Position numbers and translations under genes: made by a program
Shown here: piece after piece, positions 1-64,000 of the stretch
Layout of the letters: each line of letters starts with the position of its first letter
Numbering within the stretch: the first letter of the stretch is position 1
Assembly: GCA_965222075.1 (NCBI GenBank)
Contig: OZ244937.1
Span: forward strand, 864,001-928,000
DNA: 64,000 bases
Direction of reading: 5' to 3'
From: Candidatus Latescibacterota bacterium
GTDB lineage: Bacteria > Latescibacterota > UBA2968 > GCA-2709665
The notes under the pieces: model-generated
Database searches by the model: none
Told to the model about the DNA's origin: nothing
The model's input: only the letters and a program-made list of their open reading frames with translations

Positions 1-43
1 TCCCAACGATTCTTCCGAAGCTGTCTCCGCTTCCCTCGAAAAA

Positions 44-77
44 CCTGGGAGCGCGGGCGTCTCGCCCGCGTGTTGGG
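44..77 (+). repeat. REP-like hairpin, second copy at 58722-58754
   Basis: CCTGGGAGCGCGGGCGTCTCGCCCGCGTGTTGGG versus CCTGGGAGCGCGGGCGCCTGCCCGCGTGTTGGG. Confidence 0.7.
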
Positions 78-166
78 GTAGGGCATGGTTGGGCAAGGCC
101 GTCATGCTCCCGGGAGCACGGGCGTCTTTGCTTCGAATGGAAGGCGGGGCATCAAGGAGATGAAAA

Positions 167-781
167 ATGAGTGAGTTTCAGTCAGTTCAACGCGAGCCGG
201 AGCCGCTTCGGCCTGAAACCTTCTTTACTCACGAGGGCCAGCCGGCCTGCTTTTCGGTACTGGACTTCTGGGTGTGGGCGGATTCCGACGTCTTGAACAA
301 CGCCCTGCGCGGCACGGTCGCGGAGTACATCGTAGGTCAGGCCACCGGGGCATGCGCGCCGGTCCGGATCGAGTGGGATACCGTCGATATAAAGACTCCC
401 GAAGAGATTTCAATCGAAGTCAAGTCAGCCGCTTACGTTCAGTCCTGGCCTCAGGCTCGGCCATCTGCAATTTCATTCAGTATTGCAAAGACGTATCCCT
501 GGGATCCGAGGACAAGACAGTACGGAGAAACGCGGGTTCGCAGCGCCGATGTGTATGTCTTTTGTGTTCTCGCTCATTTGGACGGCCGGACCGTCGACCC
601 TCTTGAGCTGACGCAGTGGGAGTTTTATGTCCTGCCCACGCGCACGCTCGATGCCTCTCTTGGGGACCAGAAGACCGTCTCGCTCTCGCGTCTAAAAGAG
701 GTGGGGGCCGTGGCACTGGGTTATGGCCAAATCCGCAACGCTATCCTGGAGGCGTACGGTGATGGACGAAATTCAGGATGA
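167..781 (+). CDS. PD-(D/E)XK-fold nuclease-like protein
   Basis: 204-aa ORF with AGGAGA RBS; RGTVAE...WDTVDIK...IEVKS pattern typical of the restriction-endonuclease fold. Confidence 0.6.
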   Translation: MSEFQSVQREPEPLRPETFFTHEGQPACFSVLDFWVWADSDVLNNALRGTVAEYIVGQATGACAPVRIEWDTVDIKTPEEISIEVKSAAYVQSWPQARPSAISFSIAKTYPWDPRTRQYGETRVRSADVYVFCVLAHLDGRTVDPLELTQWEFYVLPTRTLDASLGDQKTVSLSRLKEVGAVALGYGQIRNAILEAYGDGRNSG

Positions 782-889
782 GGTGTAGCGGCTGGATGCT
801 GAGAGGGGCTGAGCCACCCGCGCCGTCTCTGCAACGCCTGTCACTCTAAGACCCGAAAGTCCAGAATGTATCTGGCACGCGACATCTTG

Positions 890-1822
890 ATGACCGACCC
901 GGACCAGCGCATTCGCGCCGCGGCTCTCGCTGCCATCGAACGGCTCTCCCGCCAGTACGGCGGCAGGGTTCACTGGGCCCACATCCAGCAAGGATTCGAC
1001 GTGGACGGCGAACGAGTACATTTCGCCACCCGCGCAAAGGGCATCTTCAAACCGAGGCAGATGAGCGCCGCGCTCAGTCTCAAGACGGTCATCCCCCGGC
1101 TTGGCCGGGAGGCCTGGTATCGCGATCAGGGTCTCGCGGGACAGAATCTGGACCAGGAGACGGGCCTCCTGCGTTACGACCTCGCGCGTGGCGGACCCGA
1201 CGAGCCATCCAATCGTTCTTTGCTCAAAGCGATGGAGCGCCGCGCACCACTGATCTACTTCGCCGGTTTCGCCCCCTCGGAGTATCAGCCAGTGTTTCCC
1301 GTCTGGGTCGAAGCGTTCCGCGAGAACGATGTGCTGCTTGCCACCACGGACAACCTGGCGTCCGGGGCAGGCCTCATCTCGCGTGAAGGCCCGGAACGGT
1401 CGTACTCATTTACGACGGTCCGATCGAGGAACCACCAGGCATGGTTCAGCATGCGCACCAAGGCCGCCTATGGATACCGGTGCGCGTTCAGCAGCCTTCC
1501 GGTGCGTGAACTTCTGGTGGGAGCCCATATCGTTCCGGATGCCGAGGGGGGGCCAGCCTCCGTGAAGAACGGGATCTGCATGTCCACGCTGCACCATGCA
1601 GCCTTCGACACGCACCTGATCGGGGTGGATCCCGACTTTCGGATTCACATCTCGCCACAGCTCCGAGAGCGGCAGGACGGCAACCTGCTGGCGACGCTCA
1701 AGGGCCTTGAGGGAACCGAGATCCGCCTGCCGTCCGACCAGGATGACTGGCCGAATCCCGCCTTTCTGGAGCGGCGGTTCGCACGGTTCGAAGCGGAGCC
1801 ACCAGAGAGGCATGACGCATGA
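890..1822 (+). CDS. HNH endonuclease, putative modification-dependent restriction enzyme
   Basis: C-terminal YGYRCAFS...LVGAHIVP...NGICMSTLHHAAFD HNH_2 motif; start could be 866. Confidence 0.8.
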   Translation: MTDPDQRIRAAALAAIERLSRQYGGRVHWAHIQQGFDVDGERVHFATRAKGIFKPRQMSAALSLKTVIPRLGREAWYRDQGLAGQNLDQETGLLRYDLARGGPDEPSNRSLLKAMERRAPLIYFAGFAPSEYQPVFPVWVEAFRENDVLLATTDNLASGAGLISREGPERSYSFTTVRSRNHQAWFSMRTKAAYGYRCAFSSLPVRELLVGAHIVPDAEGGPASVKNGICMSTLHHAAFDTHLIGVDPDFRIHISPQLRERQDGNLLATLKGLEGTEIRLPSDQDDWPNPAFLERRFARFEAEPPERHDA

Positions 1823-4800
1823 TGACCAGAACAACGACCCGACTGACGACTGCGGTTGAGAACTACCTCACCGATCTGCAACGAGTCCGCGCTTCCGGTG
1901 GAGGAACCGGAGAGCGGTCGAGCTATGGGCCGCTGGCCAATCTGTTGAACACCATCGGCGGGGTGCTCAAGCCCAGGGTGTTCTGTGTCGGCGAGTTGGC
2001 CGATCAGGGGGCGGGGCATCCCGACTTCGGCCTCTATGCGGCGCGGCAGGTGCAGAAGGGCAAACCGCGCGCGGGGCAGGTGCCCGAAGGCGGCGTGGTC
2101 GAGGTGAAGGCCCCGGGTGATGACGCCTGGCTGACGGCGGTGGGCGCTCAGGTGAGCCGCTATTGGGACCGCTATGGCCTCGTTCTGGTGACCAATACGC
2201 GCGACTTCGTGCTGGTGGGGGAGGACGCGGATGGCCGCCCGGTGAAGCTGGAGACGTTCCGGCTGGCCGCAGACGCGGCGGAGTTCGAGCGCCAGTTGGA
2301 GACACCGCACGCTTTTGCCCGCGAGGTCGGCGCGGGGTTGGGAGAGTATCTCTGCCGGGCGCTGTCGCATCGGGCGCGGCTGGCCGAACCCAGGGATCTG
2401 GCCTGGCTGCTCGCCTCTTATGCCCGCGACGGGCTGGCGCGGGTCGAGGCCGCGGGCGATGCGCCGTCGTTGAAGGCGGTGCGGTCGGCGCTGGAAGAGG
2501 CGCTCGGCGCTCGTTTTGAGGGGGATAAGGGCGCGCGGTTTTTCCGTTCGACGCTGGTGCAGACGCTATTCTACGGCGTGTTTTCCGCCTGGGTGCTGTG
2601 GGCGCGGCAAACACCGCCGCCCAGGAAGGCGTTTAATTGGTACGAATCGGTTTGGCATCTACGTGCGCCCGTTATGCAAGCGCTGTTCCAACAACTATCG
2701 CAGCCTGACCGCCTGCTATCGCTCGATCTCGTCGAGGTGCTGGACTGGACGGAGGCGGCGCTCGACCGGGTGGATCGCGACGCCTTCTTTGACCGCTTCA
2801 ATGAGGGCGAAGCCGTGCCCTATTTCTACGAGCCGTTTCTTGAGGCCTTCGATCCCGATCTGCGCAAGCAAATGGGCGTCTGGTACACGCCGGTCGAGGT
2901 GGTGCGCTACATGGTCGCCCGCGTGGACAAGGCGCTCAAGGACGATCTTGGCATTGCCGACGGGCTGGCCGCGGAAAATGTCTATGTGCTCGATCCGTGT
3001 TGCGGTACCGGGGCCTATCTGGCGGAGGTGCTGCGTCGCATTGCCGCCAATCTCCAGGGCCGGGGCCTCGGTGCGCTCACCGGCGCACGGGTCAAGCAGG
3101 CGGCGACCGAGCGCGTATTCGGCTTTGAGATCATGCCTGCGCCCTTCGTCGTCGCCCATCTGCAGGTCGGGTTGACCATGCAGGAACTCGACGCGGCCCT
3201 GAAAGATGACGAGACCGAGCGTGCCGGCATCTTTCTCACCAATGCGCTGACCGACTGGGAGGGGACGGGCGAGGGAACGCAGGTGGTTGCCTTTCCTGAA
3301 CTGAAAGAGGAACGCGACCGGGCAGGGCGGGTGAAGCGGGACACGCCGATCCTGGTGATCCTGGGCAATCCACCCTATAACGGCTTCGCTGGCATGGCTG
3401 TGGACGAGGAGCGCGAGCTGTCGCAAGCCTACCGCACGACAAAGCGCGTGCGCCGACCCGGGGGACAGGGGCTGAACGATCTCTACGTCCGCTTTTTCCG
3501 CATGGCGGAACGGCGCATTGCGAAGACGGGCCAGGGCGTGGTCTGCTTCATTTCCAACTATTCATGGCTTGACGGGCTGTCCTTCACGGGGATGCGGGAG
3601 CGCTATCTTGAAGTGTTCGACGCGGTCCGCATTGACTGCCTGAACGGCGACAAGTACAAGACCGGCAAGGTGGCGCCGGACGGTTCGCCGGACCCGAGTA
3701 TCTTCTCGACCGAAGGCGATCCGGTCGGCATTCAAGTTGGGACGGCGATTGCGACGCTGGTGCGCAAGGCTGATCACGCGCCAACCAGAGAGGTCGGCTT
3801 TCGGCATCTGTGGGGACAGGCCAAGCGCGATGAACTGACGGCGACGGCGGAGGTGGAGCCGGGCGCGCTCTACGATCGCATCGAGCCAGTGTTACCACTT
3901 GGCCTGCCGTTCGTGCGGACGGCCGTGAGCAAGGATTGGTTCGACTGGCCGGCGCTACCCGATCTGTTCCCAGTCTCGTTTCCGGGCGTGAAGACCAGCC
4001 GAGATAGGTTTCTTGTCGATACCGACCCCGACCGTCTCAAAGCGCGTATCGGCGATTACTTCGACAAGAGCCTGAGCCATGGAGAAGTCGCGCAGCGCTG
4101 GCCTGCCGCTATGAAGAACCTGCACGGATTCAATGGCCAAGTAGTGCGCGATGAGCGATTAGCAAATGAACTACCTGCTGGCAAGGCAGGCGGCCCGGGA
4201 AAGGCTGGTTTCATTCGATACGACTACCGCCCTTTCGATACGAGATGGCTCTATTGGGACCCAGACCGCGGTTTGCTCGACGCGCCGCGCGTCGCCTACA
4301 GACCACACGTGTTCGAGGAGAATGTGTGGATAGAAGCGCGCGAACGGGAAGCTAAGGAAGATTTCTCGCGAGGAACCTTAGTTCGTCACCTTGCCGATAA
4401 TTTCGGCAATGGACTTTCGAGTTTCTTCCCCGCCTACCTCCGCTACGATGATAAAGAAACCAGAACAACGCAACGCAGATCCAACTTGACAATCGAGGCC
4501 GGAAACTATCTCAGATATCTTGGCGCGAACGTGGAGGACTTGTTCTACCATGTCCTTTCCGTGCTTCACGATCCCGCTTACCGCGAGGCCAACGCCGGGG
4601 CGCTCCGCATGGAATGGCCGCGTATCCCGCTGCCGGGCTGGCCCGATGGTAAAGCCGAAGGTGCGGCGGATGATCTTGCCCAATCGGCGGCGTGGGGGCG
4701 CGAACTGGCCCGGCTGCTTGATCCCGAAGCACCGGTGCCGGGCGTTACCCAGGGCGCGCTGCGCCCGGAGACCGCCGCCATCGCCGTGCCCTCAACAGTC

Positions 4801-5196
4801 GATAAGCACAACATGTCCGGTGATGATTTTGCGCTGACAGCAGGGTGGGGTCATTACGGATCGGGCGACGCGGTGATGCCGGGCCAGGGCCGCATCGTCG
4901 AGCGCGAGTACACGGCGGATGAACGCGGCGCGCTGGGAGCGGCGATACCCACGCTGGGCGCCACCACGTTTGACATATACCTGAATGAACGTGCCTTCTG
5001 GCGCAACGTCCCCGCCGCGATCTGGGGCTACAAGCTCGGCGGCTATCAGGTGCTCAAGAAATGGCTGTCCTACCGCGAACGGGATGTGCTCGGGCGGGCG
5101 CTGTTGCCGGAGGAAGTGCTGTACTTTTCGGAGATAGCGAGGAGGGTTGAGGGGGTGTTGATGGTAACCGCTTTCAATTCTGCGTTAAGATATTGA
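1819..5196 (+). CDS. single-chain type IIG/ISP-like restriction-modification enzyme (nuclease + N6-adenine MTase + specificity domain)
   Basis: N-terminal PDF...VEVK nuclease motif, GVWYTP, DPCCGTG (motif I), GNPPY (motif IV), C-terminal YRPFD...GGYQVLKKWLSYRE ISP-type specificity region. Confidence 0.88.
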   Translation: MMTRTTTRLTTAVENYLTDLQRVRASGGGTGERSSYGPLANLLNTIGGVLKPRVFCVGELADQGAGHPDFGLYAARQVQKGKPRAGQVPEGGVVEVKAPGDDAWLTAVGAQVSRYWDRYGLVLVTNTRDFVLVGEDADGRPVKLETFRLAADAAEFERQLETPHAFAREVGAGLGEYLCRALSHRARLAEPRDLAWLLASYARDGLARVEAAGDAPSLKAVRSALEEALGARFEGDKGARFFRSTLVQTLFYGVFSAWVLWARQTPPPRKAFNWYESVWHLRAPVMQALFQQLSQPDRLLSLDLVEVLDWTEAALDRVDRDAFFDRFNEGEAVPYFYEPFLEAFDPDLRKQMGVWYTPVEVVRYMVARVDKALKDDLGIADGLAAENVYVLDPCCGTGAYLAEVLRRIAANLQGRGLGALTGARVKQAATERVFGFEIMPAPFVVAHLQVGLTMQELDAALKDDETERAGIFLTNALTDWEGTGEGTQVVAFPELKEERDRAGRVKRDTPILVILGNPPYNGFAGMAVDEERELSQAYRTTKRVRRPGGQGLNDLYVRFFRMAERRIAKTGQGVVCFISNYSWLDGLSFTGMRERYLEVFDAVRIDCLNGDKYKTGKVAPDGSPDPSIFSTEGDPVGIQVGTAIATLVRKADHAPTREVGFRHLWGQAKRDELTATAEVEPGALYDRIEPVLPLGLPFVRTAVSKDWFDWPALPDLFPVSFPGVKTSRDRFLVDTDPDRLKARIGDYFDKSLSHGEVAQRWPAAMKNLHGFNGQVVRDERLANELPAGKAGGPGKAGFIRYDYRPFDTRWLYWDPDRGLLDAPRVAYRPHVFEENVWIEAREREAKEDFSRGTLVRHLADNFGNGLSSFFPAYLRYDDKETRTTQRRSNLTIEAGNYLRYLGANVEDLFYHVLSVLHDPAYREANAGALRMEWPRIPLPGWPDGKAEGAADDLAQSAAWGRELARLLDPEAPVPGVTQGALRPETAAIAVPSTVDKHNMSGDDFALTAGWGHYGSGDAVMPGQGRIVEREYTADERGALGAAIPTLGATTFDIYLNERAFWRNVPAAIWGYKLGGYQVLKKWLSYRERDVLGRALLPEEVLYFSEIARRVEGVLMVTAFNSALRY

Positions 5197-5213
5197 CCCG
5201 GAAGGAGAGGATA

Positions 5214-6485
5214 ATGAGAGAAAAGAAAAACGAGCTTTTTGCGAACGGCGATTTGTCTGCAATTTTGCGTCAAAATCTACAAAGCCGTGTTGGCCCCGCT
5301 GTCGATAAAATACCGAAGGACCAATTGTTAGTCACGCCCGACACCGACATTGTCGATCATCTATTCGCTCAATTATCTATCGAGCCATTGGTTCTCTATG
5401 AAGACAGAATGGAAACGACAGAAGCGGAGACGCGAGTTGACGTATCTGGAGATCCGCAAAGGGGCCTATATAATCACAGTGGTCCATTTCACGTTTCAGG
5501 TTATGAAATTCGCATCGTCATTCCTTTTAGCGGAGAGGCGAAACTGTGGACTTTCACACCTAGCACCTGTCGCCCGGTCTGCCCGCATGGAAAGGTTCGG
5601 CCGCCACATGGTGATCAGGCGGGCAGCATTGAATTGACATTCAGTTGTCCGGTGGACACGTTGGATGAACAGCGCTTAAGGAACGAAATTCAAAAGGAAC
5701 TTGCTCTGATCCGGTTCTACGTGGAACATTCAACAAAGGACATCAATAAACACAACATGGAACTGCGTGAATCCATTGAACAACACGTAAAGGCACGAAA
5801 AAAGAAAATCTTGAAAACGGCTGGACTTGTAAGGCGCCTTGGACTGCCGATCAAGAGAAATCCTAATGCTCCGTCCATAGAACCGTTGAGACTGACGCGA
5901 AAGTTAGTGCGACCCCTACCACGAGCCCCTGATTCCGGCTTTAGACCGGAACCTGGTATAGACGAAGAGACGTATGAACATATTTTGAGTGTAATCCGCC
6001 ACGAGCTTAGAACATTCGAAACAACGCCGAATACGTACAAGCTTCTATGCGAGGAGCATCTGAGAAATATACTTCTCGCCCATCTTAATGGTCACTACGA
6101 GGGAGACGCAACTGGGGAGACATTTCGCAAAAACGGTAAAACAGATATCCGAATTGAAGACGGGAATCGTGCCGCGTTTGTTGCGGAGTGCAAGATATGG
6201 CGAGGTCCAAAAGAATTTCGCTCTGCCATATATCAGCTATTGAACTATCTGACTTGGCGCGATTGCAAAGCCTCACTCGTGATCTTCAACAAAGATGCCA
6301 GGAACTTCTCCAAGGTATTATCAAGCATTTCGAAAGAACTATGCGAACATAAACTTTCCAAAAGAGAATTCGTAGACCAGCAACGACCGGGCGAATGGCG
6401 TTATGTTTTTCGCTCGGCAGAAGATGAACTACGGGAAGTAATTGTCCATCTCTTTGCAGCGAATCTCTTCTCACTGGGAGATTGA
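5214..6485 (+). CDS. hypothetical protein with C-terminal PD-(D/E)XK nuclease domain
   Basis: EEHLRNILL...GETFRKNGKTDIRI...FVAECKIW...YQLLNYL motif; visibly more AT-rich than flanks. Confidence 0.7.
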   Translation: MREKKNELFANGDLSAILRQNLQSRVGPAVDKIPKDQLLVTPDTDIVDHLFAQLSIEPLVLYEDRMETTEAETRVDVSGDPQRGLYNHSGPFHVSGYEIRIVIPFSGEAKLWTFTPSTCRPVCPHGKVRPPHGDQAGSIELTFSCPVDTLDEQRLRNEIQKELALIRFYVEHSTKDINKHNMELRESIEQHVKARKKKILKTAGLVRRLGLPIKRNPNAPSIEPLRLTRKLVRPLPRAPDSGFRPEPGIDEETYEHILSVIRHELRTFETTPNTYKLLCEEHLRNILLAHLNGHYEGDATGETFRKNGKTDIRIEDGNRAAFVAECKIWRGPKEFRSAIYQLLNYLTWRDCKASLVIFNKDARNFSKVLSSISKELCEHKLSKREFVDQQRPGEWRYVFRSAEDELREVIVHLFAANLFSLGD

Positions 6486-6610
6486 CCTCACCCGGCAACC
6501 CGGCGGTGATTTCGCGATGACAGCGGGGTGGGGCCATTACGGATCGGGCGACGTGGTGAGGCCGTTCCAGGGCCGCATCGCCGAGCGCGAGTACACGGCG
6601 GACGAACGCG

Positions 6611-6643
6611 CCTGCCTGTGCCGTGCCCGGCACGGCAGACAGG
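6611..6643. repeat. 33-nt CCTGCCTG...CAGACAGG hairpin insertion
   Basis: absent from the homologous site near 4927. Confidence 0.85.
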
Positions 6644-6707
6644 CCGCGCTAGAGGCGGCGATACCTGTGCTGGACGCCAAGACGTTGGACGTTTATCTGA
6701 ACGACCG

Positions 6708-6726
6708 CCTGCCTGCTGCAGGCAGG
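6708..6726. repeat. 19-nt perfect hairpin insertion CCTGCCTGC-T-GCAGGCAGG
   Basis: absent from the homologous site near 4991. Confidence 0.85.
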
Positions 6727-6906
6727 TGCCTTCTGGCGCAACGTCCCCGCCGCGATTTGGGGCTACAAGCTCGGCGGCTATCAGATCCTCAAGAAATGGC
6801 TGTCCTACCGCGAACGTGATGTGCTCGGGCGGGCGCTCAAACCCGAGGAAGTGCTATATTTTGCGGAGATGGCGAGGAGAATTGGGGGGATATTGCTGAA
6901 CGTGAC

Positions 6907-8423
6907 CTATATGTAATGCCTAAACGGTAAGGGTGGCAGATCAGGGACAGGTGCAGCAGTAAGAATTTCGCCTACGGCATCAGCAAACTTAAGTGTAACA
7001 GGCTGTCCGTCTGCGAACTGGCAGGTGTTGAAGTTGATCTTGGTTAGGCCCATCACATCCGTCATAACCCTGAGCAGATCGGCATTGCCTCTGTGGATTT
7101 CGATTAGCAGAGGGTTGGGCACCTCCCAACCAGGATAAGTATCGAGTCGAGGTATAAACCCCTTGGTCCAAAGGTATCCTTTCCGTCTTGTTGACAGGTA
7201 TGCAGTGCCACGTAACACGGGCATTTTACTCGATCTATAGAGCTTTAGCTCACTGGTGTGGCGAATACGCACCCCGACTAGGTTGGTCTCGTTTGGGACA
7301 ACGGATTTGAAGCCTTCCCACTCGTCGTCGTTAAATCGCGTTTTGCCGTGGATAAAAAGCTCGGTGGGTGGCTTTCTGTGGAGTTCTCGGTATGCCTCCA
7401 CCACCAGGCTCATCAACTCAGAAGCCTTCTCTTTGCTAAGGTGAAATTCACGCGTATCCTTCGAGTACCAGGGGCCGACTGCACCTCGGAAAACAACGCC
7501 ATCGCCCGAGTCCAAAAACATTTGGGCACCGCAACAGGCGTTGCCGGCGGCCAGGTCGGTATCATCCATCTTGTAAACCAATCCTACATAGCAGACCCCT
7601 GGGCGGACCGACGCCAGTTTCCATGGTTTACCGCTGGCCTTGAAGAAGGCTGTCGTGCAGAGATTCCAAGCGACTGTGGCAGGATCTTCAGGTTCGCGAA
7701 TGAGGCGGCCGTCTTTAATGAATCGATGAGGTGTAAGTGTTGTCTCGCGCACAATCTGAAGGACAGCCCTCAGATCCAGGAGGCGGGCTTTCACCTGATG
7801 GTGGAAATTAAGCTCGTAGCGGTAAATTTCTGCGGCTTTTCGGTCTTCTGGGAAAAGTGAACCTTCGCGGAGAATCCTCCGTCCGCTCTTAAGATTGAGA
7901 AACTGTTTTCCTTTGATACGTTCTTCCTTGGGCACAGATGATTTGGGACGACCGTAGCGGTAAATGTCTTCCGGTATGACAACGAACCACATTGCAGGCG
8001 GTGCCTCGTCTTGGCGTAAATGCTTGCGTATAGGCTCTGCAAAAAGATTGGCAGTCTCGTATATTGTTCGTGTCGGTCCGAGATTCGGATCGAATCACGG
8101 ACGGCATCTTCCGGGACTGTTAGTTCAATAAGAGGCTCTTCTGGCCATCGAGCACCGAAAACTGCCTGGAAACCAGGCCAACCAGCGTGGTGCGGTTTAT
8201 TCGAATCCTTGGGTGGAATATAGCGTCGAATGCTTTCTGCCCATTCACGAAAGCAGTTCAGACCGTCCGGTGTCCCAATGATGCCGATACGCATTTCGGC
8301 AGGGTTGGCTCTGTCGTCCAAGGGGCCGAATAGAAAAAGTCCGTCCTTCGGATGCTCCAATGTTTGGCCGTAGCCGAAGCCCAATCGTGGTTCTTCGATG
8401 TGTTCGAGTAGAGAGTTTGTCAT
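6907..8423 (-). CDS. ago: short prokaryotic Argonaute (SPARTA clade), split by a 1-nt frameshift at 8066/8067
   Basis: N-part IEEPRLGFGYGQTLEHPKDGLFLFGP; C-part FHHQVKARLL...QIVRETTL...AWNL...GKPWKL...CYVGLVYK...ELFIHGKTRF...LRGT...GLTKINFN...PVTLKFADAVGEIL...FRHYI; adding one base joins the halves into 505 aa. Confidence 0.93.
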
Positions 8424-8434
8424 ACCGGCTGTCC

Positions 8435-9856
8435 TTATTGGTCGTCTTCGTCGTCAAATTGGTCTTCAGATTCCGTTTCATCCAGGTCGCTGTCGGGATC
8501 ACCTAGAGCGTCGGCCTCTATTTCGTCTTCTACATGGTCTTCTTCAGCTGTCGAAACTGGGGGATCGTTGGCAATGGACAGGGGGACATCAAAGCTCATC
8601 GGACGGGCGGCTATTGTCGCCGCGGCGTCACCGCCAAGGGATAGGGAGAATTCCTCTTTGCCGTTCGCTAGGGCAGCTACAAAAGCACGAAGCAGGTCGC
8701 GCCAACGATCATTCCACCAATTCTTGCAGAAACTCTTTCGTAGGCGATCAGCGCGAGATTTGCTATCAAGCGGCGTCTTGCCATCTTGGGTGAAGACGAC
8801 GTGAGTGTGCAATGTAAGGTGCTGTGGGTCTGCGATACTCACCTTGCCTGATACAGCAAAGTGCCAATAGACGCCTCTTGTCTCGCTTCGGCCAACCAAC
8901 CGGCGTCGTCGTTTCTTGCCGTTCTCATCTTGAAAGGTGGCAATATTTCCTTCGATTAGATCAAGGGGGATGAACCACGCGCTTCCGTGTGCAAATTCAT
9001 AAAGCAATAGGCCCTGACTCCGTGCGAATTGTTCCCATGCATGGCGGAGAAGTCCGGTTACCATGTTTCGAGCATCTCGCCACGAGATTTGCGGACCGTC
9101 GGTCTTATGACCATTGAGGAATCGTGCCAGTGGAACACGATAAGCGTGATCAAGTGGAATATCGGGAGTCTCCATTTGAAGCGTAGCTGCATCAGCAAAG
9201 CTGACGGCCAGCCGCAGATACGGGGCTGCGGGACTTTGGAATTCATTGAAAGCACGCCCCATGGCTTCCTGTGACGCATTGAAACGGGAGAAATAGATAT
9301 GAGACGGTAGGGAGCTAATTTGGAACCAGTTAGAGAATACTGACTCCGGTGTATCAGAGATGGAGGCGCTTTGCCGCAGCTTAAACTTCTGCCAAGCAGC
9401 CAAAGCTTCTCCAAAATCGCTAGTTGATTGCGGAACTTGGGTGTCTTTGAGAGTCGTCAGAAGCTTGCTGAGTCCGTCCGCCCAGTTGGGTGAGAAGTCG
9501 ATTGCGGTTAGACGGATCAACTGTTCGGGAAAGTCCGAAAACGGAAGGTCATCAAGGCGGACGGGTATGACGAATTGTTGTTTCTTGAGCTTGCGACCTG
9601 TGTTTACAGCAAGGGCAATTTCGTCAAGAACGCCGTCTTTCTGATAAGACGCGCAGGATAAGGCAACAATAACAACGGCGGCTTCTTCTTTAATCGTATC
9701 ACCAATATCTCGCCAGAATGTCTCGCCGCCGAGCAGATTGAGCACATCTGCCCATACTTCATAGCCAGCGGCGGCCAATCGAGTTCCTAACCAAGAAGCA
9801 AACTCGTTGTCCTCGGGATTGGCGTGACTGATGAAGACAAGGCGGCGTTCTTTCAT
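8435..9856 (-). CDS. TIR-APAZ effector (NADase) of a SPARTA system
   Basis: VFISHANPED...WL...GYEVWADV...GG.FW...GVLDEIA (putative catalytic E79); APAZ-like YWHFAVS...F..DG...R...CKNWWNDRWRD; long acidic C-tail; 11 nt upstream of ago. Confidence 0.93.
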   Translation of the reverse strand: MKERRLVFISHANPEDNEFASWLGTRLAAAGYEVWADVLNLLGGETFWRDIGDTIKEEAAVVIVALSCASYQKDGVLDEIALAVNTGRKLKKQQFVIPVRLDDLPFSDFPEQLIRLTAIDFSPNWADGLSKLLTTLKDTQVPQSTSDFGEALAAWQKFKLRQSASISDTPESVFSNWFQISSLPSHIYFSRFNASQEAMGRAFNEFQSPAAPYLRLAVSFADAATLQMETPDIPLDHAYRVPLARFLNGHKTDGPQISWRDARNMVTGLLRHAWEQFARSQGLLLYEFAHGSAWFIPLDLIEGNIATFQDENGKKRRRRLVGRSETRGVYWHFAVSGKVSIADPQHLTLHTHVVFTQDGKTPLDSKSRADRLRKSFCKNWWNDRWRDLLRAFVAALANGKEEFSLSLGGDAAATIAARPMSFDVPLSIANDPPVSTAEEDHVEDEIEADALGDPDSDLDETESEDQFDDEDDQ

Positions 9857-10075
9857 ACGGTGCTCCCTTTGAGCATTTTCTTGAGCGAGTCATACCTCTG
9901 CAAAGATGCTATGCCGAGGTCGGTCTCTGTTTAGTCGTCAATAAGTTGGTGGAATTCCGCGGTGTACGAAGCGAAGCTGCGTTGCGAAGAATCCCCGGTA
10001 CCTGATTTTCGGCATTATCGTACAGCCAAAAAAACCCAGATTTCTCTATTGGCTCAGAAAGTCGCATGGTAAATT

Positions 10076-11209
10076 TTACTCAACGAGTGCCTCTCGGTGT
10101 GCCTTGTGAGATTCCTCGTAAAAGGTCATTACGTCCAAATCTGGAATTTCTTCTGGCGCAAAGTACCACTTTGCAATGAGCTTGTCGCCATCCACGGCTC
10201 GCACTTTAAGGTCAAAGACCACCTCTTGGCCTGGGTATGTGAGCGCAAGTTTATCGCGCACTTGCTTCAGATCTGCCGGGAAAGCAGCACCATGTTTGGG
10301 CGCAGTGAGTTTGACATGCACGAAACGCGGCACCTGTTGATTGAAGGTCTTTAGCCCGTGTACAGGCGCGAGGACGTCGAGGTAGTGGCGAATCATTCTG
10401 TCTTTGTAATCGTTGACGACAATCTCGTCTACCAAAGCACGAACGAGCAGGCGCACGAAACGCATCAGATAGTCGATCTGTTTACTGCTCAAGGTCAGGC
10501 TGGTGCTCTGCTCGGAACTTGAGAGGGTCAATGTGTCTTTGGATACAGAGAAGCTGTTTTTATGTACAACCTCATGGCGATACGGCAGCAGTTGACAAAA
10601 GAGCGCCTTGGCATAGGTGTAAAGGTAAGGTTGGCTCTCGAAGAGAGGCGGAAGTTGGAGATGGGATTCTTTCTTCAGCAGCTTCACCTTCTCCTGAAAA
10701 TGCCAGGGGACCTTTGGGATGTTCCCCAATCTGCAATTCTCTTCAAAGATCCACTCGAAGATCATATCCAGCGCTTTGAAGGAAGCAATAAAAGTGAGGG
10801 GCATCATGGCATTCATGAGCGCTGGATCATGGGAAAGGCAATCTTCAAGGTTCATCTGTAAGTTGCCGGGCTCAACACCGCTCGTGATCCTGAGCACTGG
10901 GGAGGGGTCGTTGCCCTGGACCATATCATAACGCTTTTCCAGAAAATCGAGAAACCAGACCTCGTAATCCAGTTTGGTCCGAAGCGCTGTATTTTGGGCG
11001 TCAGCCATTTCCTTAGCTTCCAGTTTTGATCTGGTCTCTTCAAAACGTTTTACGACCTCTGGCGCGTAAAGGCGTTCGCCACAACGGAGACAAACTTCCG
11101 CTTGAATTTTCACGATCTCAGTGTGATTGCCACCTCGTAAAACCTTCTCGAGTTCCCTTTCAACAATCTCGCCACCACACACCGGACATTTGTCAAACGA
11201 TACCATCAC
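10076..11209 (-). CDS. YgiT/MqsA-type zinc finger fused to a ~310-aa HEPN-like domain
   Basis: CPVCGG...VCLRCGERLY N-terminus; downstream helical region with FQEK and YRHEVVH (Rx4H). Confidence 0.65.
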   Translation of the reverse strand: MMVSFDKCPVCGGEIVERELEKVLRGGNHTEIVKIQAEVCLRCGERLYAPEVVKRFEETRSKLEAKEMADAQNTALRTKLDYEVWFLDFLEKRYDMVQGNDPSPVLRITSGVEPGNLQMNLEDCLSHDPALMNAMMPLTFIASFKALDMIFEWIFEENCRLGNIPKVPWHFQEKVKLLKKESHLQLPPLFESQPYLYTYAKALFCQLLPYRHEVVHKNSFSVSKDTLTLSSSEQSTSLTLSSKQIDYLMRFVRLLVRALVDEIVVNDYKDRMIRHYLDVLAPVHGLKTFNQQVPRFVHVKLTAPKHGAAFPADLKQVRDKLALTYPGQEVVFDLKVRAVDGDKLIAKWYFAPEEIPDLDVMTFYEESHKAHREALVE

Positions 11210-11520
11210 TATGTCCTCCTCTCACGCCAATTGATCCAACGTGTTGGATCTGGGCGATAAACGGTAATCAAGATTGCCTGTTGATTCTTCTCATTGTAGG
11301 CCCAAACGCTGTGGATTGGCTCGCCATCTACATTTGTTCCATATATCAGGCAACTTGGGTATGGTTGATCTCTTGGATAATCTTCGATAATTTCGCCATT
11401 GCATAAGGAGTAGAGTATTTCTTCAAAATCCAGTCGATCATCCTGGGCTTCTTCATCTGCATGATTGGTGATGTGGTAATTTTGAGACTCTATAGCTCGG
11501 ATGATGTTTCGGATATCCAT
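11209..11520 (-). CDS. DUF4258 family protein (RelE-like putative toxin)
   Basis: ITNHADEE...GEIIEDYP...PSCLIYG...PIHSVW...ITVYRPDP..W; stop codon overlaps the start of the zinc-finger gene. Confidence 0.85.
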   Translation of the reverse strand: MDIRNIIRAIESQNYHITNHADEEAQDDRLDFEEILYSLCNGEIIEDYPRDQPYPSCLIYGTNVDGEPIHSVWAYNEKNQQAILITVYRPDPTRWINWRERRT

Positions 11521-11592
11521 CCATGTGTCTCCATAAGTATTGAAGGCGCTCTCCAGGCACGCGGCAATGTGTCGTCCAGGCCAGGCGGTGCC

Positions 11593-12447
11593 TCAGAAGT
11601 ACCACGCCAGGCTCAACAGCAGGCTGACAGCGGCGGCGTTTACACCCGCCGGGACTCTGACGACTACGTCGTCGAACAGTGTGATCCAGCGTTCAGTGCC
11701 ATACCGGGTGTAACGCGTTTCAGCGCGAAGCACGAGGTGTTCTCCGAGCATCTTGTCCATGCCGATGCCGGCTGTCCAGGCCAGAAATTTCTGGTCGTGG
11801 CTGTCTGTTCCTGAAGTAAAGTCGGGAGTACCGTCGGCGGATGAACACGGAACCGGATCCATGCAGCCGTTGAAGCGAGTTGTGAACCGCACCTCAATGC
11901 GGCGGACGCCTGCGAGTGCGTAGAGGCTTGCGTCCCATGACCGCAGCGCGCCCGGGTTGCCGCCCAGTTTGACTGTGAAGCCGTAGCTTCTGTCTTTTTC
12001 AAACGACCAGGGGTCTGGCCAGCTTTCCCCAAGTTGATTGCGCCCCGTTGACGTCCCCATCCCTTCAAGCTGTCCCTCCACCGTGCCGCCGTGAAATGCG
12101 ATATCAACCTCGCCGCCCAGGTAAAGCCCGCTCTCAGAGAGGGGCAGGCGATAGCCGGCGCGGAGACCGATCCCATACACCGATGTGTTGGCGGAATCCT
12201 CGTCCTGAAACACCCTGCCGCGTCGTGGCTCGGGCACCCGGGTGTCCGGGGCGGTGTTGTCAACGATTTTCTGGAAGGAGGCATCGAGGTATTCCACCGG
12301 GACCGCAATGCCGATATAGAAGCCCCGGCCTTCAGCGAATGCCGCGCCTGTCCGGGCTAAGGTGCCCGGTACGGTCAGGAGTATTGCCACCGTGACAGCG
12401 CCCAACGGGTTGTGTTTCCAGCGTATGGGTTCAGTTGCCCTGTTCAT
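11593..12447 (-). CDS. outer-membrane beta-barrel protein
   Basis: signal-like N-terminus, GFYIG, alternating beta strands, C-terminal LAWYF; GGAGAG RBS before ATG 12447. Confidence 0.7.
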   Translation of the reverse strand: MNRATEPIRWKHNPLGAVTVAILLTVPGTLARTGAAFAEGRGFYIGIAVPVEYLDASFQKIVDNTAPDTRVPEPRRGRVFQDEDSANTSVYGIGLRAGYRLPLSESGLYLGGEVDIAFHGGTVEGQLEGMGTSTGRNQLGESWPDPWSFEKDRSYGFTVKLGGNPGALRSWDASLYALAGVRRIEVRFTTRFNGCMDPVPCSSADGTPDFTSGTDSHDQKFLAWTAGIGMDKMLGEHLVLRAETRYTRYGTERWITLFDDVVVRVPAGVNAAAVSLLLSLAWYF

Positions 12448-12472
12448 TATTGCCTCTCCATTCGGTTCTCGT

Positions 12473-14002
12473 TCAGGTCGTATTTTGAAGGCGATCGATG
12501 GTGTGGTGCAGGGGGCGAAGCGTGGGGTAGATCTTCCGGTAGACCTGTTGGTAATGGGTCTCATAGATGTCGATCTGATCGGAAACGGGGTCAATGGGGG
12601 TGCGGGTGTAGCGCAGCTGGCTGAGTGCGGAAGGAAGGTCGGGATAGACGCCGGCGCCCAGTCCGGCCAGGACGGCGGCCCCCAGAGCGGTGGCCTCACC
12701 TGCGTTGGCGATGGCGATGGTCCGGTTCAGGACGGTGGCTTTGATTTGCATGAGGAGCCGGTTGCGGGCGCCTCCGCCGATGGCGCAGATATCGCGCGGC
12801 GTTTCCACGCCGGGGTGGGCGAGGCGGGCCTGGAGGGAGTGGCGGGATTCACAGGCCAGGCCTTCCAGCACGGCCCGGAAGAGGACGCCGCGTTTGACGT
12901 CGGTGCTGAGGCCGATGAAGGCGCCCCGGGATTTGGGATCGACATGCGGGGGGTTGGCCAGACGGAGGTGGGGGAGAAAGCAGACGCCGAGGCTGCCGGG
13001 AGGGACCGCTTCGGCTTCGGCGATGAGGGTCGCATAGTCGGCGCCGTTCCCCAGCGTCTCTCGAAACCATTCGATACAGGCCCCGGAGGTGTACACGCCG
13101 CCCAGGATGTAGTAGCGGCCGGAGACGACGTGGGCGCCTATGGCGTAGCCCTGGCGGCCGATTTCAGGATCGGTGAGCGGATGGGACAGGGGGTTGAAGA
13201 TGGCTTCGGCGGTGCCCAGGGAGTTGAGCATGGTGCCAGGCCGGGTAACGCCGACGGCTAAGGCGCCGCAGACGTGGTCGTGGCCTCCCGTGGACACCTG
13301 GGCGGTTTCCGGAAGGCCCGTTTCCCGTGCCGGACCCTGCCGGACCGGCCCCAGGCGCGTGCCGCTTGGCAGGAGCGGCGCAAAGAGGGCTGGAGAGATT
13401 CCCACTTCTCCAAGCAGGTCATCGGCCCATTGCAGCCGCTGGAGGTCGAGCGCTAAGGTGCGGGAGGCGAGGGAGTGGTCGGTGGCCGGGACGCCGCAGA
13501 GGCGATAGGCGATGTAGTCGGCGGCGTTGAGCCAGGAGCGGGTGCGGGCGAAGGCGTCGGGCCGGTTCTTTTTGACCCAGAGGACTTTGCACAACCCGAA
13601 GATCGGCTGCAGGGGAAGGCCGGTGAGGGCGTAGAGGCGGTCTCTGCCGATTGTGCGTGCGAGCCATTCGACCTGGGGCTGCGTTCGCCGGTCGAACCAG
13701 GCGATGGCGTCACAGGTGGGCCGGCCATGCGCGTCTATGGGAACGCCCGTTTCTCCCATGCTGGCAACGGCGATGCCGGCAATACGACCCGGGTGCTCCA
13801 GCCGGTCAACGGCCTGCCGCAGCGCGGTTACGGTGCTTTGCCACAGTTCCTCCGGCCGGTAGTAGGCCCAGGCGGGCCGGGGATAGTGCGTGGGTGTGCG
13901 CACGCTGGCCTGCGCCACGGTCCGTCCCGTGGGGTCGAAGACGAGGGCCTTGATGCTGGTGGTGCCAAGGTCAACGCCGACCAGAAGCGGCTCACCGGGC
14001 AT
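12473..14002 (-). CDS. FGGY-family carbohydrate kinase (xylulokinase-like)
   Basis: VGVDLGTTSIK, WFDRR, GGHDH, SLGTA, RAVLEG, IGGGAR, ALGAA. Confidence 0.92.
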   Translation of the reverse strand: MPGEPLLVGVDLGTTSIKALVFDPTGRTVAQASVRTPTHYPRPAWAYYRPEELWQSTVTALRQAVDRLEHPGRIAGIAVASMGETGVPIDAHGRPTCDAIAWFDRRTQPQVEWLARTIGRDRLYALTGLPLQPIFGLCKVLWVKKNRPDAFARTRSWLNAADYIAYRLCGVPATDHSLASRTLALDLQRLQWADDLLGEVGISPALFAPLLPSGTRLGPVRQGPARETGLPETAQVSTGGHDHVCGALAVGVTRPGTMLNSLGTAEAIFNPLSHPLTDPEIGRQGYAIGAHVVSGRYYILGGVYTSGACIEWFRETLGNGADYATLIAEAEAVPPGSLGVCFLPHLRLANPPHVDPKSRGAFIGLSTDVKRGVLFRAVLEGLACESRHSLQARLAHPGVETPRDICAIGGGARNRLLMQIKATVLNRTIAIANAGEATALGAAVLAGLGAGVYPDLPSALSQLRYTRTPIDPVSDQIDIYETHYQQVYRKIYPTLRPLHHTIDRLQNTT

Positions 14003-14101
14003 TTTTTATTTTCCGTCCGAGATCATCGTTCACTCGACCAGCGTACACCATAGACAATGGTTTTTCTTTGCCAGGTGACAAGGGCCGCTATCGGCCTTCT
14101 A

Positions 14102-14401
14102 TCAGACCGTGTGCACCCGAACTTCTTGATCCAGTCTGTCTGCTAAGGTTTCCCGGGTCGTTTCAAGATCATACCGGATTTGTAGATTCATCCAGAATTG
14201 CGCTTCCATCCCAAAAAAGCGTCCCAATCGTAAGGCCGTATCTGCCGTGATGCCCCGCTTTCCGTGTACAATTTCATTGATGCGACGTGGCGGCACACAG
14301 ATTGCCTGAGCCAAATGATATTGACTCATCTGCATAGGCTTCAGAAAATCCTCTAACAGGATCTCACCCGGATGGATTGGCGGAAAATCACGCTTGGTCA
14401 T
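14102..14401 (-). CDS. higA: HigA antitoxin
   Basis: PIHPGEILLEDFL...RINEIVHGKRGITADTALRLGRFFG..AQFWMNLQ. Confidence 0.95.
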   Translation of the reverse strand: MTKRDFPPIHPGEILLEDFLKPMQMSQYHLAQAICVPPRRINEIVHGKRGITADTALRLGRFFGMEAQFWMNLQIRYDLETTRETLADRLDQEVRVHTV

Positions 14402-14410
14402 TGTCTCTCC

Positions 14411-14692
14411 TCAGTGGTAATCAACAATCTCGACGTCAAAGGCGTTATCGTCGCGCCACACAAAGCACACACGCCACTGATCGTTCACACGAATGCTATG
14501 CTGCCCCTGTCGATCATGGGTCAACGCTTCGAGCCGGTTGCCAGGCGGTACACGCAGAGTATCAAGGACCGTGGCGGCGTTGAGTTGCTCAAGCTTGCGT
14601 GCAGCTACTCGTTGAATATTCTGCGGCAATTTGAGGGAAAATTGGCCGCGAAAAATTTTCTCGGCTTCCTTGTCCTTAAAGGATTTGATCAT
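14411..14692 (-). CDS. higB: HigB toxin (RelE family)
   Basis: MIKSFKDKE...LRVPPGNRLEAL..DRQGQHSIRVNDQWRVCF.W...VEIVDYH. Confidence 0.95.
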   Translation of the reverse strand: MIKSFKDKEAEKIFRGQFSLKLPQNIQRVAARKLEQLNAATVLDTLRVPPGNRLEALTHDRQGQHSIRVNDQWRVCFVWRDDNAFDVEIVDYH

Positions 14693-14698
14693 GTACCA

Positions 14699-14737
14699 AA
14701 CATAACGATTCCCGTTAATAACGTCAAGCGTTATTAA
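14699..14737 (-). promoter_or_regulatory. higBA promoter (TTGACG-17-TATGTT) with an overlapping operator palindrome
   Basis: perfect inverted repeat TTAATAACG-N5-CGTTATTAA at 14715-14737 covering the -35 box. Confidence 0.75.
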
Positions 14738-14772
14738 ATAAAAGGCGAGGTGGTTGTTGAAAGGAGGGGCCA

Positions 14773-15033
14773 ATGGCGAGGTATATTCTTTTTCACACGG
14801 TTGCGTGTCTGACCCGGCAGCAGCTGCAGCGGCTTGCCGAGAACCTGGCGGGGGATCCGGAGGTGCGGCTTCTGCGGATGTGCGCCAGTACGCTGGCCGG
14901 GCGGCTGATGGCCGAGTTCGAGGCCCCGGACAGGGAAACGCTGAACGCCTGGCTGTTTGATCGGAATGTGCAGGCCGGTGAGGTTTTCCGGGTTGAACTG
15001 GAGTGGCAAGAGGGGGCGATGCACCGGTATTGA
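14773..15033 (+). CDS. small protein, DUF4242-like
   Basis: 86 aa, AGGAGG RBS, EFEAPDRE motif. Confidence 0.55.
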   Translation: MARYILFHTVACLTRQQLQRLAENLAGDPEVRLLRMCASTLAGRLMAEFEAPDRETLNAWLFDRNVQAGEVFRVELEWQEGAMHRY

Positions 15034-15058
15034 CAGTATCCGTGAAATTCCATAAGTT
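15030..15058 (+). promoter_or_regulatory. sigma70-type promoter candidate
   Basis: TTGACA-17-TAAGTT upstream of the GNAT gene. Confidence 0.45.
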
Positions 15059-15117
15059 TCCGGGAGAATTTTTGGGAATTATGAGATTTGAAGCAAAAGG
15101 CGGGAGAATATCGAGGT

Positions 15118-15675
15118 ATGGGTAATTTCGCAGGTCACAGTGTTCACCTGGAAACAGCACGCCTGAAGCTGCGGCCGTTTGAGGAGGAGGATTTTGATCT
15201 GGCGGTTCCTTTTTACAGCGATCCCGAATTTCTCAATGCAATGGAGGGGGCACCGCCTGACGAACCCGTGACACGTGAGTATCTCAAACGCGCAGGCAAG
15301 GCAATGGCGGAACAGGGATTCCTGTTTGCAGTCGTGGAAAAGGTAAGCGGACGGACCATCGGTGAGGTCTGTTTGCAGTGGATGAATCTGGAACGCGCAA
15401 AAGTTGCGGGTGAGAAGGTGATGCGCTTACCTGTTGGGATCTGGGATAAGTCGTTGTGGGGCAAGGGCTATGGAAAAGAGGTAGCGCGATGTCTGATGGC
15501 GTACGCGTTTGAGGAATTGGGCGTTAATCGGTTCTGCCCGGTGGATGTGTCTGCGGATAATGCACGTTCAATGGCGTTGTGGCAGTCGCTTGGCTTGACT
15601 GTGTCGAGAGAAGTGGACGGGGGAAAGGTGCTGGATTTCGAGATCACGCGATCAGATTATGAGCGGGCGAGGTAA
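15118..15675 (+). CDS. GNAT N-acetyltransferase (RimJ/RimL type)
   Basis: LETARLKLRPF, LWGKGYGKE, YAFEELG, NARS. Confidence 0.88.
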   Translation: MGNFAGHSVHLETARLKLRPFEEEDFDLAVPFYSDPEFLNAMEGAPPDEPVTREYLKRAGKAMAEQGFLFAVVEKVSGRTIGEVCLQWMNLERAKVAGEKVMRLPVGIWDKSLWGKGYGKEVARCLMAYAFEELGVNRFCPVDVSADNARSMALWQSLGLTVSREVDGGKVLDFEITRSDYERAR

Positions 15676-15731
15676 GGCATCGCTTGAGATAGAAGAGTAA
15701 CCCTTTTGCCCGACACGTTATGGAGGATACA

Positions 15732-16261
15732 ATGGACAAGCTGACAGTTCTGGTAGGGAAGCAAAGGGACGGCTACGTATTCAGGCTCAAGCCATCAAGT
15801 AAGTAGTGATGCAATAGTTTTTGTAAAAAACGGATAGTACTGGCCCTATGCTGAAGATTATTACATCTATAGCACAGTATTTACAAAGAGTTAAGGCGAT
15901 TTTTCGTAGGGAATTCTACTCCTGTAATCCAGTGAGAGAGTTCACAATTACTTCTGCTTGACTACTTAAGAGAGAGTTAGAGCAGGAGGGAGATTCCCGG
16001 GATACCGTATCAAGTGTTTTTATCTCCTATGACACAAAGCACGATTTCGAGCAAATCCAGGGACGGATTTGGGATCACGTGATCACATTACTTACTGGCA
16101 GGTCTTTCGAGAATTTGAATCAATCTGGCGGATTTGCCGTTGTAGACCCGGTTACGAACAAGACACTGTACGATTCGGTTGGGCAAAAGGAAGTGGCAAG
16201 GAGGCCGAGGCATGAGCGTCAACTACCAATTGTTGTTGGAGAAGGCGGCGCGGCTTTATGA
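15732..16261 (+). pseudogene. hypothetical ~120-aa gene interrupted by a MITE
   Basis: GGAGGA RBS + ATG; removing 15802-15968 restores MDKLTVLV...KPSSKRELEQ...HVITLLTG... in one frame. Confidence 0.75.
15802..15966. mobile_element. 165-bp AT-rich MITE with imperfect terminal inverted repeats and a TA target duplication (IS630/Tc1-mariner-like)
   Basis: left TA|AGTAGTGATGCAATAGTTTTTGTAA; reverse complement of right end TA|AGTAGTCAAGCAGAAGTAATTGTGA. Confidence 0.75.
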
Positions 16262-17342
16262 AAGATACGAGGCCGGACGCCGGGACCCCTTCAACGTCTT
16301 CTCGGTTCTGCGCACCGAACACGATGAGGTGAATCTTCACTCCCGGTTTCTCGCGGCGCTGCTCGACTACCGGCAGCCGTCCGATGGACACCGGGAAAAC
16401 CTGGCGGATTTCCTGTGCACAGTTGGTATACGCGACCTCAAGCATGAAGATGCAACAGTCGGACGGGAGATCGACAATGTCGATATCCTGATTCGCGACT
16501 GCTCTTCCGCGGTGGTCATCGAGAACAAGATCTGGGCCGGAGATCAACCCAAACAACTGGAGAGATATGCCAAACAACAGAAGAGGGAAGGCTATGAAAA
16601 ACCGCATTTGCTGTACCTGACACTGGACGGCCACGACCCCTCCGAAGACAGCGTGGGGGATCTCAATCTCGAATGTATTTCCCTCAAATGTATTTCCTAC
16701 AAGGACGATCTTTCCCCGTGGTTGAAAAATTGTCAGCAACGCGCATACGATGAACCCGAGTTGCGGGAGTCGGTTGCCCAATACCTGCGCTTGATTGCAA
16801 AGCTGACAGGTACGGACTTTAGTGAGGCCTATATGAGTGCTTTGAAGGAACTTTGCCTGCAAGACAATAACCTCGTTCTTGTCCATGACCTGAACAAGGC
16901 TATGGTCGAAGCAAGGGTTTGGTTATTGCACCAGTTGTGGCAAGAGATCGAGTGCGAGCTGAAGAAAATTCCGGATCTTCCTAACAAGAAGAACAGTGAC
17001 AGAGGGGGCTTCAAAGAGAATATCGAACAGTTCGTCAGAGGGCAGAAAAATTACAAATGGCGTGGCATACGCTATTCGTTTAAACCTTGTTTCACACTCG
17101 AAGTTCAGGTTGGAGACTTTATTCGCATTGGCGTCTCATGCACGAAAGAAAAGAATAAAGACGAGTACAACAAACTCCAGGAAGCACTCGAGAAAGCACT
17201 CGGGAGAGGCAAGAGTAGTGAGTGGTGGGTTTGGTTTAAAGATGACCCGTGTCCGAATCTGAAGCACCCGACCCGGGAGGACCTTGAGCTGCTGGCGAAC
17301 GATGAATCAAGGCCGCGGAAGTGGCGTCTGGTCCGTAGGTAA
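16212..17342 (+). CDS. PD-(D/E)XK nuclease family protein (PDDEXK_4-like)
   Basis: FNVFSVL...EVNLHSRFLAALL...VDILI...VIENKIWAGDQPKQLERY...LYLTLDG; extreme C-terminus may be frameshifted. Confidence 0.85.
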   Translation: MSVNYQLLLEKAARLYERYEAGRRDPFNVFSVLRTEHDEVNLHSRFLAALLDYRQPSDGHRENLADFLCTVGIRDLKHEDATVGREIDNVDILIRDCSSAVVIENKIWAGDQPKQLERYAKQQKREGYEKPHLLYLTLDGHDPSEDSVGDLNLECISLKCISYKDDLSPWLKNCQQRAYDEPELRESVAQYLRLIAKLTGTDFSEAYMSALKELCLQDNNLVLVHDLNKAMVEARVWLLHQLWQEIECELKKIPDLPNKKNSDRGGFKENIEQFVRGQKNYKWRGIRYSFKPCFTLEVQVGDFIRIGVSCTKEKNKDEYNKLQEALEKALGRGKSSEWWVWFKDDPCPNLKHPTREDLELLANDESRPRKWRLVRR

Positions 17343-17877
17343 GGTGTGGGATAGCATCCCGGCCTCGCTCCGCCGTCATCATGATCTCCTGTAGCGCCTG
17401 TTTGGAAAATAACCTTTCAGATACCCAGGTCCAGCTGTTCTTTTGTTCTTGGCCTTTTTCTTGCTCGCCCAAGAAAAAGGCCGAAAAAGAAGGGCGCCGC
17501 TCAGGCGCCGCGGGGGCTGCTTTTCCGCGAATAGCCCCTGTGGTGGAAGCGGGAGCTTCTGGCCTGCGGACCTTTGGGGCGTTCCTGGGCGATGGTGCTG
17601 GAGGGAACCGCGCGGAAAAGCCCCTTCCCCCCGCCCCGAAGGCGCGGGATCTGTCAACGCAACTATTTTCATCATCATGGGTGCCCCAAAGGGCGCATGA
17701 CAACTGATATGTCTTCGCCTGGCCCGACTTCGGCAGGTAGCTCAGGCGGATTCTGTAGAATAGCGCGGACAGGTGGTTGCGGAGGTCGAGCGATTTTGGG
17801 CAGTAGGGGCGCGTTGTGATGCGTCTCTTCGACGAGTTAACCGAATGCCTGAAGGTTGGGGCAATAAGGAGCGTTCA

Positions 17878-18780
17878 ATGGAAAAGATCGGCTTTATCGG
17901 CCTGGGCATTATGGGCAAACCGATGGCGAAGAATTTGGTGAAGGCGGGGTACGATCTGACGTTTTATGCGCGGCGGCCGGAGGTGGTCGAGGAGATGGAG
18001 GCCGAAGGGGCAACCGCAGTGGGATCGTCGAAGGCGGTTGCCGAAGCGACGGATATTGTGGTTACGATTGTGACCGCCGATCCGGAGGTGAGGGAGGTGG
18101 TTTCAGGGCCGGAGGGGGTGCTGGAAGGGGCGTCCGAAGGACAGCTTGTTGTGGATATGAGCACGATCTCCCCGTTGACGATCCAGGAGATCGCCGGGGC
18201 GGCGGCAGAGAAGGGAGTGCGCGTGATGGACGCGCCGGTGAGCGGGGGAGATACCGGCGCGATTGCAGGGACGTTGACGATTATCGCCGGGGGAGAGACG
18301 GAGGATTTCGAGCGCTGTCAGGGGATTTTCAAGGCGATGGGAAAGGAGGAGAATATTTTCCACGTGGGGCCGGTGGGGGTGGGGCAGACGGTGAAAATCA
18401 TCAATCAGTTTATCGGGGGGATCAACATAGCGGCGATTTCCGAGGGGCTGGTGCTGGGGATCAAGGCGGGGGCCGACCCGGAGGTGATGCGGCAGGTGAT
18501 CGGCGTGAGTTCGGGGAATTCGACCCTGTTTCAACTCCGGGTGGAGGATTTTCTGCTGAAGGACTCGTTCGCGCCGGGCTTTATGCTGGATCTCATGAAG
18601 AAGGATATGGGGATTGCAGTCGACCTGGGCAAAGCGCTGAACGTGCCGGTGCCGATCGGGGCCGCGGCCTACCAGATGTACGCCGCAGCGAGCAGCTTAG
18701 GCGAGGGACAGAGCGATTTTTCGGCGGTTTGCAAGGCGATTGAGCACCTGACGGGGGTCAGGATCGGGCGGTCGGCGTGA
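17878..18780 (+). CDS. NAD(P)-dependent beta-hydroxyacid dehydrogenase (GarR/MmsB family)
   Basis: IGFIGLGIMGKPMA, DMSTI, DAPVSGG, K..NQ, KD. Confidence 0.93.
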   Translation: MEKIGFIGLGIMGKPMAKNLVKAGYDLTFYARRPEVVEEMEAEGATAVGSSKAVAEATDIVVTIVTADPEVREVVSGPEGVLEGASEGQLVVDMSTISPLTIQEIAGAAAEKGVRVMDAPVSGGDTGAIAGTLTIIAGGETEDFERCQGIFKAMGKEENIFHVGPVGVGQTVKIINQFIGGINIAAISEGLVLGIKAGADPEVMRQVIGVSSGNSTLFQLRVEDFLLKDSFAPGFMLDLMKKDMGIAVDLGKALNVPVPIGAAAYQMYAAASSLGEGQSDFSAVCKAIEHLTGVRIGRSA

Positions 18781-18817
18781 AGGACCGCAGAGACGCAGAG
18801 GGCGCAGGAAAAAACCA

Positions 18818-20365
18818 TTATCCTGTCCCGTATTTCTTTCCGTACCGCTCCCGTAAAACCGCTTTTTGGACTTTCCCGGTTGCGGTGGTCACCGGGAGTT
18901 TGTCGACGATTTCCACGTATTTCGGTTTTTTGTAGCCCGCCGCGCGGGTGCGGACAAAGTCGATGATTTCATCCGGTGTGATTTCTGCGCCTTCCGACGG
19001 CACGACCGCGGCCAGGACCGATTCTCCCCATTCCGGATCGGGGATGCCGACGACGGCGGCGTCCCGGATTTTTGGATTTTCCTTGAGTAGCCGTTCGATT
19101 TCGAGGGGGTAAATATTCTCCCCGCCGCTGATGATGATGTCCCTGGCCCGGCCGGCAAGGTAGAGGTAGCCGTCACTGTCGAGGCGGCCCAGGTCCCCGC
19201 TGTGGAGCCATCCCCCTTTCAACGCCTCGGCGGTCCTGTCGGGCATGTCCCAGTATGCCTGCATCATGGAGGGGGTGCGGGCGACGACTTCGCCGACCTC
19301 TCCAGGCGCGACCGGGCGGTCGGCTTCATCAACCAGACGGATTTCCACCGAGGGCATCGGGCAGCCGACCGATCCGATCTTTGTGTGGTTGTGCCGGGTG
19401 AGTTTGCAGACGGTGAGGATGCAGCCGGCTTCGGTGAGGCCGTAGGTGACGTAGACGTCGGCGTTGAAGGTCCGAAGGATGTCGTCCAGGAGGTCGGGGG
19501 GGAAGGTATCGGAGGAGCCGAGGCAGCGCTGCACCGAGCGCAGGTCCCGTTTTTGTTCCTGCTGGCGGGCGAGGAGCCAGCGCCAGACGGTGGGGACGCA
19601 GAAGAGGTTGGTGGCGCCGTGCTGTTCGGCCGCGGTGAGGATGGCGTCCGGGTCGCCGCCGTCCAGGACGACGAGCGTGGCGCCTGTGAGGAAGTGGGGG
19701 AGAACGAGACAGTCGGGGCCGCCGGTGTGGAAGAGTGGGTAGACGCAGACGCCGACATCGCCGGAATGGCCGCCGGTGGCAAGGGCTAAGGAGAGGGCGT
19801 GGAGGTAGTGGCTTTTGTGGGAGAGGACCGTGCCTTTGGGGAAGCCGGTGGTGCCGGAGGTGTAGAGGATGATGTGGGGGTCGTTCTCGCTCAGGTGCAC
19901 GGCCGGTTCATCGGGTGAGGAGGCCTGGACAATTTCCTCAAGGTCGCGTTCTGCGTTTTCCGGGCGGGACCCGTAAAAGAGCGTCCACTCAAGTCCGTCC
20001 GGTTCGCTTAAGGCCGCGACCCCTGAAAGTCGGCCGTCCACGATTAAGGCCGAACTCCCCGATTGCCGGAGGGTATAGTGGATTTCCCGGCCTTTGTACC
20101 AGAAGTTGACCGGGACCATGATCGCCCCGATTTTGGCCAGGGCAAAGTAGATTGCCACATAGGTGTTCGAGTTCCGGCCAAGCACGGCGATCCGGTCGCC
20201 CACGTCCACGCCCAGGCCGCGCAGGCCGTTGGCCAGGCGATTCGTCCGCTCGTTCAGTTCAGCATAGGTGAGGGTCTCCCCGCCAAAGATGAGGGCGGCT
20301 TTGTCCCGCAGGCCCGGGTGGTCGGCGTTTTTTTGGAGGATGCTCCCCAAAAGCATCTTCTGCAT
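18818..20365 (-). CDS. AMP-dependent acyl-CoA synthetase
   Basis: YTSGTTGFPKG, YGLTE, SGDLG, GGENIYP.EIE, TGKVQK. Confidence 0.93.
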   Translation of the reverse strand: MQKMLLGSILQKNADHPGLRDKAALIFGGETLTYAELNERTNRLANGLRGLGVDVGDRIAVLGRNSNTYVAIYFALAKIGAIMVPVNFWYKGREIHYTLRQSGSSALIVDGRLSGVAALSEPDGLEWTLFYGSRPENAERDLEEIVQASSPDEPAVHLSENDPHIILYTSGTTGFPKGTVLSHKSHYLHALSLALATGGHSGDVGVCVYPLFHTGGPDCLVLPHFLTGATLVVLDGGDPDAILTAAEQHGATNLFCVPTVWRWLLARQQEQKRDLRSVQRCLGSSDTFPPDLLDDILRTFNADVYVTYGLTEAGCILTVCKLTRHNHTKIGSVGCPMPSVEIRLVDEADRPVAPGEVGEVVARTPSMMQAYWDMPDRTAEALKGGWLHSGDLGRLDSDGYLYLAGRARDIIISGGENIYPLEIERLLKENPKIRDAAVVGIPDPEWGESVLAAVVPSEGAEITPDEIIDFVRTRAAGYKKPKYVEIVDKLPVTTATGKVQKAVLRERYGKKYGTG

Positions 20366-20377
20366 CGTTTATCCCAT

Positions 20378-21835
20378 TCAAAGCAACGCCTCCCTCCCGA
20401 ACCGCTCGGCGGCCTCCAGGGTCTCGCGCACGTCGTCCCAGGTGGTGGTGTGATTCATGATGCAGAGCCTGAGCGCAAAGGTGCCGTGGAGAAGGGTCGA
20501 TGACATGAACGCGCGGTCTTCCCAAAAGACGCGGGCGAGCACGTTTCTGTTGATCGCTTCCAGGGCGTCCTCGTCGCGGTCGGTGTTCGTGGGGTTGATC
20601 CGGAAGCAGACGATCCCCAGGGACACGGGGGTCAAGAGCTCCAGGGTCTGGCTCTCCTGGATGTAGTCTCCGGCCCGGGCGGCGAGTTCCATCCCCCTGG
20701 CCACGGCCCGCCGGAACGCGGCCATTCCGAACGTCTGTACCGACATCCAGATTTTCAAGGCCCGCACCGAGCGGCTCAGCTGCAGGCCGCGGTCGGAGAT
20801 GTTCGGGTGGTTCGCGCCCCACACGGTGTCCTGCAGGATATCGGGCCGCACCGCGAAGGCGCGCTCCAGCGTGTGTGCGTCCTTTACCAGAAGGCTGCCC
20901 GCCTCGTAGGGTTGGAAGAACCATTTGTGGGCGTCCAGCCCGATCGAGTCGGCGCGCTCGATCCCACGCAAGAGTCTCTTGCCCTGCTCGGTCACGACCG
21001 CAAAGCCGCCGTACGCGGCGTCGACGTGCAGCCAAATGCCTTCCGCCTCGCAGTAGTCCGCCATGGCCTCCAGCGGATCGATCGCCCCGGTGCTGCTCGT
21101 TCCGGCGTTGGCGCATACCGCGATGGGGTTGAACCCCGCGGCGCGGTCGTGGGTGACGGCCTGCGCGAGCGTGTCCATGTCGAGGCGGAAGCGCCCGTCG
21201 CTGGGAACCATGCGTATGTATTCGGGCCGCACGCCGATGATTCTGGCCGCGCGGATGTGGGCGCTATGGCTCTGGTCGCTCATGTACACGGTCGCGCGCT
21301 CGGGGTGGCCCGCCGCTTCCCGGGCGGCGACGAAGGCGTCGAGGCTGGCTGCCGAGCCTCCGCTTGTGAGGAGCCCGCCCGCGCTGTCCGGATAGCCGAT
21401 CCAGCGCCGGAGCCAGTCAATGACGACCAGTTCGAGCTGGCTTGGACCGCTTGAGGCCAGCCAGGTGCATGCGTTGATGTTGTACCCGGCGGCCATGAAG
21501 TCGGCCAGCACCCCCGGCCAGGTGGGCGACGACGGGATAAACGCAAAGAAACGGGGGTGGTCCAACCGCATCGCGAACGGGAGGATCTCTCTTGCAGCCT
21601 GTTCTATGATCTCTACTGCCGGCCGGCCGTCCTCGGGCGGCTCTTCCATGAGCTGGTCCTCAAGCTCCCGCCGGAACTCGCCGTCCCAGGCACCTTCTCC
21701 GGGGAGATTCTCGATTCGCGCGACCAGGAGTTCCGCCGCCTTCCGCGCGAGGTCGAGCATGAGCTCGGGCGCCATCTGGAGGTCGCCGCGCACCTCACCG
21801 CACGCTTCCTCTTTTCCCTGCGTGGGTTCCGCCAT
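20378..21835 (-). CDS. PLP-dependent group II amino-acid decarboxylase (AADC-like)
   Basis: HPRFFAFIP, TSGGS, HVDAAYGG, DAHKW. Confidence 0.92.
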   Translation of the reverse strand: MAEPTQGKEEACGEVRGDLQMAPELMLDLARKAAELLVARIENLPGEGAWDGEFRRELEDQLMEEPPEDGRPAVEIIEQAAREILPFAMRLDHPRFFAFIPSSPTWPGVLADFMAAGYNINACTWLASSGPSQLELVVIDWLRRWIGYPDSAGGLLTSGGSAASLDAFVAAREAAGHPERATVYMSDQSHSAHIRAARIIGVRPEYIRMVPSDGRFRLDMDTLAQAVTHDRAAGFNPIAVCANAGTSSTGAIDPLEAMADYCEAEGIWLHVDAAYGGFAVVTEQGKRLLRGIERADSIGLDAHKWFFQPYEAGSLLVKDAHTLERAFAVRPDILQDTVWGANHPNISDRGLQLSRSVRALKIWMSVQTFGMAAFRRAVARGMELAARAGDYIQESQTLELLTPVSLGIVCFRINPTNTDRDEDALEAINRNVLARVFWEDRAFMSSTLLHGTFALRLCIMNHTTTWDDVRETLEAAERFGREALL

Positions 21836-21891
21836 GTCCTGCCTTCTTGTTATGCGCCCCGATGCCGCAACATCCGCGACAGACAGGCAGG

Positions 21892-22627
21892 TCAATTTGA
21901 GGATACTTCTTTGCCGAAGTCTCTGACAAAGATCAAAAAATCATCCCACCCAATCGTGCCATCGGCATCCAGGTCATACCAAATCGTCGTACCCCTCATC
22001 GCCTTGACTGCGTCTATACCGTTTGGCAAACTCAACAAAGTCACCCAGGCCCACAATACCATCCCCGTCAAAGTCGGGCTCTCGCCGATAAAAGCCGGAG
22101 CCAATGACAAAAACCTGGCCCGGGTAGATGCTGTCCGGTCCGAAGGAAAAGGATACCGCGTAGCTCACCTTGGGCGAGCCGGTGTCTTCGTCGCCCTGTA
22201 CCTCCGGGTCGTCAAAACGATACACGACATAGCCTCCTCCCCCCAGCGCCGCCGCAATGAGCTCCTGTACTATTTTGACGCCATTGACGTCTTCAATATC
22301 CCAGTTCGTTGTGCCCTCGCGGTACGGATTGGCCCCGTGAAAGATCACGAATCCCGTCGTAGTCACAACAAACAGGTATGTGGAACCATGCTTCCAGGGC
22401 CCCCCTTCGACCCTGAACTCGCTCTCCAATTTTTTCAGATCGAACCCGTGTTTATCAAAGGCCTCAAGCGTCCACGCAAGTGCCCCGTCTACAAAGGCCT
22501 TCAGGGTTTCCCGGTCTACCACGTCGCTGGCCGTTATCGGCTCTTCCTGAGCGACGGCGGGACCCGGCGTCGGCAAAGACGCTGACCAGGCCCCCACCAA
22601 AAGGACTGCGGATGTGATGGGCTTCAT
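21892..22627 (-). CDS. secreted Cache-domain protein with a dockerin/EF-hand-like tail, frameshifted near 21977
   Basis: signal peptide; YLFV...FHGANP...DVNGVKIVQELI...GGYV.Y.FDDP...KVSY...GSGFY; DFDGDGIVGLGDF then YDLDADGTIGWDDF in another frame. Confidence 0.75.
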
Positions 22628-22671
22628 GATGGTCTCCCTTCTTGAGCGATTTTGGCAATTTTGCGAGCCTG

Positions 22672-23217
22672 TTATTTGGCCAGCACGCCTACCTCGTCTG
22701 TTCTCCGCTTCCACGTATCGACTGTGCGGTCGCTGTGGATGATCTTCATGTACGTGTCTTTTGTGACCGCCAGGGTCGTGTTTTCGTAGATTTGCTGCCT
22801 GCCGTCGGTATGGGTAAAGGTCGTCCGGTTGCCGTCAACGGCGACCCGGCCCTGGAAGGTGGTGTCGGGGGTTGTATAGGTTGGCTGATGGGTCAGGCCG
22901 TAGCCCCCGCCAATGCGGAGGCGTTCCTCCCGGGTGAAGGTCTGTTCATTGAGGGTATAGATCGATTCCGTAATCTGGATCTGGTTTTCCGCCGCAGAGA
23001 AAGAGGCAGTGACGTGGGCCCTGTCCTTACCCATGGGAAACCATTCGTAAAAACCGTTCACAGCAGGCGGCCGGAGTTCTTTTCCATCCGGGAGTTTCCG
23101 GCTTTCCAGACTCCATTTGCCCCTGATGCCAAACTGGTATTTGGTATCGTCACTACAGCCAATGGTCAGGAGCAGCATCTGTGCGAACAGAACGACACAT
23201 ACGAAAGCTCGAGACAT
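22672..23217 (-). CDS. hypothetical lipoprotein
   Basis: hydrophobic N-terminus ending LTIGC; GKWSLES lipocalin-like start. Confidence 0.65.
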   Translation of the reverse strand: MSRAFVCVVLFAQMLLLTIGCSDDTKYQFGIRGKWSLESRKLPDGKELRPPAVNGFYEWFPMGKDRAHVTASFSAAENQIQITESIYTLNEQTFTREERLRIGGGYGLTHQPTYTTPDTTFQGRVAVDGNRTTFTHTDGRQQIYENTTLAVTKDTYMKIIHSDRTVDTWKRRTDEVGVLAK

Positions 23218-23276
23218 CTGCCTTACCCTCCGTGAAAGCCTTTAAATCCGCATTCCACAATCCGCAATTGGGTGTC

Positions 23277-24401
23277 TTACTCCGGGTCTTCGATGCAGAA
23301 CCGGCTCACCATCCGGGCGAAGGCGTCCACCCCTTTGTAGAGCTGGTCCCTGGCGATCCATTCGTCGGTCTTGTGCGCCTGCTGGATGCTCCCGGGTCCC
23401 ATCACGACCAGTTCCATCGCCTTTCCAAAGATCATGCCGTCGGTCCCGTAAGCCACGGTTTTCGGCTTGCGCTTTCCGGTGACCTTTAAAGCCTCCCGGA
23501 TGATGCGGGAGCCGGGCGGGGTGTGGAGGGGTTCAAGGTCATAGCCGACCTTCACCTTAACGCCGTGTTTTTGACCCAGACGCTCCACTTTTTTCTGGAT
23601 CGGGTTCCAGTTCTGGTCCGGCATGGGACGTGCGTTGATGGTCGCCCGGCTCTCTCTGGCCGTGACGTTGGAGGCGGTGTCCCCGTCGCCCATCACGATA
23701 TTCCAGGTGCAGTGGGGAGGATCGAACGTGTTGTTCCGGTAAGCCGGGTCATTCTCAACCTTGTTGATCAACCCAACCATGTCATTGAGGAAGGGGATCA
23801 TCAGATGGTTGGCGTTCACGCCCCGCCCGGTGCTGCTGTGGGCCGCCCGGCCCTTTGCCGTGGCTTCGACTTTGAAGGCGCCTTTGTGCGCGTAGACCAC
23901 GTCCAAAAGGGTGGGTTCGCCGATGATCCCGTAGCGCACCCTGGATGATTTGAGCGTTTTGGAGCGATTCAGTACTGCCCGCGCTCCTCCGCTGGTGGTC
24001 TCTTCGTCTGCGGTGACAACGACGTAGACCGGGCGTTTCAGGTCTTTTGCCGAGAAGGCGGCGGCAGTGGCGATCATGCAGGCCACCGACCCTTTCATGT
24101 CGGCGCTTCCCCTGCCGTAGAGACGGCCGTCTTTTGCGGTAAGTTTGAAGGGATCGGTGGCCCACCCGTCTGCAGGCACGACGTCGGAGTGCCCCATCAG
24201 GGCCAGCCCGCCGGTGCCGTGGCCCTTTTTTCCCACCAGGCTGACTTTGAGTTCGCCGTTTGCATCCTGGTAGTCCACGCGTTCTACGGTGAGGCCGGCC
24301 TGGCGCATCCGCTTTGCGATCGCTTTTGAGAGCGAGGCGTTGCTGAACAGGCTGGCCGAGTTGTAGGATACGAATTCCGCGGTTATGTCGATGGCGTCCA
24401 T
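23277..24401 (-). CDS. argE: M20 peptidase, acetylornithine deacetylase-like
   Basis: GHSDVVP, GRGSADMKG, DEE, GEPT, GPGSIQQAH. Confidence 0.8.
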   Translation of the reverse strand: MDAIDITAEFVSYNSASLFSNASLSKAIAKRMRQAGLTVERVDYQDANGELKVSLVGKKGHGTGGLALMGHSDVVPADGWATDPFKLTAKDGRLYGRGSADMKGSVACMIATAAAFSAKDLKRPVYVVVTADEETTSGGARAVLNRSKTLKSSRVRYGIIGEPTLLDVVYAHKGAFKVEATAKGRAAHSSTGRGVNANHLMIPFLNDMVGLINKVENDPAYRNNTFDPPHCTWNIVMGDGDTASNVTARESRATINARPMPDQNWNPIQKKVERLGQKHGVKVKVGYDLEPLHTPPGSRIIREALKVTGKRKPKTVAYGTDGMIFGKAMELVVMGPGSIQQAHKTDEWIARDQLYKGVDAFARMVSRFCIEDPE

Positions 24402-25426
24402 TATCCCTCCAGTTCTTGACGGACGATTTTTACACCCTTGACCATGTTCTGAAGCTTTTGAAAGGCCAGCCAGCGGGGGAGCTGGAAGAAGCCGCAGTCG
24501 GGGGTGATCCACAGCTTCTCGGGAGGCACGTATTTAAGGGTCTCGCGCACCCGCTCGGCCACGTCTTCGGGCGATTCCACGTAGAAAGACTTGACGTCTA
24601 CGAGGCCTGCGGCTACTTCCCGTTCCCGGGCGATTTCCTTGCAGAGTTCCAGTTCCACCAGTTCCCGGTTGGCGAATTCAAGCGAGATCTGCTGCGCGTT
24701 GGACCGCATGATGTCGCTTAGCATCCAGGCGTAGCGCCGCTTTCCCCGGGGGCGGCTGCCCAGGTTGCCGAAGCAGATGTGCAGCCCGATCTTTGCGTTT
24801 ACGCCTTCCACGGTGTGGTTGAACAGGTCAATCCAGTTTTGGGAACTGCCCGGCACGATCGAAAAAGAGGGCTCGTCGAGCTGGATGAAGTCGGCCCCGG
24901 CCGCCACCAGGCCTTTCAGTTCACTGTTCACCACGCCGGCGAATTCGTAGGCCAGTTCGATCCGATCTTTGTAAATCCGGTCGTCTTGCAGCTGGATGTG
25001 GATGGTGAGGGTGAGGGGCCCGGGACAGGTGGCTTTCAGGGGACGGTCCGTATGGGCTTTGGCATATTCGAATTCTTCGACAACCCCCAGCCCCCCGGGC
25101 ACCTGGACGCGTTCGACCGCCCGCCAGCGGGGGACGCTGTCGTAGCCGTAGAGGCCTGTTTGTCGGAGCGTGGGTCTGGGGGCCAAGCCCTTGAAGCGGC
25201 GGTAGAAGCTCTGTACGAAATACCAGCGGCGCATCTCCCCGTCGGTGATCACGTCGATGCCCGCCCGCTGCTGGTCGAGCATGGCAATGTTGGCCGCGTC
25301 GTCGAACGTCTCCCGGATATCGGTGGAACCGTAGTTGTCCTGGTCAATCTGCTCCACAGCCGTCCAGAACCAGCCCGGCAGGGCATAGCTTCCGATCACG
25401 CTTGTAGGCAGCAAGTTATCGCTCAT
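24401..25426 (-). CDS. cobalamin-independent methionine synthase II family (catalytic domain only)
   Basis: GIDVITDGEMRR, IQLDEP, HICFGN, PDCG. Confidence 0.9.
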   Translation of the reverse strand: MSDNLLPTSVIGSYALPGWFWTAVEQIDQDNYGSTDIRETFDDAANIAMLDQQRAGIDVITDGEMRRWYFVQSFYRRFKGLAPRPTLRQTGLYGYDSVPRWRAVERVQVPGGLGVVEEFEYAKAHTDRPLKATCPGPLTLTIHIQLQDDRIYKDRIELAYEFAGVVNSELKGLVAAGADFIQLDEPSFSIVPGSSQNWIDLFNHTVEGVNAKIGLHICFGNLGSRPRGKRRYAWMLSDIMRSNAQQISLEFANRELVELELCKEIAREREVAAGLVDVKSFYVESPEDVAERVRETLKYVPPEKLWITPDCGFFQLPRWLAFQKLQNMVKGVKIVRQELEG

Positions 25427-25639
25427 AGAAAGGCCTTTTTGATGAAAGAGAATATAGCGGTTCCACACTATGGAGTCAATAAAATGTTATGAACGCTCGG
25501 ATTCGGGCGCTGGTATAAAAAGCAGTGCTTATCGTGCTTTGTCAAGTAGAAACAGGATCAGACGTTTCGGATGCCTCAGGACGGGGATATCGATGACCAC
25601 GTTTCCACAATCAGATGCTTCCGGGTACGCATTTGCCGT

Positions 25640-25915
25640 TTCAGGAAGATTGACTTCACGCCCCCGATTGCGTATCTTCACTGTTTACGCAACGTGTGTA
25701 AGCAGCGGGATGTTCAGCCCGGCGAGGTCCTCTGCGAGTCCCGGACGATTGACGAGCGGCTGCTGATGTTTGTGAAGGGCAAGTCGGCAGGAGGGGAGAA
25801 GCTGTTGGCGTTGACACCGGTCCGCTTTGACCAGGCCTTCGGTGCGGGTGTGAGACACTCGGCACAACCGGAGGCCTTTTTGTGTTTTTTGGGGGTGGCA
25901 GAGGCATTCAGTTGA
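25640..25915 (+). pseudogene. possible remnant of a cNMP-binding domain
   Basis: RDVQPGEVLCE...LLMFVKGK resembles the start of a Crp-type domain; no convincing full ORF. Confidence 0.3.
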
Positions 25916-25942
25916 GGATTGAAGCATAGAGGAGACACATCT

Positions 25943-27571
25943 ATGGCTTTTTCATCTGCTGGTACAACCCATCGGCCCACCGTAACCGGCACCCGGGGCA
26001 TGGTTGCCAGCGCCCACCCGCTGGCCAGCCTGGCAGGCGCGCGGGTGCTGATGGATGGGGGAAACGCGTTTGACGCTGCCGTGGCGGTGGCTGCGGCGCT
26101 GAATGTGGTGGAGCCTTATATGTCCGGGATTGCGGGCGTTGGCTACGCGCTGGTCTACAGCGCCCGGGAGGATAAGGTCCTCGCGCTGGATTACTGCGGG
26201 CGGACGCCCCATCATGCCACGCCGGACGCGTTCGATTCCAAATCGGTCCAGGATGCGGGGAGCCGGTCCTGCCTGGTGCCGGGGGCCTGCGGCGGGTGGC
26301 TGGCGCTGCTGGCGCGCTACGGCCGGACCGACAGGGCGGCGGCGTTCGCCCCGGCGATCGATCTGGCGGAGAACGGGTTTGCCGTGACCGTCAAAAATGC
26401 GGCGTTTATCCAGGCTGCGGTGCCCCGGATGCGGCCCACGGCCAGGCGTGTGATCCTGAGCCGGGGGCGGGCCCCCCTGCCGGGAGAGGTCCTGGTTCAA
26501 AAGGAGCTGGGCCGGACCTTCCGCCGTGTGGTGGAAGGGGGCGCAGAGGTGTTCTACAAGGGCGATCTGGCCCGGCAGATGGGTGAGTTTGTCCAGGGGG
26601 AAGGGGGCCTGCTTTCAGAGCGGGACCTGGCTGATTTTGAGGTCGAGTGGGTCGATGCGATTTCCACACCGTATCGGGGGTATGAGGTCTTCTGCCCCCC
26701 CCCGCCCAGCGCGGGATTCCAGATTCTGGAGACGCTGAATATGCTGGAGGCCTATCCTTTGGCCCGGATCGGCCACCATTCGGAGGAAGCCCTGCACCTG
26801 TTCATCGAGGCGTGCAAACTGGCCAATGCAGACCGGGTGGAATACGCCGCGGCCGAGCATCCACCGATTGCCGGACTGCTTTCCAAAGCGTATGCGGAAA
26901 AGCGCCGGGCGTTGATCGGGGAGCGGGCCGGCGTGGGCCGGGGGGAGTATTACAGGGCGACCCGGCTGCCCGGAGAGGTCGAGCCGGGGCAGGAAGCGGA
27001 CTGGGTCAACGAGTGTACCACCCACTTCGATGTGGTCGATGCCGAGGGGAACGCGGTGGCGATCACCCAGAGCCTGGGGTCGGGGTTCGGGTCGGGGATG
27101 ATCCTGGGGGAGACCGGGATGTTTCTGAACAATTTCATCAGATGGGGAGACCTGGTGCCCGGCAGCCCCAATTGTATTGAACCGCACACGAAGATCGATA
27201 TGTGCCTGTCTCCCTGCCAGATCTTCAGGGAGGGAGGGCTGGTTTCTGCGCTGGGCACGCCCGGGAGCTGGGGCATCCAGCAGACGACGACGCAGTTTCT
27301 GACGAATTATCTGGATTATGGGATGAATATTCAAGCGGCGATTGAAGCGCCCAGGTTCCGCTTCGAGCATCCCGGCACGCGGGTGTCCGTGGAGGCCCGG
27401 GTGCCGGCCGGCGTGCGCGCCGGACTGGAGAGGCGGGGGCACCGGATCGACCTTCTGCCCGACTGGTCGGCAGTGGTGGGAGGGGCGCAGGGAATCACCG
27501 TGGATGCAGAGAGCGGAGCGCTGATGGGGGGTGCGGATCCGAGGCGGGATGGGTATGCGATCGGGATGTAG
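25943..27571 (+). CDS. ggt: gamma-glutamyltransferase family protein
   Basis: GGNAFDAAVA, EPYMSG, TTHFDVVDAEGNAV, GFGSG, GTPG, GGADPRRDG. Confidence 0.95.
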   Translation: MAFSSAGTTHRPTVTGTRGMVASAHPLASLAGARVLMDGGNAFDAAVAVAAALNVVEPYMSGIAGVGYALVYSAREDKVLALDYCGRTPHHATPDAFDSKSVQDAGSRSCLVPGACGGWLALLARYGRTDRAAAFAPAIDLAENGFAVTVKNAAFIQAAVPRMRPTARRVILSRGRAPLPGEVLVQKELGRTFRRVVEGGAEVFYKGDLARQMGEFVQGEGGLLSERDLADFEVEWVDAISTPYRGYEVFCPPPPSAGFQILETLNMLEAYPLARIGHHSEEALHLFIEACKLANADRVEYAAAEHPPIAGLLSKAYAEKRRALIGERAGVGRGEYYRATRLPGEVEPGQEADWVNECTTHFDVVDAEGNAVAITQSLGSGFGSGMILGETGMFLNNFIRWGDLVPGSPNCIEPHTKIDMCLSPCQIFREGGLVSALGTPGSWGIQQTTTQFLTNYLDYGMNIQAAIEAPRFRFEHPGTRVSVEARVPAGVRAGLERRGHRIDLLPDWSAVVGGAQGITVDAESGALMGGADPRRDGYAIGM

Positions 27572-27685
27572 AAAGTTGTCAGTAGGAGGCAAAAGTAGGG
27601 AAGGGCGGTGGGTGGTGACTTGCCACTGGGGTTGGTTGGACGGTGGGTGGTAACTCGCCCCTGGAGTTGTGCGGAGAGGGGTGTT

Positions 27686-29059
27686 ATGAGGGAGTTTGCA
27701 AGGGATCAGGGGGAGCCGGCTTTTGTTCGGGTGGCGCGTGAGAGAATACAGGCGAGAGAGACGCGCTGGAACAGCAGGCTGGTGGTCCTCAACGGCGGGC
27801 TGATGTTTATGGCGTGGACGTTTACAAGTCCCGACCTGGTGCTGCCCGCATTTGTACTGAAGCTGACGTCCTCCAGCGTGATGATCGGGCTGGCCGGGGC
27901 GCTGATGCGCATCGGCTGGGCGTGGCCTCAGGTGTTTACTTCCCGTCTTATTGAGCCGCGGCCGAGGAAAATGCCCATTTTTCTCTTGTCCGGGAGCGTG
28001 CGGGGCGTCATATGGATTGTGATTGCGCTGCTGACCGTATGGCTGACAGACCGACATTCGGGGTTTTTTCTGGCCAGTTTTATGGTTTTGTATGCGGTTG
28101 CGACCTCTATGATGGGGATTTCCAACGTTCCCTGGATGGATATTGTGGGGAAGGCGGTGCCGGCCGGGGACCGGGCCCGGATATTCGCCCTGCGGCGGCT
28201 GCTGGGCGGGGGGCTTGCGATGGTTGCCGGGGCGTTGATTTCCTACGTGCTGAGCGAAGGAAGCGGGCTGCGGTTTCCGGTCAATTACGGACTGCTGTTT
28301 ACCCTGTCGGCGCTGGGCGCGGTGCTAAGCACGCTGGTTTTCAGCCGGGTTCGGGAGCCGATCGAGCCGGTGCGGAGAAGGCGGCTGCCGCTGGGGGCTT
28401 ACCTGGCCAGCGGGCTGAACCTGCTTAGAGAGGATGTGAACTACCGGCGCCTCTGCGGGGTGCAGTTCCTCTGGGCTTTCTGTGTGATGAGTACCCCTTT
28501 TTACGTGCCGTACGCGATTTCGGAATTTGAAATCGGAACGGCCTACGTGGGGCTGTTCGTCTCGGTGACGCAGTTCAGTTCGGTTCTGTCCAATGCGCTG
28601 TGGGCCTACCTGGGACACCGCAAGGGGAATCAGGCGCTTCTGGTTTACGGGTCCTATTTTCTGGGGCTGTCCGTTGCCGTGCCCCTGCTGACAGGGGTTG
28701 TGCCCGATTGGACGGTGGCGCCCTTTGCGGCCTGGGGGAGTGAGACGGCGTTTAACCTCCGCGTTGCGTTTTATGCGCTTACGTTTGTCTTTTCGGGTTT
28801 TGCGACCAGCGCGATGTTTGCAGGACGGATGAGCTATGTGCTGGATATTGCGCCGGCCGACCGCCGGCCGACTTATACGAGCTTTATGAATATGTTCATG
28901 CTGCCCCAGGGGCTGTTGCCGGTGGTGGCCGGGCTGCTGGTTGCATGGATCTCTTATTGGAATATGTTTCTGATTGCACTGATTTTTGCCCCCATTTCAG
29001 TGATCCTGGCCCGGCGGTTGAGGGAGGTCGGAAAAGCAACCCCCGATGAACCCGGATGA
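27686..29059 (+). CDS. MFS transporter
   Basis: about 12 hydrophobic segments; PWMDIVGKAVP..R motif. Confidence 0.85.
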   Translation: MREFARDQGEPAFVRVARERIQARETRWNSRLVVLNGGLMFMAWTFTSPDLVLPAFVLKLTSSSVMIGLAGALMRIGWAWPQVFTSRLIEPRPRKMPIFLLSGSVRGVIWIVIALLTVWLTDRHSGFFLASFMVLYAVATSMMGISNVPWMDIVGKAVPAGDRARIFALRRLLGGGLAMVAGALISYVLSEGSGLRFPVNYGLLFTLSALGAVLSTLVFSRVREPIEPVRRRRLPLGAYLASGLNLLREDVNYRRLCGVQFLWAFCVMSTPFYVPYAISEFEIGTAYVGLFVSVTQFSSVLSNALWAYLGHRKGNQALLVYGSYFLGLSVAVPLLTGVVPDWTVAPFAAWGSETAFNLRVAFYALTFVFSGFATSAMFAGRMSYVLDIAPADRRPTYTSFMNMFMLPQGLLPVVAGLLVAWISYWNMFLIALIFAPISVILARRLREVGKATPDEPG

Positions 29060-29085
29060 ACACCGAGAGGGGCGGGTGCGTGTGT

Positions 29086-30459
29086 CTACGCCGGGATCTG
29101 TTGGGCGAGTTCCTCTGCCGGGTACGTGAGGATTTCGGCCAGGGTGGGGTGGTAGTGGGGGATGCGGGCCAGGTCTCTGACCGTCCCTTGAAAGTACATG
29201 ATCGCGATGAGTTCGTGGAAGAGTTCGGAGGCCTCCGGGCCGACGATGTGGCCGCCTAAGATCTCACCGGTTTTGGGGTCGCAGAGGATTTTGACAAATC
29301 CGTGCGTTTCGCCTGAGATCATGGATTTTCCGTGGTCGTTGAAGGGGTATTTGGCCACCAGGTAGTTGATCCCCTGCTGTTGGCACTCTTTTTCAAGGAG
29401 GCCCACGGAGGCGACCTGGGGGTCGGTAAAGACCACGGAGGCGCGTAGCCGGTAGTCCATGGTCTTTTTGGGCGTTTCCAAAACGGCGTTGTGGCCCGCG
29501 ATTTCACCCTGTTGAATGGCGATGTGGACGATTTCGTAGGTGCCCACGCAGTCGCCGGCCGCAAAGACGTTTTTCGCACTGGTGCGCATCTGGTCGTCCA
29601 CCACGATCCGGCTGTTTTCGATGTCCACGCCGGCCTTTCTCAGGTTCAGGCTTTTTACGTTGGGCACCCTCCCCAGGGCCTGGAAGACGGTTTCGGCAGA
29701 GGCCCTGCGCCGCCTGCCGTCCTGGAGGAAGTGGGCGGTGATGCGGCCGTTCTTTTTTGTGAAGCGGGTGAGTTTTGCGCCGGTGTACACGGCCATGCCC
29801 TCTTCACGGAAGCGGGCCTCGACCGGGCGGGCCATATCTTCGTCGCAGGCGCTGTGGATGTGGCCGCTGCGCTGGATGAGGGCTGTGCGAGTGCCCAGCC
29901 GACAGAAGAACTGCCCCAGTTCGGTTGCTACGGGACCTGCTCCGAGTACGACCATCGATTTGGGGAGTTTACGGAGGTTGAGGGCTTCGTCGCTGGTGAT
30001 GTACCCGGCTTCATCCAGGCCGGGGATGGGGACATGCCGGGGGATCGATCCGGTGGTGATGATGACGCTTTCGGCCTGGAGGATATCAGAGCCGACCCGC
30101 ACCCGGCGCGGGCTTTCAAACCGGGCGCGCCCCCGGATGAGTTTGAAGCGGGAATTTTTGAGCTGCTGGATGCGGTAGTCGGCAAATTCCTTGACCAGGG
30201 CCTTTTTCCGGTCGGCGATGGCGGGCAGGTCCGCTTTTAGCCTGGATGCGGCAAGGCCGAACGCTCCGGCCCGCCTCATCAGCGCCATGATGTCTGAAGA
30301 GCGGAGCAGGGCCTTGGAGGGCATACAGCCCCGCAGGATGCAGAGGCCACCCAGAGGGCCTTTGTCTACGATTGCGACCTTTGCTCCAAGGTCAGCCGCG
30401 GTGCGTGCGGCCGCATAACCGGCGCTTCCTCCTCCAATGACGATGACGTCGAATTTCAT
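29086..30459 (-). CDS. pyridine nucleotide-disulfide oxidoreductase (LpdA/MerA-like)
   Basis: GGGSAG, GGLCILRGCMPSK, AAGD, HYHPTLAE. Confidence 0.92.
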   Translation of the reverse strand: MKFDVIVIGGGSAGYAAARTAADLGAKVAIVDKGPLGGLCILRGCMPSKALLRSSDIMALMRRAGAFGLAASRLKADLPAIADRKKALVKEFADYRIQQLKNSRFKLIRGRARFESPRRVRVGSDILQAESVIITTGSIPRHVPIPGLDEAGYITSDEALNLRKLPKSMVVLGAGPVATELGQFFCRLGTRTALIQRSGHIHSACDEDMARPVEARFREEGMAVYTGAKLTRFTKKNGRITAHFLQDGRRRRASAETVFQALGRVPNVKSLNLRKAGVDIENSRIVVDDQMRTSAKNVFAAGDCVGTYEIVHIAIQQGEIAGHNAVLETPKKTMDYRLRASVVFTDPQVASVGLLEKECQQQGINYLVAKYPFNDHGKSMISGETHGFVKILCDPKTGEILGGHIVGPEASELFHELIAIMYFQGTVRDLARIPHYHPTLAEILTYPAEELAQQIPA

Positions 30460-30572
30460 AGGTCTGTTCCCCGCGGAAAAGAGAGAGCAAAACGGGCGAT
30501 AGCCGGACCCGTGGTCTGTGGTCTTTGTTGACCTATCAAGATACCGCTGTCCCAAAGCGAGGCAAGGAAAAA

Positions 30573-32012
30573 ATGGCAGAGATCGTTCGGGCCGGGGGTG
30601 GAGGCGCCGTGGTGAGCCTGTGGCGACGGGAGGGCGGCTACGGTGAGGTGCTGAAGATCGCCGTTCCCCTGATTCTGAGCACGGGGTCGTGGAGCATCCA
30701 GCACTTTGTGGACCGGATGTTTCTGACCTGGTACAGCCGGGACGCCCTGGCGGCGGCGTCGCCGGCGGGGATGCTCTGCTTCACGGTTGCCAGCTTTTTT
30801 ATCGGGACAGCTTCCTATGTGAATACGTTCGTGGCCCAGTATTCGGGGGCGGGCCGTTCCAGGCGGGTGGGACCTTCGGTCTGGCAGGGGATCTATTTCG
30901 GGCTGATCGCCGGTCTGTTTTTGCTGGGGCTGATTCCCTTTGCGGACCGGCTCTTCGCGTGGGTGGGGCACGAGCCGGCGATCCGCTCGCTGGAGACGGC
31001 GTATTTCAGGATCTTATGCATCGGAGGGCCGACCATTACGGGGGCGGCGCTGTCCGCGTTCTTCAGCGGGCGGGGGGAGACGCTGACGGTGATGTGGGTG
31101 AATTTCGCTGCGATGGCCCTGAATATCGTGCTGGATTACGCCTGGATCTTCGGGAGGTGGGGGTTCCCGCAGTGGGGCGTCCAGGGGGCGGCCTGGGCAA
31201 CGGTTGCGGCGCAGTTTTTCTCAACGGCGCTCTTTCTGGTTCTGATGCTGCGGCCCGAGTTTCGAAAGACCTTCAATACCCTGGGGGGCTGGCGGCCGGA
31301 AGGGGATCTCTTCCGGCGGCTGGTGCGCTTCGGGGTGCCAACCGGGGTGCAGTTTATGCTTGAGATCTTCGGGTTTTCCCTGTTTATCGTGCTGGTCGGC
31401 CGGCTGGGCACGGTTGCCCTGGCAGCTACGAATATTACCTTCAATATCAACTCCCTGGCCTTTCTGCCGATGCTTGGGATGGGCATGGCGGTTTCAACGC
31501 TGGTGGGCCGCTATTTGGGACAGGACCGGGCAGACCTGGCCGAACGAAGCACCTGGTCGGCCCTTCACCTGTGTATGGTCTATATGGGGACGATGGCGGT
31601 CGGATACGTGGCGTTGCCCGAACTCTTTATGCGTCCTTTCGCGTCTTACGCCGATCCGCAGACCTTTGTGCCCGTGCAGCAGATGGGCGTCGTGCTGCTG
31701 CGGTTCGTGGCGGTCTATTCCGTGTTCGATGCGATGTATATTGTGTTTGCAGGCGGTATCAAGGGGGCCGGGGATACCCGGTTCGTGATGTGGGCTTCGA
31801 CCCTGCTCGTCTGGGGGTTGATGGTGATTCCGGCGTACCTGGCCTGTGTGGTCTACGGATGGGGGCTTTATGTGGCGTGGGGGTTTATGACCGCCTATAT
31901 TTTCCTGGCAGGCTTTGTGTTCTTGGCACGGTTCCGGGGGGGGAAGTGGAAGTCGATGCGGGTGATCGAGACAAGGTCGGTCACTGAGGAGCCGGATACG
32001 AAGGCGGTTTAA
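30573..32012 (+). CDS. MATE family efflux transporter
   Basis: KIAVPLI...VDRMF, NIVLDYAWIFG..G.P..GV.GAAWAT, GAGDT. Confidence 0.93.
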   Translation: MAEIVRAGGGGAVVSLWRREGGYGEVLKIAVPLILSTGSWSIQHFVDRMFLTWYSRDALAAASPAGMLCFTVASFFIGTASYVNTFVAQYSGAGRSRRVGPSVWQGIYFGLIAGLFLLGLIPFADRLFAWVGHEPAIRSLETAYFRILCIGGPTITGAALSAFFSGRGETLTVMWVNFAAMALNIVLDYAWIFGRWGFPQWGVQGAAWATVAAQFFSTALFLVLMLRPEFRKTFNTLGGWRPEGDLFRRLVRFGVPTGVQFMLEIFGFSLFIVLVGRLGTVALAATNITFNINSLAFLPMLGMGMAVSTLVGRYLGQDRADLAERSTWSALHLCMVYMGTMAVGYVALPELFMRPFASYADPQTFVPVQQMGVVLLRFVAVYSVFDAMYIVFAGGIKGAGDTRFVMWASTLLVWGLMVIPAYLACVVYGWGLYVAWGFMTAYIFLAGFVFLARFRGGKWKSMRVIETRSVTEEPDTKAV

Positions 32013-32037
32013 TCGTTTTCGCGCATTTTTGGAGGGG

Positions 32038-32066
32038 TTGACAAGGTCTGTTGGGGTGTGTATTTT
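32038..32066 (+). promoter_or_regulatory. sigma70-type promoter candidate for the phoX-like gene
   Basis: TTGACA-17-TATTTT, 40 nt upstream of the start. Confidence 0.5.
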
Positions 32067-32106
32067 GACGGAATTGGATCAGATCCTGTCGCCATAAGAA
32101 AAGGAG

Positions 32107-33678
32107 TTGAAGGTGCGGAAATTTCTTCTGTTCGCCTTATTGACCTGCTCGACAGTCTTGACAGTGCTGGCGCAGGAGAGCCGGGAGGCCGTGCCGGACG
32201 GATTTAACACTTCTGTGTCGGCGATGATGGTGGGCCAAAACGGGTGGAGCGTGGAGCCGCTGTTTACCGTGGGCGAAGCGATCAAGGGGTACCGCCCGCC
32301 CGGCATTCTGGACGGGATCGGCGCCCTGGAGATCCGGCCGGGTGTGGTTCGCGTTCTGGTCAACCATGAGTTGGACGCAGAAGATGGATACGCGTACAGG
32401 CTTGGAAACGGCACGGAGCTGACCGGCGCGCGTGTGAGCTACTTCGACCTGGACAGGAACACCCGAAGGCTGCTGGATGCGGGTGCGGCCTACCACGGGG
32501 CGGTGGACAAGGCCGGCCGGGTGGTCACCGACGCTTCTCAGATCCACGAGGGGGATATCGTGGGGAGTGAAAGGGACGGTTTTGACCGCCTCTGCTCCAG
32601 TACCCTGTTCACCGCGGGTGAGTATAGCCTCGTGGACGACGTCTACTTTTGCGGCGAAGAGGTCACCGATGGTTTGGCACAGGCGCTCGACATTCGTGGG
32701 TGGACCATCTACGCGCTGCCCTGGCTGGGACGCGGCACCTGGGAGAGCATGACCTTGATGGAGACGGGCGACCCCAATACGGTGGCCGTGCTGATGGGTG
32801 ACGACAGGCAGGGGGCGCCGCTGTATCTCTACGTTGGCCGGAAAGGCGAAGGCGGCTTTCTCAAGCGCAATGGGCTGACGGGGGGCGACCTCTACGTTTG
32901 GGTTGCGGATAAGGGGGAGAAAACCCCGGAGGATTGGAACGGGACGAACACGAGCCGCGCGGGAAAGTTTGTCAAGATCGACATCTATTCTCCCGGCAAG
33001 GCGGGTATGGCCGGATACGACGAGATGGGCTTTGCGACTCAGGCCACGCAGGACGATCTGATTGACGCGGTGGGCGGCTTTCGTTTCTCGCGCCCGGAGG
33101 ATGTGTCGACGAATCCGGAGGATGGCACGCAGGCGGTGATGGCCTCAACCGGGCGGGGAAGCCTGTATCCCTCCGATGACTGGGGTACGGTCTACCTCAT
33201 TGACGCGGACTTCAGCAAGATGACGGCCACGATCCGCATCCCCTACGATGGCGACGATGCGGGCGGCGGGCAATTCACGCACCCGGACTTTGGCCTGCGC
33301 AGCCCGGACAACCTGGACTGGGCGGGTAACAGGATGATCTACATTCAGGAGGACCGGTCCACGGAGAATGCGACTTTCGGCGGGGTCAGCGGCATTGAGG
33401 CGTCCCTGTGGGAACTGAACCCTGTCACGGGGAAGCTGAAGCGGGTTGCTGTGATGAACCGCTCGGTGCTGCCTCCCGGGCAGACGGATTCGGACCCGGG
33501 CGACCTGGGCGACTGGGAGTCGTCGGGGGTGCTGGATGTGACGCGTTTTTTCACCACTGCGCCCGGCGAGGTTCTGCTGATTGGCAATGTGCAGGCGCAC
33601 AGCGTGCGGGATGGGGCTATTGAGACGTATAATCTCGTTCAGGGCGGGCAGATGGTTTTCTACTCCTTAAAGCGATAA
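32107..33678 (+). CDS. phoX: PhoX/DUF839 family alkaline phosphatase
   Basis: signal peptide; LVNHE, RLCS, GEE, WE, RPED, SPDN, IQED, WESSG, NVQAH. Confidence 0.8.
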   Translation: MKVRKFLLFALLTCSTVLTVLAQESREAVPDGFNTSVSAMMVGQNGWSVEPLFTVGEAIKGYRPPGILDGIGALEIRPGVVRVLVNHELDAEDGYAYRLGNGTELTGARVSYFDLDRNTRRLLDAGAAYHGAVDKAGRVVTDASQIHEGDIVGSERDGFDRLCSSTLFTAGEYSLVDDVYFCGEEVTDGLAQALDIRGWTIYALPWLGRGTWESMTLMETGDPNTVAVLMGDDRQGAPLYLYVGRKGEGGFLKRNGLTGGDLYVWVADKGEKTPEDWNGTNTSRAGKFVKIDIYSPGKAGMAGYDEMGFATQATQDDLIDAVGGFRFSRPEDVSTNPEDGTQAVMASTGRGSLYPSDDWGTVYLIDADFSKMTATIRIPYDGDDAGGGQFTHPDFGLRSPDNLDWAGNRMIYIQEDRSTENATFGGVSGIEASLWELNPVTGKLKRVAVMNRSVLPPGQTDSDPGDLGDWESSGVLDVTRFFTTAPGEVLLIGNVQAHSVRDGAIETYNLVQGGQMVFYSLKR

Positions 33679-33692
33679 TTTCCGAAGCGGTT

Positions 33693-36425
33693 ATGGTAGA
33701 CACAAGATTGAATCGAAGGTCAAAAAACGGGATACGCAGGACGCTGGTGGTGCATAACCGCTACGCGCGGCGATGGTATCAGACGCAAGCCGCAATTGAA
33801 GGTGAACAGGGGCTGCTGATTGTAACGATCGAAGAGCTTGCCGCCCGGCTTGCGGGCGGTTTCCTCCGGTCCATCCGCGCCGATACCCTCAAGGCCACGG
33901 TAGGGGAGGCCGCTGCCGCCAGGTCGCTTGGAGAACTTGACAAGATCAAGGAACTGCCGGGGTTTCAACGTGCGGCGGCGGCCAGTTTGTCAAAGGCATG
34001 GAGCGCCGGTTTGACGCTGGATGAGAAAACGAAGGCTCGGAAAGAAGAGACGGGGACAGCGCGCATTGGCTCACTGGTGACTCTTGAACGAGAAGTGCGG
34101 CTGCGGTTGCCGAAAAATCAGATCCCGCCAGGCGAACTGGTGGAGGCGGCGCTCAAACGTGTGGGTCATGCCCCTTCAATCTTCGGCCGCATTGAGATCC
34201 ACGGCCGAACCGAGATGTCGCCGGTGTGGAGGGAGTTGTTATCACGGATTAGCCGGCAAACGGACGTGGTCTGGGTGGCTGAAGCCCGGCAGACGCCGGA
34301 TTGGCTGCCGAGATCGGGTATCGCGGTGGAGACGACGCCAGCGTCGGATCCCGGGATCCGGGCCGTGTCGTGTGCCAGTCCGCGTCACGAAATTCTGGAA
34401 GCCCTGCGGTGGGCCCGGCAGCATCTTGCAGAAGGAGCGGCCTCCTACCAGATTGCGATCACGGCGGCATCACCCGCGTTGTGGGATGACCACATGCTGG
34501 CCCTGGCCGACGCCGCGAATCTGCCGCTCCACTTCATTCATGGCCGGCCGGCGCTTTCCACGGCGGAGGGGCAGCTTGCCGCGGCGCTCGCCGAAATCCT
34601 CCTGCGCGGCTTTTCCCGCTCGCGCATGGTCCGTTTCGTGGCGCTCCTTCGCTCGTGCGGCAAGCGCTTCAGCCCATTGGAGGGCGACTGGTGGGAGGCC
34701 TTGCCGGACGACGCCCCATTGCTTACCGCGGACCGTTGGGAAAAGGCCATAGCCGCATTGGCGCCGAAGGATTTCGCCGACGGTAACGACCACCGGCCAC
34801 TGCTGCAAGAAATTATCGAGACACTGCGCCACGGCCTGGAGAAAGCGGCAGAGATAGGCGAGGGCCTTCTGGAAGGAAAGGAGGCGCTTGCGATTTGGCA
34901 TAAGGCGCTGTCGGAGGGACCACCGGCCGCGCTGGACGTGACCCTTTCCGAGCTGCGAGTTCCTGACGGGGTCGAGCCCGGCGCCGCCATCGTCTGGGGG
35001 CCCGCATCGGCGATCGCTGCCGTCCCCCGCCCTCTTTGCTGGCTCGTCGGCCTCACCTCGCGCTCCTGGCCCCGGCGCGCCAGTGAGGACCCGCTTCTTC
35101 CCAACCACGTCATTGCGGCGGAGCGTCTGGATCCCCTGCCGGTTCACGAAGCGGACCGCCGCGACTTCAGCACCATCCGCAAGATGACGGACCGCCAGGT
35201 CGTCTGTTCGCGGGCGCGGCGCGATAGCGAAGGACGGCTCAACGGTGTTTCGCCCCTTTATCCGCAAGATATCGACGAAGCTTACCTCGCCCAAAGCCGG
35301 GAGCCGGAGCATGCCGCAAGCGCGGGCGACCGCCTGATGGCAAGACCCGACGAATTCGCCGTGCTGCCACGCGCCAGGTCCGCCATTGAGACCTGGATGG
35401 ATTGGCGCAAGAACAAGCTTACCATCCACGACGGCCGGGTAAGGGCCCATCACCCCCTGTTGCTTCGGGCCCTCGACCGTCGGCAATCCGCGAGTTCGCT
35501 GGTCAGGCTGCTCTGTGATCCCCTGGGATATCTGTGGACTTATGGTTTCGGATGGAAGGCGCCCGACGAAACGGATGAGCCGCTGACGCTTGATGCACTC
35601 GCGTTCGGCAACCTGTTGCACGACATTCTCGAAGAAGCCGTAACCCAAATGGAAGGCGCCGAAGCCAGCGGGTTTGCCAGCGCTTCGAATGACGCGATCA
35701 AACACGCCGTAACAGAGGCTGTGAATACCGTTGCAAACCGATGGGTGGATACGCGGCCCGTGCCGCCTCCCGTGGTCTGGGATTGTAAGTGCAGCGAGGC
35801 GATGGAACTGGCCACGACCGCGTTGACGCGTGCCGAAACGCCCCTGCCGGGGCAGCGCAGCTGGGCCGAAATCCCGTTCGGCGCCGACAGGCGTGCTGAA
35901 GCCCTCAGCGAAGGCGCCCGCGCCCGGCTGCCGTGGGACCCTATGGCGCCAGTCCGCATTGCAGGCACGGCAGTGCGGATCGGTGGGTCCATCGATCGGC
36001 TTGACCTTGCAGGTGACCGAAGCCGCGCTCGCGTCACGGATTACAAGTCGGGCAAGCAGCCGAAATCACCGCCTCAGATCAAGGGCGGCGCGGAATTGCA
36101 ACGGTGCTTTTACGCGTTCGCGGTTAAGTCGCTTATCGCCACGCAGCCCAAGGTGGAGGCGCGCCTGCTCTATCCGCGCAGCGGCGATCAGGCGCTGGCC
36201 CTTGATGACACGGAAGGGACACTGGCAAGGCTGGCGGAATATCTGGATGCGGCCACGGCCTTATTTGCCCAGGGGAAAGTGTTACCCGGTCCTTCCGCGG
36301 ATGAGAGTTGGTACGATTTGGTCTTCGCGCTTCCGGGGGGCGCGATGGAAAGATACCTCGAGAGAAAACGGCCATTGGTGGATGCGGCTCTCGCCCCGCT
36401 CTCAGACCTGTGGGAGGAGCCCTGA
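33693..36425 (+). CDS. AddB-like inactive helicase + PD-(D/E)XK nuclease
   Basis: SASSL..L..DP, FGNLLH, GSIDRLD...VTDYKSG...ELQRCFYA; no Walker A or Fe-S cysteines seen. Confidence 0.82.
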   Translation: MVDTRLNRRSKNGIRRTLVVHNRYARRWYQTQAAIEGEQGLLIVTIEELAARLAGGFLRSIRADTLKATVGEAAAARSLGELDKIKELPGFQRAAAASLSKAWSAGLTLDEKTKARKEETGTARIGSLVTLEREVRLRLPKNQIPPGELVEAALKRVGHAPSIFGRIEIHGRTEMSPVWRELLSRISRQTDVVWVAEARQTPDWLPRSGIAVETTPASDPGIRAVSCASPRHEILEALRWARQHLAEGAASYQIAITAASPALWDDHMLALADAANLPLHFIHGRPALSTAEGQLAAALAEILLRGFSRSRMVRFVALLRSCGKRFSPLEGDWWEALPDDAPLLTADRWEKAIAALAPKDFADGNDHRPLLQEIIETLRHGLEKAAEIGEGLLEGKEALAIWHKALSEGPPAALDVTLSELRVPDGVEPGAAIVWGPASAIAAVPRPLCWLVGLTSRSWPRRASEDPLLPNHVIAAERLDPLPVHEADRRDFSTIRKMTDRQVVCSRARRDSEGRLNGVSPLYPQDIDEAYLAQSREPEHAASAGDRLMARPDEFAVLPRARSAIETWMDWRKNKLTIHDGRVRAHHPLLLRALDRRQSASSLVRLLCDPLGYLWTYGFGWKAPDETDEPLTLDALAFGNLLHDILEEAVTQMEGAEASGFASASNDAIKHAVTEAVNTVANRWVDTRPVPPPVVWDCKCSEAMELATTALTRAETPLPGQRSWAEIPFGADRRAEALSEGARARLPWDPMAPVRIAGTAVRIGGSIDRLDLAGDRSRARVTDYKSGKQPKSPPQIKGGAELQRCFYAFAVKSLIATQPKVEARLLYPRSGDQALALDDTEGTLARLAEYLDAATALFAQGKVLPGPSADESWYDLVFALPGGAMERYLERKRPLVDAALAPLSDLWEEP

Positions 36426-36426
36426 G

Positions 36427-39400
36427 ATGGCATGTGATCGCCTACATGCCCCACGCGCCGATGTCAGGGCGCGTATCGAGGCGCTGACGCATCACGAGCG
36501 CACCCTCCTCGTCGAGGCGGGCGCCGGCAGCGGAAAGACGACGCTCATGGCCGGCCGCGTGGCGCTGCTCGTCGCTGCCGGCATCGCTCCGAAGCACATT
36601 GCCGCCATTACGTTCACCGAGGCGGCGGCCGCTGAGCTTCTGGAACGCATAGAGAGCATAGTAAAGGATTTTCGATCCGGCACCGTGCCTGCCGAGCTTA
36701 AAACGGCGCTGCCGACCGGTCTGAGCGATGCGCAGCGTGCCAATCTTAAGATAGGCGCCAATGCTCTCGACGAATTGACCTGCACCACCATCCATGGCTT
36801 TTGCCAGAAACTGATCGCGCCCTATCCCGTGGAGACGGGCCACGATCCCGGCGCCGCAATTATCGACCCGGCCAATGCGGAACTCGCCTATCACGACCTG
36901 ATGGAGGCGTGGCTTTCAGCGCGGTTCGGACGGGACCGGAGCAAAGATGGCCTGGGACGCATACCACCGATTAAGAATGCCGGCACCACAGAGGAGGATT
37001 TCTTCACCGCACTCTTACTGAAGCGGACCGATGACACGCTGGACTTGATAAAGGGCACGGCACAATTTCTCAAGGAACACCGGACAGCGGGGGCGGCCGA
37101 TTCCGAAATCGATCATGGGGGATTTGGCAAATTCGTTAACGCCGTCTCCGCGTTTGCCGCCTGGTATGACAACTGTGGCATTGAAGAACCGGACACTGCC
37201 GCCCTGATTGAGGATCTCCGGTCTGTCGCAGAAAACGTGGGCAAGCTGACTGCGCATCCTATCTCGGGAAAATGCCTCGCGGAACTGCTCTTCCATCCGC
37301 CGCCGTCAGCCTGCAAGAAAGGACAAAGGCAGTTCAAGCAGTGGCAGGCCAAGACAAAGTGGAAAGAAGCGGTGAGAGCCGCGGGTGGGGGCGTTGCGCA
37401 GGGCGAGCAACTCTACGCTGCCGGTCAAGCGCTTTATGGCGAGTGCGCCCAGGTATATAGCGACTTTTGCGACGCTCTCGGCGCGCTCGCGTTTGAACGA
37501 TTTATTGTCGAGTTTGATGTGCTCCGAGAACTGTACCGGGACTACAAGCGCAACGCCGCTCTTCTCGATTTCGACGACCTGTTGTATAAGGCCTGTGATC
37601 TCCTCCGAAATAACGAAGCGGTACGCAAGGCCCTGGCAGGCCGCTATTCACACATCCTGGTTGATGAATTTCAGGACACCGATCCCCTGCAGGCCGAGAT
37701 CATTTGGCGGCTGGCCGGCGAGGGCCGCTCGCAAACACCCTGGCAGGATCGCGCCATTCGTCCGGGCGCGCTGTTTCTTGTCGGCGACCCGAAGCAGGCG
37801 ATCTATCGGTTCCGCGGCGCGGACGTGAAAATCTACCTTATGGCCAAGGATGCGCTTTCAAAAAGGGACCCGGCATCCATTCTGAGTATCACGGCCAACT
37901 TCCGGTCGCGGGAACCCATCCTGAGTTACGTCAACGAGCATTTCGAGGGGATGCTTGATGAGACGCGGGGGCAGCCCGGTTTCACGGCGCTGACCGCAAC
38001 ACGCTCAGCAGGCGATGAAACCAGTGTTGCGGCCCTTGATATTACACTGGACGACGGGCATAAGAACGCCAAAGGGAACCTGCTCACGAATAAAGTCCGC
38101 GAGGAGGAAGCCAGGGTCGTCGCCGATACCGTGAAGAAGCTGATCGGATCTTATCCTGTCTATGACAAGGATGAGAAGAAATCACGGTGCGCGCAGCCCA
38201 GCGATATCGCCCTGCTCGCCCCGACCGGGACCAGCCTGTGGATCTACGAGCAGGCCCTGGAGAGCAGCGACATTCCTATCGCCACGCAGGCGGGCAAGGG
38301 CTTCTTTCGACGGCAGGAAGTTCAGGATCTGATCGCGGTCGCCAGGACAGTCGCGGATGCCCGCGACACGCTGGCGTTCGGCGCCTTAATCCGGGGGCCG
38401 CTGGTCGGTCTCTCCGAAGAGCAGATCGCCGATGAGGTGGAGGCGCTGCATGGCGAAGCGGACGGCGCCGGCTATCTCAACGTGAGGACCGATCCCCGGC
38501 TGGTCCGCAGCGACGTGCTGCGGCATACGCTGACGGTGCTGCAAAATCTGGTACGGAAAGGCCGCCGGACAACGCCCTACCACCTGCTCGCAGAAGCGAT
38601 CGAAGCGCTTCACGTGCGTCCGATCTTGAAAGCGCGTCATCCGCGGGGCGCCGAGCGCGCGCTCGCCAACGTTGAACTCGTGCTGGAGATGGCGCGGGCT
38701 TATGCCGGGCGGGGCATCGGGGACTTTGCCCGTGCGCTTTGGCAGCGCTGGAACGACGGCGACACCCAGGTGGAAGGCCGCCCCGACGCCGCGGCGGATG
38801 CCGTTTCGATCATCACCATACATTCGGCCAAGGGCCTGGAATGGCCCATCGTGATTCCCATCAATTCAACCACCAGGCCTACGACACAAACAAAGTTCCT
38901 TTATCGGCGGCGGGACGACAGTGTCCACTTTAAGATATTCGACTTTCCAGGCCCTGAATATGAAAGGGTCAAGCTGGAAGAAAACGCGGAACTCAGATAC
39001 GAACGCGTCCGCCTCTGGTACGTCGCGCTGACCCGCGCACGGGACCTGCTGCTGCTGCCCAGGCAGAACGAACGCATCAAAGGCGACTGGCTGAGCCTCA
39101 TCAACATCGATATCGAGTCGCTGTCACGTTTCGATACCCAGGGGTTTGACGGAACGCCGGTGTCCCCGGATGTCACCAGTCCGAATGTTCAGGACGCGGC
39201 GGCCTGGAAGCGCGAGGCAACGGTCATCGCCGCCAACCAGCGGCGGATATCCTGGCACCGGCCCAGCCGGCATGATGACGCGTTGGAGCCCGAAGAAGAG
39301 CCGGTGGCCGTGTTTGCAAATATTGACGCAAGCCTCGAAGCCACCGCTGAAGCGGCCGACGCGCCCCCTGTCCGGGGCGGACTGAGCCGCGGCCTGATTC

Positions 39401-39867
39401 TGCACAAGCTGATGGAGGAAGTGCTCACCGGAGAGACGGCGGGGGACGCAGGCCCCTTACAAGCGCGTGCCGCCGAGCTCATCGTCCAACAGCAACTTGA
39501 GGATTCCCAGGATGAGTCGGCGGGGCCGTCCAGCGCCGAAATGGCCGCCACGGTCGTGCGTACGCTGCAACTCCCGGAGATTGCGGCCCTGCGTCCGCGG
39601 CTGGTTCCTGAGTTCTATGTCTACGCAAGCGCCATCAAAGGCCCGACGATGTCAATTACAGCGGGCATCGCCGACGCCGTCGCCATCGATGAAGATGGCC
39701 AAATCGACGTGGTGGTGGACTGGAAGAGCGACGTGAACCGCAGGGCGAGTCAGATCGCAATGTACCGCAAACAGGTTCGCGACTACCTGAAGGCAACCGC
39801 AGCGGAAACCGGGCTCATCGTGTTCCTCGGTTCGGATCACATCGAAACGGTCGTGCCGGGAGATTAG
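36427..39867 (+). CDS. AddA-like UvrD/SF1 helicase with RecB-type nuclease
   Basis: EAGAGSGKT, ITFTEAAA, TIHGFC, VDEFQDT, VGDPKQAIYRFRGAD, NFRS, TIHSAKGLE, YVALTRA, GIAD...VVDWKS. Confidence 0.92.
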   Translation: MACDRLHAPRADVRARIEALTHHERTLLVEAGAGSGKTTLMAGRVALLVAAGIAPKHIAAITFTEAAAAELLERIESIVKDFRSGTVPAELKTALPTGLSDAQRANLKIGANALDELTCTTIHGFCQKLIAPYPVETGHDPGAAIIDPANAELAYHDLMEAWLSARFGRDRSKDGLGRIPPIKNAGTTEEDFFTALLLKRTDDTLDLIKGTAQFLKEHRTAGAADSEIDHGGFGKFVNAVSAFAAWYDNCGIEEPDTAALIEDLRSVAENVGKLTAHPISGKCLAELLFHPPPSACKKGQRQFKQWQAKTKWKEAVRAAGGGVAQGEQLYAAGQALYGECAQVYSDFCDALGALAFERFIVEFDVLRELYRDYKRNAALLDFDDLLYKACDLLRNNEAVRKALAGRYSHILVDEFQDTDPLQAEIIWRLAGEGRSQTPWQDRAIRPGALFLVGDPKQAIYRFRGADVKIYLMAKDALSKRDPASILSITANFRSREPILSYVNEHFEGMLDETRGQPGFTALTATRSAGDETSVAALDITLDDGHKNAKGNLLTNKVREEEARVVADTVKKLIGSYPVYDKDEKKSRCAQPSDIALLAPTGTSLWIYEQALESSDIPIATQAGKGFFRRQEVQDLIAVARTVADARDTLAFGALIRGPLVGLSEEQIADEVEALHGEADGAGYLNVRTDPRLVRSDVLRHTLTVLQNLVRKGRRTTPYHLLAEAIEALHVRPILKARHPRGAERALANVELVLEMARAYAGRGIGDFARALWQRWNDGDTQVEGRPDAAADAVSIITIHSAKGLEWPIVIPINSTTRPTTQTKFLYRRRDDSVHFKIFDFPGPEYERVKLEENAELRYERVRLWYVALTRARDLLLLPRQNERIKGDWLSLINIDIESLSRFDTQGFDGTPVSPDVTSPNVQDAAAWKREATVIAANQRRISWHRPSRHDDALEPEEEPVAVFANIDASLEATAEAADAPPVRGGLSRGLILHKLMEEVLTGETAGDAGPLQARAAELIVQQQLEDSQDESAGPSSAEMAATVVRTLQLPEIAALRPRLVPEFYVYASAIKGPTMSITAGIADAVAIDEDGQIDVVVDWKSDVNRRASQIAMYRKQVRDYLKATAAETGLIVFLGSDHIETVVPGD

Positions 39868-40259
39868 ACGGCCAATCCGGATGAGGTTCGACCGGAAGTC
39901 GCGCTGGCCGAGGGACGGCGCTATGAGGAAGAGGTTGCGCAGGGTCTTTCGCCGGAAAGATTTCCCTTAAAAGCCAAAGTATCGCAGGAGCGTGGATAGA
40001 GCCCCCTTGCCGACTCGGAAGATAGTTTTTCCACGCCTGCGAGAGCGATATGCAAGAAAATTTAGAGAAGGCGTCCGCTATGCAACGCATCCATGGAGAC
40101 ACGCCGCGATGGGCGGCAGATACAAGATGATCTGGCAAAACGGCGAAAGACCGTGAGAATTGTAGAATGGGAGTTCGTCTCCAACACCATCAATATGTGG
40201 GATCGCTGGCCGCCCGCTGACTTTCTAATCGCGTGTCGCCCGCGTAGGAGAACTTAGCT

Positions 40260-41795
40260 ATGACTACGACATCCAGCGCAAAGCCCCTTGGGCTAACGGT
40301 TTCCAACTTCGGCCCGATCTCCGAGGCGAGCATTGAGTTGCGTCCAATGTCCGTGTTTGTGGGGCCGAGTAACACCGGCAAATCCTATATGGCTGCCCTG
40401 ATTTACGCACTGCATCAGTTTTTCAGCGAGTACTCTCGCAGACTATTTTGGAACAGGGGGCTTAGGACGATTCCGCCACAGGGCCTTAATTTGTCGAAAG
40501 ACGACATAGCAGATCTTTCTGTTTGGGCCAGGGAAACGCTTCCAGGCCTGGAAACTGCCGAACATCAGGGGCTCTTCCCATACGAGTTACCGAAATCTAT
40601 TGCGGCACTGGTACATCCTGTTCTCAACAGTGTCGCACATTTGAGCGAAGATTTGGATAGTGAAATCGTAAGATGTTTTGGGGTAGATAAAGCCAAAAAT
40701 TTGGTTCGATATCCGGATGGTGCCGGAACCGGTTTTTCCCTGTGCGGCAATACCTCAACGGAAACCGGACACAATGATCCTTTCGAGTACAATGTTACGG
40801 TGACAGAGCAAGGGGCTAAAATAGATGCTTCGATTCCGAGCACGATGCCCTTGCAAATCGGTCAGGCTATCAGTTCAAACAGGCGTTTACCCTGGCACTG
40901 GATGGTCGATGAGACAAAGCTGGGAGATGAGGAAAAAGAAATAGTCGCGATTGAATTACTTGGGGTTCTTGCCAGCGACATTGTTTCTGACATCGTCGGG
41001 CCCCTAACTTGTCCCGCTCATTACCTTCCCGCCGACCGAGCCGGCGTCATGCACGCACATCAAGTGGTAGTGCGGTCCTTGATAGCCAGTGCATCGCGGG
41101 CCGCGCTACGACCGGAGTCTCCCATGCCGGTACTTTCCGGGGTTCTTGGCGACTTTTTGGAACAGCTTGTTGCGTTGGCCGATTCACCGCGACGGGCACA
41201 TAAAGAGTACGGTGAGCTCGCCCTGCGTTTGGAACAGGCACTACTGCGCGGAGCCGTGCATGTTGAACAGTCGCCAATCGACTACCCTTCGTTTGTCTAT
41301 CGGCCGAATGGCTGGAAGCAGGATCTGCCATTGATGAATGCGTCATCGATGGTGTCGGAGTTGGCACCTGTAGTGCTGTACCTGCGTCATGTTGTTCAGC
41401 CGGGCGATCTGCTCATCATTGAAGAACCTGAGTCCCACCTGCACCCGGCAATGCAGGTAGAGTTTACCCGCCAACTCGCGGCGGTGGTGCAGTCTGGTAT
41501 CCGAATCATCATTACCACCCATAGCGAATGGGTACTGGAAGAGTTGGCTAATCTGGTTCGCTTAGCGGAAGTTCCCAAGGAGCGGCGCATGGGAATTGGT
41601 GATGAGGATGTCGTGCTCAGTCCCGACCAATTAGGAGCGTGGTTTTTCGAGCCGAGTCCAGAAGGAAGTGGTTCAGTGGTGCGGGAAATTTCGCTCGATA
41701 TCGAGTCGGCGACCTTCCCGGCTGGCTTCGGGTTGGTCACTGAATCCCTCTATAACCGATGGGCGGAAATTTCCGCCCGCATTCAGGAGGGATAA
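40260..41795 (+). CDS. ABC-type AAA ATPase (AAA_15/AAA_21, AbiEii/OLD-like)
   Basis: NFGPI, GPSNTGKS, YLPADR, ASSMVSEL, IIEEPESHLHP, ITTHS. Confidence 0.9.
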   Translation: MTTTSSAKPLGLTVSNFGPISEASIELRPMSVFVGPSNTGKSYMAALIYALHQFFSEYSRRLFWNRGLRTIPPQGLNLSKDDIADLSVWARETLPGLETAEHQGLFPYELPKSIAALVHPVLNSVAHLSEDLDSEIVRCFGVDKAKNLVRYPDGAGTGFSLCGNTSTETGHNDPFEYNVTVTEQGAKIDASIPSTMPLQIGQAISSNRRLPWHWMVDETKLGDEEKEIVAIELLGVLASDIVSDIVGPLTCPAHYLPADRAGVMHAHQVVVRSLIASASRAALRPESPMPVLSGVLGDFLEQLVALADSPRRAHKEYGELALRLEQALLRGAVHVEQSPIDYPSFVYRPNGWKQDLPLMNASSMVSELAPVVLYLRHVVQPGDLLIIEEPESHLHPAMQVEFTRQLAAVVQSGIRIIITTHSEWVLEELANLVRLAEVPKERRMGIGDEDVVLSPDQLGAWFFEPSPEGSGSVVREISLDIESATFPAGFGLVTESLYNRWAEISARIQEG

Positions 41796-42028
41796 TGTCA
41801 GTGACGGCAGTAGAAATAGTCAAGAAAAGAACCAACGCGCTGTGCCACGCAACAGTATGCCGTGACGGACGCTGCTCCCTATCGCTGGAGGACGTGCCGG
41901 AGCCGTCTGTTCTAATCAGCCTGGAACACGAGGCAGCGCCGGTTAAAGCCGACCAGGCACGTTGTGACTATGCAAGCCGGATCGGTATTCGTACCTGGAT
42001 ACGCTTTCAACGCCGCATTTCAAGGTAA
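41795..42028 (+). pseudogene. probably truncated partner gene of the ATPase
   Basis: TAATG coupling at 41793-41797; Cys-rich start that loses plausibility after RCDY. Confidence 0.5.
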
Positions 42029-42039
42029 CCAATCGGTGG

Positions 42040-42381
42040 TTGATTACCTATCGGTTGCTGGATTTTGGGGATTGGTTTGCTTATGATGAGATTGAGGGGG
42101 TTACAGGGCGTCCAACGTCCGGCTTGCTGGGGTTTCTTTTTCGGATTATCGGCGAGGGACGTATTAAACAGTCTCGCATGGCAATTTCAAAGGACGGCGT
42201 CCAGGTGTCTCGAGCGACGGCACAAAAGGGGTTTATGGAAAGGACGACCACAGTGACGGTGTATCCGGATGGGAAGATGGTGAAGGATGTACCGGCAGGC
42301 AGGCCGGATCTGCTGGAACTGGAGAAGCGGATCAAGCAGCCACTGGAGATTGACTATGTGAAGTTACCGGGCGATAGATAG
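42040..42381 (+). pseudogene. probable 3' fragment of an unknown gene
   Basis: 113-aa frame with TTG start and no RBS, abutting the truncated gene. Confidence 0.4.
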
Positions 42382-42389
42382 GGAATAAG

Positions 42390-42710
42390 ATGCGCATTGT
42401 CCACGTCAACCAGTTCTTTATACCCGGACTGAGCTATCAGGAAAATATCCTGCCTCACGAACAGGCAAAATTGGGACACGAGGTGTGGATCCTGACGAGC
42501 GACCGCCTGCCAAACCCGAACAAGTACCCTGGTTCTCAAGGCCGGCTTCCCCAGGGTATAGTGAGAGAAAATTCCGCGTTAAAGGCTCCGGAACCCGCCT
42601 GCCTGAGTGTCGACCGCGTAGGGGCCGAGGCAGCGTGCCCTGGGGTGTTTGCCAGGGCGGGTGGGCACACTTCTTACTTATTCTACCACCCTGTGGTTGG
42701 GATTGCATAA
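42390..42710 (+). pseudogene. N-terminal fragment of a GT4 glycosyltransferase
   Basis: MRIVHV..FFIPGLSYQEN.L...QAKLGHEVWILTSD, then no catalytic domain. Confidence 0.7.
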
Positions 42711-43931
42711 ATGGATACGGATAATGTAAAAAAACGGATGAAGCGGCCGGTCACGATCATTCAGAGATTTATTCCTCACTATCGAGTTCCCTTCTTTCAC
42801 GCCTTATCCAAACGGCTCGATGTGGACCTGGTCGTGGTGCACGGAGGCCGCTCCCGGGCTCCGGGCCATCCGGCCTACACAGGCAGGTTTCCTTTCAAAA
42901 CTGCGGTCGCCCCCTACTACGAATTTTCGCTGTTCGGATTTAATCTGGTCCTGCAACCGGGCAGTCTCAAGGCAGTCAGGTCGCATCCCGGCCGGGTCGT
43001 CGTTGCCGAAGGCTCGTTCAACAACATCTCCAGCCTCCTTGTTGCACTTTACTGCCGACTCACAGGCAGAAAGTTTATGTTATGGGTAGGTGGCTGGGAA
43101 CGTCCAGGATTAAGTCGCTGGAAACAAGCGGTCATACATACCTATATTCGCCTGGCATTGAAAATGGCCGATGGGTTTATTGCTTATGGTACCGTGGCAA
43201 AAGGCTATTTGACCCGATTTGGTGCACCGCCAGAATGGGTCTATATAGCACACAATTCCGTCGATACGGAAGATATATTCGCCAATTCCACTTACTATGA
43301 TCAAGAGGGAGATAGGCTGCGGCAGGTGCTGAAGCTGGAGGACAAGAAGATCGTGCTGAGCGTGGGGGCGTTGCGGCCGGAGAAACGCGTTGATACACTG
43401 ATACACGCTTATGCCCGGGTCCGGCGCAGGTCTCCAGAGGTCGCGCTGGTCATCGTCGGCGACGGGCCTCACAGGGAGGAACTGGAAGGGACCGTCGAAA
43501 CCTTCTCTGTGGAGAATGTCACATTTGCCGGCAGGGTCGTTGAAGAGGTCAATGCCTACTTTGCCATGGCCGATCTCTTCGTGCTGCCGGGCCTGGGAGG
43601 GCTGGCGCTCAACCAGGCCATGGCGTTTGGACTCCCGGTGATCTGTTCGGAGGCCGACGGAACCGAACGCGACCTTGTTGTTGAAGGGGTCAACGGGCAC
43701 ATCGTCAAAACAGGAGACGTGGGTGGACTCGCAGCAGTAATAGAGAACACGATCACCCACGACGAGCGGCTCAGGGAAATGGGCAGGCAGTCTCTGAAAA
43801 TCGTCAAAGAAAGAATCAACCTTCAAAACATGGTCCATGAATTCTCACGCGCGATCCATTCGGTCGCCTGCCTGCCGAGTCGCCTGCCTGCCGGCGAGGC
43901 AGGGCGCAGGCAGGCCTGCCGGAAAGCCTGA
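42711..43931 (+). CDS. GT4 glycosyltransferase
   Basis: SVGALRPEKRV, IVGDGP, ADLFVLPGLGGLALNQAMAFGLPVI; nested hairpin insertion near the C-terminus. Confidence 0.92.
   Translation: MDTDNVKKRMKRPVTIIQRFIPHYRVPFFHALSKRLDVDLVVVHGGRSRAPGHPAYTGRFPFKTAVAPYYEFSLFGFNLVLQPGSLKAVRSHPGRVVVAEGSFNNISSLLVALYCRLTGRKFMLWVGGWERPGLSRWKQAVIHTYIRLALKMADGFIAYGTVAKGYLTRFGAPPEWVYIAHNSVDTEDIFANSTYYDQEGDRLRQVLKLEDKKIVLSVGALRPEKRVDTLIHAYARVRRRSPEVALVIVGDGPHREELEGTVETFSVENVTFAGRVVEEVNAYFAMADLFVLPGLGGLALNQAMAFGLPVICSEADGTERDLVVEGVNGHIVKTGDVGGLAAVIENTITHDERLREMGRQSLKIVKERINLQNMVHEFSRAIHSVACLPSRLPAGEAGRRQACRKA
43867..43914. repeat. nested hairpin insertion (21-nt unit 43883-43903 inside a 27-nt unit)
   Basis: CCTGCCTGCCGAGTCG[CCTGCCTGCCGGCGAGGCAGG]GCGCAGGCAGG. 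Confidence 0.8.
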
Positions 43932-44040
43932 GACTCCCTTCGGTTGATCCGCTTTCCCCTTCCGGCTTTCCCGTCCGTACAGTGCCTGAACACCTGTGCG
44001 ACCTTCTCGACTTGATTCCTTCTATGTTGGGAGTCATTTT

Positions 44041-44748
44041 ATGAAAGAAAACCTATCCGAATCGTACAACGCAATTTACCAGGATGAAGTTGTCGAACTC
44101 GAAAGCCTCCATTTCCGCTGGCCCAGACACCGGGAAGAGGCCCTGATCAAGTGGACAGCTCCAGGAAGGCGCTTGCTCGAAATTGGATTCGGGAGAGGAA
44201 CCGTCCTTTACAATTTGCACAAACGCTTTGATCAATTATACGGCGTCGAGTTATCCCCGGTTCGGGTGCGGAAGGCACAAGAGGCGTTTAAAAAAGCCGA
44301 TATACCTAATGTAAATTTGTTGGTTGGAAATATAGAAAAGGGGCTCCCCTTCAAAGACGAGCAATTTGATTGTATTATTTGGGCCGATGTTATTGAGCAC
44401 GTTGTGGATCTATGGGCGACTATGGAGGAAATTCGTCGGCTGTTACATCCTGGAGGTAGACTCATAACGGTTACACCAAATATTGCCAAGTTGCGACGAC
44501 GGGTGTTATTATTGATGGGAACCTTTCCGTCGACCTCCGCTAAGAATGAGGGGTTAAACGTCCGCGAAGGCGAGCTGTTTGACGGCGGACATATGCACTA
44601 CTTTACGTTCTCGAGCATTGAAAAGCTCTATCGGAAATATTGGATACAACCTGTAGAAAAATATGGATTTGGAGAGGCCGGATGGGTGCATAATATATAC
44701 CCTTCTCTGTTGAGTGGGAGTGTTTTTGTTTTAGGTAAAAAAGAATAA
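44041..44748 (+). CDS. class I SAM-dependent methyltransferase
   Basis: LLEIGFGRG, LPFKDEQFD, DVIEHV, LHPGG, TPN. Confidence 0.9.
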   Translation: MKENLSESYNAIYQDEVVELESLHFRWPRHREEALIKWTAPGRRLLEIGFGRGTVLYNLHKRFDQLYGVELSPVRVRKAQEAFKKADIPNVNLLVGNIEKGLPFKDEQFDCIIWADVIEHVVDLWATMEEIRRLLHPGGRLITVTPNIAKLRRRVLLLMGTFPSTSAKNEGLNVREGELFDGGHMHYFTFSSIEKLYRKYWIQPVEKYGFGEAGWVHNIYPSLLSGSVFVLGKKE

Positions 44749-44799
44749 CACCAACCTGTACATTGCCAGGAACGCATACACCTTTGAAAGGGTTCGGAC

Positions 44800-45951
44800 T
44801 TGTCTTTGCCAGAGACGGTTTTGGTCGGATCATTACCTCCCCCCATTACGGGGCAGACCATAGCGTTTCAGATGGTCTGCGAGGGTTTTCAGGAAAAAAA
44901 GCTGCCATTTAGAGTAATCAACCTCAGTGGGGGAGAACATATAAGAGCGGAGGGCGGTTTCTCTTTAAGGCGATTGAGGCAGCTTCTCAAACCTTTCTAC
45001 AAGGCCTCGTTTTTCTTTTTATCCGGCCAAAGAAATCTATATATGAGCGCCACTCAAAATTGGATCGGGTTTCTCAGAGATAGCGTATTCATACTTCTGG
45101 CTACTTTGAGTGGAGGTCGTGTTGTGATTCACATCCATGGAGGAAACTATGACGGGTTCTACGCCTCTCTCTCACCCCTCCGTCGGTATGTGGTTCGTTC
45201 TGTAATCAAACAAGTGGATAGGATACTGATTCTGGGAAAAAGTCTATCCGGAATGTTCGATTTTGAACCCCATCTGCGGCATAAGATACGGGTCGTCTTT
45301 AACGGACTGCCATACAATGTCCGGGAAACTGCTGTTGAACCAAAACGTCTGCCGCTGGATGGGGAAGGTCGTCCCAAGCTCCTTTTCCTTTCTAACCTGA
45401 TTGTAAGCAAAGGCTACCTCCAGGTGCTTGAGGCGCTGCGTATCCTGGTCTGCGACCGGGGCATCGATGTTGAATGTCACTTCTGTGGAAGCTTCGTCCT
45501 CGCCTCCGATATATGCCCGTATTCAACCCCCGAAGAGGCAAAAGCTGATTTTCTGAGCCGGATTGAAAAGTTGGGACTTGGCGCGCACGCGTTCTGGCAT
45601 GGCTCCGTTGACGGAGACGAGAAGCTCGGCTTTCTGAACAACAGCCACTTTTTTGTGCTTCCCACAAATTATACCTACGAAGGACAACCGATATCGATCA
45701 TTGAAGCGCTCGCATTTGGGTTGGTGGTGATCACGACACCTCACCGTACGATACCCGAAATGTTAGAGGGAGGTAAGGCCGGAGAGTTGATCCCCTTCGA
45801 CCGGCCCGAAGAAATTGCACGGGTGATCGCGTCTTATATTCAAGACCCGCGAAAGTTCGAATCGATGAGTCGAGCATCCATCGATCGGTACCGTGAGGCG
45901 TTTACCCGGGAAGTCCACCTCGACAGACTGATCTCTTATATTCTGAACTAA
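44800..45951 (+). CDS. GT4 glycosyltransferase
   Basis: PPPITGQ, HIHGG, FLSNL...KG, EGQPISIIEALAFG. Confidence 0.92.
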   Translation: MSLPETVLVGSLPPPITGQTIAFQMVCEGFQEKKLPFRVINLSGGEHIRAEGGFSLRRLRQLLKPFYKASFFFLSGQRNLYMSATQNWIGFLRDSVFILLATLSGGRVVIHIHGGNYDGFYASLSPLRRYVVRSVIKQVDRILILGKSLSGMFDFEPHLRHKIRVVFNGLPYNVRETAVEPKRLPLDGEGRPKLLFLSNLIVSKGYLQVLEALRILVCDRGIDVECHFCGSFVLASDICPYSTPEEAKADFLSRIEKLGLGAHAFWHGSVDGDEKLGFLNNSHFFVLPTNYTYEGQPISIIEALAFGLVVITTPHRTIPEMLEGGKAGELIPFDRPEEIARVIASYIQDPRKFESMSRASIDRYREAFTREVHLDRLISYILN

Positions 45952-46053
45952 AGCTGCCCACCCCCAAACCCATCTCATAGCGCAGCAATTGGCGTCTCCC
46001 ATCCCGCCGGAGTGATGAAACAACGCACGACTATATCCGGATAAACAATTACG

Positions 46054-46418
46054 ATGAAAGAAAACCTGTCCGAATCGTACAACGCAATTTACCAGGATGA
46101 AGTTGTCGAACTCGAAAGCCTCCATTTCCGCTGGCCCAGACACCGGGAAGAGGTCCTGATCAAGTTGGATCCGATTCTGGAGCTATCCCTGAAGTAATCG
46201 CAGATGCGGGGCTTGTCTTTCCGGAGGGAAATGCTCGGGCGCTTGCAAAACACCTTCAGAAACTGGTAGAAAATCCCGAATTAGGTCTCGAATTAGGCGA
46301 ACGAGGCAGGACGCGCTGTCTTGAAAACTACACCCACAATCAGATTGTGAAAAAGACCTGTGACATCTATCGATCAACGCTGGGTCCCAGATTCGTTCAA
46401 CCTCCTCAAGGCCCGTAG
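46054..46418 (+). pseudogene. chimeric remnant: 112-nt copy of the methyltransferase 5' end joined out of frame to a GT4 C-terminus
   Basis: 46054-46165 matches 44041-44152 with 2 mismatches; 46164-46418 reads VGSDSGAIPEVIADAGLVFPEGN...ELGERGR. Confidence 0.85.
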
Positions 46419-46519
46419 AGTCCTCCCAAAATGTATCCTATGTGGGGAAATCTGTTGAAGTAAAAACGGTGCAACTGAGAAGAAAGCAATCAGCTAAGTG
46501 TTGTACAGGAGGATATTGT

Positions 46520-47528
46520 ATGAATCAAACATCCGGAGGTCACCAGGCTCGGTATACAGACGGAAAAGCGGCCGAGAAGGATATGCTTGCTGTCCTGAAG
46601 AATACCGAAGATGTAAGCCTCGACTCCGAGGAATTGATGCAGAAGGTGAAGGATCTGCCCTCATACCATCACCTGGGAGTAGGCCGGTCAGCGATCTTGA
46701 GGTGCCTCGATCTGCCGGCCGAAAGCAGGGTGCTGGAATTGGGCGCGGGATGCGGGGCCATCACCCGGTACCTGGGTGAAACCTTTGCCTGCGTGGAGGC
46801 GATAGAGGAAAGTCCTATTCGCGCCGAGATCGCCCGGGAGCGGTGTCGGGACCTTGAGAATGTGTCGGTTCTATGTGAGAATCTGAGATATGAGAGTTTT
46901 GCTCCCAACTACGATATCGCCGTAATCATTGGCGTTTTGGAGTACGCTCCGGTCTTTACCCATCCGGAAGAGGCTCCCCGGGATGCCTGTTTGAGGCTTT
47001 TGGAACTGGCCAAAAGCGCATTGGACTCCAATGGATACCTGGTCCTGGCAATAGAGAACAGGATCGGTCTGAACTACTGGGCCGGCGCTCCGGAAAACCA
47101 CACCGGAAGGTTATCCTCTCCTGAAACCCGATTCTTTAGATGCCGTTTTCACGAATATCATCCAGAACGAGGCGGGAGAGTGGCATTTTATCGATGAGGA
47201 GTGGTATGCCGATTCTAAAATCTCCATCGACTTCATGCTCTACAGATGCCTTCGGTCTTGCCTGTATCGCCACGGAATCCGCGATCATCAGGCGAGAAAG
47301 ATGATCCAGTCCCTGTATCCATCGTATAACCGCAGCAGACATAAGAAAAATCGGGCGCTCGCAGATGCCTTTCTACGCGAAAGATTCCCGAAGCTCATAA
47401 ATCCCAAGCTGCTCAAAAGGAGTCTGTTGTGGCGTATCGCCAGAAACGACATTGTCCGGTTTTACTTAGAGAAAGTTTGGTTCAGAACACCCCATCGTAT
47501 TCGGTCATTTATAAGGGATCGCCTCTGA
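46520..47528 (+). pseudogene. SAM-dependent methyltransferase, apparently broken by internal deletion
   Basis: VLELGAGCGAITRYLGE, IGVLEY, AIENRIGL.YWAGAPE.H; frame ends at 47197 and a C-terminal piece continues in another frame. Confidence 0.7.
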
Positions 47529-47687
47529 TAACTCGACAACACGTGATGTCCGTTGATCATGATCAATCGGGGTCGTAAGGCCGGGATAAGGACGATGTTT
47601 CAATTGGCGTACCCCGCCGTTTTTTTGGAATATGGCATCATTGCTGTCTAAAAACCGTTTACAGGGCTGGAAAAGGAAAGCCTGATT

Positions 47688-48767
47688 ATGAAAATCGCCA
47701 TTACCGTTGAAGCGCTAAAAAACGAATATTTCGCTGGAGTTGAGCAGTATATCTCCAATCTCACCTGCCAACTTGTAAATCGCGGCGAACTCGATCTGAC
47801 TCTTATTGCACCGTCAGATTTTCCTCGTCCCCTTTTTCCCGATAATACCAATGTGATTTACCATACTCCGGCTCTGGTGTTAGGGAGCGGTTTTTTTTCG
47901 GCTGTTTTTTCCCCGCCCAAAAATCTTTCAAATTTCGATCTGATTCATTGCCCTACCGTGACTGCCCCATTTTTTTTTCGGCCAAGCGCCAAGGTTGTTA
48001 TGACCGTTCACGACCTGATCCCCCTTCTTTTTCCGAAGTGGCAGACCATGAGACGGGTTCTCTACTTCAAATATTTCTTGAAGCATCGATTCCGATTTGT
48101 GGACAGGTTTATTGCCGTTAGCAACAGCACCAAACAGGACCTCATTGATCTTTTCCATATACCTGATCATAAAATCGATGTCGTCCACGAAGGGGTTTCC
48201 GAGCAGTTCAAACCAAGCATGGAAGCAAGAGAAGACTTCATCCTGGCTGTAAGCACTCTGGAGCCGAGAAAAAACTTCAAGAGAATCATTGAAGCCTACA
48301 TCCTTCTTCGACAGAAAAAAGAGACCAGCGATAGGCTGGTTATTGTAGGAAAAGAGGGATGGTTTTTTGATGATATCTTGAACGTTCCACGAGAATTTCA
48401 AGATGACATTATCTTCAAGGGCTACGTATCTGAAGCGGAGTTGATTCGCCTATTTCAGACCGCACGTTTTTTTGTTTATCCTTCAATGTACGAAGGCTTC
48501 GGCCTTCCCGTTCTTGAGGCCATGGCTTGTGGATGCCCTGTCATAACGAGTAATACATCAAGTATGCCTGAAGTCGCTGGCGAAGCGGCCCTTTTTGTAG
48601 ATCCTTACCAGATAGAAGAGATAAAAAATGCCATCTACACTCTGACAAACGATGCAGCATTGTGCGCTGCTATGGGCGCTGAAGGCATTCTCAGAGCCTC
48701 ACAATTTTCATGGCAGCGCACAGCCGAACAAACCTCTCAAGTGTATGAAAGAGAACTGGCCCGTTGA
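47688..48767 (+). CDS. GT4 glycosyltransferase (mannosyltransferase-like)
   Basis: MTVHDL, TLEPRKN, YPSMYEGFGLPVLEAMACGCPV. Confidence 0.95.
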   Translation: MKIAITVEALKNEYFAGVEQYISNLTCQLVNRGELDLTLIAPSDFPRPLFPDNTNVIYHTPALVLGSGFFSAVFSPPKNLSNFDLIHCPTVTAPFFFRPSAKVVMTVHDLIPLLFPKWQTMRRVLYFKYFLKHRFRFVDRFIAVSNSTKQDLIDLFHIPDHKIDVVHEGVSEQFKPSMEAREDFILAVSTLEPRKNFKRIIEAYILLRQKKETSDRLVIVGKEGWFFDDILNVPREFQDDIIFKGYVSEAELIRLFQTARFFVYPSMYEGFGLPVLEAMACGCPVITSNTSSMPEVAGEAALFVDPYQIEEIKNAIYTLTNDAALCAAMGAEGILRASQFSWQRTAEQTSQVYERELAR

Positions 48768-49093
48768 AAGCCACCCATATTTTCAAAACTTGTATTCGCT
48801 TACAGCCAAGTATCCGCGCCGTGTTAACTGAACCTGGGGATGCGCAGAGATTACCTTTATCCGACGATTGTGTCGATTTGATGCGCGGGCGCGATACCGA
48901 AACGGGTCATTGTTTAGCCGACATCGGACGCGCGATAGGGTTTGAGGTTCCCGCTATCGGGATCAGAAATTTGGATAGAAACCGTCGCATGCTCCCGGCT
49001 GGCGCTACGCTCAATCAGTCTTCTCAGATTCAACAGCGCATGCATCAAGAGTATGTCATCGGCTACATCAAACCCACAAAGGTTGAAATCTGA
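48764..49093 (+). pseudogene. internally deleted remnant resembling a DNA methyltransferase C-terminus
   Basis: GDAQRLPLSDDCVDL joined directly to LADIG...GF...R...RRM...EYVI; catalytic motif absent. Confidence 0.45.
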
Positions 49094-49156
49094 TGGCTGA
49101 AATCGTAAAATTTTTATGCCCAATCAGAGTTTTTGTGAGATAAGGAGAGGCCATCA

Positions 49157-51589
49157 GTGAATCCAACGGTCCATCGGGTCGGGGCGGCCACTGTGTTGTT
49201 GATTTCGTTCGGGGGGTTTCTCAAGACGGTTGCTCCGACGGTTTCGTTCTGGGACTGCGGGGAGTTCATCGCCTGTTCCTACACCCTGGGGGTGCCGCAC
49301 CCGCCGGGGGCGCCGCTCTACCTGCTGTTGGGGCGGCTTTTTACGTTTCTGCCCTTTGGAGAAGACCCGGCGTTTCCCATGAATTTGATGTCGGTGATCA
49401 CCAGCGCTTTGGCAGCGATGTTCGTCTATCTGATTACGGTTCGGCTGATTCTGCTGACGCGGGAGGGAGACGCAGAGGGAGAGGGCCTGTGGCGGGACCT
49501 GCCGGTGGTTGTGGGCGGGATGACGGCCGCGCTGATGCTGGCCTTTTCGGATACGTTCTGGTTTAACGCGGTGGAGACGGAGGTCTACGGATTTTCGATT
49601 ATGCTGATGACGATGGCGGTGTGGCTGGGGATGCGCTGGATGGTCCGTCCGGGGCAGCCGGGCAGCCGCCGGTTGCTGTTTTTTGTCGCCTATCTGATGG
49701 GGCTGGCCGGTGGGATCCATCTGCTTTGCTTGCTGACGGTGCCGACGCTCCTGATTCTGATCTGGTTTGAAGACCGCGATCTGCTGAAGGATCCCAAAAT
49801 CTGGGCGATTGCCCCGATGCTCGTGGTGCTGGGGTATTCGACCTATGCGGCCCTCTACATCCGGTCCGGACTGAATCCGATGATCGATGAGAACAACCCG
49901 GAGAACTGGACGAATTTGATGGGCTTTCTCAAGCGGGAGCAGTACGGGGCGGAGAGCATGGTTTTGGGGATTTTTAACCGGAAGGCGCCGTTCTGGGACT
50001 ACCAGCTTGGGTCCATGTATTTGAAATATTTTTTCGACCAGTTCCCGGTTCCGGGCTTTCGGTTTGTATCGGAGGCGTTCCGGAAGGCGACCGGACCGGA
50101 GGTGCTGCCGGTCCGGGTCTCGGTGCTTCCTTATCTTCTGGGTTTTGGGGGGATGGCGATCCACCTGCTTCGGGATTCCAGGCGGTTCCTGGCGCTGTTT
50201 GCGCTGTTTCTGCTGACGGGGGTGGGACTTGTGGTCTATCTCAATATGCCCGATCCCCAGCCCAGGGAGCGGGACTACGTGTTTGTGGGGTCGTTCGCCG
50301 TGTTTGCGATCTGGATCGGGATGGCCGGAGAAACTACCGTGCGGTGGCTGCGGCAATGGAGGTTGAGCGCCCTGTCGGTGCTGGCTTCGGCCGCGCTGTT
50401 GCTGATGCCGGCCGGGATGGCGGGAGGCCTTTACAAGACCCACGACCGGACCGGAAACCATATCGCCTACGACTATGCATACAACATTTTGGCGTCGTGC
50501 GAACCGGAGGGGATTCTATTTACAAACGGGGACAACGACACCTTTCCCCTCTGGTTTTTGCAGGAGGTGATGGGCCTGCGGAAGGACGTGCGGGTGGTCA
50601 ACCTGAGCCTGCTGAATACAGGCTGGTACATCAAGCAGCTCCGGGATCTGCATCCCGGGGTGCTTATTCAGTATACCGATGCGTATATCGATGGGGTGTT
50701 GACACGGCACACCAGGGCAGCGCTGATGCGGGCGGGCCGTTTCTGGCCCCGGGACCGCGAGGTCACCGCAGCGGGGATGACCTGGACGGTTCCGGCCTTT
50801 CCCTGGCGGGTGCTCCGGATTCAGGATGTGATGGTTTTGAAGATTATCGATTGGAATGCCTGGGGACGGCCGATCTATTTTGCAACAACCGTTCCGGATG
50901 AAAACCTGCTGGGGTTGGAGGGGCACCTGGAGATGGAGGGGATGGTCTTCCGCCTGGTCAGGGAGAAGGCCAGACCGATCCACCCGGAACGGGCCCGGCG
51001 CAACCTCTTTGAGGTCTACCGCTACCGGGGGGTGACCGACCCGGCGGTCCACCGGGGCGAAACCGCGCTGAATTTGATGGTGAACTACCAGGCGGCGTTT
51101 TTGCATTTGGCCGAGGCGCGCCGCCTGGAGGGACAGGTGGAGGAGGCGCACAGGGTGCTGAAGTGGTGTGAGGATTTCGCGGTTGCGCCGGAGTCGTGGA
51201 CGGGATACCTGCTGCTGGCGGGGGGGATGCACCAGCTTGGGCGGGCGGATGAATTTCGGAGATTGCTGGACCGGGCCTTAGCCACAGAGGCGGCCGATGA
51301 GACGGCAAAGCAGGGGGCCGTGGCAGAGATGCTGATGGGGTTCAAACGGTTCGAGGAAGCAGTTGCGCTTTATACGGATATGGTCGACCGGGGGATGAAC
51401 GTTCCTCTGGCGCTGTTTAACCGGGCGGTCGCCAGGCAGAGGCTGGGGCAGCTGGAGGGGGCATTGGAGGATTTGCAGATGCTGGCAAGGCTGACGCCGC
51501 ACGATGGTGACGTGGCCAGGGCCATCCGGATGATCCGGGGTGAACTGGAGCAGAAGCGACAGCAGGATGTCGGAGGGGAACAGGAGTAG
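49157..51589 (+). CDS. DUF2723 membrane glycosyltransferase (TMEM260-like) with C-terminal TPR
   Basis: PTVSFWDCGEFIA...LGVPHPPG, WFNAVE.EVY, PRERDY, FTNGDNDTFPLW. Confidence 0.9.
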   Translation: MNPTVHRVGAATVLLISFGGFLKTVAPTVSFWDCGEFIACSYTLGVPHPPGAPLYLLLGRLFTFLPFGEDPAFPMNLMSVITSALAAMFVYLITVRLILLTREGDAEGEGLWRDLPVVVGGMTAALMLAFSDTFWFNAVETEVYGFSIMLMTMAVWLGMRWMVRPGQPGSRRLLFFVAYLMGLAGGIHLLCLLTVPTLLILIWFEDRDLLKDPKIWAIAPMLVVLGYSTYAALYIRSGLNPMIDENNPENWTNLMGFLKREQYGAESMVLGIFNRKAPFWDYQLGSMYLKYFFDQFPVPGFRFVSEAFRKATGPEVLPVRVSVLPYLLGFGGMAIHLLRDSRRFLALFALFLLTGVGLVVYLNMPDPQPRERDYVFVGSFAVFAIWIGMAGETTVRWLRQWRLSALSVLASAALLLMPAGMAGGLYKTHDRTGNHIAYDYAYNILASCEPEGILFTNGDNDTFPLWFLQEVMGLRKDVRVVNLSLLNTGWYIKQLRDLHPGVLIQYTDAYIDGVLTRHTRAALMRAGRFWPRDREVTAAGMTWTVPAFPWRVLRIQDVMVLKIIDWNAWGRPIYFATTVPDENLLGLEGHLEMEGMVFRLVREKARPIHPERARRNLFEVYRYRGVTDPAVHRGETALNLMVNYQAAFLHLAEARRLEGQVEEAHRVLKWCEDFAVAPESWTGYLLLAGGMHQLGRADEFRRLLDRALATEAADETAKQGAVAEMLMGFKRFEEAVALYTDMVDRGMNVPLALFNRAVARQRLGQLEGALEDLQMLARLTPHDGDVARAIRMIRGELEQKRQQDVGGEQE

Positions 51590-51594
51590 AGGGG

Positions 51595-52692
51595 ATGGAA
51601 GAAGGCCCGATGGTGTCCATCATTGTTGCGCACTATTTGGACGATATCCTCTCCGGGTGTCTTCGAGCCATTTACGAGCGCACACAGGGGGTTTCCTTTG
51701 AAGTGATTGTGGCGGACGACCAGCCCTATGACGATGGGAGCCTGGGGCGCGCCCTGCAGAGGTTCCCGGATATCCGGGTGGTGAAGACGGGCGGTGGGAA
51801 CGGCACGCCCACCAGGGGGATGGCGGCAGGCTACAACCGGGGGTTGGAGGTCGCCCGCGGGCGGTATGCGATGCTGATGAACAACGATGTGGAGGTGTCC
51901 ACCGGATGGCTTGAGGCCCTGGTGGCGGCAGCAGAGGCGGATGAGGGGATCGGCGCCTGTCAGCCGAAGGTGCTTTCCGCCCGCGAACCGAAGCGGTTCG
52001 ACGATGGTGGCGCGGCGGGGGGGATGATGGATGTGCTGGGATATCCTTTTTGTCTGGGACGGGTTTTCGATACGGTGGAAGAGGATGAGGGGCAGTACGA
52101 TTCCTCACGGGATCTTTTCTGGGCGCTGGGCGGGGCGGTCTTCATCCGGATGTCCTGTCTGGAAAAGACGGGACGGATGGACGAGGCCTTTTACATGCAT
52201 ATGGAAGAGATCGATCTGTGCTGGCGGCTGCACCTGGCCGGGTTCCGGGTTGTCTCGGTGCCCCGGTCGGTCGTTTACCATTACGGGGGATGGTCGCTTG
52301 GAACGGAGCGATTTGTGCGGGTGTATTTGAAGCAGCGAAACAATCTGGTGATGGTCCTGAAAAACTGGTCGGCCGGGCGGTTGCTCTGGATTTTTCCCCT
52401 GCGGGTGTGTCTGGAGTTGTGCACCCTGCTGGCGATTTTCAAAGGGGATTGGAAGCATCCCGCAGCGGCACTGGGGGGGCTGCTGTGGGTGTTCACCCAT
52501 CCGCTGAATATCCTGCGCAGACGGCGAGAGGCACAGCGTTTCCGGACCGTTTCGGACGGGGAGGTTGCCGCGAAGATGTACAGGGGATCGGTGGTCTTTC
52601 AATATTTCGTGAAGGGGGTTCGGTCGGCTGTAAAACTGCTGGGCGATTCTTCCATAGAGGGAAACGATGGACCGGGTAAGGCTGGGAAATGA
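51595..52692 (+). CDS. GT2 glycosyltransferase
   Basis: VSIIV, EVIVADD, MNND, FYMHMEEIDLCWR. Confidence 0.92.
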   Translation: MEEGPMVSIIVAHYLDDILSGCLRAIYERTQGVSFEVIVADDQPYDDGSLGRALQRFPDIRVVKTGGGNGTPTRGMAAGYNRGLEVARGRYAMLMNNDVEVSTGWLEALVAAAEADEGIGACQPKVLSAREPKRFDDGGAAGGMMDVLGYPFCLGRVFDTVEEDEGQYDSSRDLFWALGGAVFIRMSCLEKTGRMDEAFYMHMEEIDLCWRLHLAGFRVVSVPRSVVYHYGGWSLGTERFVRVYLKQRNNLVMVLKNWSAGRLLWIFPLRVCLELCTLLAIFKGDWKHPAAALGGLLWVFTHPLNILRRRREAQRFRTVSDGEVAAKMYRGSVVFQYFVKGVRSAVKLLGDSSIEGNDGPGKAGK

Positions 52693-53821
52693 GGCGCTCT
52701 TCCAGGATCGGTTGGACCTTGTGCAGGGAAAACGGGTGGGGTTGATTACGAATCCGTCCGGGGTCGATTCTTCCCTGGTGCTCACGGCGGACCGCCTTGG
52801 AGAAGCGGACGGGGTTGTGCTGGCGGCCCTGTTCGGACCGGAGCACGGGGTGGGGGGAGAGATGCCCGCTGGGGCGGAGGTGTCCTCCTTTCCGGAGCGG
52901 GAGACGCCGGTATACAGCTTGTATGGGGACACCCGGCGGCCGACGGAAGCGATGCTTGCCCCCCTGGATGTGGTGCTCTTCGACCTTCAGGATGTGGGCG
53001 CCCGGTTCTACACGTTTATCTCCACTTTGGGCTATGCCCTGGAGGCCTGCGCAGCGGGAGGGGTGCCCTGTGTTGTTCTGGACCGCCCGAATCCGATTGG
53101 GGGAGAGGCGCTGGAGGGCAACCTTCCGGACCCGGCGTTCCGGTCTTTTGTGGGGGCTTATCCGATTCTGCTGCGCCACGGGATGACGGTGGGAGAGTTG
53201 GCCCGGTTTTTGAACGGAGAATTCAATCTGGGCGCAGACCTGAGCGTGGTTCCGATGGCGGGCTGGCAACGGTGCATGGGGTTTTCGGAGACCGGCCTTT
53301 TCTGGGTGCCTCCATCGCCCAATATGCCCACACCGGAGACGGCCTGGGTCTATCCGGGGACATGTCTGGTGGAGGCAACCAATGTGTCGGAGGGCCGGGG
53401 GACTGCCAGGCCCTTCGAGCAGGTGGGGGCGCCCTTTATCGCGTCTCCAGGGTTGGCTGCTGCGTTGAACGGCCGGGGGTTGCCCGGTGTGAGGTTCCGG
53501 GCAACCACGTTTGTTCCGGTTGCCGGCAAGTATCGGGGTGAACGCTGCGGCGGGGTTCAGCTCCACCTCACGGATTCGAAGCGTTTTCAGGCCGTGCGAA
53601 CGGGACTGGAGGTGATTGCCACGATCCGGACGCTTTATCCACACGGTTTTGCGTGGCGTACGCCGCCCAGCAGGCGGGTCTACCCTTTTGACCGCCTGAT
53701 GGGTACGGATGCCGTGCGCAAGGCGATAGAGGGGGGGACGTCTGTGGGGGAGATTGTGGATGGGTGGGAAGAGGAGATCGAGGGGTTTGGGGAGAGGCGT
53801 CGGGCGTATTTGCTTTATTAA
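52667..53821 (+). CDS. namZ: DUF1343 exo-beta-N-acetylmuramidase (NamZ family)
   Basis: GLITNPSG, FGPEHG, DLQDVGARFYT, LDRPNP, HGMTVGELA, PSPN, SEGRGT. Confidence 0.9.
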   Translation: MDRVRLGNEALFQDRLDLVQGKRVGLITNPSGVDSSLVLTADRLGEADGVVLAALFGPEHGVGGEMPAGAEVSSFPERETPVYSLYGDTRRPTEAMLAPLDVVLFDLQDVGARFYTFISTLGYALEACAAGGVPCVVLDRPNPIGGEALEGNLPDPAFRSFVGAYPILLRHGMTVGELARFLNGEFNLGADLSVVPMAGWQRCMGFSETGLFWVPPSPNMPTPETAWVYPGTCLVEATNVSEGRGTARPFEQVGAPFIASPGLAAALNGRGLPGVRFRATTFVPVAGKYRGERCGGVQLHLTDSKRFQAVRTGLEVIATIRTLYPHGFAWRTPPSRRVYPFDRLMGTDAVRKAIEGGTSVGEIVDGWEEEIEGFGERRRAYLLY

Positions 53822-53825
53822 TCAG

Positions 53826-55052
53826 GTGCTACAGGCGGTTGTTTTGGCGCAAACGGTTCGAAAGATTATCGGGCTGATGTCGGGTACGTCGGCCGACGGG
53901 GTCGATGCGGCCCTGGTGGAGGTGCGCGGGACGGGCACCGATACGGAGGTGGGGTTGCTGGGGTTCGTTTTTACGCCCTACCCGGCCGGTCTGAGGCAGG
54001 AGATTCTGGATCTGTGCGATCCGGATAAGGGACGTGTGGACCGGATATGCCGGATGCATGGTGTGATGGGAGAGTGGTTTGCACGGGGAGCTTTGGCAGT
54101 GTGCCGGGAGGCTGGCGTGTCGGTATCGGAGGTGGATCTGATCGGGTCCCACGGGCAGACGGTACACCACCTCCCCGACCCGGCCGATGCGTTTGGGGTG
54201 CGGGTGCGCGCAACGTTGCAGATCGGAGATCCATCGGTGATTGCGGAGCGGACCGGTGTGACCACCGTGGCCGATTTCCGCACCCGGGATATGGCTGCGG
54301 GGGGGCAGGGGGCCCCGCTGGTGCCGCTGGTCGATTACCTCCTGTTCCGGTCCGATGGGGTAGGGCGGGCGATGCTGAACATCGGGGGGATTGCCAATGT
54401 GACGCTGCTGCCGGCCGGCTGCGGACCGGATGAGGTGCTTGCGTTTGACACCGGCCCGGGAAATATGCTTGTCGACGCTCTGGTCGGCGTTTTTACCAAC
54501 GGCGCCCGGTCGTACGACGCGGATGGGGCGCTGGCGGCGTCCGGACAGGTTTCCGAGGCGCTGCTGGAACAGTTGATGCAGCATCCCTTTCTGGCAATGC
54601 CTCCGCCGAAATCGACTGGCCGCGAGGCATTCGGCAGGACCCTGGTTGACGAGATTCTGGCGTGGAAGGATCGCCTCTCGGGGCCGGATTTGATTCGAAC
54701 GGCAACCGCGTTTACTGCAAGGAGTGTTGGGGAGGCCCTGGGGCGGTTCGTTTTTCCGCTCAGCCGGGTTGAGGAGGTGGTTGTCAGCGGGGGGGGAGCG
54801 GAGAATGCCGTGTTGATGGCGATGCTGGAAGAGGTTTTGGGTGGGAGAAAGGTGGTCCGGATTGAGACACTGGGTGTGCCTGCTGAGGCGAAGGAGGCGG
54901 TCGCTTTCGCGGTTTTGGCCAATGAGACGCTGGCCGGGCATCCGGGCAACCTGCCCCAGGTGACGGGCGCTTCGCGCCCTGCGGTGCTGGGGGTGGTCGC
55001 TCCGGGGGGCCGGTGCAGGATTTCGGTTGATTCGGAGGGCCGGTTTAGGTAA
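53826..55052 (+). CDS. anmK: anhydro-N-acetylmuramic acid kinase
   Basis: IGLMSGTSADGVD, GSHGQT, GGQGAPL, NIGGIAN, FDTGPGN, KSTGRE; exact start uncertain. Confidence 0.95.
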   Translation: MLQAVVLAQTVRKIIGLMSGTSADGVDAALVEVRGTGTDTEVGLLGFVFTPYPAGLRQEILDLCDPDKGRVDRICRMHGVMGEWFARGALAVCREAGVSVSEVDLIGSHGQTVHHLPDPADAFGVRVRATLQIGDPSVIAERTGVTTVADFRTRDMAAGGQGAPLVPLVDYLLFRSDGVGRAMLNIGGIANVTLLPAGCGPDEVLAFDTGPGNMLVDALVGVFTNGARSYDADGALAASGQVSEALLEQLMQHPFLAMPPPKSTGREAFGRTLVDEILAWKDRLSGPDLIRTATAFTARSVGEALGRFVFPLSRVEEVVVSGGGAENAVLMAMLEEVLGGRKVVRIETLGVPAEAKEAVAFAVLANETLAGHPGNLPQVTGASRPAVLGVVAPGGRCRISVDSEGRFR

Positions 55053-55056
55053 TTTT
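55000..55056 (+). repeat. anmK 3' end/promoter module, repeated at about 57531-57588 and 58846-58892
   Basis: CGGTGCAGGATTT(C/G)GGTTGATTCGGAGGGCCG(G/A)TTT..GTAA in three copies; contains TTGATT-17-TAnnTT. Confidence 0.85.
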
Positions 55057-55094
55057 CATGCATACTGTATAATTTGCAAGATACGGGGAGAACC

Positions 55095-56642
55095 GTGACC
55101 AGGCGCAGGTTGCCCATCGGCATTCAGACCTTCCGCAAGATTCGGGAGCAGAACTACTACTATGTGGACAAGACGGCCTATATCCGGGGGCTGCTCGACG
55201 AGGGTACGCACTATTTCCTGTCGCGGCCGCGTCGTTTTGGCAAGAGCCTGTTTCTGGACACGCTGAAGGAACTGTTTGAGGGGAACGAGCCGCTGTTTGA
55301 GGGGTTGGACATCCACAACCGCTGGGATTGGCGAGTACGCTATCCCGTCCTGCGCCTCAGTTTCGGCAGCGGCAACTTTAGCGAGCCGGGGATTTTGCAC
55401 AAGGAAGTGATGGCGCAACTGGACGCCATTGAGGAAGAAACGGGCGTGCAAAGCCGTTACGACACCGCGTCGGCACGCTTTCGCCATGTCATACAGATGC
55501 TGCACCGCCAGGCGGGACAGCGCGTGGCCGTTCTTGTTGATGAATACGACAAACCGATCCTGGACACGCTGGAAGTGCCGGAGCTCGCCCGCGCCAACCG
55601 CGACTTTTTGCGCGGCCTGTACGCCACCATCAAGGACTGCGACGCGCACGTCCGCTTCACCTTCCTCACCGGCGTCAGCAAATTCTCCAGGGTTCACCTG
55701 TTCTCCGGCCTCAACAACCTCACCGACATCACCATCGACCCGCGTTATTCCGCCATCTGCGGCTACACCGAGGCGGACCTCGACACGGTGTTCGCGCCGG
55801 AACTGCCGGGCCTGGACCGAGACAAGATTCGCGACTGGTACAACGGTTATTGCTGGCTTGGCGACGAGAAGGTGTACAACCCTTTCGACATTCTCCTGCT
55901 GTTCGACAAGCGCACCTTTGGCATCTATTGGTTCGAGACAGGCACGCCCACGTTCCTCATCGAAACACTGTTCAAACGCCACGTCAGTTCCCTCGAACTC
56001 GATGACATGATCGGCAGCGACGAGTTGTTGTCCGCCTTCGATGTCGATGCCATAGAGACGGAGGCACTCTTGTTCCAGACCGGCTACCTCACGATAACGG
56101 GGGAAGAGAGCCTGGGCGGCGAGTCTCTCTATCGCCTGAGCTATCCCAATCGGGAGGTGCGCCAGAGCCTCAACCGAAGCCTGTTGCGCTATCTGGTGAA
56201 AGACTCGACGCGCCAGATGGCGAACAGCGTGCGCCTGTACCGCCTGCTGGAAGCCAATGACTTCGCCGGCCTCGAGACATTATTCCACGCCTTCTTCGCC
56301 AGCATACCCTACGAGTGGTACACCAACAACGACATCGCCAATTTTGAGGGCTACTATGCCAGCGTGTTCTACTCCTATTTTGCGGGACTGGGGCTTGACA
56401 TCACTGTGGAGGACAGCAGCAGCCATGGTCGCCTGGACATGGCCGTTCATTTCAACAGCAACGTCTATCTGTTCGAGTTCAAGGTGGTCGAGATGGCGTC
56501 TGAGGGCGGAGCGATGGCGCAATTGAAGGAAAAGCGGTACGCGGACAAATATCGCGGCCTGAACCAGCCGATTTACCTGATTGCCGTGGAGTTCAGCAAG
56601 GCCACCCGCAACCTGACAGCCTTCGAGGTCGCGCGCGCCTGA
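55095..56642 (+). CDS. AAA-ATPase-like + PD-(D/E)XK (DUF1703-type) protein
   Basis: LPIGIQTF, YYVDKT, SRPRRFGKSL, DEYDKP, WYNGY, GRLD...FEFK...QL....Y. Confidence 0.92.
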   Translation: MTRRRLPIGIQTFRKIREQNYYYVDKTAYIRGLLDEGTHYFLSRPRRFGKSLFLDTLKELFEGNEPLFEGLDIHNRWDWRVRYPVLRLSFGSGNFSEPGILHKEVMAQLDAIEEETGVQSRYDTASARFRHVIQMLHRQAGQRVAVLVDEYDKPILDTLEVPELARANRDFLRGLYATIKDCDAHVRFTFLTGVSKFSRVHLFSGLNNLTDITIDPRYSAICGYTEADLDTVFAPELPGLDRDKIRDWYNGYCWLGDEKVYNPFDILLLFDKRTFGIYWFETGTPTFLIETLFKRHVSSLELDDMIGSDELLSAFDVDAIETEALLFQTGYLTITGEESLGGESLYRLSYPNREVRQSLNRSLLRYLVKDSTRQMANSVRLYRLLEANDFAGLETLFHAFFASIPYEWYTNNDIANFEGYYASVFYSYFAGLGLDITVEDSSSHGRLDMAVHFNSNVYLFEFKVVEMASEGGAMAQLKEKRYADKYRGLNQPIYLIAVEFSKATRNLTAFEVARA

Positions 56643-56811
56643 GTGAAGGGGGCTCTATCAGATCGTCTCGCCCGGTGGCCTCTTTTCCGGTTTCAAAGAC
56701 GCACAAGTCTGGGCACACATTGCAAAGCTACGCAAAGACGACAATGACCGTGCGGGTCGAAGAAGCGCAATTTAAGCGATAAGCACCACACGTATTTCCG
56801 GGAGAATTGCC

Positions 56812-57333
56812 ATGGAACACTCTGACGGAAACTCCGGGAGCGGGCAATCAGCCACCAGGCCGCGGCGCTCGTGGCGGCATTACTGGAAGACGCCGGTCTG
56901 CTTCGGCTTCGGATTCTGTATCCTGCAAATTCTGGTCGCGATTGTACGCTTCGGCACGATGGATTCCGGGAATCCAACGAACTTGCTGTTTGCGATTCCA
57001 AGCATAGTGTCGGGCCTGATCCTGTTCTTTCTGGCCGGGTTGCTGGTCGGGTTGCTGGCGCAATACCTCTTGAAGGGCGTTGTCGGACCCTGGCGCACAT
57101 GGATACTGGTCGGGTTTGCGGTGGCCACTCCGTTTGCCGTCCTGTTCAGTCTTGTCGGAGGATTGCTCGGCCCCCATATGGTGGTCATCGGCGCTCTTGT
57201 ACCCTATCTGCTCCTGGCCGGAATCCCGTTGTTGATCCGCAGATGCCTGCGGCGTTTCCACAGCCCGCCGACCCGGGAGAAGGACCCGACGGCGGGATGT
57301 GATGGAGATGGCGAGGCTGCACGGCCGGTGTGA
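56812..57333 (+). CDS. hypothetical membrane protein (about 4 TM)
   Basis: GGAG RBS, four hydrophobic segments. Confidence 0.7.
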   Translation: MEHSDGNSGSGQSATRPRRSWRHYWKTPVCFGFGFCILQILVAIVRFGTMDSGNPTNLLFAIPSIVSGLILFFLAGLLVGLLAQYLLKGVVGPWRTWILVGFAVATPFAVLFSLVGGLLGPHMVVIGALVPYLLLAGIPLLIRRCLRRFHSPPTREKDPTAGCDGDGEAARPV

Positions 57334-57474
57334 GGCGACGGCCGTGGGAGCGCCCGGCGGCCTGATCAGGAAGGGTTACCCGACTCCTGGGGCGTTGAAA
57401 TGCATTGCCTGCATTGGGAGCATTGGGAGCATTGGGTCGGGAAGAACTACCTGCCTCCTGGGGCGTTGAAACGG

Positions 57475-57501
57475 GTAGGGGCGATCCTTGTGGTCGCCCC
57501 T
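57475..57501 (+). repeat. GTAG-type REP hairpin; copies at 58795-58821 and 59866-59892, looser relative at 17803-17828
   Basis: GTAGGGGCGATCCTTGTGGTCGCCCCT stem-loop. Confidence 0.75.
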
Positions 57502-57653
57502 TTGGCCTTTGTGGACTTCGCGCGGGGGGCCGCTCCGGGAGGTCGGTGCAGGATTTGGGTTGATTCGGAGGGCCGGTTTTCGTAAATTATATAGTATACA
57601 GCTGGTGTCGGCCTCGTGGATACGATGGTCATTCCCAAACAAGGGGGTTCGCT

Positions 57654-58699
57654 ATGTTTGGCAGTATTCGCAGTGTGTTTGTGTTGGTGCTTGCCGGAGG
57701 TGTGACGTGGAGCTGCAGCGGCGAACGTGTGATGACGCCACAGGTAACGGATGCAGGCCTGCCTGTCGGGCAGACAGGCGAACAGATTGGAGGGCCGCTG
57801 AGTAAACCGGCTGTAAGCAGGGACTTGACGCAGGCTGTGGTGGTGGTGACGGTGCAGCAAGATCAGGCGCCTGTAAGTGGTGCAACCGTGGCGCTCTCGC
57901 GTTCTGTTTCGGGACGGGCAGCGGATTATCGGTGGTCGGGCACAACCGATGAGAATGGTCAGGCGAAGGTGTATATTTGGGCGGATGATGTGAGTGGTTA
58001 TTATCAGGCGCGCGCCTTGCAGGATGGGAGCCCGCTGGGGATGTGGTCGAGTATTCCGATTAATGGTGGATATGAGTCGATGGTTGATTTGCCCGTTGGC
58101 GGGAAGGCACGCGTGACGGGTTCGTCCATTCTGGTATTAGAAAGTATCGTGGGATCCTGGGGGTACGTGGGAACGGATATAGGTCAAACGGTAAGTAAGA
58201 AACTGGAGAATGCTCTGGTCGATTTACTAGACATTTTTTCGAGTTTGCTTGGCCTGGATCTGGATCCAGCGGCTGTCGCCATGATCGTCCAGGAGTTCAC
58301 GAGCGAGATGGAGACCAGCATCAGCGATACCCTGTCATCCATCCGGCGCTTTAACGCTGACGGCTCTTTTGAAGACGACGACGGCAATACGGGGGCTGGT
58401 ATTAGAAAGTATCGTGGGATCCTGGGGGTACGTGGGAACGGATATAGGTCAAACGTTAAGTAAGGTGCTGGTTCGTGAGTGGCAACCTCCTGACGATGGT
58501 AGACGCAGACGGGTTTACCATTGAGGGCACGTATTTCGTGGACGGCGACAACTTGACGCTCTTCTTCACCAGGGACCAGTACTTTCAGATCATCGGACAG
58601 GAGGTTGAGGACGTGGACGAGGAGGCCCAGGTCAAGGCGTTCTTAGATGCCATTATCGAGGAGGGAGACACGATCCGGTTCTTCTTTGGAGCCGGATAG
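57654..58699 (+). pseudogene. lipoprotein paralogue 1, disrupted near the 3' end
   Basis: lipobox VTWSC; 69-nt internal duplication (58131-58199 copied at 58396-58464) breaks the frame. Confidence 0.8.
57758..57778. repeat. 21-nt in-frame hairpin CCTGCCTGTCGGGCAGACAGG
   Basis: same terminal arms as the other units; encodes part of GLPVGQTG. Confidence 0.7.
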
Positions 58700-58945
58700 C
58701 GGTCCGATGTGGGGCAATCCTCCTGGGAGCGCGGGCGCCTGCCCGCGTGTTGGGAGTCAGGAAGGATTATCCGCCTCCTGGGGTATTGAAACGGATAGGG
58801 GCGATCCTTGTGATCGCCCCTTTAATTTGCCGACGAGTATCCCTGGCCGGTGCAGGATTTGGGTTGATTCGGAGGGCCGATTTTCGTAACTTTCATACAG
58901 CTGGTGTCGGCTCGCTGGTAGTTTCCAAGATTAAGGAGGTTCGCT

Positions 58946-59856
58946 ATGTTTAGCAGTATTCGCAGTGTGTTTGTGTTACTGCTTGCGGGAGGCGTGACGT
59001 GGAGCTGCAGCGGCGAACGTGTGACGACGCCACAGGTAACGGGCATGCAGGCCCGCCTGTCCAGGGGGCGCTGAGTAAGCCGGCTGTAAGCAGGGACTTG
59101 ACGCAGGCTGTGGTGGTGGCTGAGGTGCAGCAAGGTCAAAGTGGTGTAACCGTGGCGTTCTCGCGTTCTGTTTCAGGACGGGCAGCGGATTATCGGTGGT
59201 CGGGCACAACCGATGAGAATGGTCAGGCGAAGGTGTATATTTGGGCGGATGATGTGAGTGGTTATTATCAGGCGCGCGCCTGGCAGGACGGGAGCCTGCT
59301 GGGTTCGTGGTCGAGTATTCCGATTAACGGTGGAAATGAATTGATGGTTGATTTGCCCGTTGGTGGAAAGGCACGCGTGACGGGTTCGTCCATTCTGGTA
59401 TTAGAAAGTATCGTCGGATCCTGGGGGTACCTGGGAACGGATATGGTTCAAGTGGTCAGTAAGAACCTGGAGAATGCTCTGGTGGGCCAGGGCGTGGATC
59501 CAGCGGCTGCTGTTGTTATCATCCAGGAGTTCACAAGCGATATGGAGGCCAGCATCAGCGGTAATTGGACATCAATCCGGCACTTTAGCGCTGACGGCTC
59601 TTATGAAGACGAAGACACTACGGGGAACTGGTCCGTGAGCGGCAACCGCCTGACGATGGTGGACGCAGACGGGTTTACCGTTGAGAGCGCGTATTTCGTG
59701 GACGGCGACAACTTGACGCTCTTCTTCACCAGGGACCAACTCCTGGGGATCATCGGTCAGTTGGTTGGTGAGGGCTGGGACGCGGAGTCCCAGGAGTTAT
59801 TCGATGTCATGATTCAGGAGGGAGATACGATCCGGTTCTTCTTTGGAGCCGGATAG
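58946..59856 (+). pseudogene. lipoprotein paralogue 2, frameshifted near the 5' end
   Basis: AGGAGG + ATG 58946 and the same signal peptide; indels at about 59040-59065 shift into the 58999..59856 frame. Confidence 0.8.
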
Positions 59857-59928
59857 CGGTCCGATGCAGGGGCGATCCTTGTGATCGCCCTGTACCAGTC
59901 GGGGGCGTTTGCCCGAGGGGTTTTGAGG

Positions 59929-60756
59929 ATGGGCGTTCAAGATCTGCTTGTGGTGCTCATCGCGGTGGCGTATGCGGTTAGCGCCATCGGCTATGCCGCA
60001 AATTTCCAGCGCAGGGGAGAAACCCGGGGGCAGACCGGGTCCTGGGGCCTGATCCTGGGTTGGGGGATGCACAGTGTGCTGCTGGGGACCTTGACGGTTG
60101 CGACCGGCAAGGTGCCTCTGAACAGTCAGGTTCTGCCGTCGCTCTGCGCCTGGCTGGTGGTGGTTGTCTATCTTTACTTAGAGTTGACAACGAAGGACCG
60201 TTCCCTGGGGGCGCTGGTTGTGCCGATTGTGACCCTGTTGCACCTCCTGGCCGCCTTTAACCTGGCCGGCCTGGAGGAGGCCCCCCAGGTTGTCCACAGC
60301 GGCGGGTGGTTCAAACTCCACGTTCTGGCGTATATTCTCGCCTATGCGGCGTTTGCGATTTCCTGCGTCAGTTCGATTATGTATGTGCTGCTGCTGGGGG
60401 AGATTCAGAAAAAACATCTGGGATTTTTTTACGCACGGCTCCCATCACTGGAGACCCTGAATCAGATCAACAACCGAGCGGCCACGTTCGGTTTTGTTTT
60501 TCTGACGGGTGGAGTGATTGCGAGTTCGGTCTGGGCCTACCAGGAACTGAGCCAGTTGTGGGTTTGGGGGAAACCCGCATTTGCCCCTCTGCTGATGACC
60601 TGGGTCATCTACGCGGGACACCTGGCCGCACGGTGGATCGCCGGCTGGCGGGGGAAGCGGGCCGCGATGCTCTCGATTGTCGGATTTGCGGTGGTTGTTT
60701 TTGCCTTTCCGGTGGTGGGGGTGCTGTTTTCGGGGAAGCACCCGTTGATCCGGTGA
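59929..60756 (+). CDS. ccsA: cytochrome c assembly protein (CcsA/HemX-like)
   Basis: about 8 TM, LHV...LAY, RLPSLE.L, GF.FLT...S.WA, GWRGKRAA. Confidence 0.85.
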   Translation: MGVQDLLVVLIAVAYAVSAIGYAANFQRRGETRGQTGSWGLILGWGMHSVLLGTLTVATGKVPLNSQVLPSLCAWLVVVVYLYLELTTKDRSLGALVVPIVTLLHLLAAFNLAGLEEAPQVVHSGGWFKLHVLAYILAYAAFAISCVSSIMYVLLLGEIQKKHLGFFYARLPSLETLNQINNRAATFGFVFLTGGVIASSVWAYQELSQLWVWGKPAFAPLLMTWVIYAGHLAARWIAGWRGKRAAMLSIVGFAVVVFAFPVVGVLFSGKHPLIR

Positions 60757-60811
60757 AGGGCGTCGTGAGGGGTGGGGGTGGGCACTCGTACCTCGCTGGG
60801 GGAGAAAGGCG

Positions 60812-61453
60812 ATGAGCGATAGCCGGACCTACTATCCGATTTTCCTGGACCTGAGCGGCCGGACGTGCGTGGTGGTGGGAGGGGGAACGGTTGGGGAACA
60901 GAAGGTGAGGGGGCTGCTGGATGCGGGCGCGCGCGTGGTCCTGATCAGCCCGAAGGTGACCGAGGGGCTGGCCGATCTGGCCGGATCGGGACGAATTGAG
61001 CTGGTGCTACGGGCCTTTCAAAGGGGCGATCTGAAAGGAGCGGCGCTGGCGTTTGCAGCGACGGATTGTGCGGATGCGAACCGGGCAGTCGCTGGTGAGG
61101 CCGAGGCAGGCGGCGTGTTGCTCAATGCGGCGGCGGATCCGGTCGCGGGAGATTTTATTCTGCCTTCGGTCTTCCGGCGGGGCCCGCTTCGGGTGGCGCT
61201 GTCCACCGGCGGGGGCAGTCCGGCCTATGCGAAGATGGTGCGAGAGCGGCTGGAGGAGATATTTGGCCCCGAACACGGTGAACTGGTGGATTTCCTGGAG
61301 CGGCTGAGGCCCCACGTGGTAGCCCGGTTTCCAAACAGCGCCGGGCGCCGCCGGGCCGTCTGGGACTGGCTGGTGACGTGGGAGACGGTCGAGCTGGTTC
61401 GACAGCGCCGGTGGGATCAGATTGAGGAGATGGTTGCCGAATGTCTATCGTAG
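60812..61453 (+). CDS. sirC: precorrin-2 dehydrogenase/sirohydrochlorin ferrochelatase
   Basis: YPIFLDL, VVGGG.VG..K, FAATD, DFILPS, STGGGSP. Confidence 0.9.
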   Translation: MSDSRTYYPIFLDLSGRTCVVVGGGTVGEQKVRGLLDAGARVVLISPKVTEGLADLAGSGRIELVLRAFQRGDLKGAALAFAATDCADANRAVAGEAEAGGVLLNAAADPVAGDFILPSVFRRGPLRVALSTGGGSPAYAKMVRERLEEIFGPEHGELVDFLERLRPHVVARFPNSAGRRRAVWDWLVTWETVELVRQRRWDQIEEMVAECLS

Positions 61454-62772
61454 TCGTGGGGCTGAGCCACCATACGGCGCCGGTCGAGATCCGGGATGGC
61501 GTGGCCGTTCCGGAGCATGCGCTTCGGTCTGTGCTGAAAACCGCGCACCGGCTGCCGGGGGTGGCCGAGTGTGCGATGGTTTCCACGTGCAACCGCTCGG
61601 AGACCTACGCCGTCACAGATACGCCCGAGGCGGTCCGCGAGGGTGTGGTGGAGACGCTGTGCGGCCTGGGCGGTTTGGATCCCGGCCGGCTCCGAAAGTA
61701 CCTCTTCACGTATTACGATGCAGACGCGGTGCGGCACCTGTTTGAGGTGGCTTCCGGCCTGGATTCGATGATTGTGGGGGAGCCCCAGATTGGGGGGCAG
61801 GTGAAGGCTGCCGGGGCGGCGGCGATGGGGGCCGGAACCAGCGGGACGGTGCTCAGCCGGCTGTTTCGTTCGGCCGGTGAGGCCTCCAAGCGGGCCCGTA
61901 CGGAGACAGAGATCGGCGTTGGGGCCGTGTCGGTGAGTTTCGCGGCGGTGGAACTGGCCAAGAAGATTTTCGGGGACCTGGACGGGCGTTCGGCGCTGGT
62001 GATCGGCGCTGGTGAGATGAGCGAGTTGACGGCCAGGTACCTGGTGGAGAATGGGGTGCGCGCACCGATGGTGGCAAGCCGCACCCGGGCGAGAGCGCAG
62101 GCGCTGGCCGAGCGGGTGGGCGGGGAGGCGATGGGCTGGCAGGATGCGATGGAGGGCCTGCATCGGGCCGATATTGTGATCAGTTCGACAAGCGCGCCCA
62201 CCTATATTCTTCAAAAGGATGCGGTGGCGGCCGCGATGCAGCGGCGGCGCAACCGGCAGATGTTTCTGATCGATATTGCGATTCCCCGGGATATCGAACC
62301 GGAGGTCGGGGAACTCTACAATGTGCTCCTTTACAATATCGATGACCTCCAGCTGGTGGTTGGGGCCAACCTGAAGAAGCGCTGGCAGGAGGCCGAGAAG
62401 GTCCGTGTGATCCTGGAAGAAGAGGTCGCCGCTTTTCTGTCGTGGCTGAATTCCCTGGATGTGGTGCCGGCGATTATGGCCCTCCGGCGGCATTTTCAGG
62501 AGGTGATGGAAGCAGAACTGGAGCGGGCCAGACTGTCCGATTTGACGGACGAACAGAAGGCGAATGTGGCCGATGTGGTCCGCCGCTATATGAACAAGCT
62601 TTTGCACGAACCGGTGACCCGGCTCAAAGGCGCATCGGATACGGGCAATGGTCTGGTCTATGTGGATGCGCTGATGCATCTGTTCGGTCTCCGGACGGAG
62701 GCGGAAGCGGAAGCGGAACCCGATGGGGCGCTGGAGGAACGGAAGCGGCGGGTGGAGAGGATTCGGTCTTAG
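61441..62772 (+). CDS. hemA: glutamyl-tRNA reductase
   Basis: STCNR.E, HLFEVASGLDSMIVGEPQI, GAGEM, DIAIPRD. Confidence 0.97.
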   Translation: MSIVVVGLSHHTAPVEIRDGVAVPEHALRSVLKTAHRLPGVAECAMVSTCNRSETYAVTDTPEAVREGVVETLCGLGGLDPGRLRKYLFTYYDADAVRHLFEVASGLDSMIVGEPQIGGQVKAAGAAAMGAGTSGTVLSRLFRSAGEASKRARTETEIGVGAVSVSFAAVELAKKIFGDLDGRSALVIGAGEMSELTARYLVENGVRAPMVASRTRARAQALAERVGGEAMGWQDAMEGLHRADIVISSTSAPTYILQKDAVAAAMQRRRNRQMFLIDIAIPRDIEPEVGELYNVLLYNIDDLQLVVGANLKKRWQEAEKVRVILEEEVAAFLSWLNSLDVVPAIMALRRHFQEVMEAELERARLSDLTDEQKANVADVVRRYMNKLLHEPVTRLKGASDTGNGLVYVDALMHLFGLRTEAEAEAEPDGALEERKRRVERIRS

Positions 62773-63696
62773 ATGGATACGCGTGTGGTTATCGGGAGCC
62801 GGGGGAGCCGTCTGGCCCTCTGGCAGGCGGAGTGGGCCCGGAAGGCGCTCCTGAGATACCGGCCGGACCTTCGGATCGAGATTGAGGTGATCAGGACCAG
62901 AGGGGATCGGATTCTGAATGCCCCCTTTTCCGAGATTGGAGGGAAGGGGGTTTTTACCAAAGAGATCGAGGAGGCGCTTCTGGACGGGCGGATCGACCTG
63001 GCCGTGCACAGTCTGAAAGATCTGCCGACCGAGCTTCCCAAAGGGCTGGAGATCGGGGCGGTGAGCCCCCGGGCAGATGTGCGCGATGCCCTGTTGAGCC
63101 AAAACGGGGAGGGGCTGGACGGGCTGAAGCAGGGGGCCCGCGTGGGGACCGGCAGCCTGCGCCGGCAGGCGCAGTTGCGCCACCTGCGGCCGGACCTGGT
63201 ACTGGAAGGGATTCGGGGCAATGTGGATACCCGGCTGAAGAAGCTGGCGCTGGAGGGGTTGGATGCGGTGGTGCTGGCAGCAGCGGGGCTGGAGCGTTTG
63301 GGGTGGAGGGACCGCGTTTCGGAATTCCTTCCGCCAGACCGGGTTTTGCCCGCACCGGGACAGGGGGCGATGGCTGTGGAAGTGCGGTGTGGAGACGAGC
63401 GGGTGATGGGTCTGGTTGCCGGTGTGGAGGATGGGACGGCCCGCCGTATGGTGACTGCGGAACGGGCTATGCTGCGGGTGCTGGGGGGGGGGTGCCGGGT
63501 GCCGATCGGCGCCTGGGCACGGATGGAGGGGGGGCGTCTGGTGGCCGAGGGCATGGTGGCCCTGCCCGATGGGAGCCGGTTGGTGCGGGGGCGCACCGCC
63601 GGAGAGGCTGACCGGGCAGAGGAGGTCGGGAGGAGGCTTGCGGATGCGCTGCTGGCGCAGGGAGCAGGGGAGATTTTGAAGGAGATCGACGCATAG
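62773..63696 (+). CDS. hemC: hydroxymethylbilane synthase
   Basis: GSRGSRLALWQA, GKGVFTKE, AVHSLKDLP, SLRR, RGNVDTRL, PAPGQGA, GGGC. Confidence 0.97.
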   Translation: MDTRVVIGSRGSRLALWQAEWARKALLRYRPDLRIEIEVIRTRGDRILNAPFSEIGGKGVFTKEIEEALLDGRIDLAVHSLKDLPTELPKGLEIGAVSPRADVRDALLSQNGEGLDGLKQGARVGTGSLRRQAQLRHLRPDLVLEGIRGNVDTRLKKLALEGLDAVVLAAAGLERLGWRDRVSEFLPPDRVLPAPGQGAMAVEVRCGDERVMGLVAGVEDGTARRMVTAERAMLRVLGGGCRVPIGAWARMEGGRLVAEGMVALPDGSRLVRGRTAGEADRAEEVGRRLADALLAQGAGEILKEIDA

Positions 63697-63771
63697 GACC
63701 TGCCCCCCCCTTCCCGATTGTATGGTGCTTATCGAGAGAACCGCGTAACCATTTCAACCGTGAATCAACAC

Positions 63772-64000
63772 ATGGCCGAAGGGAAGGTCTACTTAGTCGG
63801 AGCGGGGCCTGGAGATCCTGAGTTGTTGACGATAAAGGGGCTGCGCTGTGTCCGGCAGGCCGATGTGATCCTCTACGACGGGCTGGCCAACCCCGATTTG
63901 CTTGAGGAGGCCCCTGAAGGGTGCGAGGTGATCGATGTGGGAAAGCACATCGATGGACACAGGCGCGACAGGGATCGGCAACAGGCAAAGATCGATGCGA
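63772..64000 (+). CDS. cobA: uroporphyrinogen-III C-methyltransferase (partial, runs off the window)
   Basis: [23 protein letters not shown]...ADVILYD.L. Confidence 0.93.

Follow-up and report, generated by a model that had tools for sequence, protein, structure and literature searches.

A putative toxin-antitoxin-type cassette that joins a YgiT/MqsA-type zinc finger to a HEPN-like protein in Candidatus Latescibacterota

In a 64,000-nucleotide stretch of DNA from a Candidatus Latescibacterota bacterium (the window), a DUF4258 gene overlaps a gene whose product combines a YgiT/MqsA-type zinc finger, a HEPN-like domain and an alpha/beta domain in a single chain. We consider it somewhat probable that the two genes constitute an autonomous, mobile toxin-antitoxin-type cassette, which is functionally independent of the neighbouring SPARTA genes and acts by the mechanism proposed below. 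The case was built in silico from domain identities, recurrence, phylogeny, cassette boundaries, a predicted interface and the pattern of gene decay.

Results

Layout of the locus

The features of the locus are listed in Table 1. All coordinates given in the preliminary description hold, including the overlap between the DUF4258 stop and the start of the zinc-finger gene; likewise, Met68 is encoded at 11008, and the segments LDMIFEW, FQEK and YRHEVVH correspond to residues 147-153, 171-174 and 210-216 of the fusion protein. One base is common to the TAG stop of the DUF4258 gene and the GTG start of the fusion gene, a junction whose layout suggests translational coupling of the two genes. Between 9700 and 11800, a scan for consensus sites gave no promoter-like match (these organisms may use other promoter types) and two terminator-like ones, both inside the fusion gene. 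No inverted repeats were found, the spacer included. Neither a DNA-binding domain nor an operator-like repeat was seen through which the cassette might regulate itself.

Two further candidates in this region were rejected. An internal start at Met68 was discarded because the methionine is not conserved among the fusions and the AAGGA lies only 1-2 nt ahead of it. A 52-aa ORF at 9909-10067 was not accepted as a gene, since its match to ApeA_NTD1 is weak (E 0.074) and its DNA matches no other locus.

Table 1. Features of the cassette and its SPARTA neighbour in window coordinates.
Feature	Position	Strand	Basis or detail
DUF4258 gene, 103 aa	11209..11520	minus	Pfam PF14076
Fusion gene, 377 aa	10076..11209	minus	ORF directly downstream of DUF4258
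Gene junction	11204..11219	minus	GGAGGA 11219-11214; TAG 11211-11209; GTG 11209-11207; ATG 11206-11204
YgiT/MqsA-type zinc finger, fusion residues 1-67	11009..11209	minus	TIGR03831
HEPN-like helical domain with inserted beta hairpins, fusion residues ~72-262	10424..10996	minus	AF2 and VIA
R-x4-H codons, R211-H-E-V-V-H216	10562..10579	minus	Family alignment
Alpha/beta C-terminal domain, fusion residues 263-377	10079..10423	minus	AF2 and VIA
219-nt spacer between cassette and SPARTA; outside the module	9857..10075	minus	blastn
SPARTA TIR-APAZ gene; neighbour, outside the module	8435..9856	minus	PADLOC Aga_TIR-PNTD1-PNTD2
Short pAgo, broken; neighbour, outside the module	6907..8423	minus	Two frames

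The N-terminal part of the fusion protein is a zinc finger of the YgiT/MqsA type

Residues 8-51 of the fusion protein match the YgiT_finger profile TIGR03831 (32 bits, cut-off 20.2; E 1.1e-7), and the four cysteines C8, C11, C40 and C43 (CxxC...CxxC) are present in all finger-bearing rows of the alignment. A Foldseek search with the model of the whole fusion protein retrieved MqsA (3gn5_B, E 4.0e-3, probability 1.00; also 3ga8 and 3hi2), and VIA superposed the finger onto MqsA 3gn5_A with a Z score of 7.3 and an rmsd of 2.7 over 67 residues. A zinc finger of this type is present in full, in residues 1-67. What the fusion protein lacks is the C-terminal HTH of MqsA: PF15731 and TIGR03830 scored 25.1 bits (cut-off 30) and 31.3 (cut-off 61.8), respectively, both matches are confined to profile positions 1-78, and the AF2 model has HEPN-like helices instead.

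The arrangement resembles that of MqsR-MqsA (YgiU-YgiT), in which the toxin gene also comes first and is followed by an antitoxin with an N-terminal, toxin-binding finger of four cysteines; the finger superposes on the MqsA N-domain, and the gene overlap suggests coupled translation. It differs in that the toxin here would be DUF4258 rather than MqsR, and in that the HTH is replaced by ~300 aa of HEPN-like and alpha/beta sequence. The same two families occur in the same order in the canonical pairs of DUF4258 and short YgiT proteins, which are predicted toxin-antitoxin modules (Gerdes 2025, PMC11980606, as far as its available text goes); in those pairs, however, the antitoxin has ~81 aa, with nothing following the finger. 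The fusions treated in the available parts of that paper include DUF4258-MqsA proteins, in which toxin is fused to antitoxin, and the term HEPN does not appear in those parts.

DUF4258 is predicted to be covered by the zinc finger

The DUF4258 protein matches Pfam PF14076 with an E value of 2.4e-26 (92.3 bits, cut-off 25), residues 17-89 aligning to positions 1-71 of the 71 in the profile. H20, H70, Y88 and R89 are invariant among 12 fusion-linked DUF4258 copies. In the portions of the literature available, the family is assigned to the BECR RNases (PMC11980606; bioRxiv 10.64898/2026.08.28.747851), the colicin-like BECR pocket is described as formed by a conserved histidine and basic residues on the pre-alpha helix and the last strand (bioRxiv 10.64898/2026.08.28.747851), and DUF4258 is stated to be experimentally undescribed (PMC11980606). 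A comparison with PDB sequences gave no match. DUF4258 is thus predicted, by family assignment, to be a small BECR-fold RNase toxin.

Complex prediction for DUF4258 and the fusion protein yielded an ipSAE of 0.62 (0.62, 0.71 and 0.61 in the individual runs; best control 0.01). Of 157 solved complexes, 116 attain this mark, as do 2 of 215 mismatched pairs; likeness to the solved MqsR-MqsA complex may have contributed to the result. At least 80% of the contacts were common to the runs, and the partner pLDDT was at least 86. The predicted interface is formed by fusion residues 4-60 and by DUF4258 residues 13-33, 52-54 and 72-86, around the invariant H20 and H70; residues 362, 364 and 370 at the C-terminus of the fusion protein also take part. 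In the model, the zinc finger is predicted to cover the conserved face of DUF4258, and the contact is made by the finger, not by the R-x4-H region of the HEPN-like domain.

Residues ~72-262 are predicted to form a HEPN-like bundle of helices

The preliminary description had proposed a HEPN-like domain in the C-terminal part of the fusion protein, and the motif bears this out, the best fold matches pointing the same way. Across 77 family sequences (consensus RNEIVH, with a polar residue next to the arginine), R211 never varies and H216 is retained in at least 90%; among 53 stand-alone relatives (see below), both R and H of the R-x4-H motif are invariant. The AF2 model of the fusion protein (pLDDT 92.2) places core helices at residues 75-97, 136-160, 194-217 and 242-259. 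Comparison of model residues 68-262 by VIA gave 7ae2_A (Z 7.6), 1jog_A (7.4), 5yep_B (7.3), 8xdj_A (7.2) and Csm6 6tug_A (7.0); besides the MqsA match of the finger, the seven best rows were all HEPN proteins, the HEPN toxins of HEPN-MNT systems among them, with Z scores of 7.0-7.6, a range below 8 in which, according to the tool's own warning, a match may reflect a common helical arrangement.

Searches by sequence were less telling. Residues 68-377 had no match in Pfam, NCBIfam or PADLOC; neither did the 53 stand-alone relatives or an alternative N-terminal variant. Foldseek with the whole fusion model retrieved MqsA only and no HEPN match, and PDB sequence searches with the fusion protein and with the family profile returned chance-level rows only. 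Curated HEPN families gave sub-threshold matches in five of 22 solo relatives, with E values of 0.006-0.07 (RiboL-PSP three times, Cthe2314 and HepT). By hhalign, only 16 columns around the motif could be aligned to HepT-like proteins (P 0.018, probability 2.5%), the comparison set being 21 HepT-like ORFs. These had been selected from 30 loci, nine of which were dropped, by their position and by a filter for R-x(4-6)-H, and some few may represent the wrong frame. We describe residues ~72-262 as a predicted helical bundle that is HEPN-like and retains the R-x4-H motif.

Proteins of the HepT-MntA (HEPN-MNT) systems (7ae2_A, 5yep_B and 8xdj_A) are the best fold matches of residues 68-262, and in the model the R-x4-H lies where the third core helix ends. 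In contrast to HepT-MntA, the fusion protein has no MNT partner. Hairpin insertions make its domain longer, by ~60 residues, and a further domain follows at the C-terminus; no HEPN model of Pfam scores above threshold, and the hhalign alignment is confined to the motif. ApeA and DARNA are single-protein HEPN tRNases activated via a non-catalytic domain (10.64898/2026.01.26.701840; 10.64898/2026.02.22.705581). They resemble the protein described here in that HEPN is joined to non-catalytic domains, which in their case sense a nucleic-acid-derived signal, and in being encoded by solitary genes. They differ in that the HEPN domain of ApeA is C-terminal, following N-terminal and Mid domains, and the C-domain of DARNA is a helical one of 300 aa; a search of the genome with PF18739 (HEPN_Apea) was negative at E<=10.

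The C-terminal domain may have a restriction-endonuclease-like fold

An AF2 model of residues 263-377 alone reached a pLDDT of 94.0. VIA related it to MepB (4lqe_A, Z 5.7, rmsd 2.6 over 70 residues), PvuII (5.1), I-Ssp6803I (4.4), NhoI (4.3), Hjc and RecU; in Foldseek, all matches had E values of 0.06 or above, the best being the SPARDA nuclease subunit, I-Ssp6803I and Hjc. The catalytic D...(D/E)xK is not conserved: the window has D333-L-K335, as against a family consensus of FxLxV or FNLxV. We tentatively assign to this domain, from these weak structural similarities, a restriction-endonuclease-like fold that lacks a conserved catalytic motif.

A comparable order of domains is found in EC042_2821/DUF3644 (Anantharaman et al. 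2013, PMC3710099, in the text available), where HEPN is followed by a C-terminal domain of restriction-endonuclease fold and some members carry a zinc ribbon. The C-domain there has ~180 aa, compared with ~115 aa and only weak fold scores here; a TA-type partner is not described in that text, and the genome yielded no hit to PF12358 (DUF3644) at E<=10.

The fusions group within a family of stand-alone proteins

The C-terminal 300 aa of the fusion protein match stand-alone proteins of ~300-330 aa end to end; a search with this part gave 498 cluster representatives at E<=0.001, finger-only matches included. The stand-alone relatives are solitary genes with no conserved partner, and the family could be a single-gene defence system. 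An automatic Atlas label on a nearby cluster reads 'Apea-like HEPN'. In a FastTree phylogeny, the zinc-finger fusions form one clade (20/20, support 100) nested in the stand-alone family. Such a single derived clade fits the earlier idea of a captured RNase effector.

The same genome holds a separate short pair, consisting of a DUF4258 protein of 105 aa (78% identical) and a YgiT protein of 81 aa; the free-standing YgiT is 70% identical to residues 2-72 of the fusion protein. This second pair could cross-neutralise. An annotated DUF4258 and YgiT pair on an Acaryochloris plasmid adjoins ParA. At about residue 70 of the fusion protein, the free YgiT proteins diverge and the solo proteins begin. 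In a sister lineage, a different N-terminal segment sits on the same chassis, with a different 128-aa gene upstream in two of three loci; an Atlas search with this 128-aa partner gave unnamed clusters only.

That two complete proteins are joined at about residue 70, with nearly all predicted toxin contacts falling within residues 4-60, is also what one would expect if the linkage were purely selfish, that is, if an HEPN-like gene of unrelated function were protected from loss by fusion to an antitoxin and the two halves did not interact. We regard this as decidedly unlikely. The cargo would be only weakly protected, since it could be shed by a truncation behind the finger that leaves the antitoxin in place; the other N-terminal segment of the sister lineage suggests selection for coupling partners to the chassis; and the C-terminal residues in the predicted interface speak for contact beyond the finger.

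The cassette recurs, and its decay is one-sided

Homologues of the zinc-finger/HEPN fusion numbered 125 at E<=0.001; among the 120 of them that were listed, most have 365-412 aa and are 52-82% identical over the C-terminal part. Because more than 120 protein clusters carry the same architecture, and the fusion recurs widely with DUF4258, the one-off chance fusion that the preliminary description had named as the contrary outcome is excluded. No relative was found among 50,697 phage records.

The fusion gene is intact in 21 of 25 zinc-finger-type loci of other genomes. Directly upstream, 13 of the 21 have an intact DUF4258 gene, in seven it is degraded or absent, and one is cut by a contig end. 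An intact DUF4258 gene is accompanied by an intact fusion gene in 13 of 13 cases, and none of the four broken fusion genes retains an intact DUF4258 gene; these counts, which come from related genomes that are not independent, do not amount to a formal test. One would expect such a pattern if DUF4258 were a toxin that the fusion protein neutralises, and if cells tolerated the fusion protein on its own.

The opposite assignment, in which the HEPN half is the toxin and DUF4258 its inhibitor or regulator, draws on the presence of HEPN toxins of the HEPN-MNT and RnlA/LsoA systems among the fold matches. We deem it very improbable: seven of the 20 assessable loci have an intact fusion gene without DUF4258, the entire solo family lacks a conserved partner, and the predicted DUF4258 contact lies on the finger and away from the R-x4-H region.

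Boundaries and mobility of the cassette

By blastn, DNA homology of the cassette to other loci spans exactly 10074-11534, and contigs of other strains depart from the window sequence at 9806/9837, 10080 and 11534. GC content is 48-56% over 5400-11400, compared with 60-68% in the flanks. The fusion is present in 31 of the 168 genomes of the phylum, in a patchy distribution, and was not found in the one other genome of the same genus (94% complete). On the basis of the GC contrast and the patchy distribution, horizontal mobility of the cassette is the best reading. In the window and at two other loci (L011 and L016), the cassette occupies one edge of a variable-cargo island that ends in a type ISP-like restriction gene. 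Its neighbours are mixed, being nuclease- or defence-like at some loci and ABC-transporter, peptidase or oxidoreductase genes at others, so that genomic context does not imply a defence role.

The neighbouring SPARTA genes do not belong to the cassette

As the preliminary description had stated, the TIR-APAZ ORF (8435-9856; PADLOC Aga_TIR-PNTD1-PNTD2, E 1.6e-146) starts 219 nt downstream of the fusion gene on the same strand. This proximity raised the possibility of a SPARTA accessory, transcribed together with TIR-APAZ and pAgo and serving as a second effector or in RNA processing. Points in its favour are the shared strand, the 219-nt gap, in which no terminator-like site was called, the identical order and orientation at L011, and one public-run contig that bridges 9156-10130.

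The distribution, however, is against it. Among 25 other zinc-finger-type loci, L011 is the only one at which SPARTA follows the pair, and even here the cassette and SPARTA are separated by a Phd/PIN pair. Close SPARTA orthologues (TIR-APAZ 79-85% identical) occur in seven of 168 genomes of the phylum, in none of which the fusion is adjacent: four genomes lack it, and three carry it 243-674 kb away or on another contig. The linkage to short pAgos, whose recurrence in other genomes the preliminary description had proposed to check, is limited to the window and one related locus. In blastn comparisons with 73 loci, cassette homology stops at 10074-10103 and SPARTA homology at 9847-9901, and the 219-nt spacer between them has no homology to any other locus.

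Furthermore, a 1-nt deletion breaks the short pAgo of the window into two frames (7791-8423 and 6907-7992). Alignment to the intact L011 gene places the deletion between 8067 and 8066; at all eight other loci, pAgo is in one frame. At the deletion site, contigs from two studies agree with the window sequence; the genome's SPARTA copy is probably no longer functional. The accessory reading, which had been put forward in the preliminary description, is largely refuted by distribution, and we rate it as extremely improbable. Neither the fusion nor its DUF4258 neighbour should be counted as a SPARTA accessory.

Discussion

In the mechanism that we propose, DUF4258 would be the toxin, a small RNase of BECR fold. 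Residues ~1-67 of the fusion protein would bind it over its conserved, histidine-bearing face and thereby keep it inactive. The DNA-binding HTH of MqsA would have been replaced by a whole copy of an otherwise solitary protein, consisting of a putative HEPN RNase-like domain with R-x4-H and a presumably non-catalytic restriction-endonuclease-like domain. By analogy with single-protein HEPN defence systems, the HEPN half may be an auto-inhibited RNase effector that carries a sensing domain of its own. Its disturbance, be it by activation, sequestration or degradation during infection or stress, would then also free DUF4258, and two RNases would strike the cell, following an abortive-infection or addiction logic. 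The RNase activities, the trigger, the release of the toxin and a defence phenotype are the inferred steps of this scheme.

An alternative is a double-RNase addiction module with no part in defence. Here the finger would bind DUF4258 as in type II systems, the HEPN domain would cleave the operon or toxin mRNA in a type V-like manner, replacing autoregulation by the HTH, and the cassette would mainly stabilise itself and the island that it borders. An antitoxin that is at once toxin-binding and an RNase is on record: in the available text on the 'double-ribonuclease' pair Aave_1720-Aave_1719 of Acidovorax citrulli (PMC10714953), the antitoxin side is likewise an RNase and neutralises in two ways, although a zinc finger-HEPN fusion is not described in that text. 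The missing MqsA HTH, the canonical short pair next to ParA on a plasmid, the position of the cassette at an island edge in the window, L011 and L016, and the housekeeping neighbours at many loci all agree with such a module. We nevertheless judge it unlikely, for the HEPN half is a full copy of a solo protein that has no toxin to regulate, and the fusion gene is intact after loss of DUF4258 at seven loci. This solo existence and survival without DUF4258 point to a function of the HEPN half that is its own.

Returning to the independent cassette that we favour, a bolder version of it, which we hold to be rather unlikely, would make the fusion protein a 'booby-trapped' immune effector. An autonomous HEPN sensor-RNase would be permanently joined to the protein that neutralises another RNase toxin, so that DUF4258 would be freed either by a phage counter-measure that degraded, sequestered or remodelled the HEPN protein or by the effector's own activation, in a two-warhead abortive-infection switch. 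If this were true, the sister lineage with its other adaptor and partner would make the HEPN-restriction-endonuclease-like protein a reusable chassis for tethered toxins.

The protein to which the finger is joined belongs to a widespread, unannotated family of Bacteria and Archaea for which Pfam, NCBIfam and PADLOC have no model, and in which a HEPN-like domain precedes a restriction-endonuclease-like one. If the favoured reading holds, two RNase-type domains would be wired into one switch in the cassette, and the antitoxin domain would tether a small toxin to a larger sensor-effector.

Organization of the cassette

We propose that the DUF4258 gene and the 377-aa fusion gene following it would form an autonomous module of the toxin-antitoxin type (the cassette). 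Both genes, like those for TIR-APAZ and the short pAgo (together SPARTA), lie on the minus strand. The landmarks of the preliminary description (Met68 at 11008, the stretches LDMIFEW, FQEK and YRHEVVH, and the 219-nt gap to TIR-APAZ) were found to be correct. Fusion residues 8–51 scored over the cut-off of the YgiT-finger model TIGR03831; the full-length MqsA models PF15731 and TIGR03830 stayed below theirs, the matched part being the first ∼78 model positions. Residues 68–377 had no match in Pfam, NCBIfam, PADLOC or PDB sequences.

Positions of genes, locus features and structural elements (window coordinates unless a locus or the fusion protein is named)
Feature	Position	Strand	Remarks
DUF4258 gene	11209-11520	minus	103 aa; PF14076, E 2.4e-26
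GGAGGA	11219-11214	minus	sequence reading
DUF4258/fusion junction	TAG stop 11211-11209; GTG 11209-11207	minus	one base in common; ATG immediately after GTG; sequence reading
Fusion ORF	10076-11209	minus	377 aa
TIR-APAZ gene	8435-9856	minus	neighbour of cassette
Short pAgo	6907-8423	minus	PADLOC pAgo_I; neighbour of cassette
430-aa gene	5193-6485	plus	unknown
HNH endonuclease gene	866-1822		overlaps start of type ISP-like gene
Type ISP-like methyltransferase/specificity gene	1819-5196		1125 aa; N6_Mtase, Eco57I, Type_ISP_C
HTH_3 antitoxin	14102-14401	minus	paired with HigB-like toxin
HigB-like toxin	14411-14737	minus	paired with HTH_3 antitoxin
GNAT gene	15088-15675
PDDEXK_4 nuclease gene	16179-17342
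Unfused DUF4258 + YgiT pair	G000:C1 about 1473566-1474125 (L128:1453-2012)		window's own genome
Phd/YefM + PIN pair	L011:7512-8230, L016:8258-8976		96 aa + 143 aa; same pair, downstream of cassette
DUF5131 gene	about 7300-8250 (L003, L004, L005, L020, L023, L024); 8158-9837 (L019)		downstream of cassette
ABC-transporter permease genes and cassette	L006:2952-10460, L008:3478-9603		permease genes on both sides
Alternative-N-terminus variants	L025:2155-3651, L027:5611-7107, L028:5899-7014
Beta zinc finger	fusion 14-40		AlphaFold2 model
Long helix	fusion 50-97		AlphaFold2 model
Helical core	fusion 75-97, 136-160, 194-217, 242-259		helices; beta hairpins 220-241; AlphaFold2 model
Alpha/beta domain	fusion 267-377		AlphaFold2 model

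Decay pattern and predicted complex of the pair

The 33 loci retrieved from species-representative genomes included 25 of the zinc-finger type. Among these 25, the fusion gene was intact in 21 and broken in four (L012, L015, L017 and L029). An intact DUF4258 gene lay directly upstream in 13 loci, all with an intact fusion gene, and in none of the four with a broken one. Seven loci combined an intact fusion gene with a DUF4258 gene that carried a stop (L019), left partial matches (L005, L023, L024) or was absent (L001, L010, L021); one further locus (L014) is cut by a contig end. A toxin/antidote pair would be expected to show this asymmetry; because the counts come from related genomes, no P value is attached to it. 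The seven loci further suggest that cells tolerate the fusion protein in the absence of DUF4258, and a reversal of the two partners' roles appears very improbable.

The predicted complex of the whole fusion with DUF4258 gave an ipSAE of 0.62 (runs 0.62, 0.71 and 0.61; best control 0.01), which likeness to the solved MqsR-MqsA complex may have aided. Of 157 solved complexes, 116 reach the mark used for such predictions, as do 2 of 215 mismatched pairs. The runs agreed on at least 80% of contacts, with a partner pLDDT of 86 or more. In the confidently predicted interface, fusion residues 4–60 (plus 362, 364 and 370) contact DUF4258 residues 13–33, 52–54 and 72–86, surrounding His20 and His70, which, together with Tyr88 and Arg89, are invariant in 12 fusion-linked DUF4258 proteins. 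The models support binding of DUF4258 to the zinc finger of the fusion. A 2026 preprint assigns DUF4258 to the colicin-like BECR RNases, a branch whose catalytic histidine is on the pre-alpha helix and whose last strand carries basic residues (10.64898/2026.08.28.747851); Gerdes 2025 lists it as experimentally undescribed (PMC11980606).

Both halves of the fusion occur as whole proteins

A word-indexed search with the fusion yielded 125 homologues at E ≤ 0.001, most of 365–412 aa and 52–82% identical; the fusion recurs as a family. An exhaustive search of 50%-identity representatives gave 498 proteins at E ≤ 0.001. Among the 150 matches listed, a large share were proteins of ∼300–340 aa aligned end to end with query residues ∼72–375 (25–37% identity); others, of 60–140 aa, covered residues 2–80 alone. 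By these alignments, each half is therefore a whole protein: the C-terminal 300 aa a stand-alone protein, the first ∼70 aa a stand-alone YgiT antitoxin. That the fusion is a selfish linkage of two unrelated functions and nothing more seems improbable.

The window's genome also carries an unfused pair, a 105-aa DUF4258 protein (78% identical) and an 81-aa YgiT protein encoded downstream with overlap (70% identity to fusion residues 2–72); the otherwise invariant Arg89 is a cysteine in the former. Cross-neutralisation between this pair and the cassette is possible. An annotated DUF4258 + YgiT pair adjoins parA on an Acaryochloris plasmid. Stand-alone HEPN-like genes are solitary; on Burkholderia glumae and Salinigranum marinum plasmids they lie beside insertion sequences, annotated as 'hypothetical protein'. 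At locus L080 the solo gene is flanked by glutamyl-tRNA synthetase-like and dehydrogenase-like genes, and L032 has a broken solo copy at the same place (neighbours named by eye from their N-termini).

In a tree of 85 C-terminal regions (FastTree only, midpoint root, several long branches), all 20 zinc-finger fusions formed one clade with support 100, nested within the stand-alone family. Two groups adjoin this clade: a small stand-alone one, and a clade of three proteins in which a different, unrecognised N-terminus of ∼65 aa replaces the zinc finger. In two of the latter three loci the gene found 4 nt upstream is a different one, of 128 aa. Neither this gene nor the alternative N-terminus had a match in any library scanned. 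The variant clade may represent a second, independent capture of adaptor plus partner.

Structure of the fusion protein

The AlphaFold2 model, computed from a 77-row alignment, had a mean pLDDT of 92.2 and a pTM of 0.83. In the PDB, Foldseek picked up the MqsA N-domain (3gn5, E 4e-3, probability 1.00) and nothing beyond it. An addiction module in which the HEPN domain substitutes for the lost HTH through RNA-level autoregulation has a precedent in a double-RNase toxin-antitoxin system (PMC10714953); we consider this reading of the cassette unlikely.

A Foldseek-independent structure search (VIA) over residues 68–262 was topped by HEPN proteins: the HepT toxin (7ae2_A, Z 7.6, rmsd 4.4, 122 residues aligned), HI0074 (1jog_A, Z 7.4), SO_3166 (5yep_B, Z 7.3), 1ylm_B, 8xdj_A and 2hsb_A (Z 7.2 each) and Csm6 (6tug_A, Z 7.0), with RnlA, LsoA, sacsin HEPN, 1wol and 1ufb in lower rows. 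The tool itself warns that helical models commonly give Z values below 8, which leaves the fold match inconclusive by itself. The conserved R-x4-H motif lends it weight: Arg211 is invariant across 77 sequences, at least 90% of which retain His216, and neither motif residue varies among 53 stand-alone relatives. In the consensus, RNEIVH, the Arg is followed by a polar residue, as is typical of HEPN motifs. In the model the third core helix ends with the motif, the place of the HEPN active site according to the ApeA preprint. For five of 22 stand-alone relatives, the motif stretch gave Pfam matches below threshold, which fell into three different HEPN families; when profiles were compared with HepT-like proteins, just 16 columns around the motif aligned (P 0.018). 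We conclude that the middle domain is HEPN-like in fold and motif, as the preliminary description had held, but outside every curated HEPN family.

The C-terminal 116 residues, modelled alone (pLDDT 94.0), gave weak yet one-sided matches to restriction-endonuclease-fold proteins (VIA: MepB Z 5.7, PvuII 5.1, I-Ssp6803I 4.4, NhoI 4.3, also Hjc and RecU; Foldseek, best E 0.06: SPARDA nuclease subunit, I-Ssp6803I and Hjc). Since Asp333-x-Lys335 of the window protein is not conserved across the family, we read the domain as a putative non-catalytic, nucleic-acid-binding or sensing domain.

Genomic context and relation to SPARTA

The cassette, SPARTA and the 430-aa gene occupy a low-GC island (5400–11400; 48–56% vs 60–68% in the flanks), and the surrounding stretch holds defence-type genes (HNH, type ISP-like restriction, HigBA, PDDEXK_4). 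Positions 6500–6898 match, at 72–81% identity, the 3' end of type ISP-like genes that border the L011 and L016 islands, and are possibly a remnant of a second such copy. In L016, Phd/PIN, a Schlafen AlbA_2 protein and a type ISP-like gene come after the pair; the Phd/YefM + PIN pair is a further small toxin-antitoxin module of the same variable island.

Pfam scans of 71 flanking ORFs (nearest ORFs of at least 120 aa) covered 22 of the 25 zinc-finger-type loci, with L007, L014 and L015 excluded. Seven loci have a DUF5131 gene (E about 1e-96) downstream of the cassette, six of them directly, and in two it is followed by a GMT-like wHTH gene; this is either one genus's shared synteny or an additional linked module. 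Nuclease- or defence-like neighbours are REase-ARP + T5orf172 (L001), Uma2 (L020), HEPN_LA2681 (L012) and DUF3782/PDDEXK_10 (L018, L021); others are peptidases, molybdenum oxidoreductases and isoleucyl-tRNA synthetase. The permease genes on both sides in L006 and L008, apparently of one sugar-transporter operon, suggest insertion into a housekeeping operon. Given these mixed neighbours, the cassette inserts at many places. Among 50,697 phage records no relative of it was found. From context, a defence role is neither proven nor excluded.

A role as accessory of SPARTA, suggested by the preliminary description, is highly improbable. Among the 25 loci, SPARTA lies downstream of the pair in just one besides the window, L011, where the Phd/PIN pair intervenes and the spacer is 1171 nt. 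The HEPN-like family occurs in 31 of 168 genomes of the phylum and TIR-APAZ (79–85% identity) in seven; four of these seven lack the family, and in the other three the HEPN-like gene is 674 kb off (G140), 243 kb off (G129) or on a different contig (G122). DNA homology to other loci spans 10074 to 11534 for the pair and about 6930 (6500 in L011) to 9847–9901 for SPARTA; the spacer 9862–10073 had no DNA match in the other loci compared. Other-strain contigs in public runs depart from the window at 9806/9837, 10080 and 11534. Compared with L011, the window pAgo is missing 1 nt between 8067 and 8066 (a deletion) and is thereby split over two frames; all eight other loci have the gene in one frame. 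Contigs from two studies match the window gap-free across the deletion (X1 7809–8729, X2 7809–8196; one run may be the window's source sample), and SPARTA of this genome is probably inactive. These distributions, the cassette boundaries and the broken pAgo disfavour a functional link, and the adjacency is best explained by common residence in a variable island.

Proposed mechanism

Among titles and abstract openings of the literature on DUF4258, HEPN with MqsA/YgiT, and HEPN-BECR antitoxin fusions, none reports a zinc-finger antitoxin fused to HEPN; the supplements of PMC11980606 and of the preprints could list it. The domain combination has precedents in the HEPN-REase and HEPN-zinc-ribbon fusions, of other families, in the 2013 HEPN census (PMC3710099). 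According to preprints, ApeA and DARNA are single-protein HEPN tRNases activated via non-catalytic domains (10.64898/2026.01.26.701840, 10.64898/2026.02.22.705581); the family described here likewise joins a HEPN-like domain to a putative non-catalytic one. In the autonomous module that we favour, the zinc finger would keep DUF4258, an RNase by family, inactive while being covalently tethered to a HEPN-like protein that elsewhere is a single-gene system. On the model of ApeA and DARNA, the HEPN half may be an auto-inhibited RNase with a sensing C-terminal domain, and the tether would couple its state to DUF4258 release. There is a real but unproven chance that the cassette is a more unusual two-toxin switch.
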